A stretch of 64,000 nt of DNA, taken from contig NZ_JASGKL010000004.1 in NCBI RefSeq assembly GCF_049840635.1, positions 380,605 to 444,604 on the forward strand. Reading direction: 5' to 3'. Positions 1-64,000 of this stretch are shown here, one piece after another. The notes beneath the pieces are model-generated. The model worked only from the letters and a program-made list of their open reading frames with translations, was not told the DNA's origin and did not search any database. The position numbers and the translations under genes were made by a program. Numbering within the stretch: position 1 is the stretch's first letter; each line of letters starts with the position of its first letter. The stretch comes from Propionicimonas sp. (lineage in GTDB: Bacteria; Actinomycetota; Actinomycetes; Propionibacteriales; Propionibacteriaceae).

Positions 1-1569
1 GGGGTGCTCGTCGAGCACTACGTCGACCGCGCCTCGGCGACGTCCATGATCGGCAACATCTACCTCGGCCGGATCCAGAACGTGCTGCCCAGCATGGAGG
101 CGGCGTTCGTCGACATCGGACGCGGCCGCAACGCCGTCCTGTACGCGGGCGAGGTCGACTGGGAGTCGTTCGGCGTGACCGGCGCGGACAAGAAGGTCGA
201 GCGGGTCTTCAAGTCCGGCCAGCAGGTGCTGGTGCAGGTGAGCAAGGACCCGGTCGGCGCCAAGGGTGCGCGGCTGACGTCGCACATCTCGATCCCCGGC
301 CGCTACATCGTCTACTCGCCGGGCGGCCACCTGTCCGGGATCTCCCGCAAGCTGCCCGAGGGCGAGCGTCGGCGGCTGAAGTCGATCCTCGACGAGCTGA
401 TCGGCTCCGAGGCGTCCGTCATCGTCCGCACGGCGGCCGAGGGGGCCAGCGAGGACGAGCTCGTCCGTGACGTGAACCGCCTGAAGGCGCAGTGGGAGGT
501 GCTGGAGAAGAAGGTCAAGGCCGGCCAGGCGCCGCAGCAGCTCTACGCGGAGCCCGACCTCACCGTCCGGATCGTCCGTGACCTGTTCACCGAGGACTTC
601 GGCGCGCTGATCGTCGACGGCAACGGCGGTGCCGAGGACACCTACGACACGGTCGACGCCTACGTGCAGCACGTCGCGCCGCACCTCGCCGAGCGCCTCC
701 AGCGGTGGGACCGCACCGCCTCCGGCGACATCTTCGAGGCCTACCGCGTGCACGAGCAGGTGGCCAAGGCGCTCGAGCGCAAGGTGTTCCTGCCGTCGGG
801 CGGCTCGCTGATCATCGACCGCACCGAGGCGATGACGGTCATCGACGTCAACACCGGCAAGTTCACCGGGACGTCCGGCAACCTCGAGGCGACGGTCACG
901 TCCAACAACCTGGAGGCCGCGGAGGAGATCGTCCGCCAGCTGCGCCTGCGGGACATCGGCGGGATCATCGTGATCGACTTCATCGACATGGTCCTGCCGG
1001 CGAATCGCGAACTGCTGCTGCGTCGGCTGGTGGAGTGCCTGGGTCGTGACCGCACCCGCCACCAGGTGGCAGAGGTCACCTCGCTGGGCCTGGTGCAGAT
1101 GACCCGCAAGAAGATCGGCACCGGCCTCGCCGAGGCGTTCACGGTCGCCTGCGAGACGTGCCACGGCCGCGGGTACCACGTCCACGACGCACCGGTGGCG
1201 TCCCAGGCGCCTGCCGACGGCGGCGATCGGGACGGTTCCCGTCGTGGGCGCGGTGGTGCCCAGACGACCCGGCGCGCGCCGCGCGGCCGTCGGGAGGACC
1301 CGAAGCCCGCCGCCCCGTCGCCGGTGCTGCTGGCCGCGCACGCCCACGAGCACGCGCACCACGTGGACGCCCCCGAGCTGCCGCTCCCCGAGCCCGCGGA
1401 CGAACTCGCCCAGGCCGTCGCCGCCCTGCTGGCGCCGGACCCCGTGCCCGAACTCGCCCCCGCGGAGGACTCCGTGGTCGTCGAGGCCGTCGTGGTCGAA
1501 GAGCCGGTGGTGGTCGAGGTGGACGCGCCCGCGGACGCCGTCGTCGTGGTCGAGGAGCCCGCCGAGTAG
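1..1569 (+). CDS. rne: Rne/Rng family ribonuclease (RNase E/G), 5'-truncated by the window edge
   Basis: S1-domain GNIYLGRIQNVLPSMEAAFVDIG, catalytic-region DVNTGKF and IVRQLRLRDIGGIIVIDFIDM, Zn-link CETCHGRG, acidic low-complexity tail; typical position upstream of rplU-rpmA. Confidence 0.93.
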   Translation, partial: GVLVEHYVDRASATSMIGNIYLGRIQNVLPSMEAAFVDIGRGRNAVLYAGEVDWESFGVTGADKKVERVFKSGQQVLVQVSKDPVGAKGARLTSHISIPGRYIVYSPGGHLSGISRKLPEGERRRLKSILDELIGSEASVIVRTAAEGASEDELVRDVNRLKAQWEVLEKKVKAGQAPQQLYAEPDLTVRIVRDLFTEDFGALIVDGNGGAEDTYDTVDAYVQHVAPHLAERLQRWDRTASGDIFEAYRVHEQVAKALERKVFLPSGGSLIIDRTEAMTVIDVNTGKFTGTSGNLEATVTSNNLEAAEEIVRQLRLRDIGGIIVIDFIDMVLPANRELLLRRLVECLGRDRTRHQVAEVTSLGLVQMTRKKIGTGLAEAFTVACETCHGRGYHVHDAPVASQAPADGGDRDGSRRGRGGAQTTRRAPRGRREDPKPAAPSPVLLAAHAHEHAHHVDAPELPLPEPADELAQAVAALLAPDPVPELAPAEDSVVVEAVVVEEPVVVEVDAPADAVVVVEEPAE

Positions 1570-1575
1570 TGGCAT

Positions 1576-1667
1576 CGTCATCCCGGGATGACGGGTCTTC
1601 CTGTCATCCCGGGCTTGACCCGGGATCTGGTGCCTTCGTGTCATCCCGGGCTTGACCCGGGATCTCC
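1576..1667. repeat. REP-like palindrome cluster (GTCATCCCG family)
   Basis: Perfect 18-bp palindrome CGTCATCCCGGGATGACG (1576-1593), then two copies of TGTCATCCCGGGCTTGACCCGGGATCT (from 1602 and 1639), between convergent rne and nadE. Confidence 0.85.
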
Positions 1668-1678
1668 TCGACGCCGAA

Positions 1679-3718
1679 CTACGCCTTCGGCACCTTCGCC
1701 AGGTCGTCCAGCCAGAGCGCCGCGGACGTGTCCGACGGCGCCCTCCAGTCGCCGCGCGGGGACAGCGAGCCGCCGCGGACGACCTTGGGCCCGTTCGGCA
1801 GCGCCGAGCGCTTGAACTGGGCGAAGCCGAAGAACCGCTTGCAGAACACCTCCAGCCACTTCGTGATCGTGGCCAGGTCGTAGGACGTCCGCTCGTCGGT
1901 GGGGAAGCCCTCCGGCCACTCGCCCGCGTCCGCGTCCCGCCAGGCGTGCCAGGCGAGGAAGGCGATCTTGGACGGCTTCATGCCGCGGCGCAGGACGTGG
2001 AACAGCGTGAAGTCCTGCAGCGAGTACGGCCCGATGGCGGCCTCCGTCGACTGGGGCGTCTCTCCCTCACCGACCGGCACCAGCTCCGGGGTGATCTCGG
2101 TGTCGAGGATCGCCTGGAGCGTCACCGACACCGCGTCCTCGAACTGCTCCGAGCTGATCACCCAGCGGATCAGGTGCTGCATGAGCGTCTTCGGCACGCC
2201 ACCGTTCACGTTGTAGTGGCTCATCTGGTCGCCCACGCCGTACGTGCACCACCCCAGCGCGAGCTCGGACAGGTCGCCGGTGCCGAGCACGATGCCGCCG
2301 CGCTGGTTGGCCAGCCGGAACAGGTAGTCCGTCCGCAGCCCTGCCTGGACGTTCTCGAACGTGACGTCGTAGACCGGCTCACCGTCCGCGAACGGATGGT
2401 CGATCTCGGCGAGCATCGTCCGGGCCGTGCCGGTGATGTCGAGCTCTGCGAACGTCACGCCCAGGGCCGTGGCCAGCGCAGTCGCGTTGTTCTTGGTGTG
2501 GGCGGACGTGGCGAAGCCCGGCATCGTGAACGCGAGGATGTCGGTGCGGGGGCGGCCCAGCCGGTCCATCGCGCGCGCGGCGACGATCAGCGCGTGGGTG
2601 GAGTCCAGGCCCCCGGAGACGCCGATCACGATCTTCGGCTGCCCGATCGCCTTCAGCCGCTGCTCGAGTCCCGAGACCTGGATGTTGTAGGCCTCGTAGC
2701 AGTCCTGCGCGAGCCGGGCCGCGTCCGCCGGCACGAACGGGAACCGCGCGAGCGGACGCCGAAGGCCGAGGTCGCCAGTGGGCGGGTCGAGGTCGAAGGT
2801 GACCGTGCGGTACTCGTTGACGCGCTCGGCGTGCGTGCGGCGGTTGTCGTCGAACGTGCCCTGGCGGATCCGGTCCTGGACGAGCGAGCCCAGGTCGAGG
2901 TCGGCGATGGACGCCTGCGCGCCCTTCGGGAACCGCGCGGAGGAGGCCAGCAGCGTCCCCGACTCGTAGACGAGCGTCTGGCCGTCCCAGGACAGGTCGG
3001 TGGACGACTCGCCCTCGCCGGCGGCGGCGTAGACGTAGCCGGCGATCAGCCGGGATGAGCCGGACGCGCACAGCAGCTTGCGTTCCTCCGCCTTCGCGAC
3101 CGTGATCGGGGAGCCGGAGAGGTTCGCGATCACCGTGGCGCCGGCCAGGGCCGCCTCGGCGGACGGCGGGACCGGCACCCACATGTCCTCGCAGATCTCC
3201 ACGTTCAGCACGAAGCCGGGGACGTCGTCGGCGGCGAACAGCAGGTCGGAGCCGAACGGGACGTCCTCGCCGGCCACCCGGATCTCGCCGGTGACGTCGT
3301 CGCCCGGCCCGATCTGGCGGCGCTCGTAGAACTCGCGGTAGGTGGGCAGGTACGACTTCGGCACCACGCCGAGGACCTGGCCGCGGTGGATCACGACCGC
3401 GCAGTTGTAGAGCCGGTTGAGGCTGACCAGCGGGGCGCCCACCACGACTACGCAGCCGAGGTCGGCGGTCTGCGGGACGAGCCACGCCAGCGCCTCCTGC
3501 ACGGCGTCGATGACGGTGTCCTGCAGCAGCAGGTCCTCGATGGAGTAGCCGCTGAGCGTGAGTTCGGGGAAGACCGCAAGGCACGCGCCCGCGTCCGCGC
3601 ACTCGCGGGCCCGCGCGAGCACGGCCTCGGCGTTGGCTCTCGGCTGCACCATCGCGATCGGCAGCGTGCAGGCCGCAACGCGGGCGAACCCGTGCTCGTA
3701 GAGGTTGTAGAAGTCCAT
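1679..3718 (-). CDS. nadE: Glutamine-dependent NAD(+) synthetase
   Basis: N-terminal nitrilase domain ([29 protein letters not shown]); synthetase motifs [37 protein letters not shown]. Confidence 0.96.
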
Positions 3719-3788
3719 CGGCGCTCCTGGCTACGGTGTCGCGCTCAGCATGCCACGCGCGATCGCCCGGACGCGCCACACTGGGTCC

Positions 3789-4469
3789 ATGGCGGACGTG
3801 CTGCGCGTGGACACCCCGGACGGGCCCGGCGAACTGGTGGTGGACGCGTCGGCCGCGCCCACCGCGCTGCTGGTGCTCGGCCACGGGGCGGGCGGCGGCG
3901 TGGACGCCTGGGATCTCGCGCTGCTGACGCGCGAACTGCCCGGCTCCGGGGTGAGTGTGCTGCGCTACCGCCAGCCCTGGCTGGTGGCCGGGCGCCGCGT
4001 CGCCGGCAACCCGGCCAGCCTCGACCGGGGCTGGCTGCCCGCCGTCGCCGCGGTCAGGGAGGCGGCAGACGGCGTGCCGGTGTTCGTCGGTGGACGCAGC
4101 GCGGGCGCTCGCTGCGCGTGCCGATGCTTTGACGCGTCCCTGGCCGGGCTCGTCGCCCTGTCGTTCCCGCTGCACCCGCCGGGCACGCCGGCGAAGTCGC
4201 GCGTGGCCGAACTCGCCGGCGTGGCCGGGCCGGTGCTGGTGGTGCAGGGTGCGTCCGACCCGTTCGGCGGACCGGCGGACGTCGCCCGCGCGCTGGCCGA
4301 CGCCGGGGCGTCCGGCGAGCGGATCGTCCACGTCCCCGGAGCCACCCACTCGCTGGCTCCCACGAAGAGCATGCCCGCGGCGTCCGTGGGCGCCCGCGAG
4401 CAGCTCCTGGTCGGCGCCGTCCTGACCTTCATCGCCGACGTCCGCGACCCCGTCCCCGCCGCCGAGTAG
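3789..4469 (+). CDS. Alpha/beta hydrolase family protein
   Basis: LGHGAGGG, nucleophile elbow GGRSAGAR, FPLHPPG, QGASDPFG, GATHSL; start may be 3750 or 3789. Confidence 0.85.
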   Translation: MADVLRVDTPDGPGELVVDASAAPTALLVLGHGAGGGVDAWDLALLTRELPGSGVSVLRYRQPWLVAGRRVAGNPASLDRGWLPAVAAVREAADGVPVFVGGRSAGARCACRCFDASLAGLVALSFPLHPPGTPAKSRVAELAGVAGPVLVVQGASDPFGGPADVARALADAGASGERIVHVPGATHSLAPTKSMPAASVGAREQLLVGAVLTFIADVRDPVPAAE

Positions 4470-4470
4470 G

Positions 4471-4696
4471 CCGTCCACCACAAGGTGGACGGAAAGTCGC
4501 GACTACACGGCAAATCCGTCCACTTCACGGTGGACGGGGGCGGCGTCCGCGACAAGGTGGACGGATAGTCGCGAGTACACCGCACAACCGTCCACTTCAA
4601 GGTGGACGCGGCCGCGGGCCACGTCAAGGTGGACGGAAAGTCGCGAGTTCGCCGCACAACCGTCCACTTCAGGGTGGACGGGAGCGGCGTCGGAGC
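4471..4696. repeat. Tandem array of three 72-bp internally palindromic units
   Basis: Units start at 4481, 4553 and 4625: CAAGGTGGACGG-A(A/T)AGTCGCGA-N13-CCGTCCACTTC-N1-2-GGTGGACG plus about 15 variable bp. Confidence 0.88.
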
Positions 4697-4698
4697 CC

Positions 4699-4727
4699 TG
4701 TCATCCCGGGCTGGACCCGGGATCTCC
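4699..4727. repeat. Single REP-like palindrome (GTCATCCCG family)
   Basis: TGTCATCCCGGGCTGGACCCGGGATCTCC, one mismatch to the copy at 1639-1667. Confidence 0.8.
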
Positions 4728-4857
4728 GCCGCGCTGCCTGCACCCCCCGCGCCGGGCGGTGGGGGCCGGACGGCTCCCGCCGTGGCGTGATCCTGCCGCG
4801 CTGCGCGCGAACTGTGACAGGAGGGGCCTCTGGGACAGGCAGGGCGGCGAGATCGCG

Positions 4858-5376
4858 TCAGCGCTGCACGGGGACGGCTGCCCGCTCTCGGGCGAGCAGC
4901 GAGCGCTTCACCTCGACGCCCCAGGCGAAGCCGCCCATCGTGCCGTCGCCGCGTAGTACACGGTGGCACGGGACGAACAGCGCGGGCGCGTTCGTCGCGC
5001 AGATGCTGGCGGCGGCGCGCACCGCGGTCGGGCTGCCGAGGACCTCCGCGAACGCCGCGTACGACAACGGGTGGCCCGGCGGGATCTCCCGCAGCTGCCG
5101 CCAGCCGCGCAGGCGCCAGTCGCTGCCGGCCTGCCGCACCGGCACGTCGTCGATGGCGGCCAGGTCGCCCGCGTAGTAGCGGCGGACGGCGTCCGTGGGG
5201 CCCGCGACCTCGGCGTCGTCGAGGTCCGCCGCTTCGACCGTGTCCGGGCGCTCGGCGGGACGCAGCCGGGCGAGGATCACCTCCGGGTCGCCCGTCCAGC
5301 CGGACGCGAGGACGACCCCGTCCTCGGCGAGCAGGGTGAACGGCCCGTCGGCGGTGTCGATCGTGGTGAGCTTCAT
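4858..5376 (-). CDS. ogt: Methylated-DNA-[protein]-cysteine S-methyltransferase
   Basis: [18 protein letters not shown], active-site VPCHRV; ATG at 5376 overlaps the alkA stop. Confidence 0.93.
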
Positions 5377-6867
5377 CGGGTTTCCTTCCTCGGTGTGGCG
5401 GCGCGCCACAGGTGCAGGGCGGCGTAGGACCGCCACGGCGAGAGTCGTGCGCCCCAGGCCGCGAGTTCGCGGGGGGAGTCGGGCAGGCCGAGGGCCGCGG
5501 CGCCCTTGCGCAGGGCGACGTCGCCGGTCGGCAGGATGTCCGGGTGCCCGAGGACGCGCATGGCGACGTACCCGGCCGTCCACTCGCCGATCCCGGGCAG
5601 CGCGACCAGGCGGTCGTGCTGGGCGACGGGGTCGTCGGCCCAGGACAGGTCGAGCTCACCGATGGCGAGCCGCTCGCAGATCGCCAGGATGTGGGCGATC
5701 CGCGTCCGGGGGCCGACCAGGACCTCGCGGCCGTGCTCGACCACCTGCGCCGGCGTAGGGAACAGCAGTCCGAGCCGATCGACGGGGGAGGGCACGGTCG
5801 TCCCGCACGCCTGCGCGAGCCGGGACAGCTGGGTGCGGGCGGCCGCGACCGAGATTCTGCTGGCCGACCAGCGCCCGCAGCAGCATCTCGTGGGGGTCGA
5901 CAGCTCCCGGCAGCCGGATCCCCGGCGTGGCCGCGAGGGACGCGGTGAGCGCAGGCTCGGCGGCGAGTGCCTGGTCGATGCCGACCGGATCGGCGTCGGC
6001 GTCGAAGAGCCGGCGCACCCTGGCGACGAGCGGGGCGAGGTCGGCCAGCGTGGTCAGGGTCGCCGACAGCGACAGCCGGTCGGCGTCCGCGCGCACCTCG
6101 AAGGTGGCCGGCCCTCGGGGCAGGAGGAGCGTCCGCGCGTAGTGGTCGGGGCCCGCGTCCTCGACGCCCGGCAGCGCCCGTGCGGCGAGCCACGCGAACA
6201 CCCCGGCCGCGTCGAACGGCAGCCGCACGGGCAGCGCCAGCCGCACCCGTACCCCGTCCGCCGATCCGGACGCGGGGTGGGCGGCGGGCCCCGAGCCGTC
6301 GGCAGTGCGGCGTGGACGGGTGGCGCGCAGCGCGGACGGCGTCCGGTCGTACACCTCGGCGACGGTGTCGTTGAACTGCCGGATGCTGCCGAAGCCGGAC
6401 GCGAACGCGATGTCGCTGATCGACAGGTCGGTGGAGACCAGCAGTTCGCGGGCCACCTGGGCGCGGTGCGCGCGGGCCAGGGCCAGCGGCCCCGCGCCCA
6501 GTTCGCCGCCGAGCAGCCGGTTGAGGTGACGGGTCGTGTAGCCGAGCCGGCCGGCGAGCCCCGGCACCCCCTCGCGCTCGACCACCCCGTCGGCGATCAG
6601 CCGCATGGCGCGCGCGGCTGCGTCCTGTCGCAGGTTCCACTCCGGGGAGCCGGGGACGGCGTCCGGCAGGCACCGCTTGCACGCCCGGTAGCCGGACTCG
6701 TGCGCCGCCGCGCTGGTTGCGAAGAACTCCACGTTCGCCGGTTTGGGCGTGCGCGCGGGGCAGGACGGCCGGCAGTAGATGCCCGTGGAGCGGACCGCGG
6801 TGACGAACGCGCCGTCGAAGCGGGCGTCCTTCGTTGTGACCGCCCGATAGCGCTGCTCGAAGTCCAT
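5373..6867 (-). CDS. alkA: Ada/AlkA fusion (Ada metal-binding domain, AraC HTH, DNA-3-methyladenine glycosylase); split by a +1 frameshift at 5855-5856
   Basis: [11 protein letters not shown] and GYRACKRC Zn site, AraC region, LPGIGEWTA HhH motif; removing one T at 5855/5856 restores [11 protein letters not shown] and joins the 5656..6879 and 5373..5795 ORFs. Confidence 0.9.
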
Positions 6868-6926
6868 ACCGACCAGCATGGCAGGCCGCCCACGCCCGAA
6901 CTAGCGGAAATCGGACGCGGCCGTGA

Positions 6927-6956
6927 CCTGTGGACAACTCCTTCCTTGTCCACAGG
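6927..6956. promoter_or_regulatory. Inverted pair of DnaA-box-like nonamers
   Basis: CCTGTGGACAA-N8-TTGTCCACAGG, a perfect 11-bp inverted repeat in the divergent region between alkA and the 6998 ORF. Confidence 0.55.
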
Positions 6957-6997
6957 TGGCGCAGGTCGGTGACCGGTTCTGGGCCGATCTGCCGAAG

Positions 6998-7966
6998 ATG
7001 TGGGGCGTGCGGACGAGAACACCCTTTCCCTTTCCCGCGGTGCCCACGGCCGGCCGCGACCTGATCGCGCTGGGCGCCAGCAAGCACCGGCTCGAGGAGG
7101 CGGTTCGCGACGGCCGCCTCCTCCGGGTGCGACGTGGTGTGTATCTGGATGCGACGAAGTGGCCGGCCGACCCGCGCGAGCAGCACCTGGTACGGGCGTG
7201 CGCCCAGCAGGCCTACCAGGCCGAAGGGGTCGTGTCACACCGGTCTGCGGCCGCCTGGTGGCGCATCCCGCTGCCCTCCACCGACTGGGTCGACGAACCG
7301 GCCTGGCTCACCCTCCCGGCCGGCGCATCGTTCCGGTCCGAGCGTTCTCCCGGTGTGGTGCAACTCGTCGCGCGCCTGCCCCGTCACCAGGTGGGGACGA
7401 TCGACGGCGGGTTCCCGGTCACCACGATCGCCAGGACGGCCGCCGACCTGGTCCGGACCCTGGAGTTGCCGGAGGCGCTGGTGGTGCTCGACGGCGCGCT
7501 GCGCCTGTTGTGCGCAGACCTGGTGCTCAACCCTCGGCGCTCCGACTACCGCAACCAGCGATTGGTCGAGGCCGCACGGGCACCCGTGCGCGACGCGATG
7601 GCCGGGCGGGGGATGGCCGCGGCGCGGCGCTGGCTCGAGGTGGCCGATCCGGTCCGGGAGAGTCCCATCGAGTCCCTCGCGTTCGGGCACATGATGTTGG
7701 CGGGCCTTCCGCTGCCCGAGTGCCAGGTTCCCATCGCGACGCCGCTGGGGACCTTCTTCCCCGACTTCTACTGGCGCGACCAGGACCTGATCGGGGAGGC
7801 GGACGGGCGGAGCAAGTACGCCGACGCTGGCGACATGATCGCGGAGAAGCGGCGCGAGCAGGTGCTGCGTGACCAGGGCCATCGTTTCGTGCGCTGGGAT
7901 GGCGGGGAGATCCACGCTCGCCCGCACGTGGTGATGGCACGGATCGGCAGGGCGCTCGGGCTGTGA
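6998..7966 (+). CDS. AbiEi-like HTH plus C-terminal DUF559/Vsr-like nuclease-fold protein (actinobacterial hypothetical family)
   Basis: N-terminal LLRVRRGVY, VVSHRSAAAWW, TTIARTAADL, RESPIESL, C-terminal PDFYWRDQDLIGEADGRSKY and RFVRW; start uncertain (6923/6998/7007). Confidence 0.75.
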   Translation: MWGVRTRTPFPFPAVPTAGRDLIALGASKHRLEEAVRDGRLLRVRRGVYLDATKWPADPREQHLVRACAQQAYQAEGVVSHRSAAAWWRIPLPSTDWVDEPAWLTLPAGASFRSERSPGVVQLVARLPRHQVGTIDGGFPVTTIARTAADLVRTLELPEALVVLDGALRLLCADLVLNPRRSDYRNQRLVEAARAPVRDAMAGRGMAAARRWLEVADPVRESPIESLAFGHMMLAGLPLPECQVPIATPLGTFFPDFYWRDQDLIGEADGRSKYADAGDMIAEKRREQVLRDQGHRFVRWDGGEIHARPHVVMARIGRALGL

Positions 7967-8134
7967 GAGTGCGGCTTTTCGCCCAGAATGGGACCGCCGA
8001 GATCCGGATGGTGGGGTAGTTGCGCCTTTCGGCCCGGTTCCAGTCCAGTGGGAGCGGGTTTCACGGGGCCGAAAGTCGCGACTCGGGCTGTCAGCCCGGG
8101 CCGGGTCTCCGGAGCCGTGCCGAAAGTCGCGAAC
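7967..8134. repeat. Nested 2+2 inverted repeat element with 51-bp spacing
   Basis: Reverse-orientation motif copies at 7967 and 8018; forward copies G(G/T)GCCGAAAGTCGCGA at 8066 and 8117; both pairs symmetric about 8050.5. Confidence 0.75.
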
Positions 8135-8304
8135 GCGCGGCGCGGGCCGAGGCCGGTTTGACCCCCTCCACCGAGGGGCCGTAGTCTTGACCCTCGGTGC
8201 TCACTGGGCAGGCGAAGCGTCGCCCGGGGCATTCAACAGAGCACACACCTCGTCCCGTCGGGGATGGGTGCGTGTCGGACAGAGCTTAGGGAAGTGGGTC
8301 GGGC

Positions 8305-8613
8305 GTGTACGCGATCGTGCGCAGTGGTGGCCGCCAGCACAAGGTTGCTGTGGGCGACATCGTGGAGATCGACAAGGTCGAGGCGAAGGCCGGCGACAGC
8401 GTTTCGCTGACCCCGCTGCTGCTCGTCGACGGCGACAAGATCACCGCAGATGCGAAGAAGCTCGGCAAGGCGAGCGTCACCGCCGAGGTGATCGCCGAGA
8501 CCAAGGGTCCGAAGATCCGGATCATCAAGTTCAAGAACAAGACCGGCTACAAGAAGCGCCAGGGCCACCGCCAGCGCTACACGCAGGTCAAGGTCACGGG
8601 CATCGAGAGCTGA
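8305..8613 (+). CDS. rplU: 50S ribosomal protein L21
   Basis: [14 protein letters not shown]...[19 protein letters not shown]. Confidence 0.98.
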
Positions 8614-8623
8614 GGCAACTGAC

Positions 8624-8884
8624 ATGGCACACAAGAAGGGCGCATCGTCCTCCCGCAACGGGCGCGACTCCAACTCGCAGCGCCTCGGCGTGAAGCGCTT
8701 CGGCGGCGAGCAGGTCAACGCCGGCGAGATCATCGTCCGGCAGCGCGGCACCCACTTCCACCCCGGTGAGGGCGTGGGACGCGGTGGCGACGACACCCTG
8801 TTCGCGCTCCGCGCGGGCAAGGTCGAGTTCGGCACTCGGCGTGGCCGCCGCGTGGTGAACATCGCGGTCGAGGATGCCCAGTAG
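8624..8884 (+). CDS. rpmA: 50S ribosomal protein L27
   Basis: [28 protein letters not shown]. Confidence 0.98.
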
Positions 8885-8907
8885 GCGCGCGGCACCAGAA
8901 GACGCAA

Positions 8908-8937
8908 GGAAAGGGCGGCCCTCGGGCCGCCCTTTCC
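8908..8937 (+). terminator. Intrinsic terminator hairpin after rpmA
   Basis: GGAAAGGGCGGCCC-TC-GGGCCGCCCTTTCC perfect 14-bp stem. Confidence 0.75.
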
Positions 8938-9000
8938 GTGTGTGCGGGCTCGTCCAATGTGCGCATGGGCGCCCGCAGGGAGCTTTCGTAGGATCGGCCC

Positions 9001-9813
9001 ATGGCTGCGCGACGGCGGGCGATGGCCGCTCTCGGCGCCGCAGTCGCCGGTGTCCTGCTCAGCGGCTGCCACGTCCAGGGCACGGTCGACGTGCTCTCGA
9101 CCGAGGGGGCATCGCTCGACCTCCTGGTGAGCGACTTCACCTTCGAGTGTGTGCCGAGCAGTGAGCCGCTCGCGTCCGTCCGACTCGAGCCGGGGCCCGA
9201 TGTGCTCGGCAGCGCGACGTGCCACGTGTCCGGCAGGATGCCGCTGTCCAGCCTCGGCTTCTCCGACTTCCACGCGTCCGCCGTCGGCGAGTACTGGACG
9301 TTCGACGGCGCCCTGAACAGCAACCGCGGCGGCTGGCCGGATGACGAGATCGAGGTGCGATTCCCGGGCGACGTCCTGGAGTCCAACCAGGGCACGATCC
9401 GCGGCCGCAGCCTCCTGCTGAACCCCGCGAGGCTCACCAGCGGTCAGATCCGGGTCGTCACCCTCAACAGGCCGGGGCCGGCGAACTGGGTGGTCGCCGC
9501 TGCGGCCGGCGGCGTGGCGGGGATCGTCCTCACCATCCTCCTCGCGTCGTTGATCCGGTGGCTGAACCCCCCGCGTCCGGTGCTGCCGGCTCCGGTGGAC
9601 GCCGAGGCGGACGCGCCCGATCCACAAGCGCCCACCCGGGACAGCGAGCGGCCGCCGGTCGACCCGACCGGGACCGCACCCGAGCGGCCGGTGATCGACC
9701 ACGCCTGGTTCGCCACGCCAGGGGGAGAGCCATCGCTCGCGGGTCCGGCACCTCCCGTGGACGCCACCGCGTCCGTCGACCACTCGATCTGGGCCTCTCC
9801 CGAGGACCGCTGA
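9001..9813 (+). CDS. Putative lipoprotein with C-terminal TM helix and Pro-rich tail (LppM-like)
   Basis: Lipobox LLSGC, beta-rich ectodomain, TM GVAGIVLTILLASLI, tail ending DHSIWASPEDR. Confidence 0.65.
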   Translation: MAARRRAMAALGAAVAGVLLSGCHVQGTVDVLSTEGASLDLLVSDFTFECVPSSEPLASVRLEPGPDVLGSATCHVSGRMPLSSLGFSDFHASAVGEYWTFDGALNSNRGGWPDDEIEVRFPGDVLESNQGTIRGRSLLLNPARLTSGQIRVVTLNRPGPANWVVAAAAGGVAGIVLTILLASLIRWLNPPRPVLPAPVDAEADAPDPQAPTRDSERPPVDPTGTAPERPVIDHAWFATPGGEPSLAGPAPPVDATASVDHSIWASPEDR

Positions 9814-9881
9814 GCAGCGCCGGCCCCGGCGGGAGGGACGCCCCTGGTGCCCGGCCCGAGGCCCCCGGTTAGGATCGCGCC

Positions 9882-10649
9882 ATGTTCCGGACGCGAGGTC
9901 GCCCCGCGATGGCCGTGCTGGCCGCCGCCGCGGCGCTCCTGCTCACCGGTTGCGACACCTCGGGCAGCATCGAGGTGGTCTCCGCCGACGAGTTGAAGGT
10001 CGACCTCGTGTTCACCGACCTGGACGCGACCGGGTGCACGCCCGTGGACAACAGCACCGTGCACGTGACCGCGACCCCCGTCTCTGCAGACGGCACGGTC
10101 TCCTGCCATGTCCAGGGCTCGGTGCAGTTGTCCGCACTCGAGGATGCGATGCGGTTCACCACGATCGGTGACTACACGGTCCTCACCTCCGACTTCAGCG
10201 GGATCGACACCGCGGACAGCAATCTCGACCTCGAGGTGATCGTGCCCGGCGAGGTGGTCGCGGCCACCCGTGGCGTGGTCTCCCACAACTCCGTCCACTA
10301 CACAGGGTCGCTCGCCACGCTCGCCCAGGACCCGCTCACGATCGTCTCGACCACGCGCCAGCAGCCGCCCCCCGCGCTCTTCGCCGGTGGTGGAGCCCTC
10401 CTCGGGGTGGCCCTCACCCTGTTCGTGCTCGCGCTCCGGCGCCGCGCGACCGCGACCTCGGGCGGCGAGGCGGACGCACCGTCCGAGCCGGTCGTCGAGC
10501 CCGTCGAGGGGCAGCCGTCGGACGCGGCGGACGGCCTCGGGGCCGACCCGGACGAGCAGGCCGGTGAGCCCTCGCCGCCGCCCGACCACTCGATCTGGGC
10601 GCCCCCGGAGGACGAGGGCATCGGACGCGACGGGACCGACCACGCCTGA
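9882..10649 (+). CDS. Putative lipoprotein, tandem paralogue of 9001..9813
   Basis: Lipobox LLTGC, CHVQG motif, [17 protein letters not shown], tail with [10 protein letters not shown]. Confidence 0.65.
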
Positions 10650-10759
10650 GTCGGGCCCGCGCCGCCCGGACGGCAACCCCGGCCGGCCACGCAGGGCCGA
10701 TAGGATGTCAGCCTGAGCCGTCCTCCACCTGGCGGCCCGTCCGATCCGGAAAGTTCCTC

Positions 10760-12257
10760 GTGGCCATCCCTTCCTTCATCGACCGCACGGTGCTCACCGT
10801 GGCCGCCGGCAACGGCGGGCACGGCTGCGCGTCCATCCGGCGGGAGAAGTTCAAGCCGCTCGGCGGCCCCGACGGGGGCAACGGCGGCAACGGGGGCTCG
10901 GTCATCCTGCGCGTCGACCCGGGCCTGACCACGCTCGTCGAGTTCCACCGCCAGTCGGTGCGCAGGGCCTCCAACGGCCAGCCCGGACGCGGCGACTTCG
11001 CCAACGGTGCGAACGGTGAGGACATCATCCTGGCCGTGCCCGACGGCACGGTGGTCCACGACGGTGACTCCGGCGTGGTCCTCGCCGACCTCGTCGGGCC
11101 GGACGCCGAGGTCGTGATCGCCCACGGCGGCCGCGGCGGCCTCGGCAACGCGGCGCTCGCGTCCTCGGCCCGCAAGGCGCCCGGCTTCGCTCTGCTCGGC
11201 GAGGACGGAGAGTCCCGGCAGATCACCTTGGAGCTGAAGGTGGTCGCCGACATCGGCCTGGTCGGCTTCCCGAGCGCCGGCAAGTCGTCCCTGATCGCCG
11301 CCATCTCGCGCGCGCGTCCGAAGATCGCCGACTACCCGTTCACCACCCTCGTCCCGAACCTGGGCGTGGTGGTGGCCGGAGCGACCACCTTCACCGTCGC
11401 GGACGTCCCGGGCCTGATCGAGGGCGCGAGCGAGGGCCGCGGCCTCGGCCACGACTTCCTGCGCCACATCGAGCGGTGCCAGGCGATCGTCCACGTCATC
11501 GACTGCGCGACCTACGAGCCCGGACGCGACCCGCTCACCGACCTCGACGTGATCGAGGCCGAACTCGCCGCCCACGGCGGCCTGGAGGACCGGCCGCGGA
11601 TGGTGGTCCTGAACAAGGTCGACATTCCGGACGCGGCCGAGCTCGCCGCGATCGTGACCGACGACGTGAAGGCCCGCGGCCTGCCCGTCTTCGCCGTCTC
11701 CACCAAGACCGGCGTCGGCCTGCAGGCGCTCACCTTCGCGATGGCCGAACTCGTCGCCGAGCGCCGCAGCCGCGACGCCGCCGTGCCGCCGAAGCGGATC
11801 GTGATCCGTCCCGAACCGGTGGCGGGTGGTCCGGAGTTCACGATTCTCGCGGCAGGGCGACGGTGAGGGCGGCTTCGTCTGGCGGGTGCGCGGCGAGAAG
11901 CCGGAACGCTGGGTCAGGCAGACCGACTTCAACAACGCCGAGGCCGTCGGCTACCTCGCCGACCGGTTCGCCCGCCTCGGCATCGAGGAGGAGCTGCTCG
12001 CGTTGGGGGCGCTCGCCGGCGACGCGGTGGCGATCGGCGGGGAGAACCCGGTCGTGTTCGACTTCGCCCCGCAGATCGAGGTCGGCGCCGAGATCCTGTC
12101 CCGGCGCGGCGAGGACCAGCGGCTGGCCACCGAGCGCCCGGCCGCCCGTCGCCGGCGCGCGATGGACGCCGAGTACCACGCGGCGAAGGCCGCGGAGCGC
12201 GAGGCGGAGCAGCACACGCGACTGGCGGCCGAAGGGCTGGACGACGACGATGAGTGA
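10760..12257 (+). CDS. obgE: GTPase ObgE; split by a +1 frameshift at 11844-11845
   Basis: [43 protein letters not shown]; removing one T joins the C-terminal domain ([21 protein letters not shown]). Confidence 0.93.
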
Positions 12258-13407
12258 GGCCGGCGCGTCCGCGGCCGCCCCGGCCCGGACGGAGATCACG
12301 GGCGCCCACAGGCTGGTGGTGAAGGTCGGTTCGTCCTCGCTCACCGACGCCAGCGGCGCGCTCGACATCGCCCGCATGGAGGTCCTCGTCGACGCGCTGG
12401 CGGCCGCCCGGGGCCGCGGCCAGGACGTCGTGCTGGTCTCCTCGGGGGCGATGGCCTCGGGGATGGGCCCGCTGCGAATGAAGCATCGGCCGCGGGACCT
12501 CGCGAGCAAACAGGCCGCGGCGTCGGTGGGCCAGGGCCTGCTGCTCGGCCGGTACGGGTCGCTGTTCGCCCGGCACGACCTCACGGTCGGCCAGGTGCTG
12601 CTCACCGTCGAGGACGTGACCCGGCAGGACCACTACCGCAACGCGCTGCGCACCTTCACCCGGCTGATCGAGCTCGGCGTGGTGCCGATCGTGAACGAGA
12701 ACGACACCGTCGCCACCCACGAGATCCGGTTCGGCGACAACGACCGGCTGGCCGCGCTGGTCGCCCACCTGGTCGGGGCGGATGCGCTCGTCCTGCTCAG
12801 TGACGTGGACGCTCTCTACACCGAGCACCCGTCGCACCCGGAAGCCCGGCCGATCCCGCTCGTCCCCGACATCGAGGAACTGGTCGTCGACACGTCGGGA
12901 CGCGGCGCGGAGGTCGGCACGGGCGGCATGGAGACGAAGCTCCAGGCGGCCCGGATCGCTGCCGCCTCCGGCATCCCGGTCGTCCTGGCCGCGGCCGAGC
13001 GGGTGGCGGACGCCCTCGCCGGGGCAGAGGTCGGGACGCTGTTCCAGGCCACCGGGAAGCGCCGCGCCCGCAAGCTGATGTGGCTGGCCTACGCGTCGGT
13101 GTCCCAGGGTGAGCTCGTGCTGGACGCGGGCGCGGTGAGGGCGGTCACCGAACGGAAGGCGTCGCTCCTCCCCGCCGGGATCATCGAGGTCCGCGGCACG
13201 TTCCGGGCCGGCGACCCGGTCCGGCTGGTCAGCGAGGCGGGCGCCGTGGTCGCCCGCGGCCTGGTCGGCTACGACTCCGCCGACCTGCCCGGCATCATCG
13301 GACGCAGCACCCGCGACCTCGTCGCCGAGCGCGGCGCGGGCTTCGACCGCGAGGTCGTGCACCGCGACGACATGGCCGTCCGGGCGCGCAGGAGGAAGCC
13401 GTCGTGA
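12250..13407 (+). CDS. proB: Glutamate 5-kinase with PUA domain
   Basis: [39 protein letters not shown] domain. Confidence 0.96.
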
Positions 13408-14066
13408 CCCCGGTGGAGATCCTCGGCTGGGTGGCAGCGCTGGTCGGCACCGTGCTCGGTCTGCCGCAGCTGATCCGGCTGGCGCGCACCCGCAGCACCG
13501 CGGGGCTGTCGCTGTTCGGCTGGCAGGCGATCCTCGTGCTCAACCTGATCTGGGCGATCCACGGGATCAAGATCGGCCAGGCGAACATGATCGTGACGAA
13601 CCTCGGTGGGCTCGTCACGACGTCGATCGTGCTCTACCTGTTCACGAAGGACCTGGGCCGGCGGCTGTTCCCGGTTGTGCTGCCGAGCCTGCTGGCCGTC
13701 GTCGTGCTGGTGGCGATCGACCTGGGCCTGGGCAGCACCGCCTTCGGCGTGGCGTCCCTGGTGCCGGCGATCCTCGCCAACGCCGGCCAGATCATCGAGG
13801 TCGTCCGCTCGCCGTCGGTCACCGGGGTGTCGCCGGTCTTCCTCGGGCTCGGGCTGGTCAACCAGTTGCTGTGGCTGAGCTGGGCCGTGCTCCTGAACGA
13901 GGCGTCCTCGAAGATCTCCTCTTTCCTGCTGGTGCTGATGATCGCGTTCAACCTCACCTGGTACCTGCTCCGGCGCGCGGGCCTGCGGGCCTTCTTCGTC
14001 CGTCCGGTCGAGGCGGTCGAGGTCGCCCCGGACCTCGCCGGGCAGGCGGAGTTCACCGGACAGTGA
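13404..14066 (+). CDS. PQ-loop/SemiSWEET-type membrane transporter (two repeats)
   Basis: [18 protein letters not shown], second repeat [17 protein letters not shown], about 6-7 TM segments; GTGA overlap with the proB stop. Confidence 0.7.
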
Positions 14067-14103
14067 ACGTCCGGGTGGGGGTCCGCGCCGTATCCTTGCG
14101 CGC

Positions 14104-15345
14104 ATGACGTTCGCCGATCAGGCCACCGCGGCCCAGGTGGCCAGCCGTGCCCTCGCCGTGCTCCCTCGCGCCCCGAAGGACGCCGCGCTGCACGCGATGG
14201 CCGACGCGCTCGCGGCCGCGTCCGGGCCGGTGCTGGCAGCCAACGCCGACGACGTGGCCGCCGCCCGCGCCGCCGGCACGCAGGAGTGGATGGTCGACCG
14301 GCTCGCGCTGACCCCGTCCCGGGTCGACGGCATGGTGGCGGGGCTGCGGTCTCTGGCCGGGCTGCCCGACCCGGTGGGCGACGTGGTGCGGGGCTGGACG
14401 AACCCGAACGGCGTCCGGGTGCGGCAGGTGCGGGTTCCGCTCGGCGTGGTGGGCATCATCTACGAGGCGCGTCCCAACGTGACCGCCGACGCCGCCGGCA
14501 TCTGCCTGAAGTCCGGCAACGCCGCGCTCCTGCGCGGTTCCTCGTCCGCGCTGGCCTCCAACCGGGCGATCGTCGCCGCGCTGCGGGAGGGTCTGGCCGC
14601 GTCCGGGCTGCCCGAGGACGCCGTGCAGCTCGTCGAGGGCGACCGGAGCGTCACCGGGGAGATGATGGCCGCCCGCGGGCTGGTCGACGTCCTGGTCCCG
14701 CGCGGCGGGGCGGGCCTGATCAACGCGGTGGTGGACGGCTCTAAGGTGCCGGTGATCGAGACCGGGACCGGCAACTGCCACCTGTTCGTGGACGCGTCCG
14801 CCGACATCGACATGGCGCTCGCCATCATGCTGAACGCGAAGGTCCAGCGGCCCAGCGTCTGCAACGCGCTGGAGACGCTGGTCGTCCACGCCGACATCGC
14901 GCCCGCGTTCCTGCCCAGGGCGCTGGCAGCGCTCGCCGGCGCGGGCGTCACCGTCCACGGCACCCCGGAGGTGTGCGCGTACTCGGCGGACGTGGTCGCC
15001 GCCGGCCCGGAAGAGTTCGACGAGGAGTACCTCTCGCTCGACCTGGCCGCCCTGGTGGTCGCATCGCTGGACGAGGCGATCGCGCACATCCGCGTCCACA
15101 GCACCGGGCACTCGGAGACCATCGTCACCTCCGACCGGCGCGCCGCCGACCGCTTCACCGCGGAGGTCGACGCGGCCGCCGTGCTCGTGAACGCGTCCTC
15201 CCGGTTCGTGGACGGCGGCGAGTTCGGCTTCGGTGCGGAGATCGGCATCTCCACCCAGAAGCTGCACGCGCGCGGCCCGATGGCCCTGCCGGAGATGACC
15301 TCGACCAAGTACATCCTGGACGGCGACGGCCAGACGCGCGCCTGA
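14104..15345 (+). CDS. proA: Gamma-glutamyl phosphate reductase
   Basis: [33 protein letters not shown], catalytic [19 protein letters not shown]. Confidence 0.96.
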
Positions 15346-15416
15346 CCGGCCGCCCCCGGAGCCGGCGCGGCCGCGGGGGAGGCAGGCGGCGGCCCCGCCC
15401 GTGTAGGATCCGCGAC

Positions 15417-15551
15417 ATGCAGACGCTCCTCGAGGCCGCCGTCTACGACGTGACGCTGCCGGTCGTGGTCGGACTGGTCGCCTTCGGCATCCTGCTGACC
15501 GGGCTCGGTTACGTCCGCCAGATCGGCAAGGGACGGCCGCACGCCAAATGA
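15417..15551 (+). CDS. Small (44 aa) single-TM protein
   Basis: [44 protein letters not shown]; hydrophobic core; ATGA overlap with the nadD start. Confidence 0.6.
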
Positions 15552-16195
15552 GCGAGACCCCGATCGCCTGGGACCGCACGGGCTCCCGGCGACTCCGCCT
15601 CGGCGTGATGGGCGGAACGTTCGACCCGATCCACCACGGCCACCTGGTGGCTGCGAGCGAGGTGCAGGCCCGCTTCGCCCTCGACGAGGTGGTGTTCGTG
15701 CCGACCGGGGAGCCGTGGCAGAAGGCGGGCAAGCAGGTCTCCCAGGCCGAGGACCGGTACCTGATGACGACGATCGCGACCGCGTCGAACCCGCGGTTCT
15801 CGGTCAGCCGCGTCGACATCGAGCGTCCGGGGCCCACCTACACCGTCGACACCCTGCGGGACATCCGCAAGGTCCGGCCCGGGCCGATGGACCTGTTCTT
15901 CATCACCGGCGCGGACGCGCTGAGCAAGATCCTGACGTGGAAGGGCGTGGACGAGTTGTTCGACCTCGCCCAGTTCGTCGGGGTGTCGCGCCCCGGCGTC
16001 CCGCTGGGGGAGAGCGACATCCGGCACCTGCCCGAGGACAAGGTCACCCTGCTCGAGGTGCCGGCCCTCTCGATCTCGTCCACGGCCTGCCGCGACCGCG
16101 TCGCCCAGGGCCTGCCGCTGTGGTACCTGGTGCCCGACGGCATCGTCCAGTACATCGCCAAGCGCGGGTTGTACCGCGTGAGAGGAGACTCGTGA
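15548..16195 (+). CDS. nadD: Nicotinate-nucleotide adenylyltransferase
   Basis: [34 protein letters not shown]. Confidence 0.96.
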
Positions 16196-16569
16196 CCGCC
16201 ACCGAACACGCCCTGGAGATCGCCCGCACCGCGGCCAGGGCCGCCGTGGGGAAGCTCGCCAAGGACCCGGTGGCGTTCGACGTCTCCGACCGGCTCGCGA
16301 TCACCGACATCTTCCTGATCGTGACCGCGAGCAACGAGCGCCAGGTCGGCGCCGTCGTGGACGCGGTCGAGGAGGCCCTGCTGAAAGAGGGCGTGAAGGC
16401 CGTCCGGCGCGAGGGCGACCGGGAGAACCGGTGGGTGCTGCTGGACTTCCTGGACGCTGTCGTGCACGTCCAGCACGCCGAGGAGCGGGCCCTGTACGCG
16501 CTCGAGCGGCTCTGGAAGGACTGCCCCCGGCTCGACCTCGGCCCGCTCGAGGAGCCCGTCGCCGAATGA
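16192..16569 (+). CDS. rsfS: Ribosome silencing factor
   Basis: [31 protein letters not shown]; nadD-rsfS synteny. Confidence 0.93.
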
Positions 16570-17177
16570 CCGCCGCACGGGTCGTCCTGCTCCGGCACGG
16601 GGTGACCGACTGGAACGACGGCGGGCGGTTCCAGGGCCACGCCGACGTCCCGCTCAACGAGGAGGGCCGCGCCCAGGCCGCGGCCGCGGCGGAGCGCCTG
16701 GTCGGTGCGGGGATCACGCGCGTCTTCGCTTCCGACCTGAGCAGGGCGAACGAGACGGCCCGGATCGTGGCCGCGCGCTGCGGTCTCGCGGTCGACGCCG
16801 ACCCGCGCCTTCGCGAGGTCAACGTCGGCTCCTGGTCAGGCCTCACGATGGACGAGGTGGGTCGCATCGAGCCGGACTTCTGGCCGGCCCTGCAGGAGGG
16901 GCGCGACTTCCGCCGCTCGCCGGAGGGCGAGTCGGCCACCGAAGCGGGTCGACGCGTCGCGCTGGCGGTGATGGACCACGCCGAGGCGGCGGCCGACGAC
17001 GAGGTGGTGCTGGCCGTGGGCCACGGCCTGTCCCTGCGCGTGGGCGCCCTGCTGCTGATGGGCCTCGAGTACTCGCACGCCCGACTGTTCCGCGGCCTGT
17101 CCAACTGCCACTGGACGGTACTGGAGCCCGGCGACGAGTACTGGCGGCTGCGAACCTACAACGCGGGCGCCGAGTGA
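16566..17177 (+). CDS. Histidine phosphatase family protein
   Basis: LRHGVTDWN, SDLSRA, LREVNVGSW, VGHG. Confidence 0.9.
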   Translation: MTAARVVLLRHGVTDWNDGGRFQGHADVPLNEEGRAQAAAAAERLVGAGITRVFASDLSRANETARIVAARCGLAVDADPRLREVNVGSWSGLTMDEVGRIEPDFWPALQEGRDFRRSPEGESATEAGRRVALAVMDHAEAAADDEVVLAVGHGLSLRVGALLLMGLEYSHARLFRGLSNCHWTVLEPGDEYWRLRTYNAGAE

Positions 17178-17181
17178 CGGA

Positions 17182-18456
17182 TCAGGTGAACAGCATCCGG
17201 GTGTAGCCGGTCACCTTCACCGTCAGGGACACGCTCCTCGTCGTGAAGATGCGCAGCTTCCTGTCCTTGCCGAGAGGAGCTTTCACCGTGACCGTGGCGG
17301 TGCCCTTCGGCAGCGGGGTGGTCACGGAGCTGGCCAGCGGCGAGGAGCTCGCGCCGACCGAGAGGGTGCCCTTGCCCGTGCCGCCCTTCACCGTGATCGC
17401 GAGCGTGACGTCTTGCAGGCCGGGCAGGGCGGTGGCCGGCACGGCGCTGGTCCCGACGGTCCGGTACTGCTTGCGGTTGGCCGTGAAGGCGCCGGAGCGG
17501 ATTGTGACGGCCTTCGCGAGCTTCGTCGCGGTCGGTGCGGGGGTCGGATCGAGGTCGATCTCCCCGTCGACCAGTTGCTGCTGGGTGACCGTCGGCACGT
17601 CGCTGCTCAGGAGTTGCCGCTGTCCGCCGTAGTGGATCGAGAACGCGCGCTGCTGGTCGGTCTCCACCTGCCAGGGGGTGGAGTCCATCCCCTTCGCCTT
17701 CACGTACTCGGCCAGGGCCACGGTGGTGTACGCCATCCGGAGCCCGAACGCGTCGGCGCCGAGGTCCGCCGCCTTGCGGACTCGCCCGTAGTCGACAACG
17801 GAGAGGTCGAGCGCGAGGACGTAGCTGTCCGGGGCGAGGGACCGGATCGTCGGGAGGGTCGTGTCCCAGAAGAAGGTCAGGAACGACGTCTGGGCCAGCA
17901 GGCCGTGGTCCTTCACCAGCCCGATCGCCTTCGTGGTCCACGCGCGACGTCCCTTGGCCGACTGGCCGGCGTAGCTCTTGACCTCCAGCATGAGTTCGAC
18001 CTCGGGATGCCCGTCGAGGATGTCGGCCAGCTCGTCGAAGGTCGGGATCGGCACCACCTTGTCGCCGGCGAGGTTCGCGCAGCGGACCTCCTGCACCTCC
18101 GCGAGCGTCATGGTGTGGATCGCACGCCCCGTCGACGTGCACCGGGACGGGAGCGTCTCGTTGTGGCTCATCACGCCGTGGCCGTCCTTGGTGAACACGA
18201 TGTCGGTCTCGATGGCGTCCACCCCGGCCGCGACGCTGCGGGTGTAGGCCTCCGCCGAGTTCTGCGGCCACTCCGCCCCGCCGGCGCGATGAGCCAGGAC
18301 GCCGAAGGTGACACCTGCGGCGTTGGTGATCGGCTTCCCGTCGTTGCCGAGGGTGGTCGCGGGGCTCGTGGTGGCGGTCGCCACCGCGAGCAGTGTCGCC
18401 ACGAGCATGGCCAGCGTCGCACGCATCGGGCGCAGTCGGGAGGTGGTCGGGGGCAT
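17182..18456 (-). CDS. Secreted glycerophosphodiester phosphodiesterase-family protein with C-terminal beta-sandwich domain
   Basis: Signal peptide, AHRAGGAEWPQNS, IETDIVFTKDG, SHNETL, IPTFDEL, LEVKS. Confidence 0.8.
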   Translation of the reverse strand: MPPTTSRLRPMRATLAMLVATLLAVATATTSPATTLGNDGKPITNAAGVTFGVLAHRAGGAEWPQNSAEAYTRSVAAGVDAIETDIVFTKDGHGVMSHNETLPSRCTSTGRAIHTMTLAEVQEVRCANLAGDKVVPIPTFDELADILDGHPEVELMLEVKSYAGQSAKGRRAWTTKAIGLVKDHGLLAQTSFLTFFWDTTLPTIRSLAPDSYVLALDLSVVDYGRVRKAADLGADAFGLRMAYTTVALAEYVKAKGMDSTPWQVETDQQRAFSIHYGGQRQLLSSDVPTVTQQQLVDGEIDLDPTPAPTATKLAKAVTIRSGAFTANRKQYRTVGTSAVPATALPGLQDVTLAITVKGGTGKGTLSVGASSSPLASSVTTPLPKGTATVTVKAPLGKDRKLRIFTTRSVSLTVKVTGYTRMLFT

Positions 18457-18565
18457 CCGGCAGACCTTTCTGGGGCTCGCCGGCCCGCGGTGGCGCAGGT
18501 CGAGGAGTTCACGCCACCCTACGTCCCCGCACCGGCCGGCGGCACACGCGGGTCGGGTGTCGCCG

Positions 18566-20005
18566 TCAGGCCACGCCGAGGGCGGGCCCCGGAGTGAAGC
18601 CGGGGAAGACCTGGTCGAGGTTGCTGTTGCCCAGCCGCTTGCTGACGATCTCCGAGAGCGCCTGCCGGTAGTCGGTGGTGATCGGGACGTCACCGTCGGT
18701 GAGGTTGTCCGGGCTGAGGCTCGTCGGCATCGACCCGTACACGGTGCCGCCCTTGATGGAGCCGCCCATCAGGAACATCAGGTTGCCGTGCCCGTGGTCG
18801 CTGCCGCCGTCACCGTTCACCTCCGCGCGGCGGCCGAACTCGCTCATTGTGACCACCGTGACCGAGTTCCACCGGCTGCCGAGGTCGGTCCGGAACGCGG
18901 CCAGGCCCTTCGAGAAGTCGCGGGCGAGGGTGGAGAACGCGCCGTCGGCGTCCCCCGGCCTGCCGATGTTCTGGTGCATGTCCCAGCCGCCGTAGTCGAT
19001 GCAGGCGACCTCCATGCCGAGGTCGGCCTTCGCGAGCCGGGCGATGTCCTTCAGCCCCTTGCCCCAGGTCGTGTCGGGGTAGCTGGCACCGTTGGCCGGC
19101 GCGTAGGCCTGGGAGCGGACGGTGCCGAGGCTCTGCACGGCCGTCAGGGTGGCCTGCGCCTGGGTGGCGAGGACGCCGCCCGCGTCCCCGTAGATCGCAC
19201 CGAGGTCGGTGACGAGCCGGTCCCCGTCGTTCCAGGCCGACTCGAGCGTGAACGAGTCCACGCTCGACATCGCGATCGACTGGTAGGCGTTGGTGGTCAG
19301 CGAGAGCACCACCCGGTCGCCGATGGTGATGCCGCGGAAGGTGCCGGAGGCGGACGAGGAGGACGCGATGTGTCGTCCGATCCAGCCCGAGCGGACGTTC
19401 GCCTTCGCGGCGCGCTCGCACAGGTCCTGGTCCTCGAAGTGGGACCGCTGCACGTCGGGGTGGCCCGAGCCGACGACCACCGCGAGCTGGCCGTCGTTCC
19501 AGATGTCGTTGATGGCGGAGAAGTTGGGGTTCAGCACGTAGTCGGAACTCAGGGCCAGGCCGGTGGAGACCCTCGTGGTGCCGCGCAGGGTGCCGTAATA
19601 GCTGTCGTTGGGCAGCCCGAGCGCGGCCAGGCCGTCGAACCCGCCGCGCAGGAAGATGCAGACGAGCAGGTCCCCGCCGGTACCGGCGGCGAAGGAGTAG
19701 CGCGGCGCGGCGGACGCGGCCAGCAGCCCGCCGAGTCCGATCAGCGACCCGCGGAACAGGCCGCGCCGTCCGAGCCGGGGCCCGGTGGGAACGTGTTCCA
19801 CGGTCGGGTCGTCCACCCGCCGGTTCGGACGCAGGGTGGCGACCAGGTCGTTGGCCTGCCGCGGCGTGACGACGCGGGTCTGCCCGTCGAGGGTGGCGAG
19901 CAGCCGGTTCTGCGACTCGTCGTGGTGGTGCAGCGGGGTGATCAGGTCCTCGTGCAGCAGAGCCTCGCCGCGGCGCAGGGACGGATCCAGGTCTCCGGGG
20001 GCCAT
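18566..20005 (-). CDS. DUF1501 domain protein (Tat-like signal)
   Basis: GRRGLF twin-Arg motif, FLRGGFDGL, RSHFEDQD, GGWDMH, MSEFGRR, NGDGGSDHGHG, TTDYRQ. Confidence 0.88.
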   Translation of the reverse strand: MAPGDLDPSLRRGEALLHEDLITPLHHHDESQNRLLATLDGQTRVVTPRQANDLVATLRPNRRVDDPTVEHVPTGPRLGRRGLFRGSLIGLGGLLAASAAPRYSFAAGTGGDLLVCIFLRGGFDGLAALGLPNDSYYGTLRGTTRVSTGLALSSDYVLNPNFSAINDIWNDGQLAVVVGSGHPDVQRSHFEDQDLCERAAKANVRSGWIGRHIASSSSASGTFRGITIGDRVVLSLTTNAYQSIAMSSVDSFTLESAWNDGDRLVTDLGAIYGDAGGVLATQAQATLTAVQSLGTVRSQAYAPANGASYPDTTWGKGLKDIARLAKADLGMEVACIDYGGWDMHQNIGRPGDADGAFSTLARDFSKGLAAFRTDLGSRWNSVTVVTMSEFGRRAEVNGDGGSDHGHGNLMFLMGGSIKGGTVYGSMPTSLSPDNLTDGDVPITTDYRQALSEIVSKRLGNSNLDQVFPGFTPGPALGVA

Positions 20006-20015
20006 CGGTGTCCTC

Positions 20016-21647
20016 TCAGCGGAGCATGAAGTAGGGGGAGGAGAAGATGAAGTGCAGCGCGGGACCGAGGTTGTACTTCACCTGGTCGGAGGAGAGTGTG
20101 GCCCCCGTCCCCGTCCCCTTCAGGCGGGCGACCACGATGTCGAGGTGCGCCTGCGTCCACGTGTAGCCCGTGAGGTCGGTGGTGAGGCGTTTCGCGACGT
20201 CGGCGACCACCTGGCCCTTCTTGACGCCGAGCGCCTTGGCCCAGGTCGAGGAGGCCGAGGGCCACTCGGCGTCGTTGCCCCAGTTGATCCGGGCGTTGGC
20301 CGAGTACCAGTGGCCGAGCAGGGCCTGGGTGGCCATCCAGTCGCTCGCCTGGTCGGGGTAGCCGTTCACAACCGGCCACATCCGCGGCTGGTGGTTCTCC
20401 AGGTAGAGCAGCCACTGGACGGTGCCGGTGATACCCCACACGTTCTCGGCCTGCGTGGTCGTGGTGTGGATAGTGGAGGGTTTGCGCACCTTCACCATGG
20501 TGGCCATGGTCTCCTGGGGACGCCGCCACTTCGCGCCGACGGAATCGGCGAACTCGTCGCTGTGCAGCAGGGCGCGCATGACGGCGGACAGCGAGGTGTC
20601 GTTCGCCAGGTACACCGCGGCGAGGTGGTCGAGCAGGGCGTCGGACGGGGTGTCGGACACGTAGCGGACGGCGAGCCGCTCCGCGATCCGCCGCGCCGTG
20701 CCCTCGTGGTGGGCGAGGTAGGACAGGTAGGCCTTCAGCGCGGCGGGCCCGTCGGCGGCCGTCGCGTTGGGGTGGGTGAACCCCATCACCGAGATCTTCC
20801 CGACGTAGTGGTCGCCGGGGTTGTAGCGGTACGTCCGCTTCGTCCAGTCCAGGCTGTGCCCCGTGAGCATCAGGGCGGACTGGCGCACGTCCTCCTCTTC
20901 GTAGTTCCCGACGCCGACGGTGTGCAGCTCGAGCAGCTCGCGTCCGAGGTTCTCGTTGGGACTGTCGGCGGAGTTGACCTGGTTGTCGAGGTAGATCAGC
21001 AGCGCGGGGTGCCGCACGGCCGCGTACAGCATGCTCGAGAACTTCCCGAGCGCGTACTTGCGCAGTACGGCCCAGTCGAACCAGGCGACGAACTCGCTGG
21101 CTTTGCCGTCCGCGGAGATGTAGAGCTGGTCGGCCATCGTGTCGACCATCGACTCGTACAGGTGCCGCTGGGTGAACACCTGCCGGATCGTCCGGGTGAC
21201 GCTCATCGCCTTCCCGGCCTTCCACGCCTGCTTCTTCGACGCGACGTAGACCTCGTGGCCGGTCATCGTCGCGTAGCTCAGGTGCTTCTTGACGATCCCG
21301 TCGGCCTTGGTGTCGCTGATCTTCTTCCAGGCCAGCTGCTGGTCGATCCAGGCCGTCGTCCCCACCTTCGCGATCTTCTTCGCGAGGGCAGCGGTGGGCG
21401 CGGGCGACACGCGCCGGGCGAGGTGCCAGGCCGCCGAGGAGGTCAGGTCCAGTCCGCTGGCCAGGTCGGAGATCGTCGCCGGCAGGACGGGGGAGAGCGG
21501 CCGCACCGGTGGCGCGGCGAGGGCCCGGGCGGTGCCCAGCGAGGACAGGGCGACGCCGCCGGCGGCGGCGAGGCCGAGCGCCGCCCGACGTGAGGGCGCG
21601 GGGGGCAGCGCGCCGGTGTCGGCCGGGGGAGGCGAAGCTGTCGTCAT
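20016..21647 (-). CDS. DUF1800 domain protein (Tat-like signal)
   Basis: SRRAAL twin-Arg motif, HPALLIYLDN, PNENLGRELLELHTVG, LAVRYVSD. Confidence 0.88.
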   Translation of the reverse strand: MTTASPPPADTGALPPAPSRRAALGLAAAGGVALSSLGTARALAAPPVRPLSPVLPATISDLASGLDLTSSAAWHLARRVSPAPTAALAKKIAKVGTTAWIDQQLAWKKISDTKADGIVKKHLSYATMTGHEVYVASKKQAWKAGKAMSVTRTIRQVFTQRHLYESMVDTMADQLYISADGKASEFVAWFDWAVLRKYALGKFSSMLYAAVRHPALLIYLDNQVNSADSPNENLGRELLELHTVGVGNYEEEDVRQSALMLTGHSLDWTKRTYRYNPGDHYVGKISVMGFTHPNATAADGPAALKAYLSYLAHHEGTARRIAERLAVRYVSDTPSDALLDHLAAVYLANDTSLSAVMRALLHSDEFADSVGAKWRRPQETMATMVKVRKPSTIHTTTTQAENVWGITGTVQWLLYLENHQPRMWPVVNGYPDQASDWMATQALLGHWYSANARINWGNDAEWPSASSTWAKALGVKKGQVVADVAKRLTTDLTGYTWTQAHLDIVVARLKGTGTGATLSSDQVKYNLGPALHFIFSSPYFMLR

Positions 21648-21805
21648 CAGGCCACCTGGGGGGAGAAGTCGGCGTCCGTTCGGTGGCGCACACCCTAGAG
21701 GATGCGGGTGTCGCGGCGGGAGGGGCCCGACAGCCAGACGCTGCGGACGGGATCGCCGCGGCGGGTCCCTGTCGGAACGACGGGGGTGCTGTCTAGCATG
21801 CGCTC

Positions 21806-22519
21806 ATGCTGAATCTCGAACTCTCCGACGGCGCCGCCGAGGCGATCGTCGCCGCTCCCGAGGCGGGCAGTGGACCCGGTGTGCTGATGTTCATGGACGC
21901 GTTCGGCCTGCGTCCGCGGATCGAGGAACTGGCGCAGCGTGTGGCCGGGTGGGGCTACGTGGTGCTGGCGCCGAACGTGTTACACCGCGAGGGAACCGTC
22001 GAGGAGCTCACGCCGGACGGCCCGCCCGACTGGCAGGCGATCGCCCCGCGCATGCAGCGGCTGACGACGCATCGCGCCGAGGCCGACATCGACTCCTACG
22101 TCGCGGCGCTCGAGGGTCTGCCCCAGGTCGCCGACGGCCCGATCGGCGTGGTCGGCTTCTGCATGGGCGGCCGGCTGGCCGTCCGGACCGCGAACCGGCA
22201 CCCCGACGAGGTCGCGGCGTGCGCCGCACTGCACACCGGAGGGTTGGTGACCGCCGACGAGGACTCGCCGCACCTGGGGCTGGGCGCGGCGAGGGCCGCC
22301 TTCCTGTTCGGGCACGCGGACAACGACGGGTCGATGACCCCCGAGCAGGTGGAGACCCTCGGTGGGGTCCTGGACGCCGCGGGGCTCGAGGCGACCAACG
22401 TGATCGTCCCGGGGGCCGCCCACGGCTACACGATGTCGGACACGCCCGCCTGGAACGAGGAGGCGTTCGAGTGGGCCTTCGCCGAGCTCCACGAGCTGCT
22501 CGACCGCACGCTGCGCTGA
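21806..22519 (+). CDS. Dienelactone hydrolase family protein
   Basis: DAFGLRP, GFCMGG nucleophile, GAAHGY. Confidence 0.9.
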   Translation: MLNLELSDGAAEAIVAAPEAGSGPGVLMFMDAFGLRPRIEELAQRVAGWGYVVLAPNVLHREGTVEELTPDGPPDWQAIAPRMQRLTTHRAEADIDSYVAALEGLPQVADGPIGVVGFCMGGRLAVRTANRHPDEVAACAALHTGGLVTADEDSPHLGLGAARAAFLFGHADNDGSMTPEQVETLGGVLDAAGLEATNVIVPGAAHGYTMSDTPAWNEEAFEWAFAELHELLDRTLR

Positions 22520-22763
22520 GCGCTCCCGGCGTCCGCAGGGTCACCCGAACGGGGTCTGACCAGCCGATGTCCTCCTCGCCTAGATTCGACATGGCTCCTC
22601 CCGGGTGGGTCCGCCAACCTCCCGGGGGCACGTATCACGCCGACACGTTTGGAGGGGGCAGCCGGCTTGGTCGTGATCGCTGGAGGCGCCGCGGCCGGGT
22701 TTGCGCCGCGACGCCTCCGGCAGAGCCACCAGCGCCGCGGTGAATCGGTCTAGGCTCGTCGCC

Positions 22764-23009
22764 ATGGCCCTCACGCGCGACGACATGATCCGGATCCTCG
22801 CGGAGGCCGACCCGGTCGGGCTGATCGAGGCGGGGGGCCCGCCGGACGAGTACGCGGCGGAGGCCGACGAGATCCTCGCCCTCCAGGGCGTCCCGCAGCT
22901 CACCGAGATCACCGGCGTCTTCGCCGTCAGCTTCAGCGAGCCGGGGGCGTGCAGCAGGGAGACCGCCCGCTGGATCGCGGAGGAGATGGTGCGCAGGGCC
23001 GGCAGCTGA
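22764..23009 (+). CDS. Small hypothetical protein (DUF1871/YugE-like)
   Basis: DPVGLIEAGGPPDEYAAEA motif recalls that family; recognition by eye only. Confidence 0.5.
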   Translation: MALTRDDMIRILAEADPVGLIEAGGPPDEYAAEADEILALQGVPQLTEITGVFAVSFSEPGACSRETARWIAEEMVRRAGS

Positions 23010-23048
23010 CGGCGGGTGCGGGGCGCGGTCCGGTTCGGAGAATCCTCC

Positions 23049-23333
23049 TCAGAAGGCCGGGAACGTGCCCAGGAGGAGGGCGACGACGGCGAAGGCGAAG
23101 AAGGCGAGCACGAGCCAACGGCGTCGCGTCGTGTGGTGACCGTCCGGGGCGTCGCCGCGCGGCACGGCCGCGTCCGCCAGTTCGCGGGGAACCGGGCCGA
23201 CCAGGGTGACCGGCTCGCTGTGACCGGGATCGATGTCGTCACGCTGGGGATCCTGGAGCGGGCCGCCGGGCGTCAACCAGCGCGCGGTGATCGGGTCGAA
23301 CCGCTCGGCGGGCGGGGGCAGGACGCGGGCCAT
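23049..23333 (-). CDS. Small protein with C-terminal TM helix
   Basis: Pro-rich N-terminus, RRRW then LVLAFFAFAVVALLLG. Confidence 0.45.
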   Translation of the reverse strand: MARVLPPPAERFDPITARWLTPGGPLQDPQRDDIDPGHSEPVTLVGPVPRELADAAVPRGDAPDGHHTTRRRWLVLAFFAFAVVALLLGTFPAF

Positions 23334-23417
23334 GGGACCAGCGTTGCACTCGCGGGCCCGGCGTGACGACGACTCGTAGACAACCGGCTGCGTCGCACCT
23401 CTCGGGCCACGTCCGTC

Positions 23418-23582
23418 CGTGCCAGCTGGTGGCGGTTATCAGCCCGCCGCGGCGGCCGCTGCCCGGTCCGTGCCAGTCGGTGGTGGTTGTGAAGGCGTCC
23501 GGAGGCCTCACAACCACCACCAACTGACACGCACTCATTGGCGGAGCCCGGTGACCCCTCATAACCACCGCGGCCTGACACG
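23418..23582. repeat. Nested 2+2 inverted repeat element with 51-bp spacing (orphan)
   Basis: CGTGCCAG..GGTGG(C/T)GGTT(A/G)T at 23418 and 23469; complementary copies start at 23506 and 23557; both pairs symmetric about 23500. Confidence 0.75.
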
Positions 23583-23684
23583 CTCCTCCCATGATCTACC
23601 AGAGCGCTGCCGCGGACCGGGACAAGGAGATTGCGCGGCGGATCTCGGAGCTGGCGACCGGCGCTGTCCGGGTCTGACGCTGCT

Positions 23685-24044
23685 TCAGGCGCCCGGGTTC
23701 AGGCTTGCCTCCGCGTCGGCGAACGTTCCGGCGAGCGCGGCCCGCCACGAGGCGAGGTCATTGGCGAGCGTTTCCCAGGTCAGCGCGCGGTCGATCTCGT
23801 CGTATTGATGAATGAGCCAGTTGCGGTTGGCGATGGCGTCCGTCCAGAGCACACCCTCGGGTGGCTCGACGTTCGCCCGAGCGAGGCGACCGGCCGCCTC
23901 GCCGAGTTTCATCATGAGGGAGTCCCCGGCCTCTTGCAGCAACGGGTTGTCCTGATACGCGTCCCGGCCGTGGTCGACGATGTCGCCGGCGCGTTTGAGC
24001 CAGTCGCGAATGTGCAGGAACTCCTTGGCGATCTTCCGGTCCAT
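23685..24044 (-). CDS. HEPN (DUF86/HepT-like) ribonuclease toxin
   Basis: RX4H motif RNWLIH followed by QY; LMMKLGEAA; TGATG coupling with the upstream MNT. Confidence 0.88.
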   Translation of the reverse strand: MDRKIAKEFLHIRDWLKRAGDIVDHGRDAYQDNPLLQEAGDSLMMKLGEAAGRLARANVEPPEGVLWTDAIANRNWLIHQYDEIDRALTWETLANDLASWRAALAGTFADAEASLNPGA

Positions 24045-24517
24045 CACAGGAGCACCGCCTCTCGTCGGATGTCGTCGTCCAGCCCGGCCTTGAGTCCGCC
24101 GTACGTGACGAGGTCGACGGGACGGCCGAGGATCTGCTCGAAGGTTCCGAGAAGAGCGAGCAGCTCCTTGATCGCGGCGCCGGGAGGGGCATCGACCAGG
24201 AGATCGATGTCGGAGTCGTCTCGTGCGTCGCCTCGGGCAACCGATCCGAAGACCGCCAGGCGCTCGAACCCCCGAGCTCGTGCGACGTCCACCAGGACCG
24301 GTGCCGCGGCCCTCACCAAGGCTTCCGGATGCACCTTGGTCAGGTCTCGGGATGCCTTGAGTTGCTGGCTCACGGCCGGCTGGCTGATCCCGAGCTTCGA
24401 GGCCACGTCGCGTTGACTCGAACCCGTGGCGAGCAGGGCGCGCAGGGCCAGCATCCTTCGCAACCGCGAGGTCTCCTCGTGGGCCCGCGCGTCGCGGTAC
24501 TCGGCGACCAGACTCAT
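24044..24517 (-). CDS. HTH-fused minimal nucleotidyltransferase (MNT) antitoxin
   Basis: HTH SQRDVASKLGISQPAVSQQL; NTase motif FGSVARGDARDDSDIDL; RPVDLV. Confidence 0.88.
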   Translation of the reverse strand: MSLVAEYRDARAHEETSRLRRMLALRALLATGSSQRDVASKLGISQPAVSQQLKASRDLTKVHPEALVRAAAPVLVDVARARGFERLAVFGSVARGDARDDSDIDLLVDAPPGAAIKELLALLGTFEQILGRPVDLVTYGGLKAGLDDDIRREAVLL

Positions 24518-24585
24518 AAGGACATCTTATCACCGCGCGCCACCTCGGGTGGCTCGCGTCCTGCGGCCCCCGGTTGCGCGTCGGG

Positions 24586-27354
24586 TCAGGGGACGGTGAG
24601 TGGATCGGCGGTGCGGGTTACTGCTGTGTGGTTGGCGCGGTCTCCGGTGACGGTGAGGCTGATCTGGTGGGTCCTGTCGGTGTCGGTGAGTTGGTAGGTG
24701 CTCCGGGTCGCGCCGGCGATGGCGATTCCGTCGCGGAGCCACTGGTGGCGGAAGGTGATCGTGCCGGGTCCCCAGGCGCCCCGGTCGACCCCGAGGGTCT
24801 GGCCCACATCGGGGGTGCCGGTGATGGTCGGCTGGCTGGAGTGGACGGCGCCCTGGGTGATGGCAACGGTGCGCCTGGACGTCTCGGACTCGGTGTGGAT
24901 CCCAGCCGCGTGGCCGGTGACCCGCACCGAGAGGTGCTTGCCGCGGTCGCGGGCGGTGGGTGTGTAGGTCGGCTTGGTGGCGCCGGTGATGGGGTTTCCG
25001 TTGCGGAGCCAGCGGTAGGTGAAGCGTTCCGGGGTGATCTGCCAGGGGTCCATCTGGATGGACAGCTGCTGCCCGGTCTGGGTTGTGCCGACGATCTTGG
25101 GTCGGTGGGTCCAGAACCAGCCCCGGATCACCCTGTCCGACCAAGGCGTCCAGCGGGTGATGGAGATGTAGCCGTCCTTGACGCCGGTGACCTGAGCCCT
25201 GATCCGTTTGCCGAGGTCCTTCGCCACCGGGATGTAGCCCCAGTCGTTGGCTCCGGGGACCACCTTGCCGTTGACGTACCACTGGTACTCGTAGTGGTCG
25301 ACCGCGGGCGTCCAGGGCTTGGCGTACACAGCTGTGGTGTAACTGACCACGGCGCGACCGGACAACCTTGGTGGGGGGATGGTGGTGAAGGCGGCGTCGG
25401 GCCCTGCCCTCTGGATCAGCGTCCCGCTGAACGCCGAGGAACCGTTGGCCTGGGTGAATCCGACGGTGTGGGTGCCGGAGGTGGCGTAGGCGACCTGCCC
25501 GTCGGCATAGGTGGTGTTCGCATCCAGGCTCAGCGCGGGCAGGTCGCCACCGAATCCCCGGATGGTGAGGTCGGTCGGGGTGGCGACGGTGGCGACCTCG
25601 GTCGCGGTGACCTGCTGTCCGTTGGCGGTGACCGTCGTGGTGGCCGTATCGAACGCGGACACGTCGGAGATCTTGTTGTTGCTGAGCGTCATCGACGTGA
25701 GGTGCGGGCTCTGCGCGAGGACGGACACGTCCGTCAGTGCGTTGTTGCGGAGGTCGGCCGTTCGCAGGGCGGTCGCGCCGGTGAGGCCGTGAATGTCGCT
25801 GAGCCCGTTGGAGGCGAGTTCGAGCTGGTCAAGGTCCTGCAGGGCGGTGAAGGCGGGCAGGGCATGCACCTGGTTGCTCGATGCGTGCAGCTCGGTCAGT
25901 GGGGCGCCGGTGAGGGGGCCGAGGTCGCTGATCCGGTTGTTGGTGAGCCACACCGCCGCCAACGAGGGCAGCCCGGCCAGCGCGGTGAGGTCGGTGAGCT
26001 GGTTGTTGGTGGCGCGCAGCGTGGCCAGGGCGGGCAGGTCGGCCAGTCCGTCGGTGCTGGCCAGCTCGTTGTTGATCAGGTCGACCTCGGTGAGCGTGGG
26101 CAGGCCGGAGACGCCATCGAGCGTGGTCAGCTGGTTGTCGTTCAGGTTCAGCGAACTGAGCCTGGGAAGCCGTTCATAGGTTCCGGGGTTGGTGAGCGTG
26201 TTGGTCCGCGCGTCCACGGTGGCCAGGGCGGGGAGGTCGGTCAGCCGCAGATTGGTCAACTTGTTAGAGCTTAGGTTCAGGGTCTGAAGTGCGGGTAGGC
26301 CGGACAGCGCGACATCGGTCAGGTGGTTGTTGGAGGCGTCGAGCGTGGTGAGGCTCGGCGGCGTCCCGATGATGAGGCTGGTGAGCTGGTCGTGCACCAC
26401 GGTGATGCTCGACAGCGACGTCATTCCGCTGAGGTCGGGCAGTCCGCTGAGCCGGCTGTCCCGGATCACGAGCGTGGCCAGGCCGGTCAGGCCGCACAGT
26501 GGTGTCAGGTCGGCGGTGGTGTTGTAGATCTCCAGTTCGGCCATCCTGGACAGCGCCGAGAGCGGGTCCAGGTCGGTCGCGGCGGGAGTGATCAACCACA
26601 GGTGGGTCAGCCCGTTCAGATCCGACAGGGTGGAGAGGTCGGTCAGGTTCTTTCCACCGAGGTAGAGGGTGTCGAGGTTCGGCGCGTGGCCGAGGTGGAG
26701 CTCGGTGAGGGTGTCGTCGTACAGGGCCAGCTTGGTGAGGCTGGTCAGGTCCGACATCCACGAGAAGTCGGTGGTGCCGGTCGTGCCCAGGCTGAGTTCG
26801 GTGAGCGCGGTCAGCCGGGCGACCGGGCCGAGATCCACTGACATGCCGCCCAGATGCAGCTTGCGGAGGGACGGCAGGTCGGTGAGGAAACCGAGGTCGT
26901 CGAGCAGGTGGCCGCTCAGGCTCAGTTCCGTCAGCCCGCTCAGACCGCGCAGCGGTGCGGGGTCCACCGTCGGGCCGCCGGAGATCAACAGCACCTGCAA
27001 GTCGGCAAGACCTGCCAGCGGCGACAGGTCCGTGATCTCCTCCATCGAGAATGAGACTGTCCGGGCGCCCGTGAGGTGCTCGGCCCCGGTGAGGTCGCGG
27101 ATCGGTTCCTCACCAGAATTGTTCCAGCAGGCCACCTCGTCCAGCGAGGCGAGCCGGCTATCGGTGAGCGGAACCTCGCCCGCACCGAGCTCCCTGATCA
27201 AGCAGGCGCGGAACGCCGCGTCCGGCACATTGACGATCGCGTCAGCCCGGGCCGGCAGCGGCCCCAACCCGACCAACGCCAGCGAACACAGCGCCACCAA
27301 CGGCACACGCACCCTCACCACAACCCCCTGCGCAACCCAACCCCATGAATGCAT
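24586..27354 (-). CDS. Secreted internalin-like leucine-rich-repeat surface protein with C-terminal repeats of about 90 aa
   Basis: Signal peptide ending PARA-D, VPDAAFRACL cap, roughly 20 LRRs of type LxxLxLxxNxLxDL, then PxIxG..VGxTL/YQW/YRW repeats; codon usage differs from the backbone. Confidence 0.85.
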   Translation of the reverse strand: MHSWGWVAQGVVVRVRVPLVALCSLALVGLGPLPARADAIVNVPDAAFRACLIRELGAGEVPLTDSRLASLDEVACWNNSGEEPIRDLTGAEHLTGARTVSFSMEEITDLSPLAGLADLQVLLISGGPTVDPAPLRGLSGLTELSLSGHLLDDLGFLTDLPSLRKLHLGGMSVDLGPVARLTALTELSLGTTGTTDFSWMSDLTSLTKLALYDDTLTELHLGHAPNLDTLYLGGKNLTDLSTLSDLNGLTHLWLITPAATDLDPLSALSRMAELEIYNTTADLTPLCGLTGLATLVIRDSRLSGLPDLSGMTSLSSITVVHDQLTSLIIGTPPSLTTLDASNNHLTDVALSGLPALQTLNLSSNKLTNLRLTDLPALATVDARTNTLTNPGTYERLPRLSSLNLNDNQLTTLDGVSGLPTLTEVDLINNELASTDGLADLPALATLRATNNQLTDLTALAGLPSLAAVWLTNNRISDLGPLTGAPLTELHASSNQVHALPAFTALQDLDQLELASNGLSDIHGLTGATALRTADLRNNALTDVSVLAQSPHLTSMTLSNNKISDVSAFDTATTTVTANGQQVTATEVATVATPTDLTIRGFGGDLPALSLDANTTYADGQVAYATSGTHTVGFTQANGSSAFSGTLIQRAGPDAAFTTIPPPRLSGRAVVSYTTAVYAKPWTPAVDHYEYQWYVNGKVVPGANDWGYIPVAKDLGKRIRAQVTGVKDGYISITRWTPWSDRVIRGWFWTHRPKIVGTTQTGQQLSIQMDPWQITPERFTYRWLRNGNPITGATKPTYTPTARDRGKHLSVRVTGHAAGIHTESETSRRTVAITQGAVHSSQPTITGTPDVGQTLGVDRGAWGPGTITFRHQWLRDGIAIAGATRSTYQLTDTDRTHQISLTVTGDRANHTAVTRTADPLTVP

Positions 27355-27440
27355 CCGGCCACCGAGCATGGACGACGGATCCGGTCTCGGCCTCATCTTC
27401 CCGGATCGGACGCCCCCGCGAAGTGGGGCACGTCGGGACG

Positions 27441-27487
27441 ATGGCCAAGTGGCCATCCTGACGCTCAGAGACTGTCCAAGTGGGCAA
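27441..27487. promoter_or_regulatory. Two 7-2-7 inverted repeats upstream of the LRR gene (candidate NarL/LuxR-type sites)
   Basis: ATGGCCA-AG-TGGCCAT (27441-27456) and CTGTCCA-AG-TGGGCAA (27472-27487), 31 bp apart. Confidence 0.45.
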
Positions 27488-27557
27488 GCCGATCGCTCGA
27501 ACCCGGCGACTGGACGACTTCATCAGGGCACTCGCGTCTGCGTGGAGCGGGCCCAGC

Positions 27558-28190
27558 TCAGCCGCTGGTTGACAGCATCCCGAGCTGGTGTGCCTGCGCC
27601 ACCACCCTGGTGCGGGTGGGTGCATCGAGTTTGCGCATCAGCTCGGCCACGTCGGCCTTCACTGTTGAGGGGGATACGTAGAGCCGGGCGGCGATCTGCC
27701 GGTTGGTCAGGCCGAGGTCGAGCATCTGGAGGACCTGCTGCTCACGCGGGGTGAGTTTCGGCCTGGATCGGCGCGATCTACCGGCGGCCCAGCGCTGCAG
27801 GGTGCCCGGCGGGACAACGCTCATGCCGTCGTTGACCGCTCGGATCGCATGCAGGAGCGCGTGGGGCCGGGTGCTCTTCAGTAGGTAACCGCTGGCTCCC
27901 GCGGCGAGCATGTCCACGATGGTGTCGATGTCGTCGAAGGAGGTCAGCGCCAGGACCCGCGTGGTCGATGTGGCGCGGGTGATCTCGCGGGTCGCATCGA
28001 TGCCGCTCATCCTGTCCATCCGCACGTCCATCAGGACGACGTCGGGGGTGTGCTCCTTCACCAGGTGCAGGCTCTGGAGGCCGTCGGTGCAGGAGCCGAC
28101 GAGGGTCATGTCGTCGGTCGTTCGGAGGTAATCGGCCAGGGATTCTCGCACGAAGAGGTCGTCGTCGACGATCAGTACCCGGACGCTCAC
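27558..28190 (-). CDS. NarL/LuxR-family response regulator
   Basis: VLIVDDD, DVVLMDVRM, LTSFD, GYLLKS, LTPREQQVL HTH. Confidence 0.93.
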   Translation of the reverse strand: MSVRVLIVDDDLFVRESLADYLRTTDDMTLVGSCTDGLQSLHLVKEHTPDVVLMDVRMDRMSGIDATREITRATSTTRVLALTSFDDIDTIVDMLAAGASGYLLKSTRPHALLHAIRAVNDGMSVVPPGTLQRWAAGRSRRSRPKLTPREQQVLQMLDLGLTNRQIAARLYVSPSTVKADVAELMRKLDAPTRTRVVAQAHQLGMLSTSG

Positions 28191-29302
28191 TGGGTTGCCT
28201 CGAGCTCGCGTGCCGCGTGCCCTGGCAGGGGCAGGCTCACCCGGGTCAGCCACCCGCTGTCCGCGCGGCTGGCCTCGACCTGGCCACCGGCGGCACCGAT
28301 GCGTTGCCGCATCCCCCAAAGCCCCATTGGAACACGCCCTTCGCGGTCGAACCGCACGGTCCTGCAGTTGTTGGCGATCTTGAGCACGACCTCACCCTTG
28401 CCCACCTCGGCCGACACCGTGCACGGTCCGTGCTGATCACCGTGCTTGATCACGTTGCTCAGGGCTTCCTCGGCGGCCGCCGCCAAGAGTTGGGCGGTCG
28501 CAGGAGGAATGCCGTCCAGGTCGCCAGCGACGTTCACCGTGGGCTGGAAGCCGTGCCGGGCCAGCTCGGTCTCCGCGGACGAGAGCACCTCGCGAAATGC
28601 CCGCGCAGGCGGGGCGACCTCTCTGGTGTCGTCGGGGCTGCGCAGGACCTCAATGATGTCGCGAAGATAGCCGATCGATTCCGTCGCGGTTCGTGAGACG
28701 AACGACAGGTCCTCCTCGGTTGCCTCACCATGCAACTGGACCCGTTCCGTGGCCATCACCAAAGCGGTGAGCGACCGTGCAACCGTGTCGTGCAACTCCA
28801 GCGCGGTGCGCTGGCGCTGCAGCAGGGTTTCGGCGAGAAGCGCCTCGCGTTGTGCGCGGGTGACGGTCACGAACGCGTTCCCGATTAGCCACAAAACCCC
28901 CATGAAGGTCGCATAGAAGAGTGCCCCGAGCGTCGCGCTGAGCAGGCTCGGCGCGTTCTGAATCGCCAGACCGAACAGGATGACCAAGTAGGCGATCGAC
29001 TCGATCAGCCGCAGCCGGGTCGCGTCCCGCATACCCGAGCCCAGGATCGGAATCAGCAACGCGTACTCGCCCATCGTCGCCCAGCCCGCCGGGATGAACA
29101 GATAGACCGCCAACACCGCCCCGAGGGCAGCGCCGGAAGCCCTCGGCCACCGGCCCGTCGTCGCCGCAACCGCACACGCGACCAGGTCCAGCGCCAACGG
29201 TGGCCACGGGCGCCCAGTGGCAGCATCGAGCGTGATCGTGAGCACCGCCAACAACACGGCGAGGACGATCTCAATTCGCCCAGGCTCGACCAGCCGTCGC
29301 AT
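28187..29302 (-). CDS. Membrane sensor histidine kinase (HisKA_3 type)
   Basis: About 5 TM segments, LELHDTVARSL H-box, EALSNVIKHG N-box, GLWGMRQR; GTGA overlap with the response regulator. Confidence 0.9.
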   Translation of the reverse strand: MRRLVEPGRIEIVLAVLLAVLTITLDAATGRPWPPLALDLVACAVAATTGRWPRASGAALGAVLAVYLFIPAGWATMGEYALLIPILGSGMRDATRLRLIESIAYLVILFGLAIQNAPSLLSATLGALFYATFMGVLWLIGNAFVTVTRAQREALLAETLLQRQRTALELHDTVARSLTALVMATERVQLHGEATEEDLSFVSRTATESIGYLRDIIEVLRSPDDTREVAPPARAFREVLSSAETELARHGFQPTVNVAGDLDGIPPATAQLLAAAAEEALSNVIKHGDQHGPCTVSAEVGKGEVVLKIANNCRTVRFDREGRVPMGLWGMRQRIGAAGGQVEASRADSGWLTRVSLPLPGHAARELEATQ

Positions 29303-29445
29303 CAGATCACCGGAGCCGGCCCGGGTTCGGGGGATATGCACGTGCGCCTCACAGCAGGGGATGAGCTTTCATGGAAGACCGTAATAGAAACGCGGCCGAA
29401 GCGCCGCAGGATCCGCTGTGTGCACCGGAGCCTGTTCGGATGTCA

Positions 29446-29579
29446 TCAACGAGACTCTTCGGTGCAACCTGGCGGTAGGGCCCACCCTCAGCATGCTGCT
29501 GGTCTTGGCGGAGCAATGGACGGGCTGGCGCGCTAGGCCATCGTGTTCCAGACAAAGCGTCTGAACTCAGCGCGGCAGA
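29446..29579 (+). pseudogene. Degenerate duplicate of the 3' part of the 30763..31065 gene and its downstream flank
   Basis: Aligns by eye with 30955-31093 (TCAACGAGACTCTTCGG...CACCCTCAGCATG...GCTGGCGC...GAACTCAGCGCGGCAGA) with substitutions and an indel. Confidence 0.75.
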
Positions 29580-29653
29580 ACCGGATGTTCAGCGCCCCAC
29601 TCGTTGGTAGGGATTTCTCACGGTGTTCGGGCGCGTGTGGGACGCTTCCTGCT

Positions 29654-30055
29654 GTGGTCGAGTGGTTGCGGCGTAGGTTCCGGCGGTGGTTCGGCGACGA
29701 TGAGGCTCCGGATTACGATCTGCCGGACCCAGACTTGGCAGCCTACGATCACGGTTTGGGTGAGCTCCGCCTCGATGGCGAGTTGAAGGGCTATCTGGCC
29801 AGTGTGAGAGTGAGGATGTGGTTCCCCGCTCGGCAGTGGTGGCCGTGGTTCGTGATCGTCTGGGCTGACGGAGGGAAGGACCGCGCCTTCGAGGACTACG
29901 GTCCCAAGTGGTACACCGTTCGTGAACTCGACGCTGGCTATTTCGAGCACTACCCAGACAGTGGCGAGGCCGAGGTGTACGAGTTCAGTTGGCTTGCGCC
30001 CGACGAGGCGGGCGCCAGGTGGACAGAACTCGGCTTGACTGAGGACGACTTCTGA
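29654..30055 (+). CDS. Hypothetical acidic, Trp-rich protein
   Basis: Non-shadow composition; start uncertain (29543 or 29654). Confidence 0.55.
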   Translation: MVEWLRRRFRRWFGDDEAPDYDLPDPDLAAYDHGLGELRLDGELKGYLASVRVRMWFPARQWWPWFVIVWADGGKDRAFEDYGPKWYTVRELDAGYFEHYPDSGEAEVYEFSWLAPDEAGARWTELGLTEDDF

Positions 30056-30119
30056 CCAGCCTGCCGCGTCGCGGCGTGCTCGGGGGCCGAAGCCCTCGCA
30101 CACCGCGGCATGTGCGTGC

Positions 30120-30635
30120 ATGGGCCTCGCGGTCCAGAATGCTTGTGTGATCGTGCCGCCTGGGGAGTACAGAGCTTTCCTCGACGCCGCCGGGGTGTTG
30201 TGCGGGTTGATCGAGTCGGTCGCTGAGCCGTCGGTGGCTGAGCGGCCATCGGTGAATCGGGTTCGGGTCGCGGTCGCCGAGGTCTTGGCGGCGGGGTGGC
30301 GGCCGCCGGCGGTCGAGCCCGCTACGGGCGAGTTCGAGGTTCCCGAGATTTCGCACGCGGAGTGGCGCCGGGTGTTCGCAGTGGTGCAGGAATGGATCGG
30401 GGAATCGGAGTACTACTCGACGAACCAGGTCCTTCGGGGCCGCGGCACTCGGACAGTGACGGTGGGCTCGGTTGCCGATGATTTGGCCGACATCTGGCGC
30501 GATCTACGGAGCTCTCTGGAGGCAGAGCGGCATGACATGTCGTGGCGGGACGCGGTCTGGCAGGCCCGGTTCGACCTGGAAACCCACTGGGGAACCCACG
30601 CCTTGGAGGTCCTGCGAGCGCTGCACAGCCTCTGA
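30120..30635 (+). CDS. DUF5063-like protein
   Basis: SVADDLADIWRDL...HWGTHALEVLRALH motif. Confidence 0.7.
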   Translation: MGLAVQNACVIVPPGEYRAFLDAAGVLCGLIESVAEPSVAERPSVNRVRVAVAEVLAAGWRPPAVEPATGEFEVPEISHAEWRRVFAVVQEWIGESEYYSTNQVLRGRGTRTVTVGSVADDLADIWRDLRSSLEAERHDMSWRDAVWQARFDLETHWGTHALEVLRALHSL

Positions 30636-30762
30636 CCGAACGCCGACCTACCCGGCGAGAGTCGCGTACCCACTCCGCGCGGCACGAGAGTTCGCTATCA
30701 CGGCGCGGTCCGCGTGATAGGCGCGAGGGTCGCATACGCTGCAGTCGGCGGAGGAGAAGACA

Positions 30763-31065
30763 GTGCCGGTCTCGAAGGGCGATGGGCGGGCCCGACCCAT
30801 CCGCTCACGAGCCCGGCAGTTCTGGGCGGGTATGGCAGTTGGCCTCGCCCCCGGACTCATTGATCTCGGCAATGCTCTCGGACTGTACCCATTCGTCCCG
30901 CTGCTCGGGATCGGCCTCATCCTGATCCTTGGCCTCGTCCTGTTGATCGTCGCGTCAACGAGACTCTTCGGCGCCGGCCTGACCGTCGGGTCCACCCTCA
31001 GCATGATGCTGGTCCTTCTTGGCGCAGCAATGAACTGGCTGGCGCACCCGACCATCGTCTTCTAG
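30763..31065 (+). CDS. Small membrane protein (about 3 TM)
   Basis: GGAG upstream of GTG; long hydrophobic stretches. Confidence 0.6.
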   Translation: MPVSKGDGRARPIRSRARQFWAGMAVGLAPGLIDLGNALGLYPFVPLLGIGLILILGLVLLIVASTRLFGAGLTVGSTLSMMLVLLGAAMNWLAHPTIVF

Positions 31066-31153
31066 ACAAGGCGTCCGAACTCAGCGCGGCAGATTCGGGC
31101 GGCGCTTTCCACCGACGCGGTTCGGGCCGCAGCCGGTCTGACATTATTCAGCG

Positions 31154-32302
31154 GTGGATTGTCTTGACCTTGCGATCCGGTCCTTCGCTGACATGAGCAT
31201 GGAGCGGGCGCTTGCCGTCGCGCGGGTCTTCGACGAGTTTCCGAATCTGCGTCCGCGGCGTGTGGGCGGAGACCCGGCACGGATCAAGGTGAAGCCGTCG
31301 ATGGAGGCCGTCGTCACGGCGGCAGGTCTGCCGATCGAGTGGCTGACGGTCCGTCGCAACGAGGGCGACGCGATGGAGCCAGGCGAGATCGACCTGTTGC
31401 CCGGTCGTGGGGGCTGGTCGGGTGAGCAGGAGGACGGTCGATGGACGTACTCCCTGAATGGCCACAGAATCGAGCAGAGCTGGCAGGCGAACACCGTTGC
31501 CGAGCCGGCTGACACCGCGGCTGTCGCCACCCTCTTCGAAGGACTGGTCGTGGCCATCGACGCCGCCTACGGATGCGTCACACCTAGGGTGTGGCGCCCG
31601 CGCCCGCTGTACACCTTGGCTGAGGCCATGTTGCCGGGCGTGTTCTGGTTGAACTACTTCGGTCCAGCCTTTGTCCGTGCTCATCCCGAACTCGCCACCC
31701 TTCTGGGCGCGCGGACGCTGCGGACGGGCGGAGTCCTGGTTCAGACCTCCGGCGAGCCGTGGCAACCCTACGAAGCGGGCACCCCTGCGTGGCAGTCGCC
31801 GCTGCGGACCGTCTTCGGCGACGGAGCGTTCGAGTGGGTGCGACCTAACCCAGCTTTGCCCACGATTGACCAGCATGTCAGGGCGTCCCCTGGAACGCAG
31901 GAGATGCCGTGGATCCCGTGGCTGGCAACCAGGGCCGCCGATGACCGGGCCCGGAAGCACGCGGCTGCACGCAAGCGGCTGGCCGCAGCCAGCCAGGGGT
32001 GGGCGCAACCGACTCTGGCGGACGACGCTGTCGAGTGGTCAACGTCCTTCGATCTGGACGACTGGCGAGCGTTCGCGAGATACCTGACCCGACAGCTGCG
32101 CGGGGACCTGATCACCACGATCGGTAGGGCCGTCATCTCGGTCATCACCACCGCGCCCGCAGAGCAGGAAGACAGCATCACCATGGATACCCAGCTCGGA
32201 CCGATCCGTCTTGGCTGGTTCATCGACGACGAGAATGTAGTCGACCTCTACATCTGGGGCCCTCCCCAGGTGAGCGCTCTGTGCGACGCGTGGCCTGCCT
32301 GA
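31154..32302 (+). CDS. Hypothetical protein, possibly immunity-protein-like
   Basis: 382-aa ORF with non-shadow composition; LPGVFWLNYFG segment recalls polymorphic-toxin immunity proteins (weak, by eye). Confidence 0.6.
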   Translation: MDCLDLAIRSFADMSMERALAVARVFDEFPNLRPRRVGGDPARIKVKPSMEAVVTAAGLPIEWLTVRRNEGDAMEPGEIDLLPGRGGWSGEQEDGRWTYSLNGHRIEQSWQANTVAEPADTAAVATLFEGLVVAIDAAYGCVTPRVWRPRPLYTLAEAMLPGVFWLNYFGPAFVRAHPELATLLGARTLRTGGVLVQTSGEPWQPYEAGTPAWQSPLRTVFGDGAFEWVRPNPALPTIDQHVRASPGTQEMPWIPWLATRAADDRARKHAAARKRLAAASQGWAQPTLADDAVEWSTSFDLDDWRAFARYLTRQLRGDLITTIGRAVISVITTAPAEQEDSITMDTQLGPIRLGWFIDDENVVDLYIWGPPQVSALCDAWPA

Positions 32303-32513
32303 AGAACACAATCGCACGACAGAGCAACACGCTCACATCGGCAGATCCGGACGTATCACGTGCATATGCCCGACGAGCGTGTGGAGGTTGCCTGCCGATG
32401 TGCCATCGTCCGACTCCGCCTGGGTCACTCCTGTCGACGGCAGAGCGCTTGCTACCCGCAAGAGATGAGGTCGTTCAGGCCGTCGGGGTTGCGGTGCGTC
32501 GGGATACCATCGG

Positions 32514-32550
32514 TTGCCCGAGGGAGGGCTAATTGCCCGTATGTTGCCCG
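32514..32550. repeat. Three TTGCCCG direct repeats next to the tRNA 3' end
   Basis: Copies at 32514, 32533 and 32544, 28-64 bp from the tRNA discriminator base. Confidence 0.55.
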
Positions 32551-32577
32551 AGGCCTCCGAATGTGCCTCTGACGAGG

Positions 32578-32650
32578 TGGAGCTAACGGGATTCGAACCC
32601 GTGGCCTCTTCCATGCCATGGAAGCGCGCTACCAACTGCGCCATAGCCCC
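32578..32650 (-). tRNA. tRNA-Ala (GGC)
   Basis: GGGGCTA acceptor stem, CTTCC-AT-GGC-AT-GGAAG anticodon arm, GGTTCGAATCC T-arm; CCA not fully encoded. Confidence 0.97.
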
Positions 32651-32714
32651 GAACGTCCCTGAGGACGAGGCCATACTCTACCCAGCGCCGCCGGGGATGG
32701 GAAATCGGGCAACC

Positions 32715-34232
32715 TCACTCCTTCAAGGTCATCGTGACCTTGTAGGTCAGCCTGAGGAGCTTCTCCGTCTGGTTCTTGCACTTCTCCAACTGGTAGTACT
32801 TCGTCGAGCCGACGAGGCGGGCGATCTTGCCGTCCACGACCTTGTCGATCGTGAGGGTGCGAACGCTCCGCGCCGGGTTGTCGGTGCTGATCACCTTGCC
32901 CGTGTCGGTCCAGACGCACTCGCTGTCGAACCGGTCGTCCTGGGTCCAGCCGTCGGCGGTGCGGATCGTCGGCACCGACCGGTCGCCGATCTGCATCACC
33001 GTGCTGCACCCCGCCTGGTCACAGGTCGTGGTCACGGTGCGGACCTCCTTCGACTTCTCGCCGACCTTGATCCGCGGCACATTGGACTTGGTGAGCACCG
33101 TCACGTACACGTAGTCGCCGTTGAACCCCAGTTCCAGCGGCGTGGTCGGCGTCGGCGACGGCGTCACGCTCATCGTCGGGGACGCCGACGTGGTCAGGAC
33201 CGGCGCGGTGAACGCCTCGGGCTCCTTGTCCTTCTGCGCGCCCGGATGGGCGATCGCGATCCCGATCCCGCCGATGACGATCCCTCCGACGACGACCGGG
33301 ATCAGCGTGCGCAACCGGCTCCCGGTCTTGACCGCGTTGCCGATCACCCCCGTCCCGGTCGCCCCCGCGTCACCGCCGGCCAGGAATGCCGCGTTCCCCG
33401 ACAGGCTCCCCGGCAGCGCACCGGCGCCCGCCTCGGCCGCCACCGTCGCTGTCGCCGTCGAGGCTGCCCCGACACCGACCGCGGACGCGACCGCGGCGCC
33501 GATGCCCTCCAGCGTCCACCACAACGGGCCGTACGCGCGCTCCGCCGCGTGCGACAACTCCGCCATGAAGGCGCCGGCGTCCCCGGGTCGAGCGGACGCA
33601 TCCGCGTCCGTCGCCCTCGTGAGCACTGCACCCACCCCGCCGTCGACCGGACCCGCCTCGAGGAGCTCCGCGAACACCTTCGCCGCGGCGAACACGTCCG
33701 CCCGCGGGTCGGGGGCCGCCCCCGCGGCCACCTCCGGTGCCGCGTACTCGTCCGTCGCCGCCACCTCCGGGTCGGCCGCCCACGCGGCCGCGTCCACCAG
33801 CTTCGGCACCCCCTCCAGCGACAGCATGACGGTCGCCGGCGACACCAGTCCGTGCACGACCTCCGCCCCATGCAGCGAGGCCAGCCCGGTGAGCACCCCT
33901 CGCGCCACGCCCAGGGACTGTGCCGTCGACAGCGTGTGCTCCTGCGTCAGGGCGCCGAGCGAGACGCCCTCGACCCACTCCTCGACGAGCCATGAGCGGC
34001 CCTGGGCGTCGCGGACCGGCTCGTCGACCCGCGCCACGTTCTCCCCGGCGAGGTCGTGCACCCTGCCGAAGTCCGGACCTGTCTCCTCCGGATGGGTCGA
34101 GAGGTGGGCCAACTCTTTGAGCACCACCTCGTCGCCCCGGTCGGCCGTGGCCCTCCAACGCGCCCCGAACCGTCCCCCCGGCAACTGCTGACCCAGCGTG
34201 AATCCACCAATTTCCACAGCGCCCCCCGACAC
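32715..34232 (-). CDS. Membrane Ser/Thr kinase-like protein, probable pseudokinase
   Basis: VVLKE, LVEEWVEG, YAAPEV, DVFAAA kinase-fold motifs, but the HRD loop reads HGLVSPAT and DFG reads DAA; one TM and an ectodomain with 4 Cys. Confidence 0.75.
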   Translation of the reverse strand: MSGGAVEIGGFTLGQQLPGGRFGARWRATADRGDEVVLKELAHLSTHPEETGPDFGRVHDLAGENVARVDEPVRDAQGRSWLVEEWVEGVSLGALTQEHTLSTAQSLGVARGVLTGLASLHGAEVVHGLVSPATVMLSLEGVPKLVDAAAWAADPEVAATDEYAAPEVAAGAAPDPRADVFAAAKVFAELLEAGPVDGGVGAVLTRATDADASARPGDAGAFMAELSHAAERAYGPLWWTLEGIGAAVASAVGVGAASTATATVAAEAGAGALPGSLSGNAAFLAGGDAGATGTGVIGNAVKTGSRLRTLIPVVVGGIVIGGIGIAIAHPGAQKDKEPEAFTAPVLTTSASPTMSVTPSPTPTTPLELGFNGDYVYVTVLTKSNVPRIKVGEKSKEVRTVTTTCDQAGCSTVMQIGDRSVPTIRTADGWTQDDRFDSECVWTDTGKVISTDNPARSVRTLTIDKVVDGKIARLVGSTKYYQLEKCKNQTEKLLRLTYKVTMTLKE

Positions 34233-34302
34233 CCAGAACCGGCTGTGAGGATGCTATGGGCGTCCGAATCGCGCTGAGTATCGGCAATGCTGCTACCTGG
34301 CC

Positions 34303-35487
34303 TCAGGGAGCGTACGGCCCGGCCTGCGACCACCACGCGAACAATTCACCAAACGACAAGTCCGGGTCGGCCGCGGACGCCACGATGGACTGCTCGGGAG
34401 CGATCCACGCGAACACGCTGTAGGCGTTGGCGTCCCGATAACAGCGCAGCACGCCGAACGGGCTGCCCTCGGAACGCTCGTCCAGCGCCTCGCCCGGGTT
34501 CTGGGTACAGTCACCGGACTCCGCGGGGCTCCCGGCGTAGTAGCCGCGGAACGCCTCCTGTGCCGCCCCTGCGTCCCCGTACTGCAGGTAGAACGCGTAG
34601 CGCGGGCCCCCACCGGCGGCTGCCGGGGAGCACTGAACCGCGACGACGAGCCCGTTCGCGAGCGCAGCGTCCGTCGGAACCAGTCGCTTGCAGGTCCCGC
34701 GGAAGGACGCGGGCGCCCTGGCCTTGAGCGCACCGGTGGTCGTCGCCGGAGGCACCGGAGGCAGGGGAGTGGCGCTCGTCGACGTGGCGGTGACGGTGGG
34801 CCTCGGGGACGCGACGGTCGCCGGCACTGTCCTCGCGAACCACAGCCAGCCGCCCACGCCACAGGCCAGCGCCACCGCAACCCCGACGATGACGGGCAGT
34901 GTCGAACGGCGTCGGGCAGGGACGGAGAGCGCCGCCGGCGTGCGCGCCGGCGCGGCCGCGTCCTTGTCCCACCGGTCGGCGAACTCGGCGGGCGCGTCGG
35001 CCCCGGGCGGGACATCGTGGTGGGACGCGTGCTCGATGGCGGCGACGAGGTGGGCGAGGTCCGCCGTGAACGACTCGAAGCGCAGCGGCGTGGACTGACG
35101 GCTGACCAGGGGACGGAGGCTCTCCGGCAACGCTTCGGCCGCCGGCAGCACCGCGCCGTCCACCAGCACCGGGATCACCGGGACGTTCCTGGCCAGCGCG
35201 GTCGTGATCTCGGCCGCCACCCAGTCCTCGGGGTCGTCGATGCGTCGACGTCCGTCCGCATCGGTGACGGTCGCCCAGCGCTCACCGATGAACGCCAGCA
35301 GCACGTCGCAGCCACCGATGGCCCGACGCAGGTACTCGGTGAAGTCGACACCCGGCGGAATGGTGTCGATGTCCATGAACAGCTCGTACCGGTCGGCCAG
35401 CTTGTCCGCCGCCCGCCCCGCGACGTGCTGGGAGTCCGCGCGCCGGTAGCTCAGGAACACCCGCGCGCGCCCGGTCGCCGTCACCAC
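34303..35487 (-). CDS. TIR-domain protein with TM helix and Cys-containing C-terminal ectodomain
   Basis: VFLSYRRAD, FMDIDTIPPGVDF, DWVAAEI, VIPVLVD; TM LPVIVGVAVALACGVGGWLW. Confidence 0.85.
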   Translation of the reverse strand: MVTATGRARVFLSYRRADSQHVAGRAADKLADRYELFMDIDTIPPGVDFTEYLRRAIGGCDVLLAFIGERWATVTDADGRRRIDDPEDWVAAEITTALARNVPVIPVLVDGAVLPAAEALPESLRPLVSRQSTPLRFESFTADLAHLVAAIEHASHHDVPPGADAPAEFADRWDKDAAAPARTPAALSVPARRRSTLPVIVGVAVALACGVGGWLWFARTVPATVASPRPTVTATSTSATPLPPVPPATTTGALKARAPASFRGTCKRLVPTDAALANGLVVAVQCSPAAAGGGPRYAFYLQYGDAGAAQEAFRGYYAGSPAESGDCTQNPGEALDERSEGSPFGVLRCYRDANAYSVFAWIAPEQSIVASAADPDLSFGELFAWWSQAGPYAP

Positions 35488-35629
35488 GTGGGCGGCGGCA
35501 GGCCTCGCGCCGTGGCGCGTGGAACCCTTCGACGCTCGGCGTCACCCCCCATGCGGCACAGGCTAGGCAGCCGGGCAGGAGGGGCCCCATCCGCACAATT
35601 GACCCGCGGGGTCCGGATGATGCCTGGGC

Positions 35630-36364
35630 TCAGCCGGTCAGGCGGCGGGCGTGGCGGTCGAGGAAGATCCGGTGGACGGTGATCAACAGCGCCAGCCACG
35701 CAAGGCCGAACAGCCACGCGAACACCACGTCGGTCAGCCAGTGGTGCCCGAGGAAGACCCGGCTCAGCCCCATCGCCAGCGCCCAGAGCACGGCACCAAG
35801 GACCGCGCAGACACGCTGCCACGCACGATCGGCGAGCCACACCACCAGGTAGGCCAGCATGCCCGCGACCACCGTGCTGTTCAGCGTGTGGCCGGACGGG
35901 AACGAGAAGCTCTCCTCGAACGGCGGGACGGCGTCGACCAGCGGCGGACGGCTGCGTCCGACCCAGGCCTTGCCGACGATCGTGAACGTGATGCTCCCCG
36001 CGGCGGCCACCAGCATCAGCACAATGATCGTCCGCCGGCGGTAGGTCAGGTACAGCGCGCCCATCAGGACGAGCCCGATCACCACCATCGGCACGGTCGT
36101 CCCCAGCTGGGTGAACGCGGTGACCACGGTCTCCGAGAGCGGGGTGCGCAGCCGGATCATCGCGTCGAGGACGGGGCGGTCGAGGCCCGCGACGCCGTCA
36201 TCGGCGGCCACAGCCTCGTAGACCGAGGCGCTGGCGAGGATCAGCAGGGCGAAGAGCATCCCACCGACCAGCCCGGTGAGGCCGATCGCTGTGCCCGTCC
36301 GCACCCTGACGCGGGAAGCCGGCGGCGTGGCGTCCCCTTCCGCCTCGGGCACCGGTCTGGCCAT
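35630..36364 (-). CDS. PAP2 family membrane phosphatase
   Basis: KAWVGRSRP, SFPSGH, SRVFLGHHWLTDV. Confidence 0.92.
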   Translation of the reverse strand: MARPVPEAEGDATPPASRVRVRTGTAIGLTGLVGGMLFALLILASASVYEAVAADDGVAGLDRPVLDAMIRLRTPLSETVVTAFTQLGTTVPMVVIGLVLMGALYLTYRRRTIIVLMLVAAAGSITFTIVGKAWVGRSRPPLVDAVPPFEESFSFPSGHTLNSTVVAGMLAYLVVWLADRAWQRVCAVLGAVLWALAMGLSRVFLGHHWLTDVVFAWLFGLAWLALLITVHRIFLDRHARRLTG

Positions 36365-36477
36365 TGGTCGAGGGTACCGGAGGCGCGGGGCCGGCCCGGA
36401 ATACAGCCCGCACCGCCGGCGGTTGGTGCCTTCTGAACCCGGGTACCGGGTCACCACCCAACGAAAGGCAGGCAACG

Positions 36478-36903
36478 ATGACGGTCAGTTCCGCACAGGC
36501 CCACTGGGAAGGCTCGCTCACCGAGGGCGGGGGCGAGGTCGAGTTCCTGAACTCGAACGTCGGCAGCCTCGAGATCGACTGGAAGTCCCGTGCGGGCGAG
36601 ACGCCCGGCGCGAAGACCACCCCGGAGGAGCTCATCGCCGCCGCGCACTCGTCCTGCTTCTCGATGGCGCTCTCCCACGCGCTGGCCGGCAACGGGACGC
36701 CGCCGTCCGCGCTCGACACCCGCGCGGACGTGACCTTCGTCCCCGGCACCGGGATCACGGGCATCCACCTGACCGTGAAGGGCTCGGTGCCCGGCGTGAC
36801 CGCGGAGGAGTTCGCCACCTTCGCCGCCAACGCCAAGACCGGCTGCCCGGTGTCGGCAGCGTTGACCGGGACCACGATCACGCTGGACGCCGAGCTCGTC
36901 TGA
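36478..36903 (+). CDS. osmC: OsmC family peroxiredoxin
   Basis: TTPEELIAAAHSSCFSMAL, AKTGCPVS. Confidence 0.93.
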   Translation: MTVSSAQAHWEGSLTEGGGEVEFLNSNVGSLEIDWKSRAGETPGAKTTPEELIAAAHSSCFSMALSHALAGNGTPPSALDTRADVTFVPGTGITGIHLTVKGSVPGVTAEEFATFAANAKTGCPVSAALTGTTITLDAELV

Positions 36904-36914
36904 CAAGGCGGTTC

Positions 36915-36945
36915 GCGCGGGCGGCTCCGCCGGGGCCGCCCGTGC
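36915..36945 (+). terminator. GC-rich hairpin after osmC (possible terminator)
   Basis: GCGCGGGCGGCTCC-GCC-GGGGCCGCCCGTGC; no U-tract. Confidence 0.35.
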
Positions 36946-37022
36946 AGCGTTGTCCGCAGGGCTGGCACCCGCGCCGGGTCCGGCCGCGGTCCGGGCTGCG
37001 GCGCTGTGCCAGAATCGGACGG

Positions 37023-38102
37023 GTGATCCGCCTCGCCGGTTCCCTCGCAGCCCTCGCGATCCTGTTCGCGGGCTGCACGGCGCAGCCCGCCGGCACCGAC
37101 ACCCCCGCCGACATCAACGTCTGGCCGAGCGCGGAGGCGTCCCGGACCCCCGCCGAGGGTCGCACCGTCCTCGCCTCGGACCTCGACGTGCCCTGGGACA
37201 TGGCCGTCCTGCCCGACGGCAGCGTCCTCGTCACGCTGCGGGACGCGGCCGAAGTGGTCAGGGTGGCCGACGGCGGGACCACCCGTGTCGCCGGGGTGAC
37301 GGGCGTCGCGCCGGCGGGGGAGGGCGGGCTGCTCGGCATCGCGCTGTCGCCCCACTTCGGTGAGGACGGCCTGCTCTACCTGTACCTCACGAGCGCCGAC
37401 GACAACCGCGTGGTCCGCTACCGCTACGACGGCGACGAACTCACCGCCCCGACGCCGATCCTCACCGGGATCCCGAAGGCCGCCAACCACAACGGCGGCC
37501 GGATCCGCTTCGGACCCGATGGTGACCTCTACGTCGGCACCGGGGACGCCGGACGCGCCGAGAACGCGCAGGACCTGGACTCCCTCGGCGGGAAGATCCT
37601 CCGGGTGACACCGGACGGCGACGTCCCCGCCGACAACCCGTTCGCCAGCGCCGTCTACAGCTACGGGCACCGCAACGTGCAGGGCCTCGGCTGGGACGTG
37701 AGCGGGCAGCTGTACGCCAGCGAATTCGGCCAGGACCGCTACGACGAACTCAACCTGGTCCGGCCGGGCGGCAACTACGGCTGGCCGCAGGCGGAGGGGA
37801 TGGCGGGAGCGCCCGGGCTGGTCGACCCGCTGCTCGTCTGGGCGCCGAAGGACGCGTCCCCCAGCGGCATCGCCGTGACCGCGGGCGGGACCGTCTACAT
37901 CGCCTGCCTGCGCGGCGAGCGCGTCCTGGCCACCACCGCGACGTCCGACGGCATGACCGACCCCGAGGTGGTCCTGGACGGTCTCGGCCGCGTCCGTGCC
38001 GTCGAGGTGGTCGACGACCGCCTCTACGTCCTCACCAACAACACCGCCCGCGGAACGCCCCGCGAGGGCGACGACCAGCTGGTCTCGCTCCCGCTGCGTT
38101 GA
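37023..38102 (+). CDS. PQQ-dependent sugar (glucose/sorbosone) dehydrogenase-family lipoprotein
   Basis: Lipobox FAGC, GEGGLLG, NHNGGRIRFGPDG, SLGGKILR, YGHRNVQG, GGNYGWP. Confidence 0.9.
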   Translation: MIRLAGSLAALAILFAGCTAQPAGTDTPADINVWPSAEASRTPAEGRTVLASDLDVPWDMAVLPDGSVLVTLRDAAEVVRVADGGTTRVAGVTGVAPAGEGGLLGIALSPHFGEDGLLYLYLTSADDNRVVRYRYDGDELTAPTPILTGIPKAANHNGGRIRFGPDGDLYVGTGDAGRAENAQDLDSLGGKILRVTPDGDVPADNPFASAVYSYGHRNVQGLGWDVSGQLYASEFGQDRYDELNLVRPGGNYGWPQAEGMAGAPGLVDPLLVWAPKDASPSGIAVTAGGTVYIACLRGERVLATTATSDGMTDPEVVLDGLGRVRAVEVVDDRLYVLTNNTARGTPREGDDQLVSLPLR

Positions 38103-38128
38103 GTGCCAACGCGGGTCCCGTCGTCATC

Positions 38129-38351
38129 GAGATCCCGGCTTTCGCCGGGATGACGGTGGCGTTTGCTGTCTGTCATCCCGGGCTTGACCCGGGATCTCTT
38201 TGTCGCAGTGGGTCGCGGGTGCCGCCGAGATCCCGGCTTTCGCCGGGATGACAGGGCTGCGTAGGTGTCTGTCATCCCGGGCTTGACCCGGGATCTCCTT
38301 GTCGCAGTGGGTCGCGGGTGCCGCCGAGCTGCCGGCTCTCGCCGGGATGAC
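38129..38351. repeat. BIME-like mosaic of alternating inverted REP palindromes (98-99 bp period)
   Basis: GAGATCCCGGCTTTCGCCGGGATGAC at 38129, 38227 and (degenerate) 38326 alternate with TGTCATCCCGGGCTTGACCCGGGATCTC at 38171 and 38270; conserved linkers; between convergent genes. Confidence 0.88.
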
Positions 38352-38359
38352 CGTGGCGT

Positions 38360-40930
38360 TCAGCGGTCCGGGGTGGCCCTCCAGATGCGGGTGAGGTAGT
38401 CGCGCATCGAGCGGTCGGAGGAGAAGAACCCGCAGCGGGCGACGTTGCGGATCGAGGCCTTCGTCCACTCCTCCTTGTTCACGTACGCCTTCTCCACCTT
38501 CGCCTGGGCGTCGATGTAGGACTGGTAGTCGGCCAGCGCCATGAACCGGTCCTGGTAGAGCAGGTTCGACACCACCGGCTCGAAGGCGTTGCGGTCACCG
38601 TCGCTGAACGCTCCGGACGAGATCAGGTCGATCGCGCCCTTCAGGTCCGCGTTCTCCTCGTAGTACTTCGTCGGCTGGTAGCCGGACGCGCCGAGCTCGG
38701 CGACCTCCGGCTCGGACATGCCGAACAGGAAGAAGTTCGCGTCCCCGACCAGCTGGCGGATCTCGACGTTCGCGCCGTCGTCCGTGCCGATGGTCAGGGC
38801 GCCGTTGAGGGCGAACTTCATGTTGCCGGTGCCGGACGCCTCCAGGCCGGCCAGCGAGATCTGCTCGCTCAGGTCGGCGGCCGGGATCAGCTTCTCGGCG
38901 AGGGTCACGTTGTAGTTCGCGGGGAACGCCACGCTGAGGCGTCCCTTGAGGCGGGTGTCGGCGTTGATCGTCGCCGCGACGGAGTTGATCAGGTAGATCG
39001 TGTCCTTGGCCATCTTGTAGCCGGGCGCGGCCTTGGCGCCGAACACGACCGTGCGCGGCAGGATCGTGGCCGGGTCGACGCGACCCGAGATCAGCTGGTC
39101 GTACAGCGTCACCAGGTGGAGCAGCTTCAGCGTCTGCCGCTTGTACTCGTGCAGCCGCTTCACCATCACGTCCAGCAGGTGCCCGTCGGGGAGGTCGATC
39201 CCGTCCCTGGTGCGCAGCAGGTCGTACAGGCGGGCCTTGTTCAACTCCTTGGCCTTGCGGAACGCGCGCCGGAAGTCCTCGTCCTCTGCGTAGGGCTCGA
39301 GTTCTGCCAGTCGGTCCAGGTCGGTCACCCAGCCCGGCCCGACCGTGTCGGTGATCAGCTCCGAGAGCCACGGGTTCGCCATCTTGATGAACCGCCGCGG
39401 TGTCACCCCGTTCGTCACGTTGGTGAACTTGTCCGGGTAGTACTCCGAGAAGTCGGGGAGGACCTTCTGCGCGAGCAGCTGCGAGTGCAGCGCCGCGACA
39501 CCGTTCACCTTGATGCCGGCGACCGTGGCGAGGTTGGCCATCCGCACCGAGCGCTCGGGGTAGTCCGCCACGATCGACATCCGGCGCGCCTTCAGCTCGT
39601 CGTCGGGGTAGGCGGTGCGGACGCCGGCGAGGAACTCGTCGTTGATCCGGTAGATGATCTCGAGGTGGCGGGGCAGCAGGCGTCCCAGCAGGTCGGTGGA
39701 CCACGTCTCCAGCGCCTCGGGCAGGAGGGTGTGGCAGGTGTACGCGAAGCACTGGCTGGTGACCGCCCAGGCCTCGTCCCAGTCCCACTTCTTCTCGTCG
39801 ACCAGGATGCGCATCAGCTCGGGGACCCCGATCACGGGGTGGGTGTCGTTCAGCTGGAACACGATCCGCTCGGGCAGGCGGTGCAGGTCGAAGTCCGGCT
39901 CGAGGATCTGGTCGATGAAGTCCCGCACCGAGCAGGCGACGAAAAAGTACTGCTGCTGCAGGCGCAACTCCTTGCCCTGCGGCGTCGAGTCCTCGGGGTA
40001 GAGCACCTTGGTGATGTTCTCGGCGAAGGTCTGGGCACGGACGGCCTCGGCGTAGTCGCCGGCGTTGAAGATCGACAGGTCGAACGCCTTGGTGGCCTGC
40101 GCGCTCCACAGCCGCAGCGTGTTCACGCGTCCGTTCTGGTAGCCGGGGACCATGTAGTTGTAGGGGATGCCGAGGACGTTCCAGGCCGGCACCCAGCGCG
40201 TCCGCTGCGTCCCGTTGTCGTCCCAGGTCTCGGTGTGGCCGCCGAAGTCCACCTGGACGGCGGCCTCCGGGTGCGGGAACTCCCACGGGGCGCCGAGCGA
40301 CAGCCAGGTGTCCGGCTGCTCGACCTGGCGGCCGTCGACGAACGTCTGGCGGAAGATGCCGTACTCGTAGCGGATGCCGTAGCCGATGCACGGGACGCTC
40401 ATCGTCGCGAGCGAGTCGATGAAGCACGCGGCGAGGCGGCCGAGGCCGCCGTTGCCGAGGCCGGGCTCCACCTCCTGCGCGCGCAGCGTGACGAGGTCGA
40501 GCCCGCAGCTCTCCAGCGCCTTGGCCGCGACCTCGTTGAGGTCGGTCGCCATCAGGGCGTTGCCGAGCTGGCGGCCGAGCAGGTATTCCGCGGAAAGGTA
40601 GCCGACGTACTTCGCCTCGGACTGTCGGTTGTGGCGCAGCGTCTCCAGCCAGCGCGCCATCAGGTAGTGCCGGACGGTGCGCGCGAGCGCGAGGTACTGG
40701 TCGTTGACGCTGGAGCGCGACAGCGCGACGCCCTGGCCGGTGTTCAGCTCGCGCAGGAACTCCCGGACGAAGCCGTCCACCGAGTGCGGCGGAGCGGCGA
40801 CCGGCGCGAGGGCCAGCGGGTGCGTGGGCGTGGTGACCGGGCCGAGCGTGGCCACGCCGGTGGTCGGCTGCTCGTCGGCCGGGGCGCCCGCGTCGGGAAC
40901 GACAGGATCTGAAACGGTGTCAGCGCTCAT
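38360..40930 (-). CDS. glgP: Glycogen/maltodextrin phosphorylase
   Basis: LGNGGLGRLAACF, LNDTHP, KRLHEYKRQ, PLP site EASGTGNMK. Confidence 0.96.
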   Translation of the reverse strand: MSADTVSDPVVPDAGAPADEQPTTGVATLGPVTTPTHPLALAPVAAPPHSVDGFVREFLRELNTGQGVALSRSSVNDQYLALARTVRHYLMARWLETLRHNRQSEAKYVGYLSAEYLLGRQLGNALMATDLNEVAAKALESCGLDLVTLRAQEVEPGLGNGGLGRLAACFIDSLATMSVPCIGYGIRYEYGIFRQTFVDGRQVEQPDTWLSLGAPWEFPHPEAAVQVDFGGHTETWDDNGTQRTRWVPAWNVLGIPYNYMVPGYQNGRVNTLRLWSAQATKAFDLSIFNAGDYAEAVRAQTFAENITKVLYPEDSTPQGKELRLQQQYFFVACSVRDFIDQILEPDFDLHRLPERIVFQLNDTHPVIGVPELMRILVDEKKWDWDEAWAVTSQCFAYTCHTLLPEALETWSTDLLGRLLPRHLEIIYRINDEFLAGVRTAYPDDELKARRMSIVADYPERSVRMANLATVAGIKVNGVAALHSQLLAQKVLPDFSEYYPDKFTNVTNGVTPRRFIKMANPWLSELITDTVGPGWVTDLDRLAELEPYAEDEDFRRAFRKAKELNKARLYDLLRTRDGIDLPDGHLLDVMVKRLHEYKRQTLKLLHLVTLYDQLISGRVDPATILPRTVVFGAKAAPGYKMAKDTIYLINSVAATINADTRLKGRLSVAFPANYNVTLAEKLIPAADLSEQISLAGLEASGTGNMKFALNGALTIGTDDGANVEIRQLVGDANFFLFGMSEPEVAELGASGYQPTKYYEENADLKGAIDLISSGAFSDGDRNAFEPVVSNLLYQDRFMALADYQSYIDAQAKVEKAYVNKEEWTKASIRNVARCGFFSSDRSMRDYLTRIWRATPDR

Positions 40931-40939
40931 TGCGCCACC

Positions 40940-40957
40940 GTAACGCGGTCGCGTTAC
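40940..40957. promoter_or_regulatory. Palindromic operator candidate upstream of glgP
   Basis: GTAACGCG-GT-CGCGTTAC, 10 bp upstream of the ATG. Confidence 0.45.
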
Positions 40958-41045
40958 AGGCAGGCAACTTGATCACCCCCGACCGGGGGCTTGACAGGGC
41001 CCGGACGAAGACAAACGAAGGTGATCGCAGGTGTGGTGCCTGTGC

Positions 41046-41891
41046 TCAGTGCCTGTGGTCGAGCCCGATGTCGAGGACGCGGGCGGAGTGGGTCAGCCAG
41101 CCGACCGAGATCAGGTCGACGCCGGCTTCGGCGAGCGGGACGGCGCTGGCCGGCGTGATCCGTCCGGATGCCTCGGTGACCAGGCGTCCGGCCACCATCG
41201 CGACCGCCTCGCGCAGCAGGTCGGGGCCCATGTTGTCGAGCAGGACGGCGTCCACGCCGAGGGGGAGCAGCTCCTCGAGCTGGGCCAGCGAGTCGACCTC
41301 CACCTCGATCTTGACCAGGTGGCCGACGTGCGCCTTCGCCGCGGCGACGGCCGGGGTGATGCCGCCGGCGACCGCGATGTGGTTGTCCTTGATCAGGACC
41401 GCGTCGTCGAGGCCGAACCGGTGGTTGCTGCCCCCGCCGGCGACCACCGCGTGCTTCTGCAGCGCGCGCAGGCCGGGGATCGTCTTGCGGGTGTCGGCGA
41501 CCCGGGCGCGCGTGTGGGCGATCGCGTCCGCGATGGTGGCCGTGCCGGTGGCGACGCCGGACAGGTGGCCGAGGAAGTTGAGCGCCACCCGTTCGCCGCT
41601 GAGCAGGCCGCGGGCGGGCCCGGTGGCCGTGCCGATCACGGTGCCGGGCTGGACGCGGCTTCCGTCGGGCAGCAGGTCGGTGACCGCGATCCGGGGGTCG
41701 ACGAGTTCCCAGGCCAGGCGTGCGCAGTCGGTGCCGGCGACCACGCCCGGCTCGCGGGCGACGAGGTCGACGGTGGCGGTCGCGTCGGCGGCGATGATCG
41801 CGTCGGTGGTGATGTCACCGGCCCGGCCGAGGTCCTCCAGAAGGGCCGCGCGGACGAGCGGTTCGATCACGAGCCGCGGCAGGGCCCTCAC
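41046..41891 (-). CDS. nadC: Nicotinate-nucleotide pyrophosphorylase (carboxylating)
   Basis: EDLGRAGDITT, DTRKTIPG, HRFGLDDAVLIKDNH, LLDNM, EASG. Confidence 0.96.
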   Translation of the reverse strand: MRALPRLVIEPLVRAALLEDLGRAGDITTDAIIAADATATVDLVAREPGVVAGTDCARLAWELVDPRIAVTDLLPDGSRVQPGTVIGTATGPARGLLSGERVALNFLGHLSGVATGTATIADAIAHTRARVADTRKTIPGLRALQKHAVVAGGGSNHRFGLDDAVLIKDNHIAVAGGITPAVAAAKAHVGHLVKIEVEVDSLAQLEELLPLGVDAVLLDNMGPDLLREAVAMVAGRLVTEASGRITPASAVPLAEAGVDLISVGWLTHSARVLDIGLDHRH

Positions 41892-43405
41892 CGGACGCTC
41901 CCGGACGCCTCGACCCGCGGGAGGTCGACGGTGGCGTCGGGGTGCACGAGGACGTGCCCGGCGAGCGGCGCGGTCTCGGGGAAGTCGAGGCGGGTGTGGC
42001 CGCCGCGGGACTCCTGCCGGCGCAGCGCGGCCCCGACCAGTAGGTGGCCGACCAGTCCCGCGTCGTGGTTCCGGTAGGGCTCGAGGGCGGCCAGGGCCGA
42101 GCGCAAGCCGTCCGCGTCCCTCAGGACGCCGGCGCCCCCGCTGACGATGTCGCGCACGGCGTCCACCACCGGGTCGGGCGACCACCCCTGCGGGTCGGGG
42201 AAGGTGCGCGACGGGGCCGGGGTGCCCGCCGACACGCGCGTATCGCGCCAGTGCCGGGCCACCCTGCGTCCGCACACGACCGCCTCCAGCAGGGAGTTGC
42301 TGGCGAGCCGGTTCGCGCCGTGCAGGCCGGTGGACGCGACCTCGCCGGCGGCGTAGAGGCCGGGCACGGTGGTCGCTCCGTCGAGGTCAACCTGGACGCC
42401 ACCCATGTGGTAGTGGGCGGCGGGACGCACCGGCAGGAGGTCCTTCGCCGGGTCGAGGCCCGCAGCCAGCGCGGTGGCGTGGATCGACCCGAACAGTTCG
42501 GCGAACCGCTCGCCGGGCTCCTTCGTCGCGTCCAGGAACACCCGGTGGCCGGACTGGAGCTGAGCCCACTCGGCGCGGGAGACGATGTCGCGGGCCGACA
42601 GCGGGTTGCGCAGCACCCACTCGCCGCGTTCGTTGACCAGGATCGCGCCCTCGCCGCGGACCGCCTCGCTGACCAGGGGCATCGGGTCGACCCCGACGTC
42701 GAGGGCGGTCGGGTGGAACTGCACCATCTCGATGTCGCGCAGCACCGCGCCCGCGCGGTGGGCGAGCGCGAGGCCCTGGCCGCGGGACGACAGCGGGTTG
42801 GTGGTGTGCAGGAACAGCCCGCCCACGCCGCCGGTCGCCAGCAGCACGGTGTCGCTGCGCAGTTCGACGAGGCCGTCCGGGGTGTCGACGAGCACGCCGA
42901 CGACGCGTCCGGACTCGGTGAGGACCTCGCGGGCGGGGCTGTGGTCCCACAGCGAGACGGACCCCAGGCGGCGGGCGGCGTCCACCACGGTCTGGAGCAG
43001 CTCCGCGCCCGTCCGGTCGCCGTGGGCGTGGACGATCCGCCTGCGGCTGTGGGCTCCCTCCAACCCGAGCCGCAGGCGGCCGTCGCCGGCACGATCGAAG
43101 TGGGCGCCCTGCGCGGTGAGCCAGCCGATGGCGTCCGGGCCGGCGGCGGTGAGCCTCGCGACCACGTCCGGGTCGCACAGGCCCGCACCGGCGGAGAGGG
43201 TGTCCAGGGCGTGCAACTCGGGGGAGTCGTCCGGGCCGACGGCGGCGGCGACTCCGCCCTGCGCCCAGCCGGTGGACGTTCCGGTGCTGACCGCGCCCGC
43301 GCTGAGCACGACGCAGGGGAGCGGGGCGAGTTCGATGGCGGCGGTGAGCCCGGCGAGCCCCGCGCCGACGATGACCGGCCCGCCGGCTTCCACCACGGTG
43401 GTCAC
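41888..43405 (-). CDS. nadB: L-aspartate oxidase
   Basis: GAGLAG, WAQGGVAA, QFHPT, SEAVRGEG, AHYHMGG, GANRLASNSLLE. Confidence 0.95.
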   Translation of the reverse strand: MTTVVEAGGPVIVGAGLAGLTAAIELAPLPCVVLSAGAVSTGTSTGWAQGGVAAAVGPDDSPELHALDTLSAGAGLCDPDVVARLTAAGPDAIGWLTAQGAHFDRAGDGRLRLGLEGAHSRRRIVHAHGDRTGAELLQTVVDAARRLGSVSLWDHSPAREVLTESGRVVGVLVDTPDGLVELRSDTVLLATGGVGGLFLHTTNPLSSRGQGLALAHRAGAVLRDIEMVQFHPTALDVGVDPMPLVSEAVRGEGAILVNERGEWVLRNPLSARDIVSRAEWAQLQSGHRVFLDATKEPGERFAELFGSIHATALAAGLDPAKDLLPVRPAAHYHMGGVQVDLDGATTVPGLYAAGEVASTGLHGANRLASNSLLEAVVCGRRVARHWRDTRVSAGTPAPSRTFPDPQGWSPDPVVDAVRDIVSGGAGVLRDADGLRSALAALEPYRNHDAGLVGHLLVGAALRRQESRGGHTRLDFPETAPLAGHVLVHPDATVDLPRVEASGSVR

Positions 43406-44388
43406 TTCGACGCCCCGACGGCGAGCATGCGGTCGACCGAGCGGCGGGCCCGCTCGGCGACGTCGGCGGGGATCGTCACCTCGTTGGTCATCGTCTCCAG
43501 CGCGTGCCGGATCGCGCCCAGGGTGTTCCGCTTCATGTGCGGGCACAGGTTGCACGGCCGGATGAACTCGACGTCGGGGTAGGCCTGGGCGACGTTGTCG
43601 CTCATCGAGCACTCGGTGATCAGGGCGACCTGGCGCGGGCGCCGCGCGTCCACGAACTGCACCATCTGGGCGGTCGAGCCCGCGTAGTCGGCCTCGTCGA
43701 CGACGTCCGGCGGGCACTCGGGGTGGGCGAGGACGGTGACGCCGGGATGGTCGGCCCGGACCTGCCGGATGTCGTCGGGGGTGAACCGCTCGTGCACCTC
43801 GCAGGCGCCGGGGTGGACGACCACCTCGACGCCGGTCTGCCGGGCGACGTTCGCGGCCAGGAAGCGGTCGGGAATCATGATCACCTTCGGCACCCCGAGG
43901 CTCTCGATCACGGCCACGGCGTTGCCGGAGGTGCAGCAGATGTCCGACTCGGCCTTCACTGCGGCGGACGTGTTCACGTACGTGACGACAGGCACGCCCG
44001 GGTGTGCGGCGCGCAGCGCGCGGACGTCCTGCGGGGTGATCGACTCGGCCAGCGAGCAGCCCGAGCGCAGGTCGGGGATCAGGACGGTCCTGGTCGGGTT
44101 CAGCAGCTTGGCCGTCTCCGCCATGAAGTGGACACCGGCCAGCACGATCACGTCCGCGTCCACCTCGACCGCCTCGCGGGCCAGGGCGAGGGAGTCCCCG
44201 ACGATGTCGGAGACCCCGTGGAAGATCTCGGGCGTCATGTAGTTGTGGGCGAGGATCACGGCGTTGCGCTCGCGCTTGAGCCGCAGGATCGCGTCCACGT
44301 CGTCGGCCATGGTGGCCCACTCGACGGACGGGATCACGTGCGCGACCTTCTCGTACAGGTCGGCGGCGGTGTGGAGGGTTGCGGTCAT
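43402..44388 (-). CDS. nadA: Quinolinate synthase A
   Basis: LAHNY, GVHFMAET, GCSLA, YVNT, CEVHE, HPEC, CNLCPHM. Confidence 0.96.
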   Translation of the reverse strand: MTATLHTAADLYEKVAHVIPSVEWATMADDVDAILRLKRERNAVILAHNYMTPEIFHGVSDIVGDSLALAREAVEVDADVIVLAGVHFMAETAKLLNPTRTVLIPDLRSGCSLAESITPQDVRALRAAHPGVPVVTYVNTSAAVKAESDICCTSGNAVAVIESLGVPKVIMIPDRFLAANVARQTGVEVVVHPGACEVHERFTPDDIRQVRADHPGVTVLAHPECPPDVVDEADYAGSTAQMVQFVDARRPRQVALITECSMSDNVAQAYPDVEFIRPCNLCPHMKRNTLGAIRHALETMTNEVTIPADVAERARRSVDRMLAVGASK

Positions 44389-44409
44389 CGGGGATCCCTT
44401 CGTCGCGGC

Positions 44410-44464
44410 TTATGCTACTTCTGAGCAAAAGCGCGGTCCCGAGTATTCCACGTTCTGAGCAAAA
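44410..44464. promoter_or_regulatory. Two candidate NrtR operators upstream of nadA
   Basis: TTATGCT-N7-AGCAAAA (44410-44430, near-palindromic 21-mer) and TATTCCA-N7-AGCAAAA (44444-44464). Confidence 0.65.
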
Positions 44465-44503
44465 GTCCCAAACCAAGGGTCAGCCTCGGGTCCTCTCTCA
44501 CAA

Positions 44504-44565
44504 ACGCTCCCGAAACTCGTTCCCGCTCCCGAAGTTTCGGGAGCTTCTGCGTGTTTCGGGAGCGT
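44504..44565. repeat. Nested inverted repeat (CGCTCCCGAA family)
   Basis: Outer ACGCTCCCGAAAC/GTTTCGGGAGCGT and inner GCTCCCGAA/TTCGGGAGC. Confidence 0.65.
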
Positions 44566-44601
44566 CTGCGACGCGTGGGACGGGTGGGACGGGCGGGCGC
44601 C

Positions 44602-45501
44602 TCAGCGGGCGCGGGCGGTCGGCACCTTGGTGCCGGCCACGTGGCGCTCCTGGAGCACCTGGCGGCGGAAGCGGTAGAGGCGGGCCGGGCGACCGCCGGT
44701 CTCCAGCAGGGCGCCGGTCTCCTCGACGAGGTCCTGCTGCTCGATCAGCCGCCGGAAGTTCTGGGTGTGGACGGCGTGGCCGGAGAGCGCCTCGACGCCG
44801 TCCTGGAGCTGGCGGAGCGTGAACGCGGCCGGCATCAGCTCGAACACGACCGGCCGGTAGCCGATCTTGGCCCGCAGCCGCGCGATGCCGGTCGCGAGTG
44901 CCCTGCGGTGGTCGCCGAGCATCCGTCCGCCCGGAGCCAGCTCGCCGTCGGGGCGTCGGGTCTCGTCGGGGGCCTCGGCGACCAGGCCCGCCTCGTACAG
45001 CAGCTCGTAGCGCTGCAGCGTGAGCTCGGGCTGCCACGCGCGCCCGGCCAGGCCGAAGCTGATCGCCACCCGCTGGAGCCGCTCGTCGCGGCGGTCCGCG
45101 TCCGCGTCCGCCCAGGCCCGCAACCGGTCGACGACCGGTTCAGCCCCCGATCCGCCCGCGTCGCGGTGGTCCTCCCAGGGGAAGAGCTCGTACCAGCCGG
45201 TCCACCCGCCGATGCCGGGCTCGCCCGGCGTGGTCAGCCCGAGGTAGGAGATCGAGATCCGCCGGCCGCGGTCGTCCCGGTCGAGGTCGGCGAAGGTGTA
45301 CAGCTGTTCGAGGTAGCCGAGCCTGCGTCCGGTCTGCTCCTCGACCCAGGCCCGGGTCGCGGCCTGCAACGACCGGTGGCTCGGCAGCAGGGGCCCGGCG
45401 GGCAGCCGTGGCGGCTCCCCGAGGGTCAGGACGGCAGGCCGTCCGTCCACCATCGCGACGACGACGGCGAGGAGTTCGGCCGTCACGGCCCGCCCGCTCA
45501 T
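44602..45501 (-). CDS. nrtR: NrtR-family regulator (degenerate Nudix plus winged helix)
   Basis: GYLEQLYTF, FTLRQLQ, NFRR, GGRPARLYRF; directly upstream of nadABC. Confidence 0.88.
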   Translation of the reverse strand: MSGRAVTAELLAVVVAMVDGRPAVLTLGEPPRLPAGPLLPSHRSLQAATRAWVEEQTGRRLGYLEQLYTFADLDRDDRGRRISISYLGLTTPGEPGIGGWTGWYELFPWEDHRDAGGSGAEPVVDRLRAWADADADRRDERLQRVAISFGLAGRAWQPELTLQRYELLYEAGLVAEAPDETRRPDGELAPGGRMLGDHRRALATGIARLRAKIGYRPVVFELMPAAFTLRQLQDGVEALSGHAVHTQNFRRLIEQQDLVEETGALLETGGRPARLYRFRRQVLQERHVAGTKVPTARAR

Positions 45502-45579
45502 GACACCTCCTGCGTCGTCTCGCGTCAGGATAGCGATGCGGCTCCCGGCTGTCTGTCGAGGCCTTGTTAGGCTCGCTGC

Positions 45580-47376
45580 ATGAAGCGCCTGTGGATGACG
45601 CTGTTGGCCCTGCTGTTCGTCGCCGTGCCGCTCGTGGCCGCGCCGGCGCAGGCCCACGCGGACAGTGGGGACGGCCGGATCACCGACTACCGCGTCGCGG
45701 CCACCGTGGATGCCGGCGGCACCACCTCCGTGCAGCTGTCGATCACCTACGCGTTCGACTCGACCGGCCACGGCATCTACCTCACGTTCCCCCTGCGCCA
45801 GGAGATCGCGGACGATCCCGACCACTGGCGCATGCTCGACATGACGATCGGCGCGGTCACCAGCCCGAGCGGGGCGAACACCGAGACCAGCACCGAGGAG
45901 GAGGACGGCAACCTGCTGGTGCGGGTGGGATCGGAGTCCGAGTCGTACAGCGGAGTACAGACCTATGAGGTGAACTACACGATCCGCGGGCTGATCGCTC
46001 CCCGCCAGGCCCAGTCCGGCCTCGACGAGGTCAACTGGAACGCGGTCGGGACGGGCTGGGAGGTGCCGATCGACGCCGCGTCCGTCACCGTGACCGGCCC
46101 CGTCGACGTGACGAGGGTGAGCTGCTTCTCCGGGTCCGGGTTCGACCAGCCGTGCGAGGCGAGCAGTTCCGGCACGGCGGCGAGCTTCTCCGCCACCGGC
46201 GTGGGCGACGGGAACGGGATGCAGGTCACGGCCGGCTTCCCCGCAGGCACCTTCACCGGCGCGGAGGCCCGCCTCGAGCGGCGCTACACCATCGGCAACA
46301 TGTTCCCGGTGACGCCGCTCACCGGCGGTGTCACCGCTGCCCTCACCGCTCTCGGGCTCGGCGCCGTCTTCCAGCGCTCCCGGCGCAGCCGCCGCGACCA
46401 GGTGTACCTCGGCCTCACCCCCGGCGTGGTGCCGGCCCCCGGCCAGGAGACCACGATCGGGTACGACGCGGGGGACGCGCCGGTCGCCGTCCAGTTCACG
46501 CCACCGCAGGGCGCGCGTCCCGGCGAACTCGGCACGCTCACGGACGCGACCGCCGACGACCGCGACGTCACCGCCACCCTGATCGACCTGGCCGTGCGGG
46601 GGCATGTGCGGATCTCCCAGACCGGGAAGAAGGACTGGACGCTGACCAGCCTCGGCACCCCCGACCAGCTCGTCGACTACGAGGCCACCCTGCTGCGGAA
46701 GCTCTTCTCCCGCGGTAGCGAGGTGACCACGGACGACCTCAGGGACTCCCGGTACGCGGACGCCCTCTCCGACACCAAGGCTGCGCTCCACGACAGGGTG
46801 AAGACCGACCTGAAGTGGTTCACGGCCAACCCGGCCCACGTGCGGGCGTGGGCGTTCGTGATCGGCATCCTGATCGCCCTGGCCGGCGTGGGCCTCGGCC
46901 TGTTGTTCGGCGTGTTCGGCTGGGGGCTCGTCGGCGTGGCCGGCGTGCTCACCGGGCTGTTCGTGCTCGCCCGGAGCAACCACTTCGGCTCCCGGACGGC
47001 CACCGGCTCCGCCGTCCTCGCCCAGACCCGCGGCTTCGAGCTGTACCTGCGCACGGCGGAGGCCGACCAGATCCGGTTCGAGGAGGGGATCGACGTCTTC
47101 TCCCGGTACCTGCCCTACGCGGTGATGTTCGGGGTGGCGAAGCGCTGGACCAGGGTGTTCTCCGACCTGGCCGACCAGGGCAGGTACACGTTCAACACGG
47201 CCGGCTGGTACGTGGGCTACGGCTACGGGTTCAACTACCACGGGTTCGCGTCCTCCCTGGACTCGCTCGCCAGCACGATGTCGAGCTCGCTGCAGCACGC
47301 GACCGCCGCGACCAGCGGCGGCTCTGGCTTCTCCGGCGGCGGCGGCTTCGGCGGCGGCGGGGGCGGCGGCTGGTGA
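45580..47376 (+). CDS. DUF2207 domain membrane protein
   Basis: Signal peptide, EVNWNAVGTGW, TLIDLAVRG, YLPYAVMFG, Gly-rich C-terminus GGGGGGW. Confidence 0.88.
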   Translation: MKRLWMTLLALLFVAVPLVAAPAQAHADSGDGRITDYRVAATVDAGGTTSVQLSITYAFDSTGHGIYLTFPLRQEIADDPDHWRMLDMTIGAVTSPSGANTETSTEEEDGNLLVRVGSESESYSGVQTYEVNYTIRGLIAPRQAQSGLDEVNWNAVGTGWEVPIDAASVTVTGPVDVTRVSCFSGSGFDQPCEASSSGTAASFSATGVGDGNGMQVTAGFPAGTFTGAEARLERRYTIGNMFPVTPLTGGVTAALTALGLGAVFQRSRRSRRDQVYLGLTPGVVPAPGQETTIGYDAGDAPVAVQFTPPQGARPGELGTLTDATADDRDVTATLIDLAVRGHVRISQTGKKDWTLTSLGTPDQLVDYEATLLRKLFSRGSEVTTDDLRDSRYADALSDTKAALHDRVKTDLKWFTANPAHVRAWAFVIGILIALAGVGLGLLFGVFGWGLVGVAGVLTGLFVLARSNHFGSRTATGSAVLAQTRGFELYLRTAEADQIRFEEGIDVFSRYLPYAVMFGVAKRWTRVFSDLADQGRYTFNTAGWYVGYGYGFNYHGFASSLDSLASTMSSSLQHATAATSGGSGFSGGGGFGGGGGGGW

Positions 47377-47401
47377 GCCGACGCCGATAGGCTCGGCGAC
47401 C

Positions 47402-48346
47402 ATGGCGCACGCATGGGGTGGGTGGGCGGTTCCCCGCCGTGTCCTGCTGCTCTGCACGGCGGTCGCGGTCGCGCTGCTCGTGCCGCTGGTGGCGGGCTAC
47501 CTGCTCGCGGGCGTGCCGGCCACGCTGGCCATCGCGTTGGGCTACATCGCCTGTTCCGGGCCCGCCCTGCGGCTCCGTCCGCGGCACGCCCTCGCGCTGG
47601 CCGTTCCCGTTGCCATGACCGGCGCCGTGGCCGTCGCCCTGCGCGGACAGCCCGTCGCCGCCGCCTGCTTCGTGGCGCTGTGCTGCCTCCTCGTCGCGCC
47701 GGCGAGCATGGTGGCGGACACCCTGATGGCCGGCCTGCCCAGCGTCGCCGCCGTGCTCGTCGCCGTCCCCGGTGACCTCCAGCCCGGCCCGGTCGCCCTC
47801 TGGCTGCTGGTGGGGGGCGCCGCGGTGGTCGGTCTGGCCGCACTGCTGCCTTCGTCGGGGTCGACGGCGACGGGACTTCCCGCGCGGCGGGCCTGGCTGC
47901 ACGCGAGCGTGATGGGAGTGGTGGTCGGGGCGGCGGTCTACGTGGTCGCCCTCCTCGACTGGCCGCACGGCTACTGGCTGCCGCTCACGTTGAGCATCGT
48001 GCTCCGCCCGTTCGACGACGAGACCCTCCGGAAGTCGTGGCAGCGCGTGCTCGGGACGGTGGCCGGGGCGCTCGTGGCCGTCGTCCTTTCCTTCGTGCTG
48101 CCGCCGTGGGTCGTCGTGGTGGCCGTCGGCGCCTGCCTGGTCCTCGCCCTGTGTTACCTGGTGCGCGCGGACTACCCTCGCCAGGTGATCTTCCTCACGC
48201 CTGTCGTGGTGCTCCTCGGCCCCGCCGTCAGTCCGGGCGGTCTGGCGGTCGAGCGGGTGCTCCTCACCGTCCTGGGTGCCGCCCTCGCAGCGGTGGTGGC
48301 CGTTGGGGTCGCACGGTTCGATCGACGATGGCCGGAGGAGGGGTGA
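47402..48346 (+). CDS. FUSC-family membrane protein
   Basis: HGYWLPLT, QRVLGTVAGA, ERVLLTVLG; multiple TM segments. Confidence 0.8.
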   Translation: MAHAWGGWAVPRRVLLLCTAVAVALLVPLVAGYLLAGVPATLAIALGYIACSGPALRLRPRHALALAVPVAMTGAVAVALRGQPVAAACFVALCCLLVAPASMVADTLMAGLPSVAAVLVAVPGDLQPGPVALWLLVGGAAVVGLAALLPSSGSTATGLPARRAWLHASVMGVVVGAAVYVVALLDWPHGYWLPLTLSIVLRPFDDETLRKSWQRVLGTVAGALVAVVLSFVLPPWVVVVAVGACLVLALCYLVRADYPRQVIFLTPVVVLLGPAVSPGGLAVERVLLTVLGAALAAVVAVGVARFDRRWPEEG

Positions 48347-49224
48347 TGGGCGCTGTGTTCCTTTCGGGGGTGCCGCTGTGGGCGGTCGCGCTCGCGTTGC
48401 CGGTGGTGCTGCCGGAGGGCTGGGTGCTGGGGTCGGCCGCGCGCTGGCTGCTGCGCGGACGGGCGAAGCTCGGCATCTCGACCTCGATCGTGATCGCCGT
48501 CCTCGGCACGTCCGTCGGCCTCCTGATCGCGGGTTGGATCAACCCGGACGCGCTCCTGTGGAGCCCGTTCACCCTCCTGCTGGCCCTGGGCGTGACCGTC
48601 GTCGCGATGGCCGTGTACGGCGCCGTCGCCGCGCACTTCCAGCGTCCGCAACGCCAGACCGCGGCCGAGATGCTCCGGGCGGGGGAGTCGGAGCGGGTGG
48701 AGTTCAAGTCCACCGCCAGGGTGAACCTGCGGACGGGGGCGAAGGACGAACGCATGGAGCAGGTGATCGCGAAGACGGCCTGCGCCTTCCTGAACGCCGA
48801 CGGCGGCACGCTCCTGGTGGGGGTGGACGACCAGGGGACACCGCTCGGGCTCGGCCCCGACCTGGCCACCATGAAGAGCCCGGACGTCGATCGCTACGAG
48901 CTGTGGCTGCGCGACCTCCTCACCACCTCGCTCGGCCAGACCGCCGCGGCGGGGATCGGGATCGAGTTCCCCGAGGTGCCGGGGGACGGGGAGAACGCGC
49001 CGGTCACGATCTGCCGGGTGACCTGCACCCCTTCGCCCCGTCCGGTGTACCTGCGGCCCACCCGCGGCGCGGCGCCCGAACTCTGGGTCCGATCGGGCAA
49101 CTCCACGCGCCAGTTGGCCGTCGACGCGGCCGCCGAGTACGTCATGCACCGCTGGCCGATGGGGGCGGGGTCGAACCTCGCCGCGCAGCTGCGCGCGGCC
49201 GTCCGGTTCTCCGAGGAGCACTGA
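48346..49224 (+). CDS. Schlafen/AlbA_2 domain protein with N-terminal membrane domain
   Basis: GESERVEFKS, KTACAFLNADGGTLLVGVDDQG, VRSGNST; N-terminal 3 TM segments with a GSAARWLLRG motif; start overlaps the FUSC stop. Confidence 0.85.
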   Translation: MGAVFLSGVPLWAVALALPVVLPEGWVLGSAARWLLRGRAKLGISTSIVIAVLGTSVGLLIAGWINPDALLWSPFTLLLALGVTVVAMAVYGAVAAHFQRPQRQTAAEMLRAGESERVEFKSTARVNLRTGAKDERMEQVIAKTACAFLNADGGTLLVGVDDQGTPLGLGPDLATMKSPDVDRYELWLRDLLTTSLGQTAAAGIGIEFPEVPGDGENAPVTICRVTCTPSPRPVYLRPTRGAAPELWVRSGNSTRQLAVDAAAEYVMHRWPMGAGSNLAAQLRAAVRFSEEH

Positions 49225-49311
49225 ACCGCGGCGGCCGTAACCTTGCCGATCAGGGGTTTCGCCCCCAGCCGCTAGGCTGGCGGCCACATCGTTCCTCACC
49301 GACAGGCCGGC

Positions 49312-50271
49312 ATGACCCCACTGACACCGCTGTTCATCCCGGGGTTCTCGCTGTTCCAGCAGAACATCCCGCTCGCCATCGGCATCGTCGTCGTGGCGTC
49401 GTTCCTGTTCGCCGGAGGATCGACGATCCAGCACCTCGCGGTGAGCAGGAGCGTCGACAAGACCGCGGAGAACCGCTCGATGGGGATCGGCCAGTTCCTC
49501 GAACTGCTGCGGAACCCCCGCTGGCTGCTCGGCCTGGCGACGGTGGTGCTCGGCGCGAGCATCCACATCGTCGGGCTGATGATGGCGCCGGTCACGGTCG
49601 TCCAGCCGGTCGGGATCCTCGCCGTGCCGTGGGCCGTGCTGCTGGCCGCCAAGATCCACGGCATCCGTCCGACCAGGACCACCTGGACCGCGGTGGGCAT
49701 GACCATCGCCGGCATCGTGGTGTTCACCCTGTTCTCCGCCCACAAGGCCGCCCCCGACACCGAACTGCCGCCGGCGCGGATCATCGTGGCCTGCCTGATC
49801 GTGTTCGCGGTCGGCGGGCTGCTCGGGTACCTGGGACGCTTCGGGACGCCCGCGCTGCGCTGCCTGATGTGGGCCTCGGGCGGGGCGTTCTACTACGGGC
49901 TCAGCTCCGCGATCATCAAGACGCTCAGCGAGCTCGTGCGCCTGGGTGACTTCACGTCGCGGCCGCTGTTCTGGACGATGATCCCGTTCCTGCTGACCTG
50001 CTACCTCGTCGGCGGCTGGATGGTGCAGCAGGGCTACGCGAACGGCCCGGCGGAGATCGTGGTCGGCTCGATGACCACCACCGACCCCATCGTCGCGGTG
50101 ACCTTCGGGCTGGCCGTGCTCGGTGAGGGCGTCCGGCTCGGCCCGCTCGACGCCCTCGGCATGGCGATCAGCGGTGCCGTGGCCGTCGCGGGGGTGTTCC
50201 TGCTGTCCAAGTACCACCCGGACGCGCAACGCGCGCAGCCCGTTCCCGACCCCCAGCTCGCGACCGAGTAG
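49312..50271 (+). CDS. DMT/NIPA-like membrane transporter
   Basis: About 9 TM segments, APVTVVQPVG, TTTDPIVA. Confidence 0.75.
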   Translation: MTPLTPLFIPGFSLFQQNIPLAIGIVVVASFLFAGGSTIQHLAVSRSVDKTAENRSMGIGQFLELLRNPRWLLGLATVVLGASIHIVGLMMAPVTVVQPVGILAVPWAVLLAAKIHGIRPTRTTWTAVGMTIAGIVVFTLFSAHKAAPDTELPPARIIVACLIVFAVGGLLGYLGRFGTPALRCLMWASGGAFYYGLSSAIIKTLSELVRLGDFTSRPLFWTMIPFLLTCYLVGGWMVQQGYANGPAEIVVGSMTTTDPIVAVTFGLAVLGEGVRLGPLDALGMAISGAVAVAGVFLLSKYHPDAQRAQPVPDPQLATE

Positions 50272-50277
50272 GCCCGT

Positions 50278-51555
50278 TCAGGCGACGGATGCCTCCGCCC
50301 GGGTGCGGATGGCCTCGGCGTAGACCGCAACGTAGGCGTCCCGCATCGCCGTGGCGGTGAGCGAGCCGACCAGGGCGCCGGACGCCGCCGACATCGCCGC
50401 CAGGCGCGCCGGGTCGGAGGCGAGTTCTGCCATCCCTGCGGCCAGCGATGCGGCGTCCGGCGCGGTGAGCAGCGCGTTGTCCGGCCCGACGCCGACGGTG
50501 AGTCGGTCGTCGCAGTAGAGGATCGGGGTGCCGGTCGCCGCGGCCTCCGCGAGGACGAGCCCCTGGGTGTCGAAGCGGTAGGACGCCAGCACGAAGACGT
50601 CGGCGTCGGCGATCTCCTGCGCGATCAGGTCCGCGTCGTCGAAGTGGCCCAGGAACCGGACGGCGCCGTGCCGCACCCGCGCCGCCGCCTGGCGCAGCCC
50701 CGCCTCCGAGGACCCGGTGCCGACGATGTGCAGCTCGGCGTCGTCGCGTCCGAGCCGGTCGAACGCCTCGACGATCGTATCCACGCGCTTCTCGGGACCG
50801 AGCCGGCCGCAACTGAGGAACCGGATCGGGCCGCCCCGCGGGCGCCGTCGCCGCGCCCGGACGAACGCGTCGGCCACCCCCGAGGCGACCACGTGGCCGC
50901 GTCCGGCCAGCGCACCGCCGGACGCCGCGGTGATCGCGTCGACGAGGAAGGCCGCGGGCGAGGTGAACGCGTCGACGGCCGACGCCAGTCGGGCCAGGCT
51001 GCGCCAGTCACGGGCGGCCAGGCGCGAGTCCGCGGTGAGCTCTGGGTCGTCGAGGAGGAGGTCAGGCACGTCCCGACCGGTTCCGGCGACCCTGCGGAGC
51101 CAGCGTCCGGACCAGTCGAGGTAGGTCAGGGAGTTCAGGCTGGACGCGAGCGGCGTCGTCCGGTGGGTGCCGACGTAGTTGGAGTGGAAGGTGTGCACGT
51201 GGGGCACGCCCTGCAGCCGGGCCACCTCGGAGGCCAGGAACACCGATCCGCGCTCGTTCTGGGAGTGCACGACGTCGAGCCGGTGGTCGGCGGCGATCCT
51301 GCGGGCCAGCGCAGGGGTGCTCTGCAACGAGCACAGGTAGCTCGGTGTGCCGGGGACGCGCCACACCGGCAGGCCCTCCCAGGCGCTGTCCGGCGGCGGT
51401 GTGAGCCGAACCCGCGGAGCGAAGAGGGTGACCCGGTGGCCGGCGGCGCGGAGCTGCTCCAGCTGCAGCTGGACCGAGCGCGCGACGCCTCCGGACTCGG
51501 GATAGAAGTCGTCGGTGAAGATGCCGACCTGCAGTGAGGCTGCCGACGTCGTCAC
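50278..51555 (-). CDS. Glycosyltransferase family 4 (GT-B)
   Basis: FTDDFYPESGGV, HTFH, GRLGPEKRV, DTQGLVLAEA. Confidence 0.88.
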   Translation of the reverse strand: MTTSAASLQVGIFTDDFYPESGGVARSVQLQLEQLRAAGHRVTLFAPRVRLTPPPDSAWEGLPVWRVPGTPSYLCSLQSTPALARRIAADHRLDVVHSQNERGSVFLASEVARLQGVPHVHTFHSNYVGTHRTTPLASSLNSLTYLDWSGRWLRRVAGTGRDVPDLLLDDPELTADSRLAARDWRSLARLASAVDAFTSPAAFLVDAITAASGGALAGRGHVVASGVADAFVRARRRRPRGGPIRFLSCGRLGPEKRVDTIVEAFDRLGRDDAELHIVGTGSSEAGLRQAAARVRHGAVRFLGHFDDADLIAQEIADADVFVLASYRFDTQGLVLAEAAATGTPILYCDDRLTVGVGPDNALLTAPDAASLAAGMAELASDPARLAAMSAASGALVGSLTATAMRDAYVAVYAEAIRTRAEASVA

Positions 51556-51589
51556 CCGGTCACTGTAGCGTCCGGCCGCCGCGGCGGGT

Positions 51590-52273
51590 TCAGCCCGCGA
51601 CCGGCAGGGCGGACACCTGGTTGCCGCCCGCGGTGTACAGCATGATCGTGCTGGCGCCGCGCTGCAGCGGGAAGAAGACCCAGCCGGTCTCCGAGTCGCC
51701 GGTCTCGATCGGGCGTCCCGAGAACTGCGGGCTCTGCGACCCCGGCTCGGACGCGGTGGCCTGGACGTCGTCGTTGCCGAACGCCATGAACGAGTAGGTC
51801 ACCGGGCCCTGGTCGGCGTACACGCGGATCTCGACCTCGAGCCCGGAGTCGGTCCAGCGGTGCTCCACGATCTCCCAGCGACCGGACGCGCTCTCGTCCG
51901 GCGTGACGAACGGCAGGCCGGGGGCGGACGCGGAGGCGGAAGGGCTGGCGCCGGAGTGGGGGCTCGTGGACGGCGACGCCTGCGGCGCACGCAGGGACGT
52001 GCCCGCCCAGATCAGCCCGGCCACCACGATCGCGACCAGCGCGACGAGCAGCGGGAGGCGCGACCTCGGCGGTGCGTACTCCTCGATCGTGACCGGGGGC
52101 AGCGTCGAACCCCCCAGCGGCCTGTCGGCCTGCGGGGGCGGGGGCGTCGTCCCACCGAAGGACGGCCGGCCACCGTCGGAGAGCGGCGCCGGCGTCCAGC
52201 CCGTCGGCGGGGCGGGGCGACCGGTGCGGTCTGGGTCGCCGTTCGAGGTGGTGGGGGGAAGCTGGTCGGTCAT
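51590..52273 (-). CDS. Pro-rich single-TM protein with small extracellular beta domain
   Basis: TM LPLLVALVAIVVAGLIW; C-terminal GDSETGWVFF. Confidence 0.6.
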   Translation of the reverse strand: MTDQLPPTTSNGDPDRTGRPAPPTGWTPAPLSDGGRPSFGGTTPPPPQADRPLGGSTLPPVTIEEYAPPRSRLPLLVALVAIVVAGLIWAGTSLRAPQASPSTSPHSGASPSASASAPGLPFVTPDESASGRWEIVEHRWTDSGLEVEIRVYADQGPVTYSFMAFGNDDVQATASEPGSQSPQFSGRPIETGDSETGWVFFPLQRGASTIMLYTAGGNQVSALPVAG

Positions 52274-52309
52274 CGCGGCCAAGGGTACCCCGCGTCCCTC
52301 CCGCGGGCC

Positions 52310-52348
52310 TGTGGACAACCCGGTCCGTCCCCGGGGGCCCTGTGGACA
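52310..52348. promoter_or_regulatory. Two DnaA-box-like direct repeats
   Basis: TGTGGACAA (52310-52318) and TGTGGACA(G) (52341-52348), about 40 bp upstream of the DUF4192 start. Confidence 0.5.
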
Positions 52349-52388
52349 GGTGAGCGCTGCGTCCGCGCGCTGCCGAGGATGGCAGGGC

Positions 52389-53381
52389 GTGAGCGTCTCC
52401 GAACATCCGGCCCGACTGGCCGTGCACAGTGTTGATGACCTGGTCGGCCTCGTGCCGTACCTGCTGGGCTTCCACCCGGAGGAGTCCCTGGTGGTGCTCG
52501 TGCTCGACCACGGTCGCGTGGCGGTCACCGCGCGCGTCGACCTTCCCGCTGCGGAGCACACCCGGGCGCTGGACGGCATGCTCGCCCGCCTGTTCGGCCG
52601 CTTTCCCGGGGCGGAGGGCTGGTTCCTCGCGTTCACCGATGACGACGACCTCGCCTGGGACGTGCTCGCCGCGTGCGCCGAGGCGGTCGGCCTGGCGCGG
52701 CTCGGACGGATCATCCAGGTCGGCTCGCGGTCGTGGCGGGCCGACCGCCCGGACGGCGCCTCCGGCGTGTGCGGCAGCGCGGTGAGCACCGCAGCGGTGG
52801 AGGCCACCCTGCTGGGGCTCCAGGTGCGAAGGGCTCGCGGCGACCTGGCCGCCGCCATCGCCGGACCACCAGAGGCCGAGGTGGAGGCGCTGCGCGCCGA
52901 GCGCGACGCGCGTGCGCGCGAGGTCGAGGAGCTCGGCGTGAGGGGACGCCGACGGTTGCTGCGGCGACTGCTGCGCGCCCCCGGTCACCTGGGCGTCGCC
53001 GACTGCCTGCGACTGGCCCTGCTGGTGCGTCGTGCCGAGGCACAGCTGGCCGCGTTGCGCGGACTGTGCAGGGCCAACGCCGAGCAGCAGTTGGAGCTGT
53101 GGACCCGCGTCGTGCGGCGCTGTCTGGCGGAGGACCGGCCGACGGTGCTGGGCCTGCTGGCGATGGCCGCCTGGCAGACCGGTGACGGCGCCCTGCAGGT
53201 GGTGTGCCTGGAGGAGATCGACCGGCTCGATCCCGACCTGGCCATGGCCGTGCTGCTGGAGTACATCAACGCCGAGGTGGTGCCGCCGTACGAGTGGGAC
53301 GGGTTGCGGGAGTCGGCCCTGGCCCTGCTGGCCGCAGAACTCAGAGGTGTTGACCCACCAGGGAGCCGACGAGGTAGGTGA
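52389..53381 (+). CDS. DUF4192 family protein
   Basis: LVPYLLGFHPEESLV, TARVDL, LAMAAWQTGDGA. Confidence 0.88.
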   Translation: MSVSEHPARLAVHSVDDLVGLVPYLLGFHPEESLVVLVLDHGRVAVTARVDLPAAEHTRALDGMLARLFGRFPGAEGWFLAFTDDDDLAWDVLAACAEAVGLARLGRIIQVGSRSWRADRPDGASGVCGSAVSTAAVEATLLGLQVRRARGDLAAAIAGPPEAEVEALRAERDARAREVEELGVRGRRRLLRRLLRAPGHLGVADCLRLALLVRRAEAQLAALRGLCRANAEQQLELWTRVVRRCLAEDRPTVLGLLAMAAWQTGDGALQVVCLEEIDRLDPDLAMAVLLEYINAEVVPPYEWDGLRESALALLAAELRGVDPPGSRRGR

Positions 53382-54054
53382 GTCCCATGGCCAGACTGCC
53401 GACCACGAGGTTGCGGATCACCGCGGGCACCACGCGCGCGCCGCCCAGCCGCGCGCTGATCAGTCCGGTGGCGAGGAGCGCCACCAGGACGGCGACCACC
53501 GTCAGTGGGAGCCGCACCGCCACCGGCGAGGCCACGAGCGCCACCAGGGGGATCGCCGACCCTGTGATGAAGGAGACCAGCGAGGCGCGGGCCGCAGCCC
53601 ACGGTGACACCTGGTCGTCGGCGTCGAGGTTGAGGAACACCTCGGCGTGGGCGTCGAGGGCGTCGTGCCTGCTGAGTTCGGTGGCAACCTCGTCGGCGAG
53701 CGCCGGGGCAAGGCCCCGGGCGGCGTAGTGGTCGGCCAGCTGCCGCAGCTTTCCGGCCGGGTCGCTCGACAGCTCGCGTTCCTGCTCGCGCAGGGCCGCG
53801 ACCTCACTGTCCCGCTGGCTGCTCACCGACACGTACTCGCCGCCGGCCATGGACAGGGCCCCGGCCACCATGCCGGCGAGTCCCGCGACCAGCACGGCGC
53901 CGCTGTCGGTGGTCGCGCCCGCGACGCCGAAGACGAGGCCCGCGGTCGAGACGATGCCGTCGTTCGCGCCGAGGACGCCCGCGCGCAGCCGGTTCAGCCG
54001 CTGCGGCAAGGACTGCTGCGCGGCGGCGGAAGAGGTCCGGGTGGTGAGCGTCAT
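53341..54054 (-). CDS. VIT1/CCC1 family metal transporter
   Basis: LRAGVLGANDGIVS, SMAGGEYVSVSSQRD, SPWAAA. Confidence 0.92.
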   Translation of the reverse strand: MTLTTRTSSAAAQQSLPQRLNRLRAGVLGANDGIVSTAGLVFGVAGATTDSGAVLVAGLAGMVAGALSMAGGEYVSVSSQRDSEVAALREQERELSSDPAGKLRQLADHYAARGLAPALADEVATELSRHDALDAHAEVFLNLDADDQVSPWAAARASLVSFITGSAIPLVALVASPVAVRLPLTVVAVLVALLATGLISARLGGARVVPAVIRNLVVGSLAMGLTYLVGSLVGQHL

Positions 54055-54230
54055 AAAACCATCGTTCTCTGGCATCACCCCTAGTCGCAAGCTAGGAAAG
54101 GCTTGCCTAAGCGGCCCGGCCGAGGCGTGCGGAACCCGTCAGATACTGAATTGTGAGTAGCGGAGGGCTGCTCCCGGCCGGGTGCGGGGGCCCGTCCGCG
54201 TCGCCCGCGCCGATCCGATAGCATGGAGCC

Positions 54231-54260
54231 GTGCACAACGCATCACTGCTGCTTCGATAG
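54231..54260 (+). CDS. Putative leuS leader peptide MHNASLLLR
   Basis: GTG start; three consecutive Leu codons CTG CTG CTT just before the TAG stop; directly upstream of attenuator hairpins. Confidence 0.65.
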
Positions 54261-54323
54261 CCGCGATCACGTCGAGTGGTCGCGGCGGCCCCTGGCGAGC
54301 CTCAAGGCCCGCAGGGGCTTTTT
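54260..54323 (+). terminator. Attenuator hairpins upstream of leuS
   Basis: Hairpin GCCGCGATCAC/GTGGTCGCGGC (54260-54286); terminator GCCCCTG...CAGGGGC plus TTTTT (54288-54323). Confidence 0.75.
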
Positions 54324-54370
54324 CATGTCGTAGCGGGGATGGGCGCGAGAGGACGAAGGAGACACCGGAA

Positions 54371-56843
54371 GTGACCGCCGAAGCAGAACGCAAGGGGTAC
54401 GACGCCGCCGCGGCGCAGGAGAAGTGGCAGCGATTCTGGGAGGAGGACGCCACCTTCACCCCGCTCGACGACGGCACGAGGGAGCGCCGCTACGTCCTCG
54501 ACATGTTCCCCTACCCGTCCGGCGACCTGCACATGGGGCATGCGGAGGCGTTCGTGATGGGCGACGTCGTGGCCCGCTACTGGAAGCTGCGCGGGTTCGA
54601 CGTGATGCACCCGATCGGTTGGGACTCCTTCGGACTGCCCGCGGAGAACGCCGCGATCGCCCGCGACGCGCACCCCGCCGACTGGACCTACGCCAACATC
54701 GAGACGCAGGCGCGCTCCTTCAAGCGTTACGGGCTGAGCCTGGACTGGTCCAGGCGCCTGCACACCTCCGACCCCGAGTACTACCGGTGGACGCAGTGGC
54801 TGTTCCTGCGCTTCTACGAGCGCGGGCTCGCCTACCGCAAGGACTCCTACGTCAACTGGTGCCCGAACGACCAGACCGTGCTGGCGAACGAGCAGGTCGT
54901 CCAGGGCCTGTGCGAGCGGTGCGGTGCCGTCGTCACCAAGCGCAAGCTCACCCAGTGGTACTTCAAGATCACCGAGTACGCGCAGCGGCTGCTGGACGAC
55001 ATGGCGCTGATCGAGGGCAAGTGGCCCGACCGCGTCCTCGCCATGCAGCGCAACTGGATCGGCCGCTCCGAGGGCGCGTGGGTCGACTTCTCGATCGAGG
55101 GTCGTGAGGAGCCGGTGCGGGTGTTCACGACCCGTCCCGACACGCTGTACGGAGCCACGTTCTTCGTCGTCGCACCGGAGGCGGCCCTGGCTGCTGAGGT
55201 CGTGACCGACGCGCAGCGTCCGGCGTTCGAGGAGTACCTCGAGGCGACCAAGCGGGTCAGCGAGATCGAGCGGCAGTCCTCCGACCGGCCCAAGTCCGGT
55301 GTGTTCCTCGGCGTGCACGCCGTCAACCCGGTGAACGGCGAACTGCTGCCCGTCTACGCGGCCGACTACGTGCTGGCCGAGTACGGCACCGGCGCGGTGA
55401 TGGCCGTCCCCGCGCACGACCAGCGCGACCTCGACTTCGCGAAGGCGTTCGACCTGCCGGTCCGCGTGGTCGTCGAAACCGGCCAGCCCGACCCCGGCGA
55501 CACCGGGGTGGCGACGCCCGGCGATGGCGCCTATGTGAACTCGCCTGCGCTGGAGGGACTGGCCGACAAGAAGGCCGGGATCGCCGCCATCATCGCCCAA
55601 CTCGCGGCCGAGGGACGGGGCGAGTCCGCCGTCACCTTCCGGCTGCGCGACTGGCTGCTCAGCCGGCAGCGCTTCTGGGGCTGCCCGATCCCGATCGTGC
55701 ACTGCCCGTCCTGCGGCGAGGTGCCGGTGCCGGACGACCAGCTGCCCGTCCGGCTGCCCGACCTGCGCGGCGCGGCGCTGGCCCCGAAGGGCACCAGCCC
55801 GCTGGCGTCCGCGACCGACTGGGTGAACGTCGAGTGCCCGCGCTGCGGCGGCCCCGCCCAGCGCGACACCGACACGATGGACACGTTCGTGGACTCGTCC
55901 TGGTACTACTTCCGGTACTGCTCACCGAACCGGGACGACGTCGCGTTCGATCCTGCGGACGTGGCGAAGTGGATGCCGATCGCGCAGTACGTCGGCGGGG
56001 TCGAGCACGCGATCCTGCACCTGCTGTACAGCCGGTTCTTCACCAAGGTGCTGCAGGACATGGGCATGGTCGACTTCCCCGAGCCGTTCCTCGCGCTGAT
56101 GAACCAGGGCCAGGTGATCAACCAGGGCAAGGCGATGAGCAAGTCGCTCGGCAACGGCGTCGACCTCGGGGCGCAGATCGACACCTTCGGTGTGGACGCG
56201 ATCCGCACCACGGTGGTGTTCGCCGGCCCGCCGGAGGACGACATTCGACTGGGCGGACGTGTCCGCCGGGTCTTCGCTGAAGTTCCTGCAGCGGGCCTAC
56301 CGCCTGGCGCAGGACGTCGCCAGCGAGGTCGGCGCGGATCCGGAGACCGGCGACCTCGGGCTGCGTCGGGCCACCCACAAGTCCGTCGCTGAGATCACCG
56401 AGTCCCTGGAGTCGCGGCGGTTCAACGTCGCGGTCGCCCGGGTGATGGAGCTGGTGAACGCCACCCGCAAGGTGATCGACTCCGGCGCCGGTCCCGCCGA
56501 CGCCGCCGTCCGTGAGGCCGTCGAGGCCGTGGCGATCACGCTCAGCCCCGTCGCCCCCTACGTCGCAGAGGAGATGTGGGAGCTGCTGGGGCACGCGCCG
56601 TCGGTCGCGAGTGCCGACTGGCCGGCTGTCGACCCGAAGCTGCTCGTCGCCGAGTCGGTCACCTGCGTCGTGCAGGTGCAGGGCAAGGTGCGCGCCAAGC
56701 TGGAGGTGGCCCCGACGTCCACGGAGGACGAGCTCACCGAGGCCGCGCTCGCCGACCCCGCCGTCCAGCGCGCCCTCGCCGGACGGGACGTCCGCCAGGT
56801 GATCGTTCGCGCACCGCGCCTGGTCAGCATCGTCCCTGCCTGA
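54371..56843 (+). CDS. leuS: Leucine-tRNA ligase; split by a +1 frameshift at 56244-56245
   Basis: [49 protein letters not shown]; removing one T restores PPEDDIDWAD and the anticodon-binding domain. Confidence 0.95.
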
Positions 56844-56862
56844 GCGCGACCGGAACCCGCGC

Positions 56863-57963
56863 TCAGGGAGCGATCGAGAGGTCGACCAGGAGGCCCAGGT
56901 GGTCGGTGCCGGCCACCCGGACCGTCCGGAAGCCGGTCGGGGTGACCTGCTCGGAGGCCAGGACGTGGTCGATCTGGAGCAGCGGCGGGTACCACTCGTC
57001 GGCCGGGTAGGTGGGGTTCCAGCCCCCGGTCATGCTGCGCAGGCCCGCCTTCGCGGTGAGTTCGCGGAGGGTGAGGTGCTCGGCTGTCGCGTTCAGGTCA
57101 CCGGCCACGACGAGGGGCCCGCCCTGGTGGCGCAGGGCGAGCGCGGTGACGGCGTCGGCATCGCCGAGCCAGCTCTCCAGGCCGTGCGTCGGGTTCGCGG
57201 GGTGTGCGGCGAGCAGCGTGAACGGGGCGTCCGGGAGAGCCACCCGGATCGAGAAGTCGGTGAACCGGGTGCCGGTCGCATCGTCGCGGTGGCTGAGGGG
57301 GTACCGCGACAGCACCATCGTGCCGCGGGCGTCCCCCGTCCCCGTCGACGCCTGGTAGTCGGTGCCCGCCGTGCCGGCCTGATAGGGCAGCAGCCGCGTC
57401 CAGGCCGTCCGTGAGAGCGTCTTGGCGTCCGACCTGGTGACCTCGGTGAGGACGACCACGTCCGGCGTGGAGCGCTCGACGTCCTCCCGGAGCTCGTCGA
57501 GGTCGGCCAGCCCGAAACGCAGGTTGAGCGCGAGCACGGAGACGGGGGTGGACCCTGCGACCGGTGGCGTCTCCGCGGAGGGCAGGTAGGCCGCCAGCAC
57601 CCCCGTGTGCAGCGCGAGCCCGAGCGCGAGCGGGGCTGCGACGAGTCGGGTGCGCCCCCGCGCGGCGACCAGGGCGAGGACGAGGGACAGCAACCAGGCG
57701 GCAGCGCCGTACGGGGCGAACGACGCCGCCATGGCCAGCACCATGTGCAGCGCCTGCAGTTGCGGGGCGACCACGAGGATGAGGAGCGCCAGCCCCACGA
57801 AGCCGAAGCCCATGACGCAGCCCAGCAGCCAGCGAATGCTGCGTGGTGGGGTGGCCGACCCGCGGGGGCCGGGACGTGCCGTGCCCGACGTGTGGGCAGG
57901 GGCGCGGCCTGCGACGGGGCGCGACCGGCTCGACCGCTGGTTGCGGCGGGTCGTCGGCATCAC
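56863..57963 (-). CDS. Endonuclease/exonuclease/phosphatase family protein with N-terminal TMs
   Basis: ALNL, VVLTEV, AGDLNAT, QIDHVL, TDHLGL. Confidence 0.88.
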   Translation of the reverse strand: MMPTTRRNQRSSRSRPVAGRAPAHTSGTARPGPRGSATPPRSIRWLLGCVMGFGFVGLALLILVVAPQLQALHMVLAMAASFAPYGAAAWLLSLVLALVAARGRTRLVAAPLALGLALHTGVLAAYLPSAETPPVAGSTPVSVLALNLRFGLADLDELREDVERSTPDVVVLTEVTRSDAKTLSRTAWTRLLPYQAGTAGTDYQASTGTGDARGTMVLSRYPLSHRDDATGTRFTDFSIRVALPDAPFTLLAAHPANPTHGLESWLGDADAVTALALRHQGGPLVVAGDLNATAEHLTLRELTAKAGLRSMTGGWNPTYPADEWYPPLLQIDHVLASEQVTPTGFRTVRVAGTDHLGLLVDLSIAP

Positions 57964-58011
57964 GCACTCCAGCCTTCCCGGCCCCGGCGGGCCGCTGTCA
58001 CCGAGCCGGGC

Positions 58012-58311
58012 TCAACGCCGGGTGAACTCCAGTCGATAGACCTCAGGACCGCGCTCGAGGTAGGCCAGGTCGAGCCCGTCGGGAGCGACCCGGTTCAGCT
58101 GGGTGAGCAGCGGCAGCGGGTCGTGGTCGACGACCAGGACGACCTTCTGCCCGGCCTTCATGCTGGTCAGGCCGCCGATGATCGCGCCGTGCCGAACGAC
58201 CTTGGGCAGCGCGCTCGCGAGGAGTTCGGGGGTCGTCTCGGAGGAGCCGCACCCGCAACCGCACCCTCCCGTGCTGGCCGGGGGCTTGGCGAGGTTCAGC
58301 GGGGTGGCCAC
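58012..58311 (-). CDS. DUF2249 domain protein with N-terminal CGCGCG motif
   Basis: LPKVVRHGAI, DHDPLPLL, YLERGPE. Confidence 0.8.
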   Translation of the reverse strand: MATPLNLAKPPASTGGCGCGCGSSETTPELLASALPKVVRHGAIIGGLTSMKAGQKVVLVVDHDPLPLLTQLNRVAPDGLDLAYLERGPEVYRLEFTRR

Positions 58312-58377
58312 GGGTTCCTCCTGCGGGTCGGGATGCCGCTTCAGGCTACCCGCCGCGAACACGGAGGAACGAATCCG

Positions 58378-58417
58378 GCTGTGGACAACCGGCCGCCGCT
58401 GTGGAGTTGTCCACAGC
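58378..58417. promoter_or_regulatory. Inverted pair of DnaA-box-like nonamers upstream of comEA
   Basis: GCTGTGGACAAC-N16-GTTGTCCACAGC, perfect 12-bp inverted repeat with an extra CTGTGGA in the spacer. Confidence 0.55.
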
Positions 58418-58466
58418 CGGCCGGACCGGGTGAGCGGTCCCGCCGATCGCTGCCGATAGTGAGGCC

Positions 58467-59348
58467 ATGAAGGTGGCTCCGGATCCGGTGATGAGCGAGG
58501 TCGTGCGGCAGCGCCTCGAACTCCTGCTCGCCGAGGTGCAGCCTCGGCACGCCCTGGACGACGACCCGTGGGAGGGGCAGTCCGGCCACGGCGGGGATCC
58601 CCCGGCCGTGACGGTCCCGCCCGGGGCGAGGGAGGGCCCGCCGGGCACGCGGGACGCCGCACCGGGCGGGCCGGGGCCGGGTGCGGGGCGTCCGGGGCAA
58701 CGGGTCCTGCGTGAGGCGGGCGGCATCCTCGCAGGGGCGGGCGAGCGTGTGGTCGCGTTCACCAGGGAGCACCTCGCCGCGGTCGCGGTGGTCCTGCTCG
58801 TGGGCTGCGGGTGGACGGCCTACACCCTCCTGCAGGCGCGCTCGACCCCGGTGGCCGTTGCTGCTGCGCCGTCGGTCGCGGTCACCCCGACGCCCACCGC
58901 GACGCCGTCGCCGAGGATCCTGGTCCACGTCATCGGTGCGGTCCGCACCCCTGGCGTCGTCGAGCTCGCCGACGGCAGCAGGGTGATGGACGCGATCGCC
59001 GCCGCCGGCGGCCTCACCGGAACGGCCGACACCGGCGACCTGAACCTCGCGGCGGTCGTCGCGGACGGCTCGCAGGTCGTGGTGGGCACGCGCTCCAAGC
59101 CGGGTGGTGAGGTTCGCGGGGCCGGCGGGGAGGGTGGTGGCGGTGACAACGGTGCGGCGAAGGTCTCGCTGAACACGGCCACCCTCGAGCAACTCGACAC
59201 CCTGCCAGGGGTGGGTCCGGTGACGGCCCAGCGGATCCTGGACTGGAGGGAGGAACACGGGCGGTTCAGCGCGGTGACCGAGTTGCAGGAGGTCGAGGGC
59301 ATCGGGCCCAAGACTTACGCGGACCTCGCCCCGAACGTTCGTGTCTAG
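58467..59348 (+). CDS. comEA: ComEA family DNA-binding protein (TM, SLBB, HhH)
   Basis: VHVIGAVRTPGVVEL, LNTATLEQLDTLPGVGPVTA, VEGIGPK. Confidence 0.92.
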   Translation: MKVAPDPVMSEVVRQRLELLLAEVQPRHALDDDPWEGQSGHGGDPPAVTVPPGAREGPPGTRDAAPGGPGPGAGRPGQRVLREAGGILAGAGERVVAFTREHLAAVAVVLLVGCGWTAYTLLQARSTPVAVAAAPSVAVTPTPTATPSPRILVHVIGAVRTPGVVELADGSRVMDAIAAAGGLTGTADTGDLNLAAVVADGSQVVVGTRSKPGGEVRGAGGEGGGGDNGAAKVSLNTATLEQLDTLPGVGPVTAQRILDWREEHGRFSAVTELQEVEGIGPKTYADLAPNVRV

Positions 59349-59361
59349 GCGACACCAGGAT

Positions 59362-61683
59362 GTGACGCGACTGAGCGAGCCGGACGCGGTGGTGACGGAT
59401 TGGCGGCCGCCGCTGCTGGCAGCGGCGGTCTGGGCCGGTGCGTGGGCCGGGACATCCGGGGACAGCGGGGTGCTCGCCGTCGCTGTCGGTCTGGGGCTGG
59501 TGACCGGGCTGGTCGGCCGCCGGCGGGGCCGATGGCTCGTGGTCGCACTCGGTCTGGCCGTGCTGGTGGTCGCGGGGCTGGCCGGTGTCAGGGCGTGGGC
59601 AGCGGCCAACGGTCCCGTCCCCTCGCTGGCGCGCGAGGGAGCGGTCGTCGAGCTCGATGCCCGGGTCGGCTCGGGACGCACCACGGACTCGGGGGTGGGC
59701 GGGCCGGTCTGGAGCTCTGACGCGACCCTGGTCGCGCTCAGCGGACGCGGCACGCAGTGGCTCTCCGGAGCCACGGTCCGGCTGTCGGCGTCGGGCGAGC
59801 TGGCGCGCTCGTGGGCGGAGGTGCCGCCGGGCTCCACCGTGCGCACGACGGCACGGCTGGGTCCCGCGACCGTGGACGAGCAGGTGAGCGCGTGGGCGCA
59901 GGCCAGGCTGCCGCCGCTGGTGGTCGCCGCCCCGGGGCCGCTCGACGCCGCCGTGACCGGGGTGCGGGCCGGCCTGCGCGCGTCCGTCGCGGAGCTCCCG
60001 CCCGCCCCGAGGGCGCTGGTGCCCGCCCTCGTGGTCGGTGACACCGAACTCCTCGACGACGACCTGCGGGCGTCCTTCCGGGTGGTCGGCCTGACCCACC
60101 TGACCGCGGTTTCGGGAGCCAACCTCACGCTGCTGCTCGCGGCGATGCTGTGGGTGGCCGCACGGCTTCGCGTCGTGGGGTGGTGGCGTCGGGGCGTCGC
60201 CGCCGCGGGGGTGGTCGGCTTCGTGCTCCTGTGCCGGGCGGAGCCGAGCGTGCTGCGGGCAGCAGCGATGGGCGTGGTCGGGCTGGCCGCACTGGGCTGG
60301 GGCGGGGGACGGCAGGGCCTGCGCTTCCTCTCCTGGGCGGTGGTCGGCCTCCTCCTCGTGGACCCGTGGCTGTGCCGTTCGGTCGGGTTCGTGCTGTCGG
60401 TGTGCGCGAGCGCAGGGATCATCCTGTGGGCGGCCCGGTGGGTCCGGCTGTGGTGGTGGGCGCCGCGCTGGCTCGCCGAGGCGGTGACCGTGCCGGTCGC
60501 CGCCCAGCTGGCCACCCAGCCGGTGGTGACGGCGATCTCAGGGCAGGTGAGCGTGGTCGGCGTGGTGGCCAACCTGGCGGCTGCGCCCCTGGTCGGGCCG
60601 GCCACGGTGCTCGGCTTCGCCGCCGCGGCGCTGTCCGTCCCCGTCCTCCCGCTGGCGCGGCTGCCGGCCTGGCTGGCCGGCGGCTTCGCGCAGGCGCTGG
60701 TCTGGATCGCGCAGGTGGGCGCCGCGCTGCCGGGGGCGGCCGTGGTGTGGCCGGTCGGACCGGTGGGCCTCGGCGTGCTCGCCGCGTGCTGCGTGGTCGC
60801 GCTGGCGGCGATGCCGCTCCTGTGGAGCAGGCCGTGGCTGGTGGCGCTGCTGGCGCTCGTCCTGGTGCTGGCGCTGCTGCGTCCGGTCGCCGTTCCGAGC
60901 TGGCCGCCGCAGGGTTGGCAGGTGGTGAGCTGTGACGTGGGCCAGGGGGACGCGTCGGTGGTGGCCGCGGGTGGCGGGTCCGCGATCGTCGTGGACGCGG
61001 GACCCGATCCGGTGCCCGTCGACCGGTGCCTGGACCAGCTCGGGATCAGCGACGTGGCGTGGTTCGTCGTCACCCACCTGCACGCCGACCACGTCGGGGG
61101 AGTGGCGGGGGTCGCTGCCGGACGCCGCGTCGACAACGTCCTGTACTCGGGGGTGACCCAGCCGGAAGGCGGCTGGCAGTTGCTGGTCGACACCCTTCCC
61201 ACCGTCCCGCGCACGGTGGCTGCCCCGGGCATGGTCGTCGCGGCGGGCGACGTCCGGCTGGAGGTGCTGGCGGAGAAGCCGTACGTCGACGGCGGGGTCG
61301 TCGGCGAGGACTCGGCCGACCAGAACGACTCCTCGATCGTGATGCGGGTCACCAGCGGCGGCCTGCGGGTCCTCCTGGGCGGCGACGTCGAGGAGGCGGG
61401 ACAGTCCCACGCCCTGGGCTCGGCCGCGGACCTGTCGGCGCAGGTGCTCCTCGTGCCGCACCATGGGTCCGCGCACCAGTCCCCGGAGTTCCTCGCCTCC
61501 GTCCACGAGGCGGTGGCGCTGGTCAGCGTGGGTGCCGGCAACGACTACGGCCACCCCGCCGCGCGCACCATTGCCACGGTCGAGGCCACCGGCGCGCGGG
61601 TGTACCGCACCGACCTGCACGGGTCGATCGCCGTCACGCTGGCCGGCGACCACCTCCAGGTCACCACCCAGCGCAGTGGATGA
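59362..61683 (+). CDS. comEC: ComEC/Rec2 DNA uptake channel with metallo-beta-lactamase domain
   Basis: LTHLTAVSGAN, PSVLRA, CDVGQGD, THLHADH, VPHHGS, YGHP, RTDLHG. Confidence 0.93.
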   Translation: MTRLSEPDAVVTDWRPPLLAAAVWAGAWAGTSGDSGVLAVAVGLGLVTGLVGRRRGRWLVVALGLAVLVVAGLAGVRAWAAANGPVPSLAREGAVVELDARVGSGRTTDSGVGGPVWSSDATLVALSGRGTQWLSGATVRLSASGELARSWAEVPPGSTVRTTARLGPATVDEQVSAWAQARLPPLVVAAPGPLDAAVTGVRAGLRASVAELPPAPRALVPALVVGDTELLDDDLRASFRVVGLTHLTAVSGANLTLLLAAMLWVAARLRVVGWWRRGVAAAGVVGFVLLCRAEPSVLRAAAMGVVGLAALGWGGGRQGLRFLSWAVVGLLLVDPWLCRSVGFVLSVCASAGIILWAARWVRLWWWAPRWLAEAVTVPVAAQLATQPVVTAISGQVSVVGVVANLAAAPLVGPATVLGFAAAALSVPVLPLARLPAWLAGGFAQALVWIAQVGAALPGAAVVWPVGPVGLGVLAACCVVALAAMPLLWSRPWLVALLALVLVLALLRPVAVPSWPPQGWQVVSCDVGQGDASVVAAGGGSAIVVDAGPDPVPVDRCLDQLGISDVAWFVVTHLHADHVGGVAGVAAGRRVDNVLYSGVTQPEGGWQLLVDTLPTVPRTVAAPGMVVAAGDVRLEVLAEKPYVDGGVVGEDSADQNDSSIVMRVTSGGLRVLLGGDVEEAGQSHALGSAADLSAQVLLVPHHGSAHQSPEFLASVHEAVALVSVGAGNDYGHPAARTIATVEATGARVYRTDLHGSIAVTLAGDHLQVTTQRSG

Positions 61684-61716
61684 GCGCGTGTCCGGGTCGA
61701 CTGGCATGCTTGCCCC

Positions 61717-62697
61717 GTGGACGATTCGAGCCCCTTCGGGCGTGCGCTGCTGGTCACGGGCCCCGAGTCCCTGCTCGCCGAGCGGGCGGTCGGCAGGTTC
61801 GTGAGGCGGGCGACCGACGAACGCCCGGACGCCGCCGTCGTCCGGGTCGCGGCGGGCGACCTCGACGCCGGTTCGCTGGCGGAAGCGGCGGGCGGCTCGC
61901 TGTTCGCTTCGTCCACCGTGCTCTCGATCGGCGACCTCGGCGAACTCGCCCCCGACCTCGCCGACCAGCTCGCCGCACTCGCGGCGGACCCCGGGCCCGA
62001 CCTCGCCCTCGTGGTCGCACACGGCGGCGGCAACAAGGGCAGGGGCGTGGTCGACCGGCTCCGCAAGGCGCGCGTCGAGGTCCAGGACTACGCCACCATC
62101 AAGCCCTGGGAACTGCCCCAGTTCGTGACCAGGGAGGCCCGCGAGCTCGACGGCAGGACCGACATCGCCGGGGCGAATGCGCTGGTCGACGCCGTGGGCA
62201 CCGACACCCGCGCGCTCGCCGCCGCGGTGCGGCAGTTGCTGGACGACTCGCCCGACCGGCTGCTCACCGAGGCGACGGTGCGCCGCTACTTCGGCGGGCG
62301 CGCGGAGGTGACGAGCTTCGCCGTCGCCGACGACGTGCTGGGCGGACGCCTCGACGGCGCGCTCGGCAAGCTCCGCTGGGCCCTGTCGACCGGCGTGGCC
62401 CCGGTCCTGATCACGAGTGCGCTGTCGAACAACCTGCGCAGCCTCGGCCGATACCTGGATGCCCGCGACGCCCGGATGCGCGACGCCGAACTGGCGCGGG
62501 TCGTCGGGGTCCCGCCGTGGAAGCTGAAGGAACTGTCCCGGCTCTCCCGGGACTGGAAGCCGCAGGCCGTCGCGCAGGCCATCCAGGTGGTGGCCGTCGC
62601 CGACGCCCAGGTGAAGGGCGCGGCCAGCGATCCGGGCTTCGCGCTCGAGCAGACCGTCCTCAAGGTGATCGGCTGCCGCGGACGCGACCGTCGCTGA
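61717..62697 (+). CDS. holA: DNA polymerase III subunit delta
   Basis: HGGGNKG, comEC-holA-rpsT synteny, ADAQVKG. Confidence 0.88.
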   Translation: MDDSSPFGRALLVTGPESLLAERAVGRFVRRATDERPDAAVVRVAAGDLDAGSLAEAAGGSLFASSTVLSIGDLGELAPDLADQLAALAADPGPDLALVVAHGGGNKGRGVVDRLRKARVEVQDYATIKPWELPQFVTREARELDGRTDIAGANALVDAVGTDTRALAAAVRQLLDDSPDRLLTEATVRRYFGGRAEVTSFAVADDVLGGRLDGALGKLRWALSTGVAPVLITSALSNNLRSLGRYLDARDARMRDAELARVVGVPPWKLKELSRLSRDWKPQAVAQAIQVVAVADAQVKGAASDPGFALEQTVLKVIGCRGRDRR

Positions 62698-62771
62698 GCC
62701 GGTTCAGGCGCGACCCGGACGCGGTCCCGGACAGGCGAGCGGGACGGGTCGTGAGGCGGCCCCGGACACGA

Positions 62772-62804
62772 CGAACGCCGCCCGGACGAGCCGGGCGGCG
62801 TTCG
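62772..62804. terminator. Hairpin between convergent holA and rpsT
   Basis: CGAACGCCGCCCGG-ACGAG-CCGGGCGGCGTTCG perfect 14-bp stem. Confidence 0.7.
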
Positions 62805-62813
62805 GGAGGAAGA

Positions 62814-63074
62814 TCAGAGCGCGGCGGCCTTGGCTGCGATCGCCGACTTGCGGTTCGCGGCCTGGTTGGCGTGGATGACGCCCTTCGACGCGGCCTTGTC
62901 CAGCGCCCGGGTCGCGGCCCTCGCCAGCTCCTGCGCCTTCTCCGTGTCGCCCTCGGCGACGGCCTCGTTGAACTTGCGGACGTGGGTACGCAGGCTGGAC
63001 TTCACGGCCTTGTTCCGCAGCCTGGCCTTCTCGTTGGTCAGGATCCGCTTCTTCTGGGACTTGATGTTCGCCAC
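62814..63074 (-). CDS. rpsT: 30S ribosomal protein S20
   Basis: [26 protein letters not shown]...[14 protein letters not shown]. Confidence 0.98.
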
Positions 63075-63293
63075 GCCTGTGACCCTCTTCGTTGGTGATG
63101 GAGCTTCTCGCGCCGCGCAGACGCGACTGCTGACTCTATCAGCGACCCCGCGGACGCCTCAAATCACACCCGCGGTCCGTGGGCGCGCGCCGTCCGCGGA
63201 CAGCCGGCCGCTCGCGGGTCCGGCCGGGCGGTGCGGAGCAGACGGGCGGCGTCCGGTATCGTGTGGAGGCCCGCCATCCGTCCAGGAAAGTGC

Positions 63294-64000
63294 ATGCCTG
63301 CTCCTGCTCCCGGCTCCACGCCGCCCGCGCTGATCCGCAACTTCTGCATCATCGCGCACATCGACCACGGCAAGTCCACCCTGGCCGACCGCATGCTGCA
63401 GCTCACCGGCGTGGTCGACGAGCGCTCGATGCGCGCGCAGTACCTCGACCGGATGGACATCGAGCGCGAGCGCGGCATCACGATCAAGTCCCAGGCCGTC
63501 CGGATGCCGTGGAACGTCGCCGGCACCGACTACGTGCTGAACATGATCGACACCCCCGGCCATGTGGACTTCACCTACGAGGTGTCCCGCTCGCTCGCCG
63601 CCTGCGAGGGCGCGATCCTGCTGATCGACGCCGCGCAGGGGATCGAGGCGCAGACACTGGCGAACCTGTACCTCGCGCTGGACGCGGACCTGCACATCGT
63701 CCCCGTCCTGAACAAGATCGACCTGCCCAGCGCCCAGCCGGAGAAGTACGCCGCGGAGATCGCGCACCTGATCGGCTGCGACCCCGCGGACGTGTTCAGG
63801 GTCTCCGCCAAGACCGGCGAGGGAGTCCGGGAACTGCTCGACCACGTCGTGGCCGACATCCCGCACCCGGTCGGCGACCCCGCCGCGCCCGCCCGCGCGC
63901 TGATCTTCGACTCCGTCTACGACACCTACCGCGGCGTGGTCACCTACGTCCGGGTCGTCGACGGCGAGCTCAGCCACCGCGAGCGCGTGCTGATGATGTC
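63294..64000 (+). CDS. lepA: Translation elongation factor 4, 3'-truncated by the window edge (absent from the ORF track because no stop lies in the window)
   Basis: [43 protein letters not shown]. Confidence 0.97.

What the first reader, a model, noticed from the sequence alone, without database searches (positions are those of the whole stretch)
6998..8134. AbiEi-like/nuclease-fold gene followed immediately by a 168-bp nested inverted-repeat element with 51-bp spacing
Seen: the element starts at the base after the stop codon (7967). It has two reverse and two forward copies of a GCCGAAAG(T/G)CGC motif, each pair exactly 51 bp apart and symmetric about one centre, so it can fold into one long stem. 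An element with the same layout but unrelated sequence lies with no such gene at 23418-23582. Established: REP palindromes can be spread by a cognate enzyme gene lying beside them (RAYT-REP). Inference: this gene family, abundant and poorly characterised in Actinobacteria, plus its structured 3' element may be an autonomous unit of an undescribed mobile or nucleic-acid-targeting system, with orphan palindromes as non-autonomous copies.
Basis: partly seen in the sequence, partly recalled or inferred. Interest (0 to 1): 0.72.

Follow-up and report, generated by a model that had tools for sequence, protein, structure and literature searches.

The report
Nuclease gene with cognate four-site arrays
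A DNA-binding nuclease gene found in one order of high-GC bacteria (Propionibacteriales) is almost always followed by a 165-bp array of four matching binding sites at fixed spacing, and further copies of the same array sit at other gene ends in the same genome, a gene-and-site partnership that I did not find described in the papers I searched.

Summary
At 7967-8134, directly after the stop codon, four ~24-bp sites lie in the order two forward, two reverse. Spacing is 51 bp within each arm, and the inner cores are 19-20 bp apart. The fourth copy is degenerate. Only the sites pair; the 31-bp spacers do not, so there is no long stem.

The gene (6998-7966) encodes an AbiEi-fold DNA binder fused to a Vsr-like nuclease whose catalytic residues are invariant. 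Of 81 homologous loci, 62-68 carry the same array just past the stop codon. About 14-16 also carry a cognate array upstream. The motif differs between paralogues and co-diverges with the protein.

A search that ignored the gene found 61 more arrays, all in Propionibacteriales. Of 35 that could be judged, 31 lack the gene. Nineteen of 40 such solo arrays best match a gene-linked array in their own genome (1.1 expected by chance). Copies share only sites and geometry, and some sit at orthologous positions across species. These are old, selected protein-binding arrays, not recently copied repeats or an RNA.

The most likely mechanism is four monomers per array, with the inner pair placing two nuclease domains over the centre. 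Binding is well supported; cutting is inferred. I found no paper describing this.

The parts
6929..6954 (.). Inverted pair of TTGTCCACA boxes (6929-6937 on the minus strand, 6946-6954 on the plus strand) 44-69 bp before the ATG. A box GTT(A/G)TCCACAG lies ~50-60 bp upstream of the start in most of the 80 homologous genes, whatever their array motif. It matches the DnaA-box consensus TT(A/G)TCCACA.
   Evidence: 5 exact matches in the window against 0.19 expected. CTGTGGA is present upstream in 66 of 80 loci; TCCACA or its complement in 72 of 80.
6998..7966 (+). Gene for an AbiEi-fold DNA-binding module (residues ~17-200) fused to a Vsr-like/DUF559 PD-(D/E)XK nuclease (residues ~220-320). The true start may be the GTG at 7007, judging from the homologues' N-termini (MRTPxPF).
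   Evidence: Pfam DUF559 21.3 bits (cut-off 20.6); AbiEi_4 is below its cut-off. PADLOC AbiEi E 2e-14. AlphaFold model pLDDT 95. Foldseek hits: AbiEi 6Y8Q E 1.5e-6, Rv2827c 1ZEL, I-Bth0305I 3R3P, NGO0050 3HRL. Invariant residues E221, E225, S226, D256, E267, D269, G270, K273 in 41 homologues.
7967..8134 (.). Array 'E': four ~24-bp sites in the order forward, forward, reverse, reverse. Spacing is 51 bp within each arm, and the cores of the two inner sites are 19-20 bp apart. The ~31-bp spacers are fixed in length but free in sequence.
7967..7992 (+). Outer-left site (GTGCGGCTTTTCGCCCAGAATG). Degenerate copy; it starts at the base after the stop codon.
8018..8043 (+). Inner-left site (TTGCGCCTTTCGGCCCGGTTCC).
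8058..8083 (-). Inner-right site (reverse complement TCGCGACTTTCGGCCCCGTGAA).
8109..8134 (-). Outer-right site (reverse complement TCGCGACTTTCGGCACGGCTCC).
23417..23583 (.). Solo array with the same geometry and a different motif (GTGCCAGnnGGTGGTGGTT(A/G)T). No homologue of the gene lies next to it or anywhere else in the window.
   Evidence: (score 65/80).
4472..4691 (-). 72-bp tandem array (3.1 units). Each unit carries TCGCGACT(T/A)TCCGTCCACC, the same specific box as the sites of the array at 7967-8134. It may be a further set of cognate sites in a different layout.
   Evidence: TCGCGACTWTC occurs 5 times in the window, only here and in the array, against 0.06 expected.

Best explanation
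The 168-bp element is a DNA landing pad of four sites for the protein encoded just upstream. That protein has an AbiEi-type module, which in known relatives binds one ~23-bp repeat per monomer, joined to a Vsr-like nuclease domain.

Four monomers occupy the four sites, two facing right and two facing left. Each site has three parts: a 10-12-nt box that sets the specificity of that paralogue, about 5 free bases, and a family-wide core GGTTAT(C/G) on the side facing the centre. The two inner sites face each other across a fixed 19-20-bp gap and together span about 62 bp. This geometry would bring two C-terminal nuclease domains together over the centre. It resembles the Vsr-like homing endonuclease I-Bth0305I (a homodimer with a ~60-bp footprint), or paired FokI-type enzymes. 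There the enzyme would nick or cut, or be held in check.

Gene plus array is a heritable module that is present or absent between close relatives. Further cognate arrays without the gene sit at the 3' ends of other genes in the same genome. They are kept by selection and change their specific box in step with the protein.

Shown: the architecture, the gene-array linkage, the co-divergence, the cognate solo arrays, the vertical inheritance, the fold and the intact catalytic residues.
Inferred: binding stoichiometry (from AbiEi precedent), where the nuclease acts, and the biological purpose.
For: Linkage: spacing 51 in 40 of 78 loci against 2 or fewer for unrelated spacings; the full layout in 62-68 of 81 loci, starting -11 to +17 from the stop.

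Protein-binding signature: only the sites are conserved. Spacers are fixed in length but random in sequence. Direct identity (0.72) equals inverted complementarity (0.73), and there is no G.U strand bias.

Site size and logo: about 24 bp, with C at -12 in 91% of sites and the core GGTTAT.

Precedent: AbiEi and Rv2827c are monomers that each bind a 23-bp repeat, and four repeats are bound at once at the rv2827c promoter (PMC7319586).

Fold: AbiEi plus Vsr-like domains, pLDDT 95; catalytic residues invariant. I-Bth0305I is a homodimer with a ~60-bp footprint and a C-terminal Vsr-like domain (PMC3239194). The inner gap is 19 or 20 bp in nearly all of the 61 arrays found independently.

Co-divergence: Mantel 0 of 999. 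At orthologous loci all four sites changed together (L182/L234, L202/L236).

Cognate solo arrays: 19 of 40 best match a gene-linked array of their own genome, against 1.1 expected.

Module polymorphism at folE|folP: empty, gene+E, E+gene, E-gene-E and solo E all occur.
Against: No binding or cleavage data exist.

No conserved sequence lies at the centre where cutting is proposed.

Protein-motif correlation is strongest for residues 76-215, not for the winged helix. It cannot be separated from shared ancestry.

Long-term conservation of solo arrays is unexpected if the enzyme simply cuts them.

The window's own array has degenerate cores (GAATG, GGTTCC) and one weak site.

About 15-20% of homologues show no adjacent array.

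Several motif classes of solo arrays have no gene in my sample. The sample is incomplete: MAGs, and 80 of 94 loci kept.
Confidence: 0.55

Rival explanations
1. Pure regulator. The protein acts like AbiEi or Rv2827c as a repressor or roadblock. The arrays are its operators, forming a small regulon at gene ends that may block read-through between convergent genes. The nuclease domain would serve another, unrelated role.
For: AbiEi family members are autoregulators that bind arrays of 23-bp repeats. Solo arrays are conserved at orthologous positions and abut the stop codons of inward-facing genes: 23 of 31 have an ORF of at least 100 aa ending within about 25 bp. Such conservation fits a function useful to the host.
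Against: The arrays lie after the gene, not at its promoter. The promoter instead carries a different, family-wide box. Nuclease catalytic residues are invariant in 41 homologues. Several paralogues with different specificities occur per genome, which is unusual for a terminator or roadblock factor.
Confidence: 0.2
2. REP/RAYT-like mobile system. The protein copies or moves the arrays and itself. Solo arrays are non-autonomous copies.
For: The gene is flanked by cognate arrays on one or both sides. Cognate solo arrays occur in the same genome. The module is present or absent between close relatives, and a solo array occurs at the same folE|folP junction.
Against: Copies within a genome share no spacer sequence. 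Solo arrays are orthologous across species. No target-site duplication or terminal repeats were seen at the folE|folP junctions. The protein is not an HUH or DDE enzyme. Judging from the few perfect-core copies found per genome, copy number looks low (my estimate: tens, not hundreds).
Confidence: 0.1
3. Single-chain toxin-antitoxin or defence module. The nuclease is a toxin held inactive on its arrays by the AbiEi-like part, and is released on phage attack or on loss of the module.
For: Homology to the AbiEi antitoxin. Several diverged paralogues occur per genome, with patchy presence. An addiction effect would explain why the sites are retained.
Against: No AbiEii/DUF1814 partner lies next to the window gene, and none was seen among the called genes of the five homologue contexts that were annotated. 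PADLOC matches only the AbiEi part. The locations are housekeeping ones (rplU, folE-folP), not defence islands. Solo arrays far from the gene are not explained.
Confidence: 0.1
4. Structured RNA: a 3' UTR hairpin, terminator or small RNA made from the element.
For: The element lies directly after the stop codon. The window element folds somewhat better than shuffles (z -2.9).
Against: The spacers are not complementary. Outer and inner arms carry the same motif, which pairing does not require. There is no G.U strand bias, no Rfam hit and no terminator-like site. Arrays occur in both orientations relative to neighbouring genes.
Confidence: 0.04

Closest known systems
AbiEi antitoxins of type IV AbiE toxin-antitoxin systems (S. 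agalactiae AbiEi; M. tuberculosis Rv2827c)
   Same: The first ~200 residues have the same two-domain fold. Those proteins are monomers that each bind one 23-bp repeat, and Rv2827c binds four repeats at once (PMC7319586). The sites here are of similar size (~24 bp), and there are four of them.
   Different: There is no AbiEii/DUF1814 toxin gene; a Vsr-like nuclease is fused instead. The repeats lie after the gene and at other loci, not in the promoter. The order is forward, forward, reverse, reverse with 51/42/51-bp centre-to-centre spacing, rather than two adjacent inverted pairs separated by 13 and 4 bp.
I-Bth0305I and the 'EDxHD' Vsr-like homing endonucleases
   Same: A C-terminal Vsr-like catalytic domain with an N-terminal DNA-binding part. 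The enzyme is a homodimer on a pseudo-palindromic target with a ~60-bp footprint, comparable to the 62 bp spanned by the two inner sites here.
   Different: The gene here is not in an intron or intein, nor in a phage. The arrays are not an interrupted or uninterrupted allele pair. There are four sites, not two half-sites. The centre is not conserved. Solo arrays persist instead of being invaded.
RAYT transposases with REP/REPIN repeats
   Same: One gene per repeat family. The gene is flanked by its cognate palindromic repeats. Further copies sit in intergenic regions at gene ends. Inheritance is vertical.
   Different: The enzyme fold is unrelated (not HUH). The copies here share only protein-binding sites and spacing, not their whole sequence. 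They do not form a continuous hairpin. They appear far fewer per genome.
Type IIS FokI-like enzymes and engineered TALEN/ZFN pairs (a functional analogy only)
   Same: A monomeric reader of an asymmetric site carries a nuclease domain that must pair with a second copy bound head-to-head across a spacer of fixed length.
   Different: There is no homology. Pairing and cutting across the gap are not shown here. An extra outer site lies 51 bp away on each side.

Membership tests
AbiE type IV toxin-antitoxin system | [quoted passage not shown] | tested here: met
   Foldseek 6Y8Q E 1.5e-6 and 1ZEL E 1.8e-4; PADLOC AbiEi E 2e-14. Pfam AbiEi_4 is below its cut-off (21 vs 25 bits).
AbiE type IV toxin-antitoxin system | Adjacent AbiEii (DUF1814 nucleotidyltransferase) toxin gene in a two-gene operon | tested here: not met
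   The window neighbours are ada/alkA and rplU. No DUF1814 is listed among the called genes in the five homologue contexts that were annotated.
AbiE type IV toxin-antitoxin system | Inverted 23-bp repeats in the system's own promoter, used for autoregulation | tested here: not met
   The arrays lie after the stop codon in 62-68 of 81 loci. The promoter region carries a different, family-wide box. About 14-16 loci do have a second array 60-135 bp upstream.
DUF559 / Vsr-like PD-(D/E)XK nucleases | Vsr-like fold with conserved acidic and lysine catalytic residues | tested here: met
   Pfam DUF559 21.3 bits (cut-off 20.6). Structural matches 3R3P and 3HRL at rmsd ~3.2 A. RESPIES...PDF...GEADGxxKY is invariant.
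Vsr very-short-patch repair endonuclease proper | Partner cytosine methyltransferase (Dcm) and action on T:G mismatches | not tested
   No methyltransferase gene lies next to the window gene. Activity cannot be tested here.
Homing endonuclease (EDxHD family) | Gene sits inside its own target (intron, intein or free-standing), and the target is the uninterrupted allele | tested here: not met
   Whole arrays flank the gene rather than split halves. The empty folE|folP sites contain no array.
RAYT/REPIN | HUH (IS200/IS605-like) tyrosine transposase | tested here: not met
   Domain and fold searches give only AbiEi and Vsr-like hits.
RAYT/REPIN | Gene flanked by cognate repeats that also occur dispersed in the same genome | tested here: met
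RAYT/REPIN or MITE | Copies similar over their whole length; terminal repeats and target-site duplication | tested here: not met
   Spacers are unrelated between copies. No duplication was seen at the folE|folP junctions.
CRISPR array | Direct repeats with variable spacers, and cas genes | tested here: not met
   Repeat length (~20-24 bp) and spacer length (~31 bp) resemble a CRISPR array, but there are only 2+2 copies in inverted arms. No cas genes were seen in the window ORFs that were examined or annotated.
Rfam RNA families | Match to a curated covariance model | tested here: not met
   Only a tRNA in the whole window reaches the gathering threshold.

The most novel reading that the evidence does not exclude
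A previously unrecognised class of chromosomal gene-and-site system. It would consist of a diversifying family of sequence-programmable nucleases (an AbiEi reader plus a Vsr-like cutter, built like natural TALEN pairs). Each would co-evolve with a set of four-site arrays placed at gene ends across the genome. The arrays would be maintained for a chromosome-level function, such as controlled nicking or recombination, replication or transcription barriers, or an addiction mechanism. Expression would be tied to a DnaA-box-like promoter element that is shared with the comEA-comEC DNA-uptake genes.
Probability: 0.3. Interest if true: 0.9.

Novelty: new variant of a known kind. Interest (0 to 1): 0.8.

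Why it matters
AbiEi-plus-DUF559 proteins form a large, uncharacterised family: 5723 clusters at 50% identity have E up to 0.001. They are annotated only as 'antitoxin domain-containing' or 'DUF559'.

This work gives one subfamily a concrete and testable DNA target, with a defined site logo and a strict geometry. It shows many natural protein-site pairs of different specificity. That is a ready-made data set for reading the recognition code of AbiEi-type domains, and possibly for building sequence-specific binders or nickases.

It also reveals a class of intergenic arrays, conserved for a long time at gene ends in Propionibacteriales, whose function is open.

Tried and rejected
- An exact 60-mer of the element found nothing in genome contigs.
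- A single-protein locus search found no relatives. The 41-sequence alignment was too diverse for the locus search. A 14-sequence alignment worked.
- Empty site between alkA and rplU: among 80 rplU loci only L114 has alkA nearby, and it carries a phosphatase and a LysE gene instead. No clean empty site exists.
- My interim conclusion that solo arrays are rare was wrong. The gene-independent pattern search overturned it.
- About 42 pattern hits outside Propionibacteriales were plain 51-bp tandem repeats. Those inspected were coding 17-aa repeats and palindromic tandem units. All were rejected as unrelated.
- A tandem second gene copy, or a pseudogene next to upstream or solo arrays, was looked for and not found.
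- RNA reading: Rfam, terminator scan, spacer complementarity and G.U bias were all negative.
- No RNA-seq run holds the region.
- Literature: no paper holds both DUF559 and AbiEi. The 22 of 25 DUF559 papers listed showed, by title and abstract, nothing on such repeats.
- A homing model with a break in a solo array repaired from E-gene-E was considered and thought unlikely. The homology would be limited to ~20-bp sites, and solo arrays persist.

Full report
**1. What is in the window**

The window is 71% G+C. The gene at 6998-7966 (+) ends with TGA at 7964-7966. It lies between a divergent ada/alkA gene and rplU-rpmA-obg.

Directly after the stop come four related sites:
- GCGCCTTTCGGC at 8022 (reverse sense);
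- the exact 14-mer GCCGAAAGTCGCGA at 8068 and at 8119;
- a degenerate copy at 7971 (9/12).

Spacing within each arm is exactly 51 bp, and the whole is symmetric about 8050/8051. The 12-mer with two mismatches is no commoner in the window than chance (26 found, 25.7 expected). The signal is the arrangement, not the word.

A second element at 23417-23583 has the same layout with another motif.

**2. The protein**

- Pfam gives DUF559 just above its cut-off and AbiEi_4 below it. PADLOC AbiEi models match residues ~20-160 (E 2e-14).
- An AlphaFold model built on 41 homologues has pLDDT 95.
- Residues ~17-200 match the AbiEi antitoxin (6Y8Q) and Rv2827c (1ZEL). The last ~100 residues match Vsr-like nucleases (I-Bth0305I 3R3P, NGO0050 3HRL).
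- The motif RESPIES...PDF...GEADGxxKY is invariant, so the nuclease is probably active.
- Homologues are almost all from Propionibacteriales. The wider family holds 5723 clusters at E up to 0.001 and 62 at E up to 1e-30.

**3. The gene-array linkage is general**

The first three homologues looked up were one syntenic locus and two in other contexts. All had a 51-spaced 2+2 element after the stop, one of them with an unrelated motif.

In 80 loci from species-representative genomes:
- A free scan of spacings 25-99 found a direct repeat of at least 12/14 at spacing 51 in 40 of 78 loci. Spacing 52 occurred in 6 loci and spacing 50 in 2. No other spacing occurred in more than 2.
- A scorer for the full layout found it in 62-68 of 81 loci, starting -11 to +17 from the stop.
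- In block-shuffled sequence of the same total length, scores of 46 or more out of 80 occurred once.

**4. Anatomy**

When elements are aligned on their centre, the outer sites occupy -81..-62 and the inner sites -31..-11, mirrored on the right. The ~31-bp spacers and the centre show background complementarity.

A logo from 69 elements shows a ~24-bp site:
- variable positions (-15..-13 and -11..-5) that carry the paralogue's specificity;
- C at -12 in 91% of sites;
- T-4 followed by GGT;
- the core GGTTAT, then S, R, G on the side facing the centre.

The inner cores are 19 bp apart in most of 61 independently found arrays and 20 bp in nearly all the rest.

Direct identity (0.72) equals inverted complementarity (0.73). 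Mismatches are G.U-compatible equally on both strands (156 vs 155). This is the signature of four equivalent protein-binding sites with constrained phasing, not of an RNA or DNA hairpin.

Rfam and a terminator scan were negative.

**5. Arrays on both sides of the gene, and module polymorphism**

About 14-16 loci also have an array whose centre lies ~140-220 bp (up to ~300 bp) before the start. Where both arrays could be compared, motif and orientation match the downstream one.

- In L078 the two copies are ~93% identical, spacers included.
- In L070 only the sites are conserved.
- No second gene fragment exists in any locus.

In Micropruina the module sits between folE and folP. Metagenome contigs with closely related folE show every state:
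- empty junctions of 38-58 bp (L273, folE 95% identical; L276, L278, L279);
- gene plus downstream array (L274);
- upstream array plus gene (L275);
- array-gene-array (L078, L011, L012);
- a solo array with another motif (L283).

I saw no target-site duplication.

Between alkA and rplU no clean empty site was found. The closest relative (L114) has two other genes there, and the conserved rplU promoter/leader begins near 8150, outside the array.

**6. Solo arrays**

I searched all genome contigs with geometry plus core only: GGTTNT-N45-GGTTNT-N18-21-ANAACC-N45-ANAACC. This gave 103 stretches.

- 61 are from Propionibacteriales, and all are true arrays with extended site similarity.
- The remainder come from other phyla. 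Those inspected are ordinary 51-bp tandem repeats, and several others show overlapping matches at 51-bp shifts.
- Of 35 arrays with at least 1.3 kb on both sides, only 4 have the gene next to them.
- 23 of the 31 solo arrays abut the end of an inward-facing ORF.
- 19 of 40 solo arrays have their best match, among 61 gene-linked arrays, in their own genome. Chance expectation is 1.1.

Copies within one genome share only sites and geometry.

Solo arrays occur at orthologous positions in different species, with flanks 77-90% identical. In two such pairs all four sites have changed their specific box together.

The arrays are therefore old, vertically inherited and under selection. Their specificity evolves in concert, as expected if a trans-acting reader sets it.

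**7. Protein-motif co-divergence**

Across 60 gene-array pairs, protein identity and box identity correlate (Spearman 0.37; no permutation out of 999 reached it). The correlation is strongest for residues 76-215. Shared ancestry contributes to this and cannot be removed with these data.

**8. Mechanism**

Established precedent:
- AbiEi and Rv2827c are monomers that each bind a 23-bp repeat. Four repeats are bound together at the rv2827c promoter (PMC7319586).
- I-Bth0305I, whose Vsr-like domain is C-terminal, is a homodimer that footprints ~60 bp (PMC3239194).

My inference is that four monomers bind the array, and that the inner head-to-head pair (62 bp, fixed 19-20-bp gap) places two nuclease domains over the centre. 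Whether they nick, cut or are merely held there is unknown. The centre has no conserved sequence, and the persistence of solo arrays argues against simple destructive cleavage.

The rival readings are listed with their evidence: regulator or roadblock, REP/RAYT-like mobility, single-chain toxin-antitoxin, and RNA.

**9. Further observations**

- A box GTT(A/G)TCCACAG lies ~50-60 bp before the start in most of the 80 genes, whatever their array motif (CTGTGGA in 66 loci; TCCACA or its complement in 72). From general knowledge, it equals the DnaA-box consensus TT(A/G)TCCACA. In the window it forms an inverted pair at 6929-6954. The only other pair in the window precedes comEA-comEC.
- A 72-bp tandem array at 4472-4691 carries three copies of the window array's specific box.
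- More distant homologues (39% identity) have 2+2-like arrays with 52-bp spacing further downstream.

**10. Novelty**

Full-text searches found no paper that links DUF559 with AbiEi or describes such arrays.

The parts are known kinds: an AbiEi reader, a Vsr-like nuclease, and gene-repeat partnerships such as RAYT/REPIN. The following were not found described in those searches:
- the fusion paired with strict four-site arrays;
- the dispersed cognate solo arrays;
- their concerted evolution.

I rate the finding a new variant of a known kind. There is a real chance that it is a new kind of system.

Noticed in passing
window 4472-4691: 72-bp tandem repeat (3.1 units) just after a gene end. Each unit holds a hairpin CCGTCCAC-N6-GTGGACGG and the box TCGCGACT(T/A)TCC, which is shared with the array at 7967-8134. 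TCGCGACTWTC occurs 5 times in the window against 0.06 expected.
   Followed up: partly
window 6929-6954; 58380-58415; 52309-52349: Exact DnaA-box consensus TTGTCCACA occurs 5 times in the window (0.19 expected). One inverted pair precedes the nuclease gene. A second inverted pair precedes comEA-comEC. At 52310 there is one exact box, with a second CTGTGGACA about 32 bp downstream. The same box precedes most of 80 homologous genes. The binding protein is unknown.
   Followed up: partly
window 38128-38358 and 4695-4725: 99-bp tandem repeat (2.3 units) containing the hairpin GTCATCCCGGGCTTGACCCGGGATCTCC. A single copy of the same hairpin lies right after the 72-bp array. This is another intergenic repeat family of this genome.
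   Followed up: no
window 5373-6879 (-): The ada/alkA gene appears split into two overlapping ORFs (5656-6879 and 5373-5795), whereas the syntenic relative L001 has one 507-aa product. This may be a frameshift or a sequencing error.
   Followed up: no
window 8150-8304: The stretch before rplU is conserved in L001 and L114 (GCCGGTTTGACCC...GCCGTAGTCTTGACCCTCGGTG...AGCTTAGGGAAGTGGGTCGGGCGTGTAC). It is probably the rplU promoter and leader, and it is separate from the array.
   Followed up: partly
window 23685-24533 (-): A HepT-like ribonuclease-domain ORF (Pfam E 1.3e-8) lies next to the solo array at 23417-23583.
   Followed up: no
L270 3831-4012 and 4049-4185; L271 1752-1821: Downstream of distant homologues (~39% identity) are 2+2-like inverted arrays with 52-bp spacing, about 420 bp from the stop in L270. 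L270 also has a 52-bp tandem triplet with a related motif.
   Followed up: partly
L283 3200-3420: A solo array between folE and folP in a more distant relative has sites ACCCGACTTTCC..CCGAT, resembling the window's own box (GCGACTTTCGGC).
   Followed up: no
L221 4440-4790; L175 2900-3270; L207 7360-7700: Unrelated 51-bp-period tandem repeats in Firmicutes (palindromic units) and a coding 17-aa repeat in Verrucomicrobia matched the geometry pattern. The shared 51-bp period is probably coincidental.
   Followed up: partly

What the first reader, a model, noticed from the sequence alone, without database searches (positions are those of the whole stretch)
34303..35487. Membrane-anchored TIR protein with an extracellular sensor-like domain
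Seen: an N-terminal TIR domain retaining the Glu in DWVAAEI, a linker, one TM helix, a Thr/Pro stalk and an ectodomain with four Cys ending in LFAWW. It lies 70 bp upstream of a pseudokinase with the same topology. Established: bacterial TIR domains use this Glu to cleave NAD+, either as cell-killing effectors or to make signals (Thoeris, CBASS). Inference: a receptor-like transmembrane NADase paired with a pseudokinase, next to a tRNA-linked island, is a candidate undescribed surveillance or immune system.
Basis: partly seen in the sequence, partly recalled or inferred. Interest (0 to 1): 0.68.

Follow-up and report, generated by a model that had tools for sequence, protein, structure and literature searches.

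The report
Membrane TIR enzyme paired with pseudokinase
A soil actinobacterium carries a conserved two-gene unit: a membrane protein with a SARM1-like NAD+-cleaving TIR domain inside the cell and a sensor-like domain outside, always followed by a catalytically dead receptor kinase. It looks like an undescribed surface receptor that signals through NAD+, and its link to immunity is unproven.

Summary
ORF 34303-35487(-) encodes an N-terminal TIR_2 domain, one strong TM helix, a Pro/Thr stalk and a 4-Cys C-terminal ectodomain. ORF 32715-34232(-), 70 bp downstream, encodes a Hanks-type kinase with HRD>HGL, catalytic Lys>Ser and Asn>Thr, then a TM helix and its own 4-Cys ectodomain.

New findings:
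- The TIR is closest in sequence to the SARM1 TIR, and the catalytic Glu and other residues needed for SARM1 activity are invariant.
- The TIR>pseudokinase order is kept in all 20 distinct orthologous loci examined, across at least five unrelated housekeeping neighbourhoods. It is absent from 65 loci and two paralogues that have related TIRs but other C-termini.
- The TIR ectodomain belongs to an unmodelled actinobacterial family (536 representatives) that is often fused to active Ser/Thr kinases.
- The pseudokinase resembles M. tuberculosis PknI in both its domains.

I found no defence genes, integrase, att repeat or phage copies, so "immune system" and "tRNA-linked island" are not supported.

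Best reading: a heteromeric surface receptor whose output is clustering-activated NAD+ cleavage. It is a new variant of a known kind, and it is untested biochemically.

The parts
34303..35487 (-). Gene for the membrane-anchored TIR protein (394 aa, including the stop codon 34303-34305)
   Evidence: ORF. GC3 is 0.89. About 45 full-length orthologue clusters exist.
35023..35460 (-). Cytoplasmic SARM1-like TIR domain (about residues 10-155). Its motifs are VFLSYRR (35440-35460), the BB-loop DIDTIPPGVDF (35341-35373) and DWVAAEI (35206-35226).
   Evidence: Pfam TIR_2, 52.2 bits. The best PDB sequence hits are all SARM1 TIR, E 6e-6.
35209..35211 (-). Codon GAG for Glu93, the equivalent of the SARM1 catalytic Glu642
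   Evidence: It aligns as DWVAAEI to DWVHKEI. It is invariant in alignments A1 and A7. Codon checked.
34966..34983 (-). Conserved juxtamembrane motif FADRWD (Trp173 invariant), function unknown
34837..34899 (-). Single transmembrane helix (residues 197-217), N-terminus inside and C-terminus outside
   Evidence: Kyte-Doolittle peak of 2.14, with RRR on the N-terminal side.
34732..34836 (-). Pro/Thr/Ser/Ala-rich stalk (residues 218-252), variable in length and sequence among orthologues
34306..34731 (-). Extracytoplasmic alpha/beta 4-Cys domain (residues 253-394; Cys266, 286, 327, 349). It belongs to a family not modelled in Pfam and shared with Ser/Thr receptor kinases.
   Evidence: AF2 pLDDT 93.8. 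No Pfam hit. 536 representatives at E<=1e-3. Among 85 long members, 23 carry Pkinase and 9 carry TIR_2.
34233..34302 (-). 70-bp intergenic spacer without a terminator-like site, so probable co-transcription
   Evidence: Co-transcription is inferred.
32715..34232 (-). Gene for the receptor pseudokinase (505 aa by the longest ORF, 500 aa by the database call)
33513..34214 (-). Cytoplasmic pseudokinase domain. It keeps the GGRFGA loop (34161-34178), the beta3 Lys in VVLKEL (34110-34127) and AAPE (33732-33743). HRDxKxxN is replaced by HGLVSPAT (33825-33857) and DFG by DAA (33780-33797). It ends in the conserved motif AERAYGPLWWT (33513-33545).
   Evidence: Pfam Pkinase, 44.9 bits. Residue-level alignment to StkP. 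The orthologue alignment shows L/V/T/D/S/E at the catalytic-base position.
33249..33305 (-). Transmembrane helix of the pseudokinase (residues 310-328)
   Evidence: Kyte-Doolittle peak of 2.51. The Gly/Ala-rich segment at residues 244-268 reaches only 1.44.
32718..33128 (-). Extracytoplasmic all-beta 4-Cys domain of the pseudokinase (residues 369-505; Cys404, 409, 439, 485)
   Evidence: AF2 pLDDT 92.8, eight strands. The best compact structural match is the M. tuberculosis PknI sensor domain 5xlm, TM 0.52, prob 1.00, E 0.02. No Pfam hit.

Best explanation
The two genes encode the two subunits of one cell-surface receptor. Each subunit is a single-pass protein with its N-terminus inside the cell, and each exposes a small disulfide-stabilised domain outside the membrane. 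The TIR subunit is the output. Its SARM1-type TIR domain is catalytically competent but, like other TIR NADases, needs TIR-TIR assembly to form an active site. The pseudokinase subunit does not phosphorylate anything. It acts as a co-receptor or allosteric scaffold that keeps the TIR subunits apart or brings them together, depending on what the two ectodomains bind. When an extracytoplasmic cue is bound, the TIR domains cluster and cleave NAD+. That either lowers NAD+, causing growth arrest or dormancy, or makes an ADP-ribose-derived signal. The likeliest cue is an envelope-derived or environmental molecule.

Shown: the domain architecture, the conserved catalytic residues, the conserved degeneracy of the kinase, the obligate gene pairing, and the reuse of the TIR ectodomain on real receptor kinases.

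Inferred: physical interaction of the two proteins, NADase activity, activation by clustering, the nature of the ligand, and the physiological outcome.
For: 1. Enzyme-like TIR. The only PDB sequence hits are SARM1 and TIR-1 TIR domains, E 6e-6. SARM1 Y568, D594, G601, W638 and E642 are needed for its NADase activity (PMC8266388). They align to Y14, D39, G46, W89 and E93 here. All five are invariant or nearly so in 22 orthologues. Y14, R15, D39, G46, F49 and E93 stay invariant in 29 relatives with unrelated C-termini.

2. Topology. Each protein has one strong TM segment with positive charges on the N-terminal side, then a Pro/Thr stalk, then four invariant Cys in a confidently folded domain.

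3. Obligate pairing. The pseudokinase follows the TIR gene in 15 of 15 genome loci and in 5 further loci. The flanks are unrelated: rpsT/holA/comEC; rmlA-D/ferrochelatase; peptidases M14 and M16; GT2/GH81/Rpf; RNase T/MFS. In the reciprocal direction, the three pseudokinase orthologues I looked up all have the TIR gene or its ectodomain remnant upstream. Eight more clusters sit on contigs of the same length as TIR orthologue contigs. No adjacent kinase is present in 65 loci with related TIRs but other C-termini, nor in two paralogues.

4. Conserved pseudokinase. The catalytic-base position is L/V/T/D/S/E, and the catalytic Lys and Asn are lost in all orthologues. The beta3 Lys, a GGRxG loop and APE are kept.

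5. Sensor role of the ectodomain. The family has 536 representatives. Among 85 long members, 23 are Pkinase fusions (best E 9.5e-47), and others carry FHA, trypsin or caspase domains. Named members are Ser/Thr kinases of Actinocatenispora and Frankia.

6. The partner resembles the receptor kinase PknI in both its kinase domain (E about 1e-6) and its sensor fold (TM 0.52).
Against: There is no biochemical, expression or interaction data. The only sequencing runs found share 5-6% of words with the locus and were not used.

The ligand is unknown. The TIR ectodomain has no significant structural match; the best is the PknH sensor at E 0.097, TM 0.29.

No downstream receptor for a TIR-made signal is encoded nearby, so the outcome of NAD+ cleavage is open.

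The pair is patchy: only 15 species-level genomes in the GTDB scan carry it. That fits an accessory function as well as a physiological one.

A borderline hydrophobic Gly/Ala segment in the pseudokinase (KD 1.44) leaves a small doubt about its topology.
Confidence: 0.45

Rival explanations
1. Anti-phage abortive-infection system. The ectodomains detect phage adsorption, injection or phage-inflicted wall damage, and the TIR then depletes NAD+ to kill or arrest the cell. This would be a self-contained, Thoeris-like system without a separate effector.
For: Bacterial TIR NADases are best known from defence, as in the Thoeris types surveyed in bioRxiv 10.64898/2025.12.03.692087. There are domain-level PADLOC and NCBIfam hits to ThsB and ThcB4. 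The pair has a patchy distribution and sits in different genomic positions. In the window it borders a strain-specific, lower-GC stretch.
Against: The model scores are only domain-level: ThcB4 scores 44.7 bits against a cut-off of 220, and ThsB1 matches residues 9-65 only. No ThsA-like, SLOG, Macro or CD-NTase partner is present. None of eight characterised neighbourhoods holds restriction, Cas, Abi or integrase genes (plus the window). Synteny GlgP-GSDH-OsmC-(PAP2)-TIR-pseudokinase-tRNA-Ala is kept down to 61% identity, which indicates vertical inheritance. There are no copies on 2.9 million viral contigs.
Confidence: 0.2
2. The TIR domain is a non-enzymatic adaptor. The pair is a branch of the Ser/Thr-kinase signalling network. 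The pseudokinase is phosphorylated by, or docks onto, active kinases that carry the same kind of ectodomain, and the TIR mediates protein-protein assembly only.
For: The TIR ectodomain family is shared with many active Ser/Thr kinases and with FHA proteins. Actinobacterial membrane pseudokinases such as MviN act as phospho-dependent scaffolds (PMC12599244). Many TIR domains act as scaffolds (PMC7075850).
Against: The Glu and the other SARM1 residues needed for activity are invariant over a wide radius. That is hard to explain without catalysis. No active kinase, phosphatase or FHA gene is linked to the pair.
Confidence: 0.15
3. The TIR makes a nucleotide second messenger, such as a cADPR isomer, and the pseudokinase is its receptor. 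The degenerate nucleotide pocket, which keeps the beta3 Lys and an invariant Arg-containing GGRxG loop, binds the TIR product and relays it.
For: The beta3 Lys and the GGRxG loop are retained while every phosphotransfer residue is lost. This suggests the pocket is kept for binding, not catalysis. The genes are strictly coupled. TIR-made cADPR isomers act as signals in Thoeris.
Against: This is pure inference. No known signal-binding domain is present, and the pseudokinase has no recognisable output domain of its own. Pocket conservation could equally reflect fold stability.
Confidence: 0.12
4. The two genes are neighbours by descent only and work independently.
For: There is no direct evidence of co-transcription or interaction.
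Against: The same order and a short spacer are kept in 20 of 20 loci, while everything around them changes. The pairing is restricted to this TIR orthogroup.
Confidence: 0.05

Closest known systems
SARM1 / TIR-1 TIR domain (animal NAD+ hydrolase)
   Same: It is the closest solved relative by sequence, E 6e-6 over residues 9-129. The SYRR motif, the BB-loop Asp and Gly, and the W-x-x-x-E catalytic motif are shared. Residues shown to be needed for SARM1 activity are conserved here.
   Different: SARM1 is a soluble ARM-SAM-TIR octamer regulated by NMN and NAD+. Here the TIR is N-terminal, tethered to a TM helix, and followed by an extracytoplasmic domain. There are no ARM or SAM domains.
Thoeris ThsB and other bacterial defence TIRs (TIR-SAVED, TIR-STING)
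   Same: All have a TIR fold with a catalytic Glu. There are domain-level hits to ThsB1, ThcB4 and SAVED_TIR models.
   Different: Scores are far below family cut-offs. There is no effector or sensor partner of those systems and no defence-island context. The partner here is a membrane pseudokinase, which none of the described Thoeris types I-XI has: 'kinase' occurs 0 times in the systematic survey.
Toll-like and IL-1 receptors with IRAK/Pelle kinases and pseudokinases
   Same: By analogy, each is a single-pass receptor with an ectodomain outside and a TIR inside, working together with a (pseudo)kinase.
   Different: The topology is inverted: the TIR is N-terminal and the ectodomain C-terminal. 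There are no LRR or Ig domains. The TIR here is of the enzymatic SARM1 type, not an adaptor type. There is no death-domain link. This is a resemblance of design, not homology of the system.
M. tuberculosis PknI (single-pass receptor Ser/Thr kinase)
   Same: The pseudokinase's kinase domain hits PknI structures at E about 1e-6. Its ectodomain's best compact structural match is the PknI sensor domain 5xlm, TM 0.52, prob 1.00. Both have a kinase-TM-small-sensor layout.
   Different: The fold E-value is only 0.02, with about 8-10% identity. Here the HRD Asp, the catalytic Lys and the Asn are lost. As far as I know, PknI is not paired with a TIR gene.
Actinobacterial membrane pseudokinase families (ActPs1-3, MviN)
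   Same: These are catalytically degenerate Hanks-type domains followed by a TM segment, found in actinobacteria, with proposed scaffold roles (PMC12599244).
   Different: This one keeps the beta3 Lys and a Gly-rich loop, unlike the published descriptions of ActPs1-3. Family membership was not testable here. TIR is not mentioned in that review.
PknH-type extracytoplasmic sensor domain
   Same: It is the top (but non-significant) structural hit for the TIR ectodomain. Both are small alpha/beta actinobacterial sensor domains with two predicted disulfides.
   Different: E 0.097, TM 0.29, and no Pfam PknH_C hit. It is not a member on this evidence.

Membership tests
TIR domain (Pfam TIR_2, PF13676) | Profile match above the curated cut-off | tested here: met
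   52.2 bits against a cut-off of 28, E 1.1e-13, residues 10-116
Catalytic (SARM1-type) TIR NADase | Catalytic Glu in the W-x-x-x-E motif, plus the residues needed for SARM1 activity (Y568, D594, G601, W638) | tested here: met
   E93, Y14, D39, G46 and W89 align to them. They are invariant or nearly so in alignments A1 and A7. Their functional role in SARM1 is taken from PMC8266388.
Catalytic (SARM1-type) TIR NADase | Measured NAD+ cleavage that depends on the Glu | not testable with these tools
   This needs an enzyme assay.
Thoeris | ThsB-family TIR at equivalog level | tested here: not met
   NCBIfam ThcB4 scores 44.7 bits against a cut-off of 220. PADLOC ThsB1 matches only residues 9-65.
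Thoeris | Adjacent effector gene (ThsA SLOG/Macro or another signal-activated effector) | tested here: not met
   The only conserved neighbour is the pseudokinase.
Thoeris | Protection against phage | not testable with these tools
   This needs a phage challenge.
CBASS / TIR-SAVED | CD-NTase gene and a SAVED or other cyclic-nucleotide sensor fused to the TIR | tested here: not met
   No such Pfam domains occur in the protein or its neighbours. The SAVED_TIR PADLOC hit covers the TIR part only, E 1e-4.
Hanks-type Ser/Thr protein kinase (active) | Protein kinase fold | tested here: met
   Pfam Pkinase, 44.9 bits against a cut-off of 31.7. PDB hits include StkP, PknI, PknA and PknB.
Hanks-type Ser/Thr protein kinase (active) | Catalytic HRD Asp, catalytic-loop Lys and Asn, and DFG Asp | tested here: not met
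   HRDLKPQN of StkP aligns to HGLVSPAT. The base position is L/V/T/D/S/E across orthologues. DFG is DAA here and GFG in others. It is therefore a pseudokinase.
PknI-like sensor domain | Same fold as 5xlm | tested here: inconclusive
   TM 0.52 both ways, prob 1.00, but E 0.02 and 8-10% identity.
PknH_C sensor domain (PF14032) | Profile or fold match | tested here: not met
   No Pfam hit even at E<=10. Not among the families matched by 85 relatives. Foldseek E 0.097, TM 0.29.
Toll-like receptor | N-terminal LRR ectodomain, TM helix, C-terminal adaptor-type TIR | tested here: not met
   The domain order is inverted, there are no LRRs in this protein, and the TIR is of the SARM1 type.
tRNA-integrated genomic island | Integrase plus a direct repeat of the tRNA 3' end bounding the island | tested here: not met
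   No integrase domain occurs in ORFs between 23.3 and 32.5 kb. The only tRNA-like repeat is a 13-16-nt T-arm match with no 3' end.

The most novel reading that the evidence does not exclude
This is a bacterial 'inverted Toll-like receptor'. It would be the first TIR enzyme whose activation is gated from outside the cell, by a heteromeric ectodomain pair shared with the Ser/Thr-kinase sensor repertoire. It would convert an extracellular cue into an NAD+-derived second messenger, which the partner pseudokinase reads with its degenerate nucleotide pocket. That would be a complete transmembrane signalling pathway built from a TIR and a pseudokinase, independent of phage defence.
Probability: 0.12. 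Interest if true: 0.85.

Novelty: new variant of a known kind. Interest (0 to 1): 0.58.

Why it matters
Bacterial TIR enzymes are known as cytoplasmic parts of anti-phage systems and as secreted effectors. SARM1-type TIRs are known as intracellular metabolic sensors. A TIR NADase wired as the cytoplasmic output of a surface receptor would add a third mode: outside-in control of NAD+ or of NAD+-derived signals. The strict coupling to a receptor pseudokinase would also give bacterial pseudokinases, which are largely unexplained, a concrete testable job.

The pair is small, has clear point mutants (E93A), and has a culturable carrier (Microlunatus panaciterrae). The hypothesis is therefore directly testable.

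The work also defines an unmodelled ectodomain family, with 536 representatives, used by many actinobacterial receptor kinases. Its ligand is unknown.

Tried and rejected
- A word-index search with the pseudokinase ectodomain alone found nothing, not even the window's own protein. This is a limit of the method, not evidence of absence.
- A profile of the TIR ectodomain against PDB sequences gave only chance hits (USP7, E>=0.7).
- Foldseek of the TIR ectodomain against PDB and BFVD gave nothing significant.
- Two metagenome scans for the reciprocal linkage test failed. The first keyed on the low-complexity stalk, and the second found no relatives. One alignment was too diverse to use. I replaced this test with look-ups of pseudokinase orthologues.
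- The island hypothesis was rejected after a repeat search and an alignment of the only tRNA-like repeat.
- The promoter and terminator scan of 32.4-36.7 kb found no sites. This is uninformative for a 70%-GC actinobacterium.
- The search for sequencing runs found only runs sharing 5-6% of words, so I attempted no expression analysis.
- Rfam found only the tRNA.
- I considered and rejected a link between the TIR and the nearby NAD genes (nadE, nadD, nadA-C). It is not conserved in other loci, and nadD sits in its usual obg-proA-nadD cluster.
- I considered a second TM helix in the pseudokinase (residues 244-268). It is unlikely: KD is 1.44, and the stalk and the conserved Cys residues follow the later helix.
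Full report
**1. What is in the sequence**

The window is about 70% GC. Real genes can be told from the many spurious ORFs by third-position GC.

ORF 34303..35487(-) encodes 394 aa (GC3 0.89).
- Residues 10-116 match Pfam TIR_2 at 52.2 bits, cut-off 28.
- Next comes a linker with a conserved FADRWD motif.
- There is one strong hydrophobic helix, residues 197-217, with RRR on its N-terminal side.
- A Pro/Thr/Ser stalk follows (residues 218-252).
- The last 140 or so residues form a C-terminal domain with four Cys (266, 286, 327, 349).

ORF 32715..34232(-), 505 aa, starts 70 bp after the TIR stop.
- It matches Pfam Pkinase at 44.9 bits, cut-off 31.7.
- A Gly/Ala-rich linker follows the kinase domain.
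- It has one strong helix, residues 310-328.
- A Pro/Thr stalk and a 137-residue domain with four Cys follow.

tRNA-Ala(GGC) follows at 32576..32650(-). LFAWW is near the C-terminus, not at it.

**2. The TIR domain looks like an enzyme of the SARM1 type**

A sequence search of the domain against all PDB chains returns only SARM1 and C. elegans TIR-1 TIR domains, best E 6e-6. In that alignment:
- FLSYRR pairs with SARM1 FISYRR (Y568, R569, R570).
- DIDTIPPG pairs with the BB-loop DVEKLEAG (D594, G601).
- DWVAAEI pairs with DWVHKEI (W638, E642).

Mutations of Y568, D594, G601, W638 and E642 reduce SARM1 NAD+ hydrolase activity, and E642 is the proposed catalytic residue (PMC8266388, read). The equivalent residues are invariant or nearly invariant in 22 full-length orthologues. 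Y14, R15, D39, G46, F49 and E93 remain invariant in 29 relatives whose C-terminal parts are unrelated, such as beta-propellers and TPRs. Conservation of this kind over such a radius is what catalysis would impose. The activity itself is not shown.

**3. The partner is a conserved pseudokinase**

The alignment to the solved kinase StkP puts HGLVSPAT opposite HRDLKPQN and D-A-A opposite DFG. The catalytic base, the catalytic-loop Lys and the Asn are therefore all missing.

In 13 orthologues taken from genome loci:
- The base position is L, V, T, D, S or E.
- The Lys and Asn positions are always Ser/Pro-type and Thr/Ser.
- The DFG Asp is Gly in half of them.
- The beta3 Lys (V-x-L-K), a GGRxG loop with an invariant Arg, and the APE motif are kept.
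- A motif AER-x-x-G-x-x-WWT closes the domain.

The degeneracy is therefore old and maintained, not a recent decay.

**4. The pairing is the strongest result**

A scan of one genome per species (185,579 species) with the orthologue alignment gave 15 loci with a full-length orthologue (L001-L015). It also gave 65 loci with a related TIR domain but a different C-terminus.

tblastn with the window's proteins shows the pseudokinase, both its kinase domain and its ectodomain, immediately downstream of the TIR gene in 15 of 15 loci. Five further distinct loci reached by exact protein look-up show the same. re-found two of the 15.

Close relatives (61-79% identity) keep the window's order GlgP-GSDH-OsmC-(PAP2)-TIR-pseudokinase-tRNA-Ala. 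In the more distant loci nothing but the pair is shared. The neighbours are:
- rpsT, holA, comEC, comEA and leuS in Microlunatus panaciterrae.
- rmlA-D, ferrochelatase and a RyR-domain gene.
- Peptidases M14 and M16, hemerythrin and UDG.
- A GT2/GH81/Rpf-like cluster.
- RNase T, MFS and aldo-keto reductase.

Two loci carry two tandem pseudokinase copies (L014, L089).

In the reverse direction, three pseudokinase orthologues that I looked up all have the TIR gene upstream. In one case it is a damaged remnant of the TIR ectodomain at a contig end. Eight other pseudokinase clusters lie on contigs of the same length as TIR orthologue contigs.

By contrast:
- None of the 65 loci with other TIR-TM proteins has an adjacent kinase. 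One has a kinase 9 kb away.
- Two paralogues lack a kinase neighbour. One of them, P0052, carries the same ectodomain family.

The unit is therefore this particular TIR protein plus this particular pseudokinase.

**5. The ectodomains**

Neither ectodomain matches any Pfam model, even at E<=10.

The TIR ectodomain:
- With 22 orthologues as alignment, AlphaFold2 gives a confident alpha/beta model (pLDDT 93.8).
- It has no significant match in the PDB. The best is the PknH sensor domain at E 0.097, TM 0.29.
- It has no significant match in viral structures.

The pseudokinase ectodomain:
- It folds as eight beta-strands (pLDDT 92.8).
- Its best compact match is the sensor domain of M. tuberculosis PknI (5xlm, TM 0.52 both ways, prob 1.00, E 0.02). 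PsbO barrels give the lowest E-value, 7e-4, but with poor superposition.
- PknI is also among the best sequence hits of the kinase domain. The partner may therefore be a PknI-like receptor kinase that lost catalysis.

An exhaustive profile search of 1.84 billion representative proteins with the TIR ectodomain found 536 proteins at E<=1e-3, some with two or three tandem copies. Of 85 long ones, 23 carry a canonical protein kinase domain (best E 9.5e-47). Nine carry TIR_2, three FHA, two trypsin-like peptidase, two HSP70 and one caspase. No Pfam family covers the shared domain. Named members are Ser/Thr kinases of Actinocatenispora sera and Frankia. The domain is thus a reusable extracytoplasmic module of actinobacterial signalling proteins, which fits the label 'sensor-like'.

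**6. Is it a defence system or part of an island?**

Evidence against a defence system:
- PADLOC and NCBIfam give only domain-level hits. ThsB1 covers residues 9-65. ThcB4 scores 44.7 bits against a cut-off of 220. The kinase hits to PD-T4-6 and MAD6 are generic.
- No Thoeris or CBASS partner is present.
- None of the eight characterised neighbourhoods contains defence or mobility genes.
- Neither the ectodomain nor the full protein has relatives on IMG/VR viral contigs.

The window itself is a core chromosomal region: rne, nadE, rplU, obg, proA, nadD, then later glgP and nadA-C.

The stretch from about 23.3 to 32.5 kb beyond the tRNA has lower GC and is absent from the relatives. It encodes an HTH-nucleotidyltransferase, a 956-aa LRR protein, a LuxR/HisKA_3 two-component pair, DUF5063 and unknown proteins. 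I found no integrase and no repeat of the tRNA 3' end. It is a variable region, not a demonstrated island, and the TIR pair lies on the conserved side of the tRNA.

Against a purely housekeeping role, the pair is patchy: 15 species-level genomes, all Propionibacteriales-like by title.

**7. Mechanism proposed**

TIR NADases need self-association to build their active site. This is established for SARM1, and the residues involved are conserved here.

A TIR tethered to the membrane next to an ectodomain that is elsewhere attached to receptor kinases is most simply read as a receptor whose output is TIR clustering. The obligate pseudokinase has the same topology and its own ectodomain. It is most simply read as a co-receptor or scaffold that sets the oligomeric state of the TIR subunit.

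I put this at 0.45. The rivals are:
- A self-contained abortive-infection system: 0.2.
- A non-enzymatic adaptor in the Ser/Thr-kinase network: 0.15.
- A version in which the pseudokinase pocket reads a TIR-made nucleotide: 0.12. This overlaps with the main model.
- Unrelated neighbours: 0.05.

Interaction, activity, ligand and outcome are all inferred.

**8. Novelty**

I searched the held literature for bacterial TIR plus pseudokinase and for membrane-anchored TIRs. I also read four papers for relevant terms: a systematic survey of TIR defence systems, a TIR classification, the Aravind-group conflict-system survey, and a 2025 review of bacterial pseudokinases. None describes this pair. Absence from these sources is not proof of absence.

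The parts are known kinds: a TIR NADase and a receptor pseudokinase. The combination and the topology are new, so I rate it a new variant of a known kind.

Noticed in passing
window 24586-27456 (-): A 956-aa protein with many leucine-rich repeats (LRR_4 E 1.4e-47). The DNA shows seven copies of a 58-nt repeat, spaced 63-258 nt apart. It lies in the lower-GC variable stretch next to a LuxR/HisKA_3 two-component pair (27558-28319 and 28187-29341, both -). A large bacterial LRR protein about 7 kb from a TIR gene is curious, but it is absent from all related loci.
   Followed up: partly
window 24044-24517 (-): A small HTH plus nucleotidyltransferase (NTP_transf_2/Polbeta) protein of the MNT-antitoxin type. 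I did not look for a HEPN partner.
   Followed up: no
window 29446-29584 and 30955-31098: A direct repeat of about 150 nt (84-95% identity), 1.5 kb apart. Each copy spans the 3' end of a small membrane-protein-like ORF and the 5' region of an unknown gene (29543-30055 and 31154-32302). This suggests a duplicated gene cassette in the variable region.
   Followed up: no
window 1679-3718 (-), 15548-16195 (+), 41046-44388 (-): NAD+ biosynthesis genes nadE, a nadD-like gene, nadC and nadA all lie in the same 64 kb as the putative NADase, with room for nadB between nadC and nadA. The link is not conserved in other loci with the pair, so it is probably coincidence.
   Followed up: partly
L083 12832-15192, L093 3007-5379, L089 13963-14442: In one subclade the pseudokinase is followed by a gene for a large protein with a RyR (ryanodine-receptor repeat) domain. 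In L014 and L089 the pseudokinase is duplicated in tandem.
   Followed up: no
L094 1-441: Upstream of one pseudokinase orthologue, at a contig end, the TIR-type ectodomain reading frame is damaged. It has a stop codon, an internal stretch of about 35 residues is replaced, and no TIR part is visible. This is either an assembly artefact or a decaying copy.
   Followed up: partly
window 6923-7966 (+): A protein with weak AbiEi_4 (antitoxin-like) and DUF559 matches sits among core genes, between an ada/alkA-like gene and rplU.
   Followed up: no
window 18566-21647 (-): An adjacent DUF1501 and DUF1800 gene pair, a commonly co-occurring pair of unknown function.
   Followed up: no
window 35630-36475 (-): A PAP2-family lipid phosphatase lies 143 bp upstream of the TIR gene on the same strand. 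It is kept in the closest relatives (L001, L003, L005) but not beyond. This is a possible envelope link for this subclade only.
   Followed up: partly
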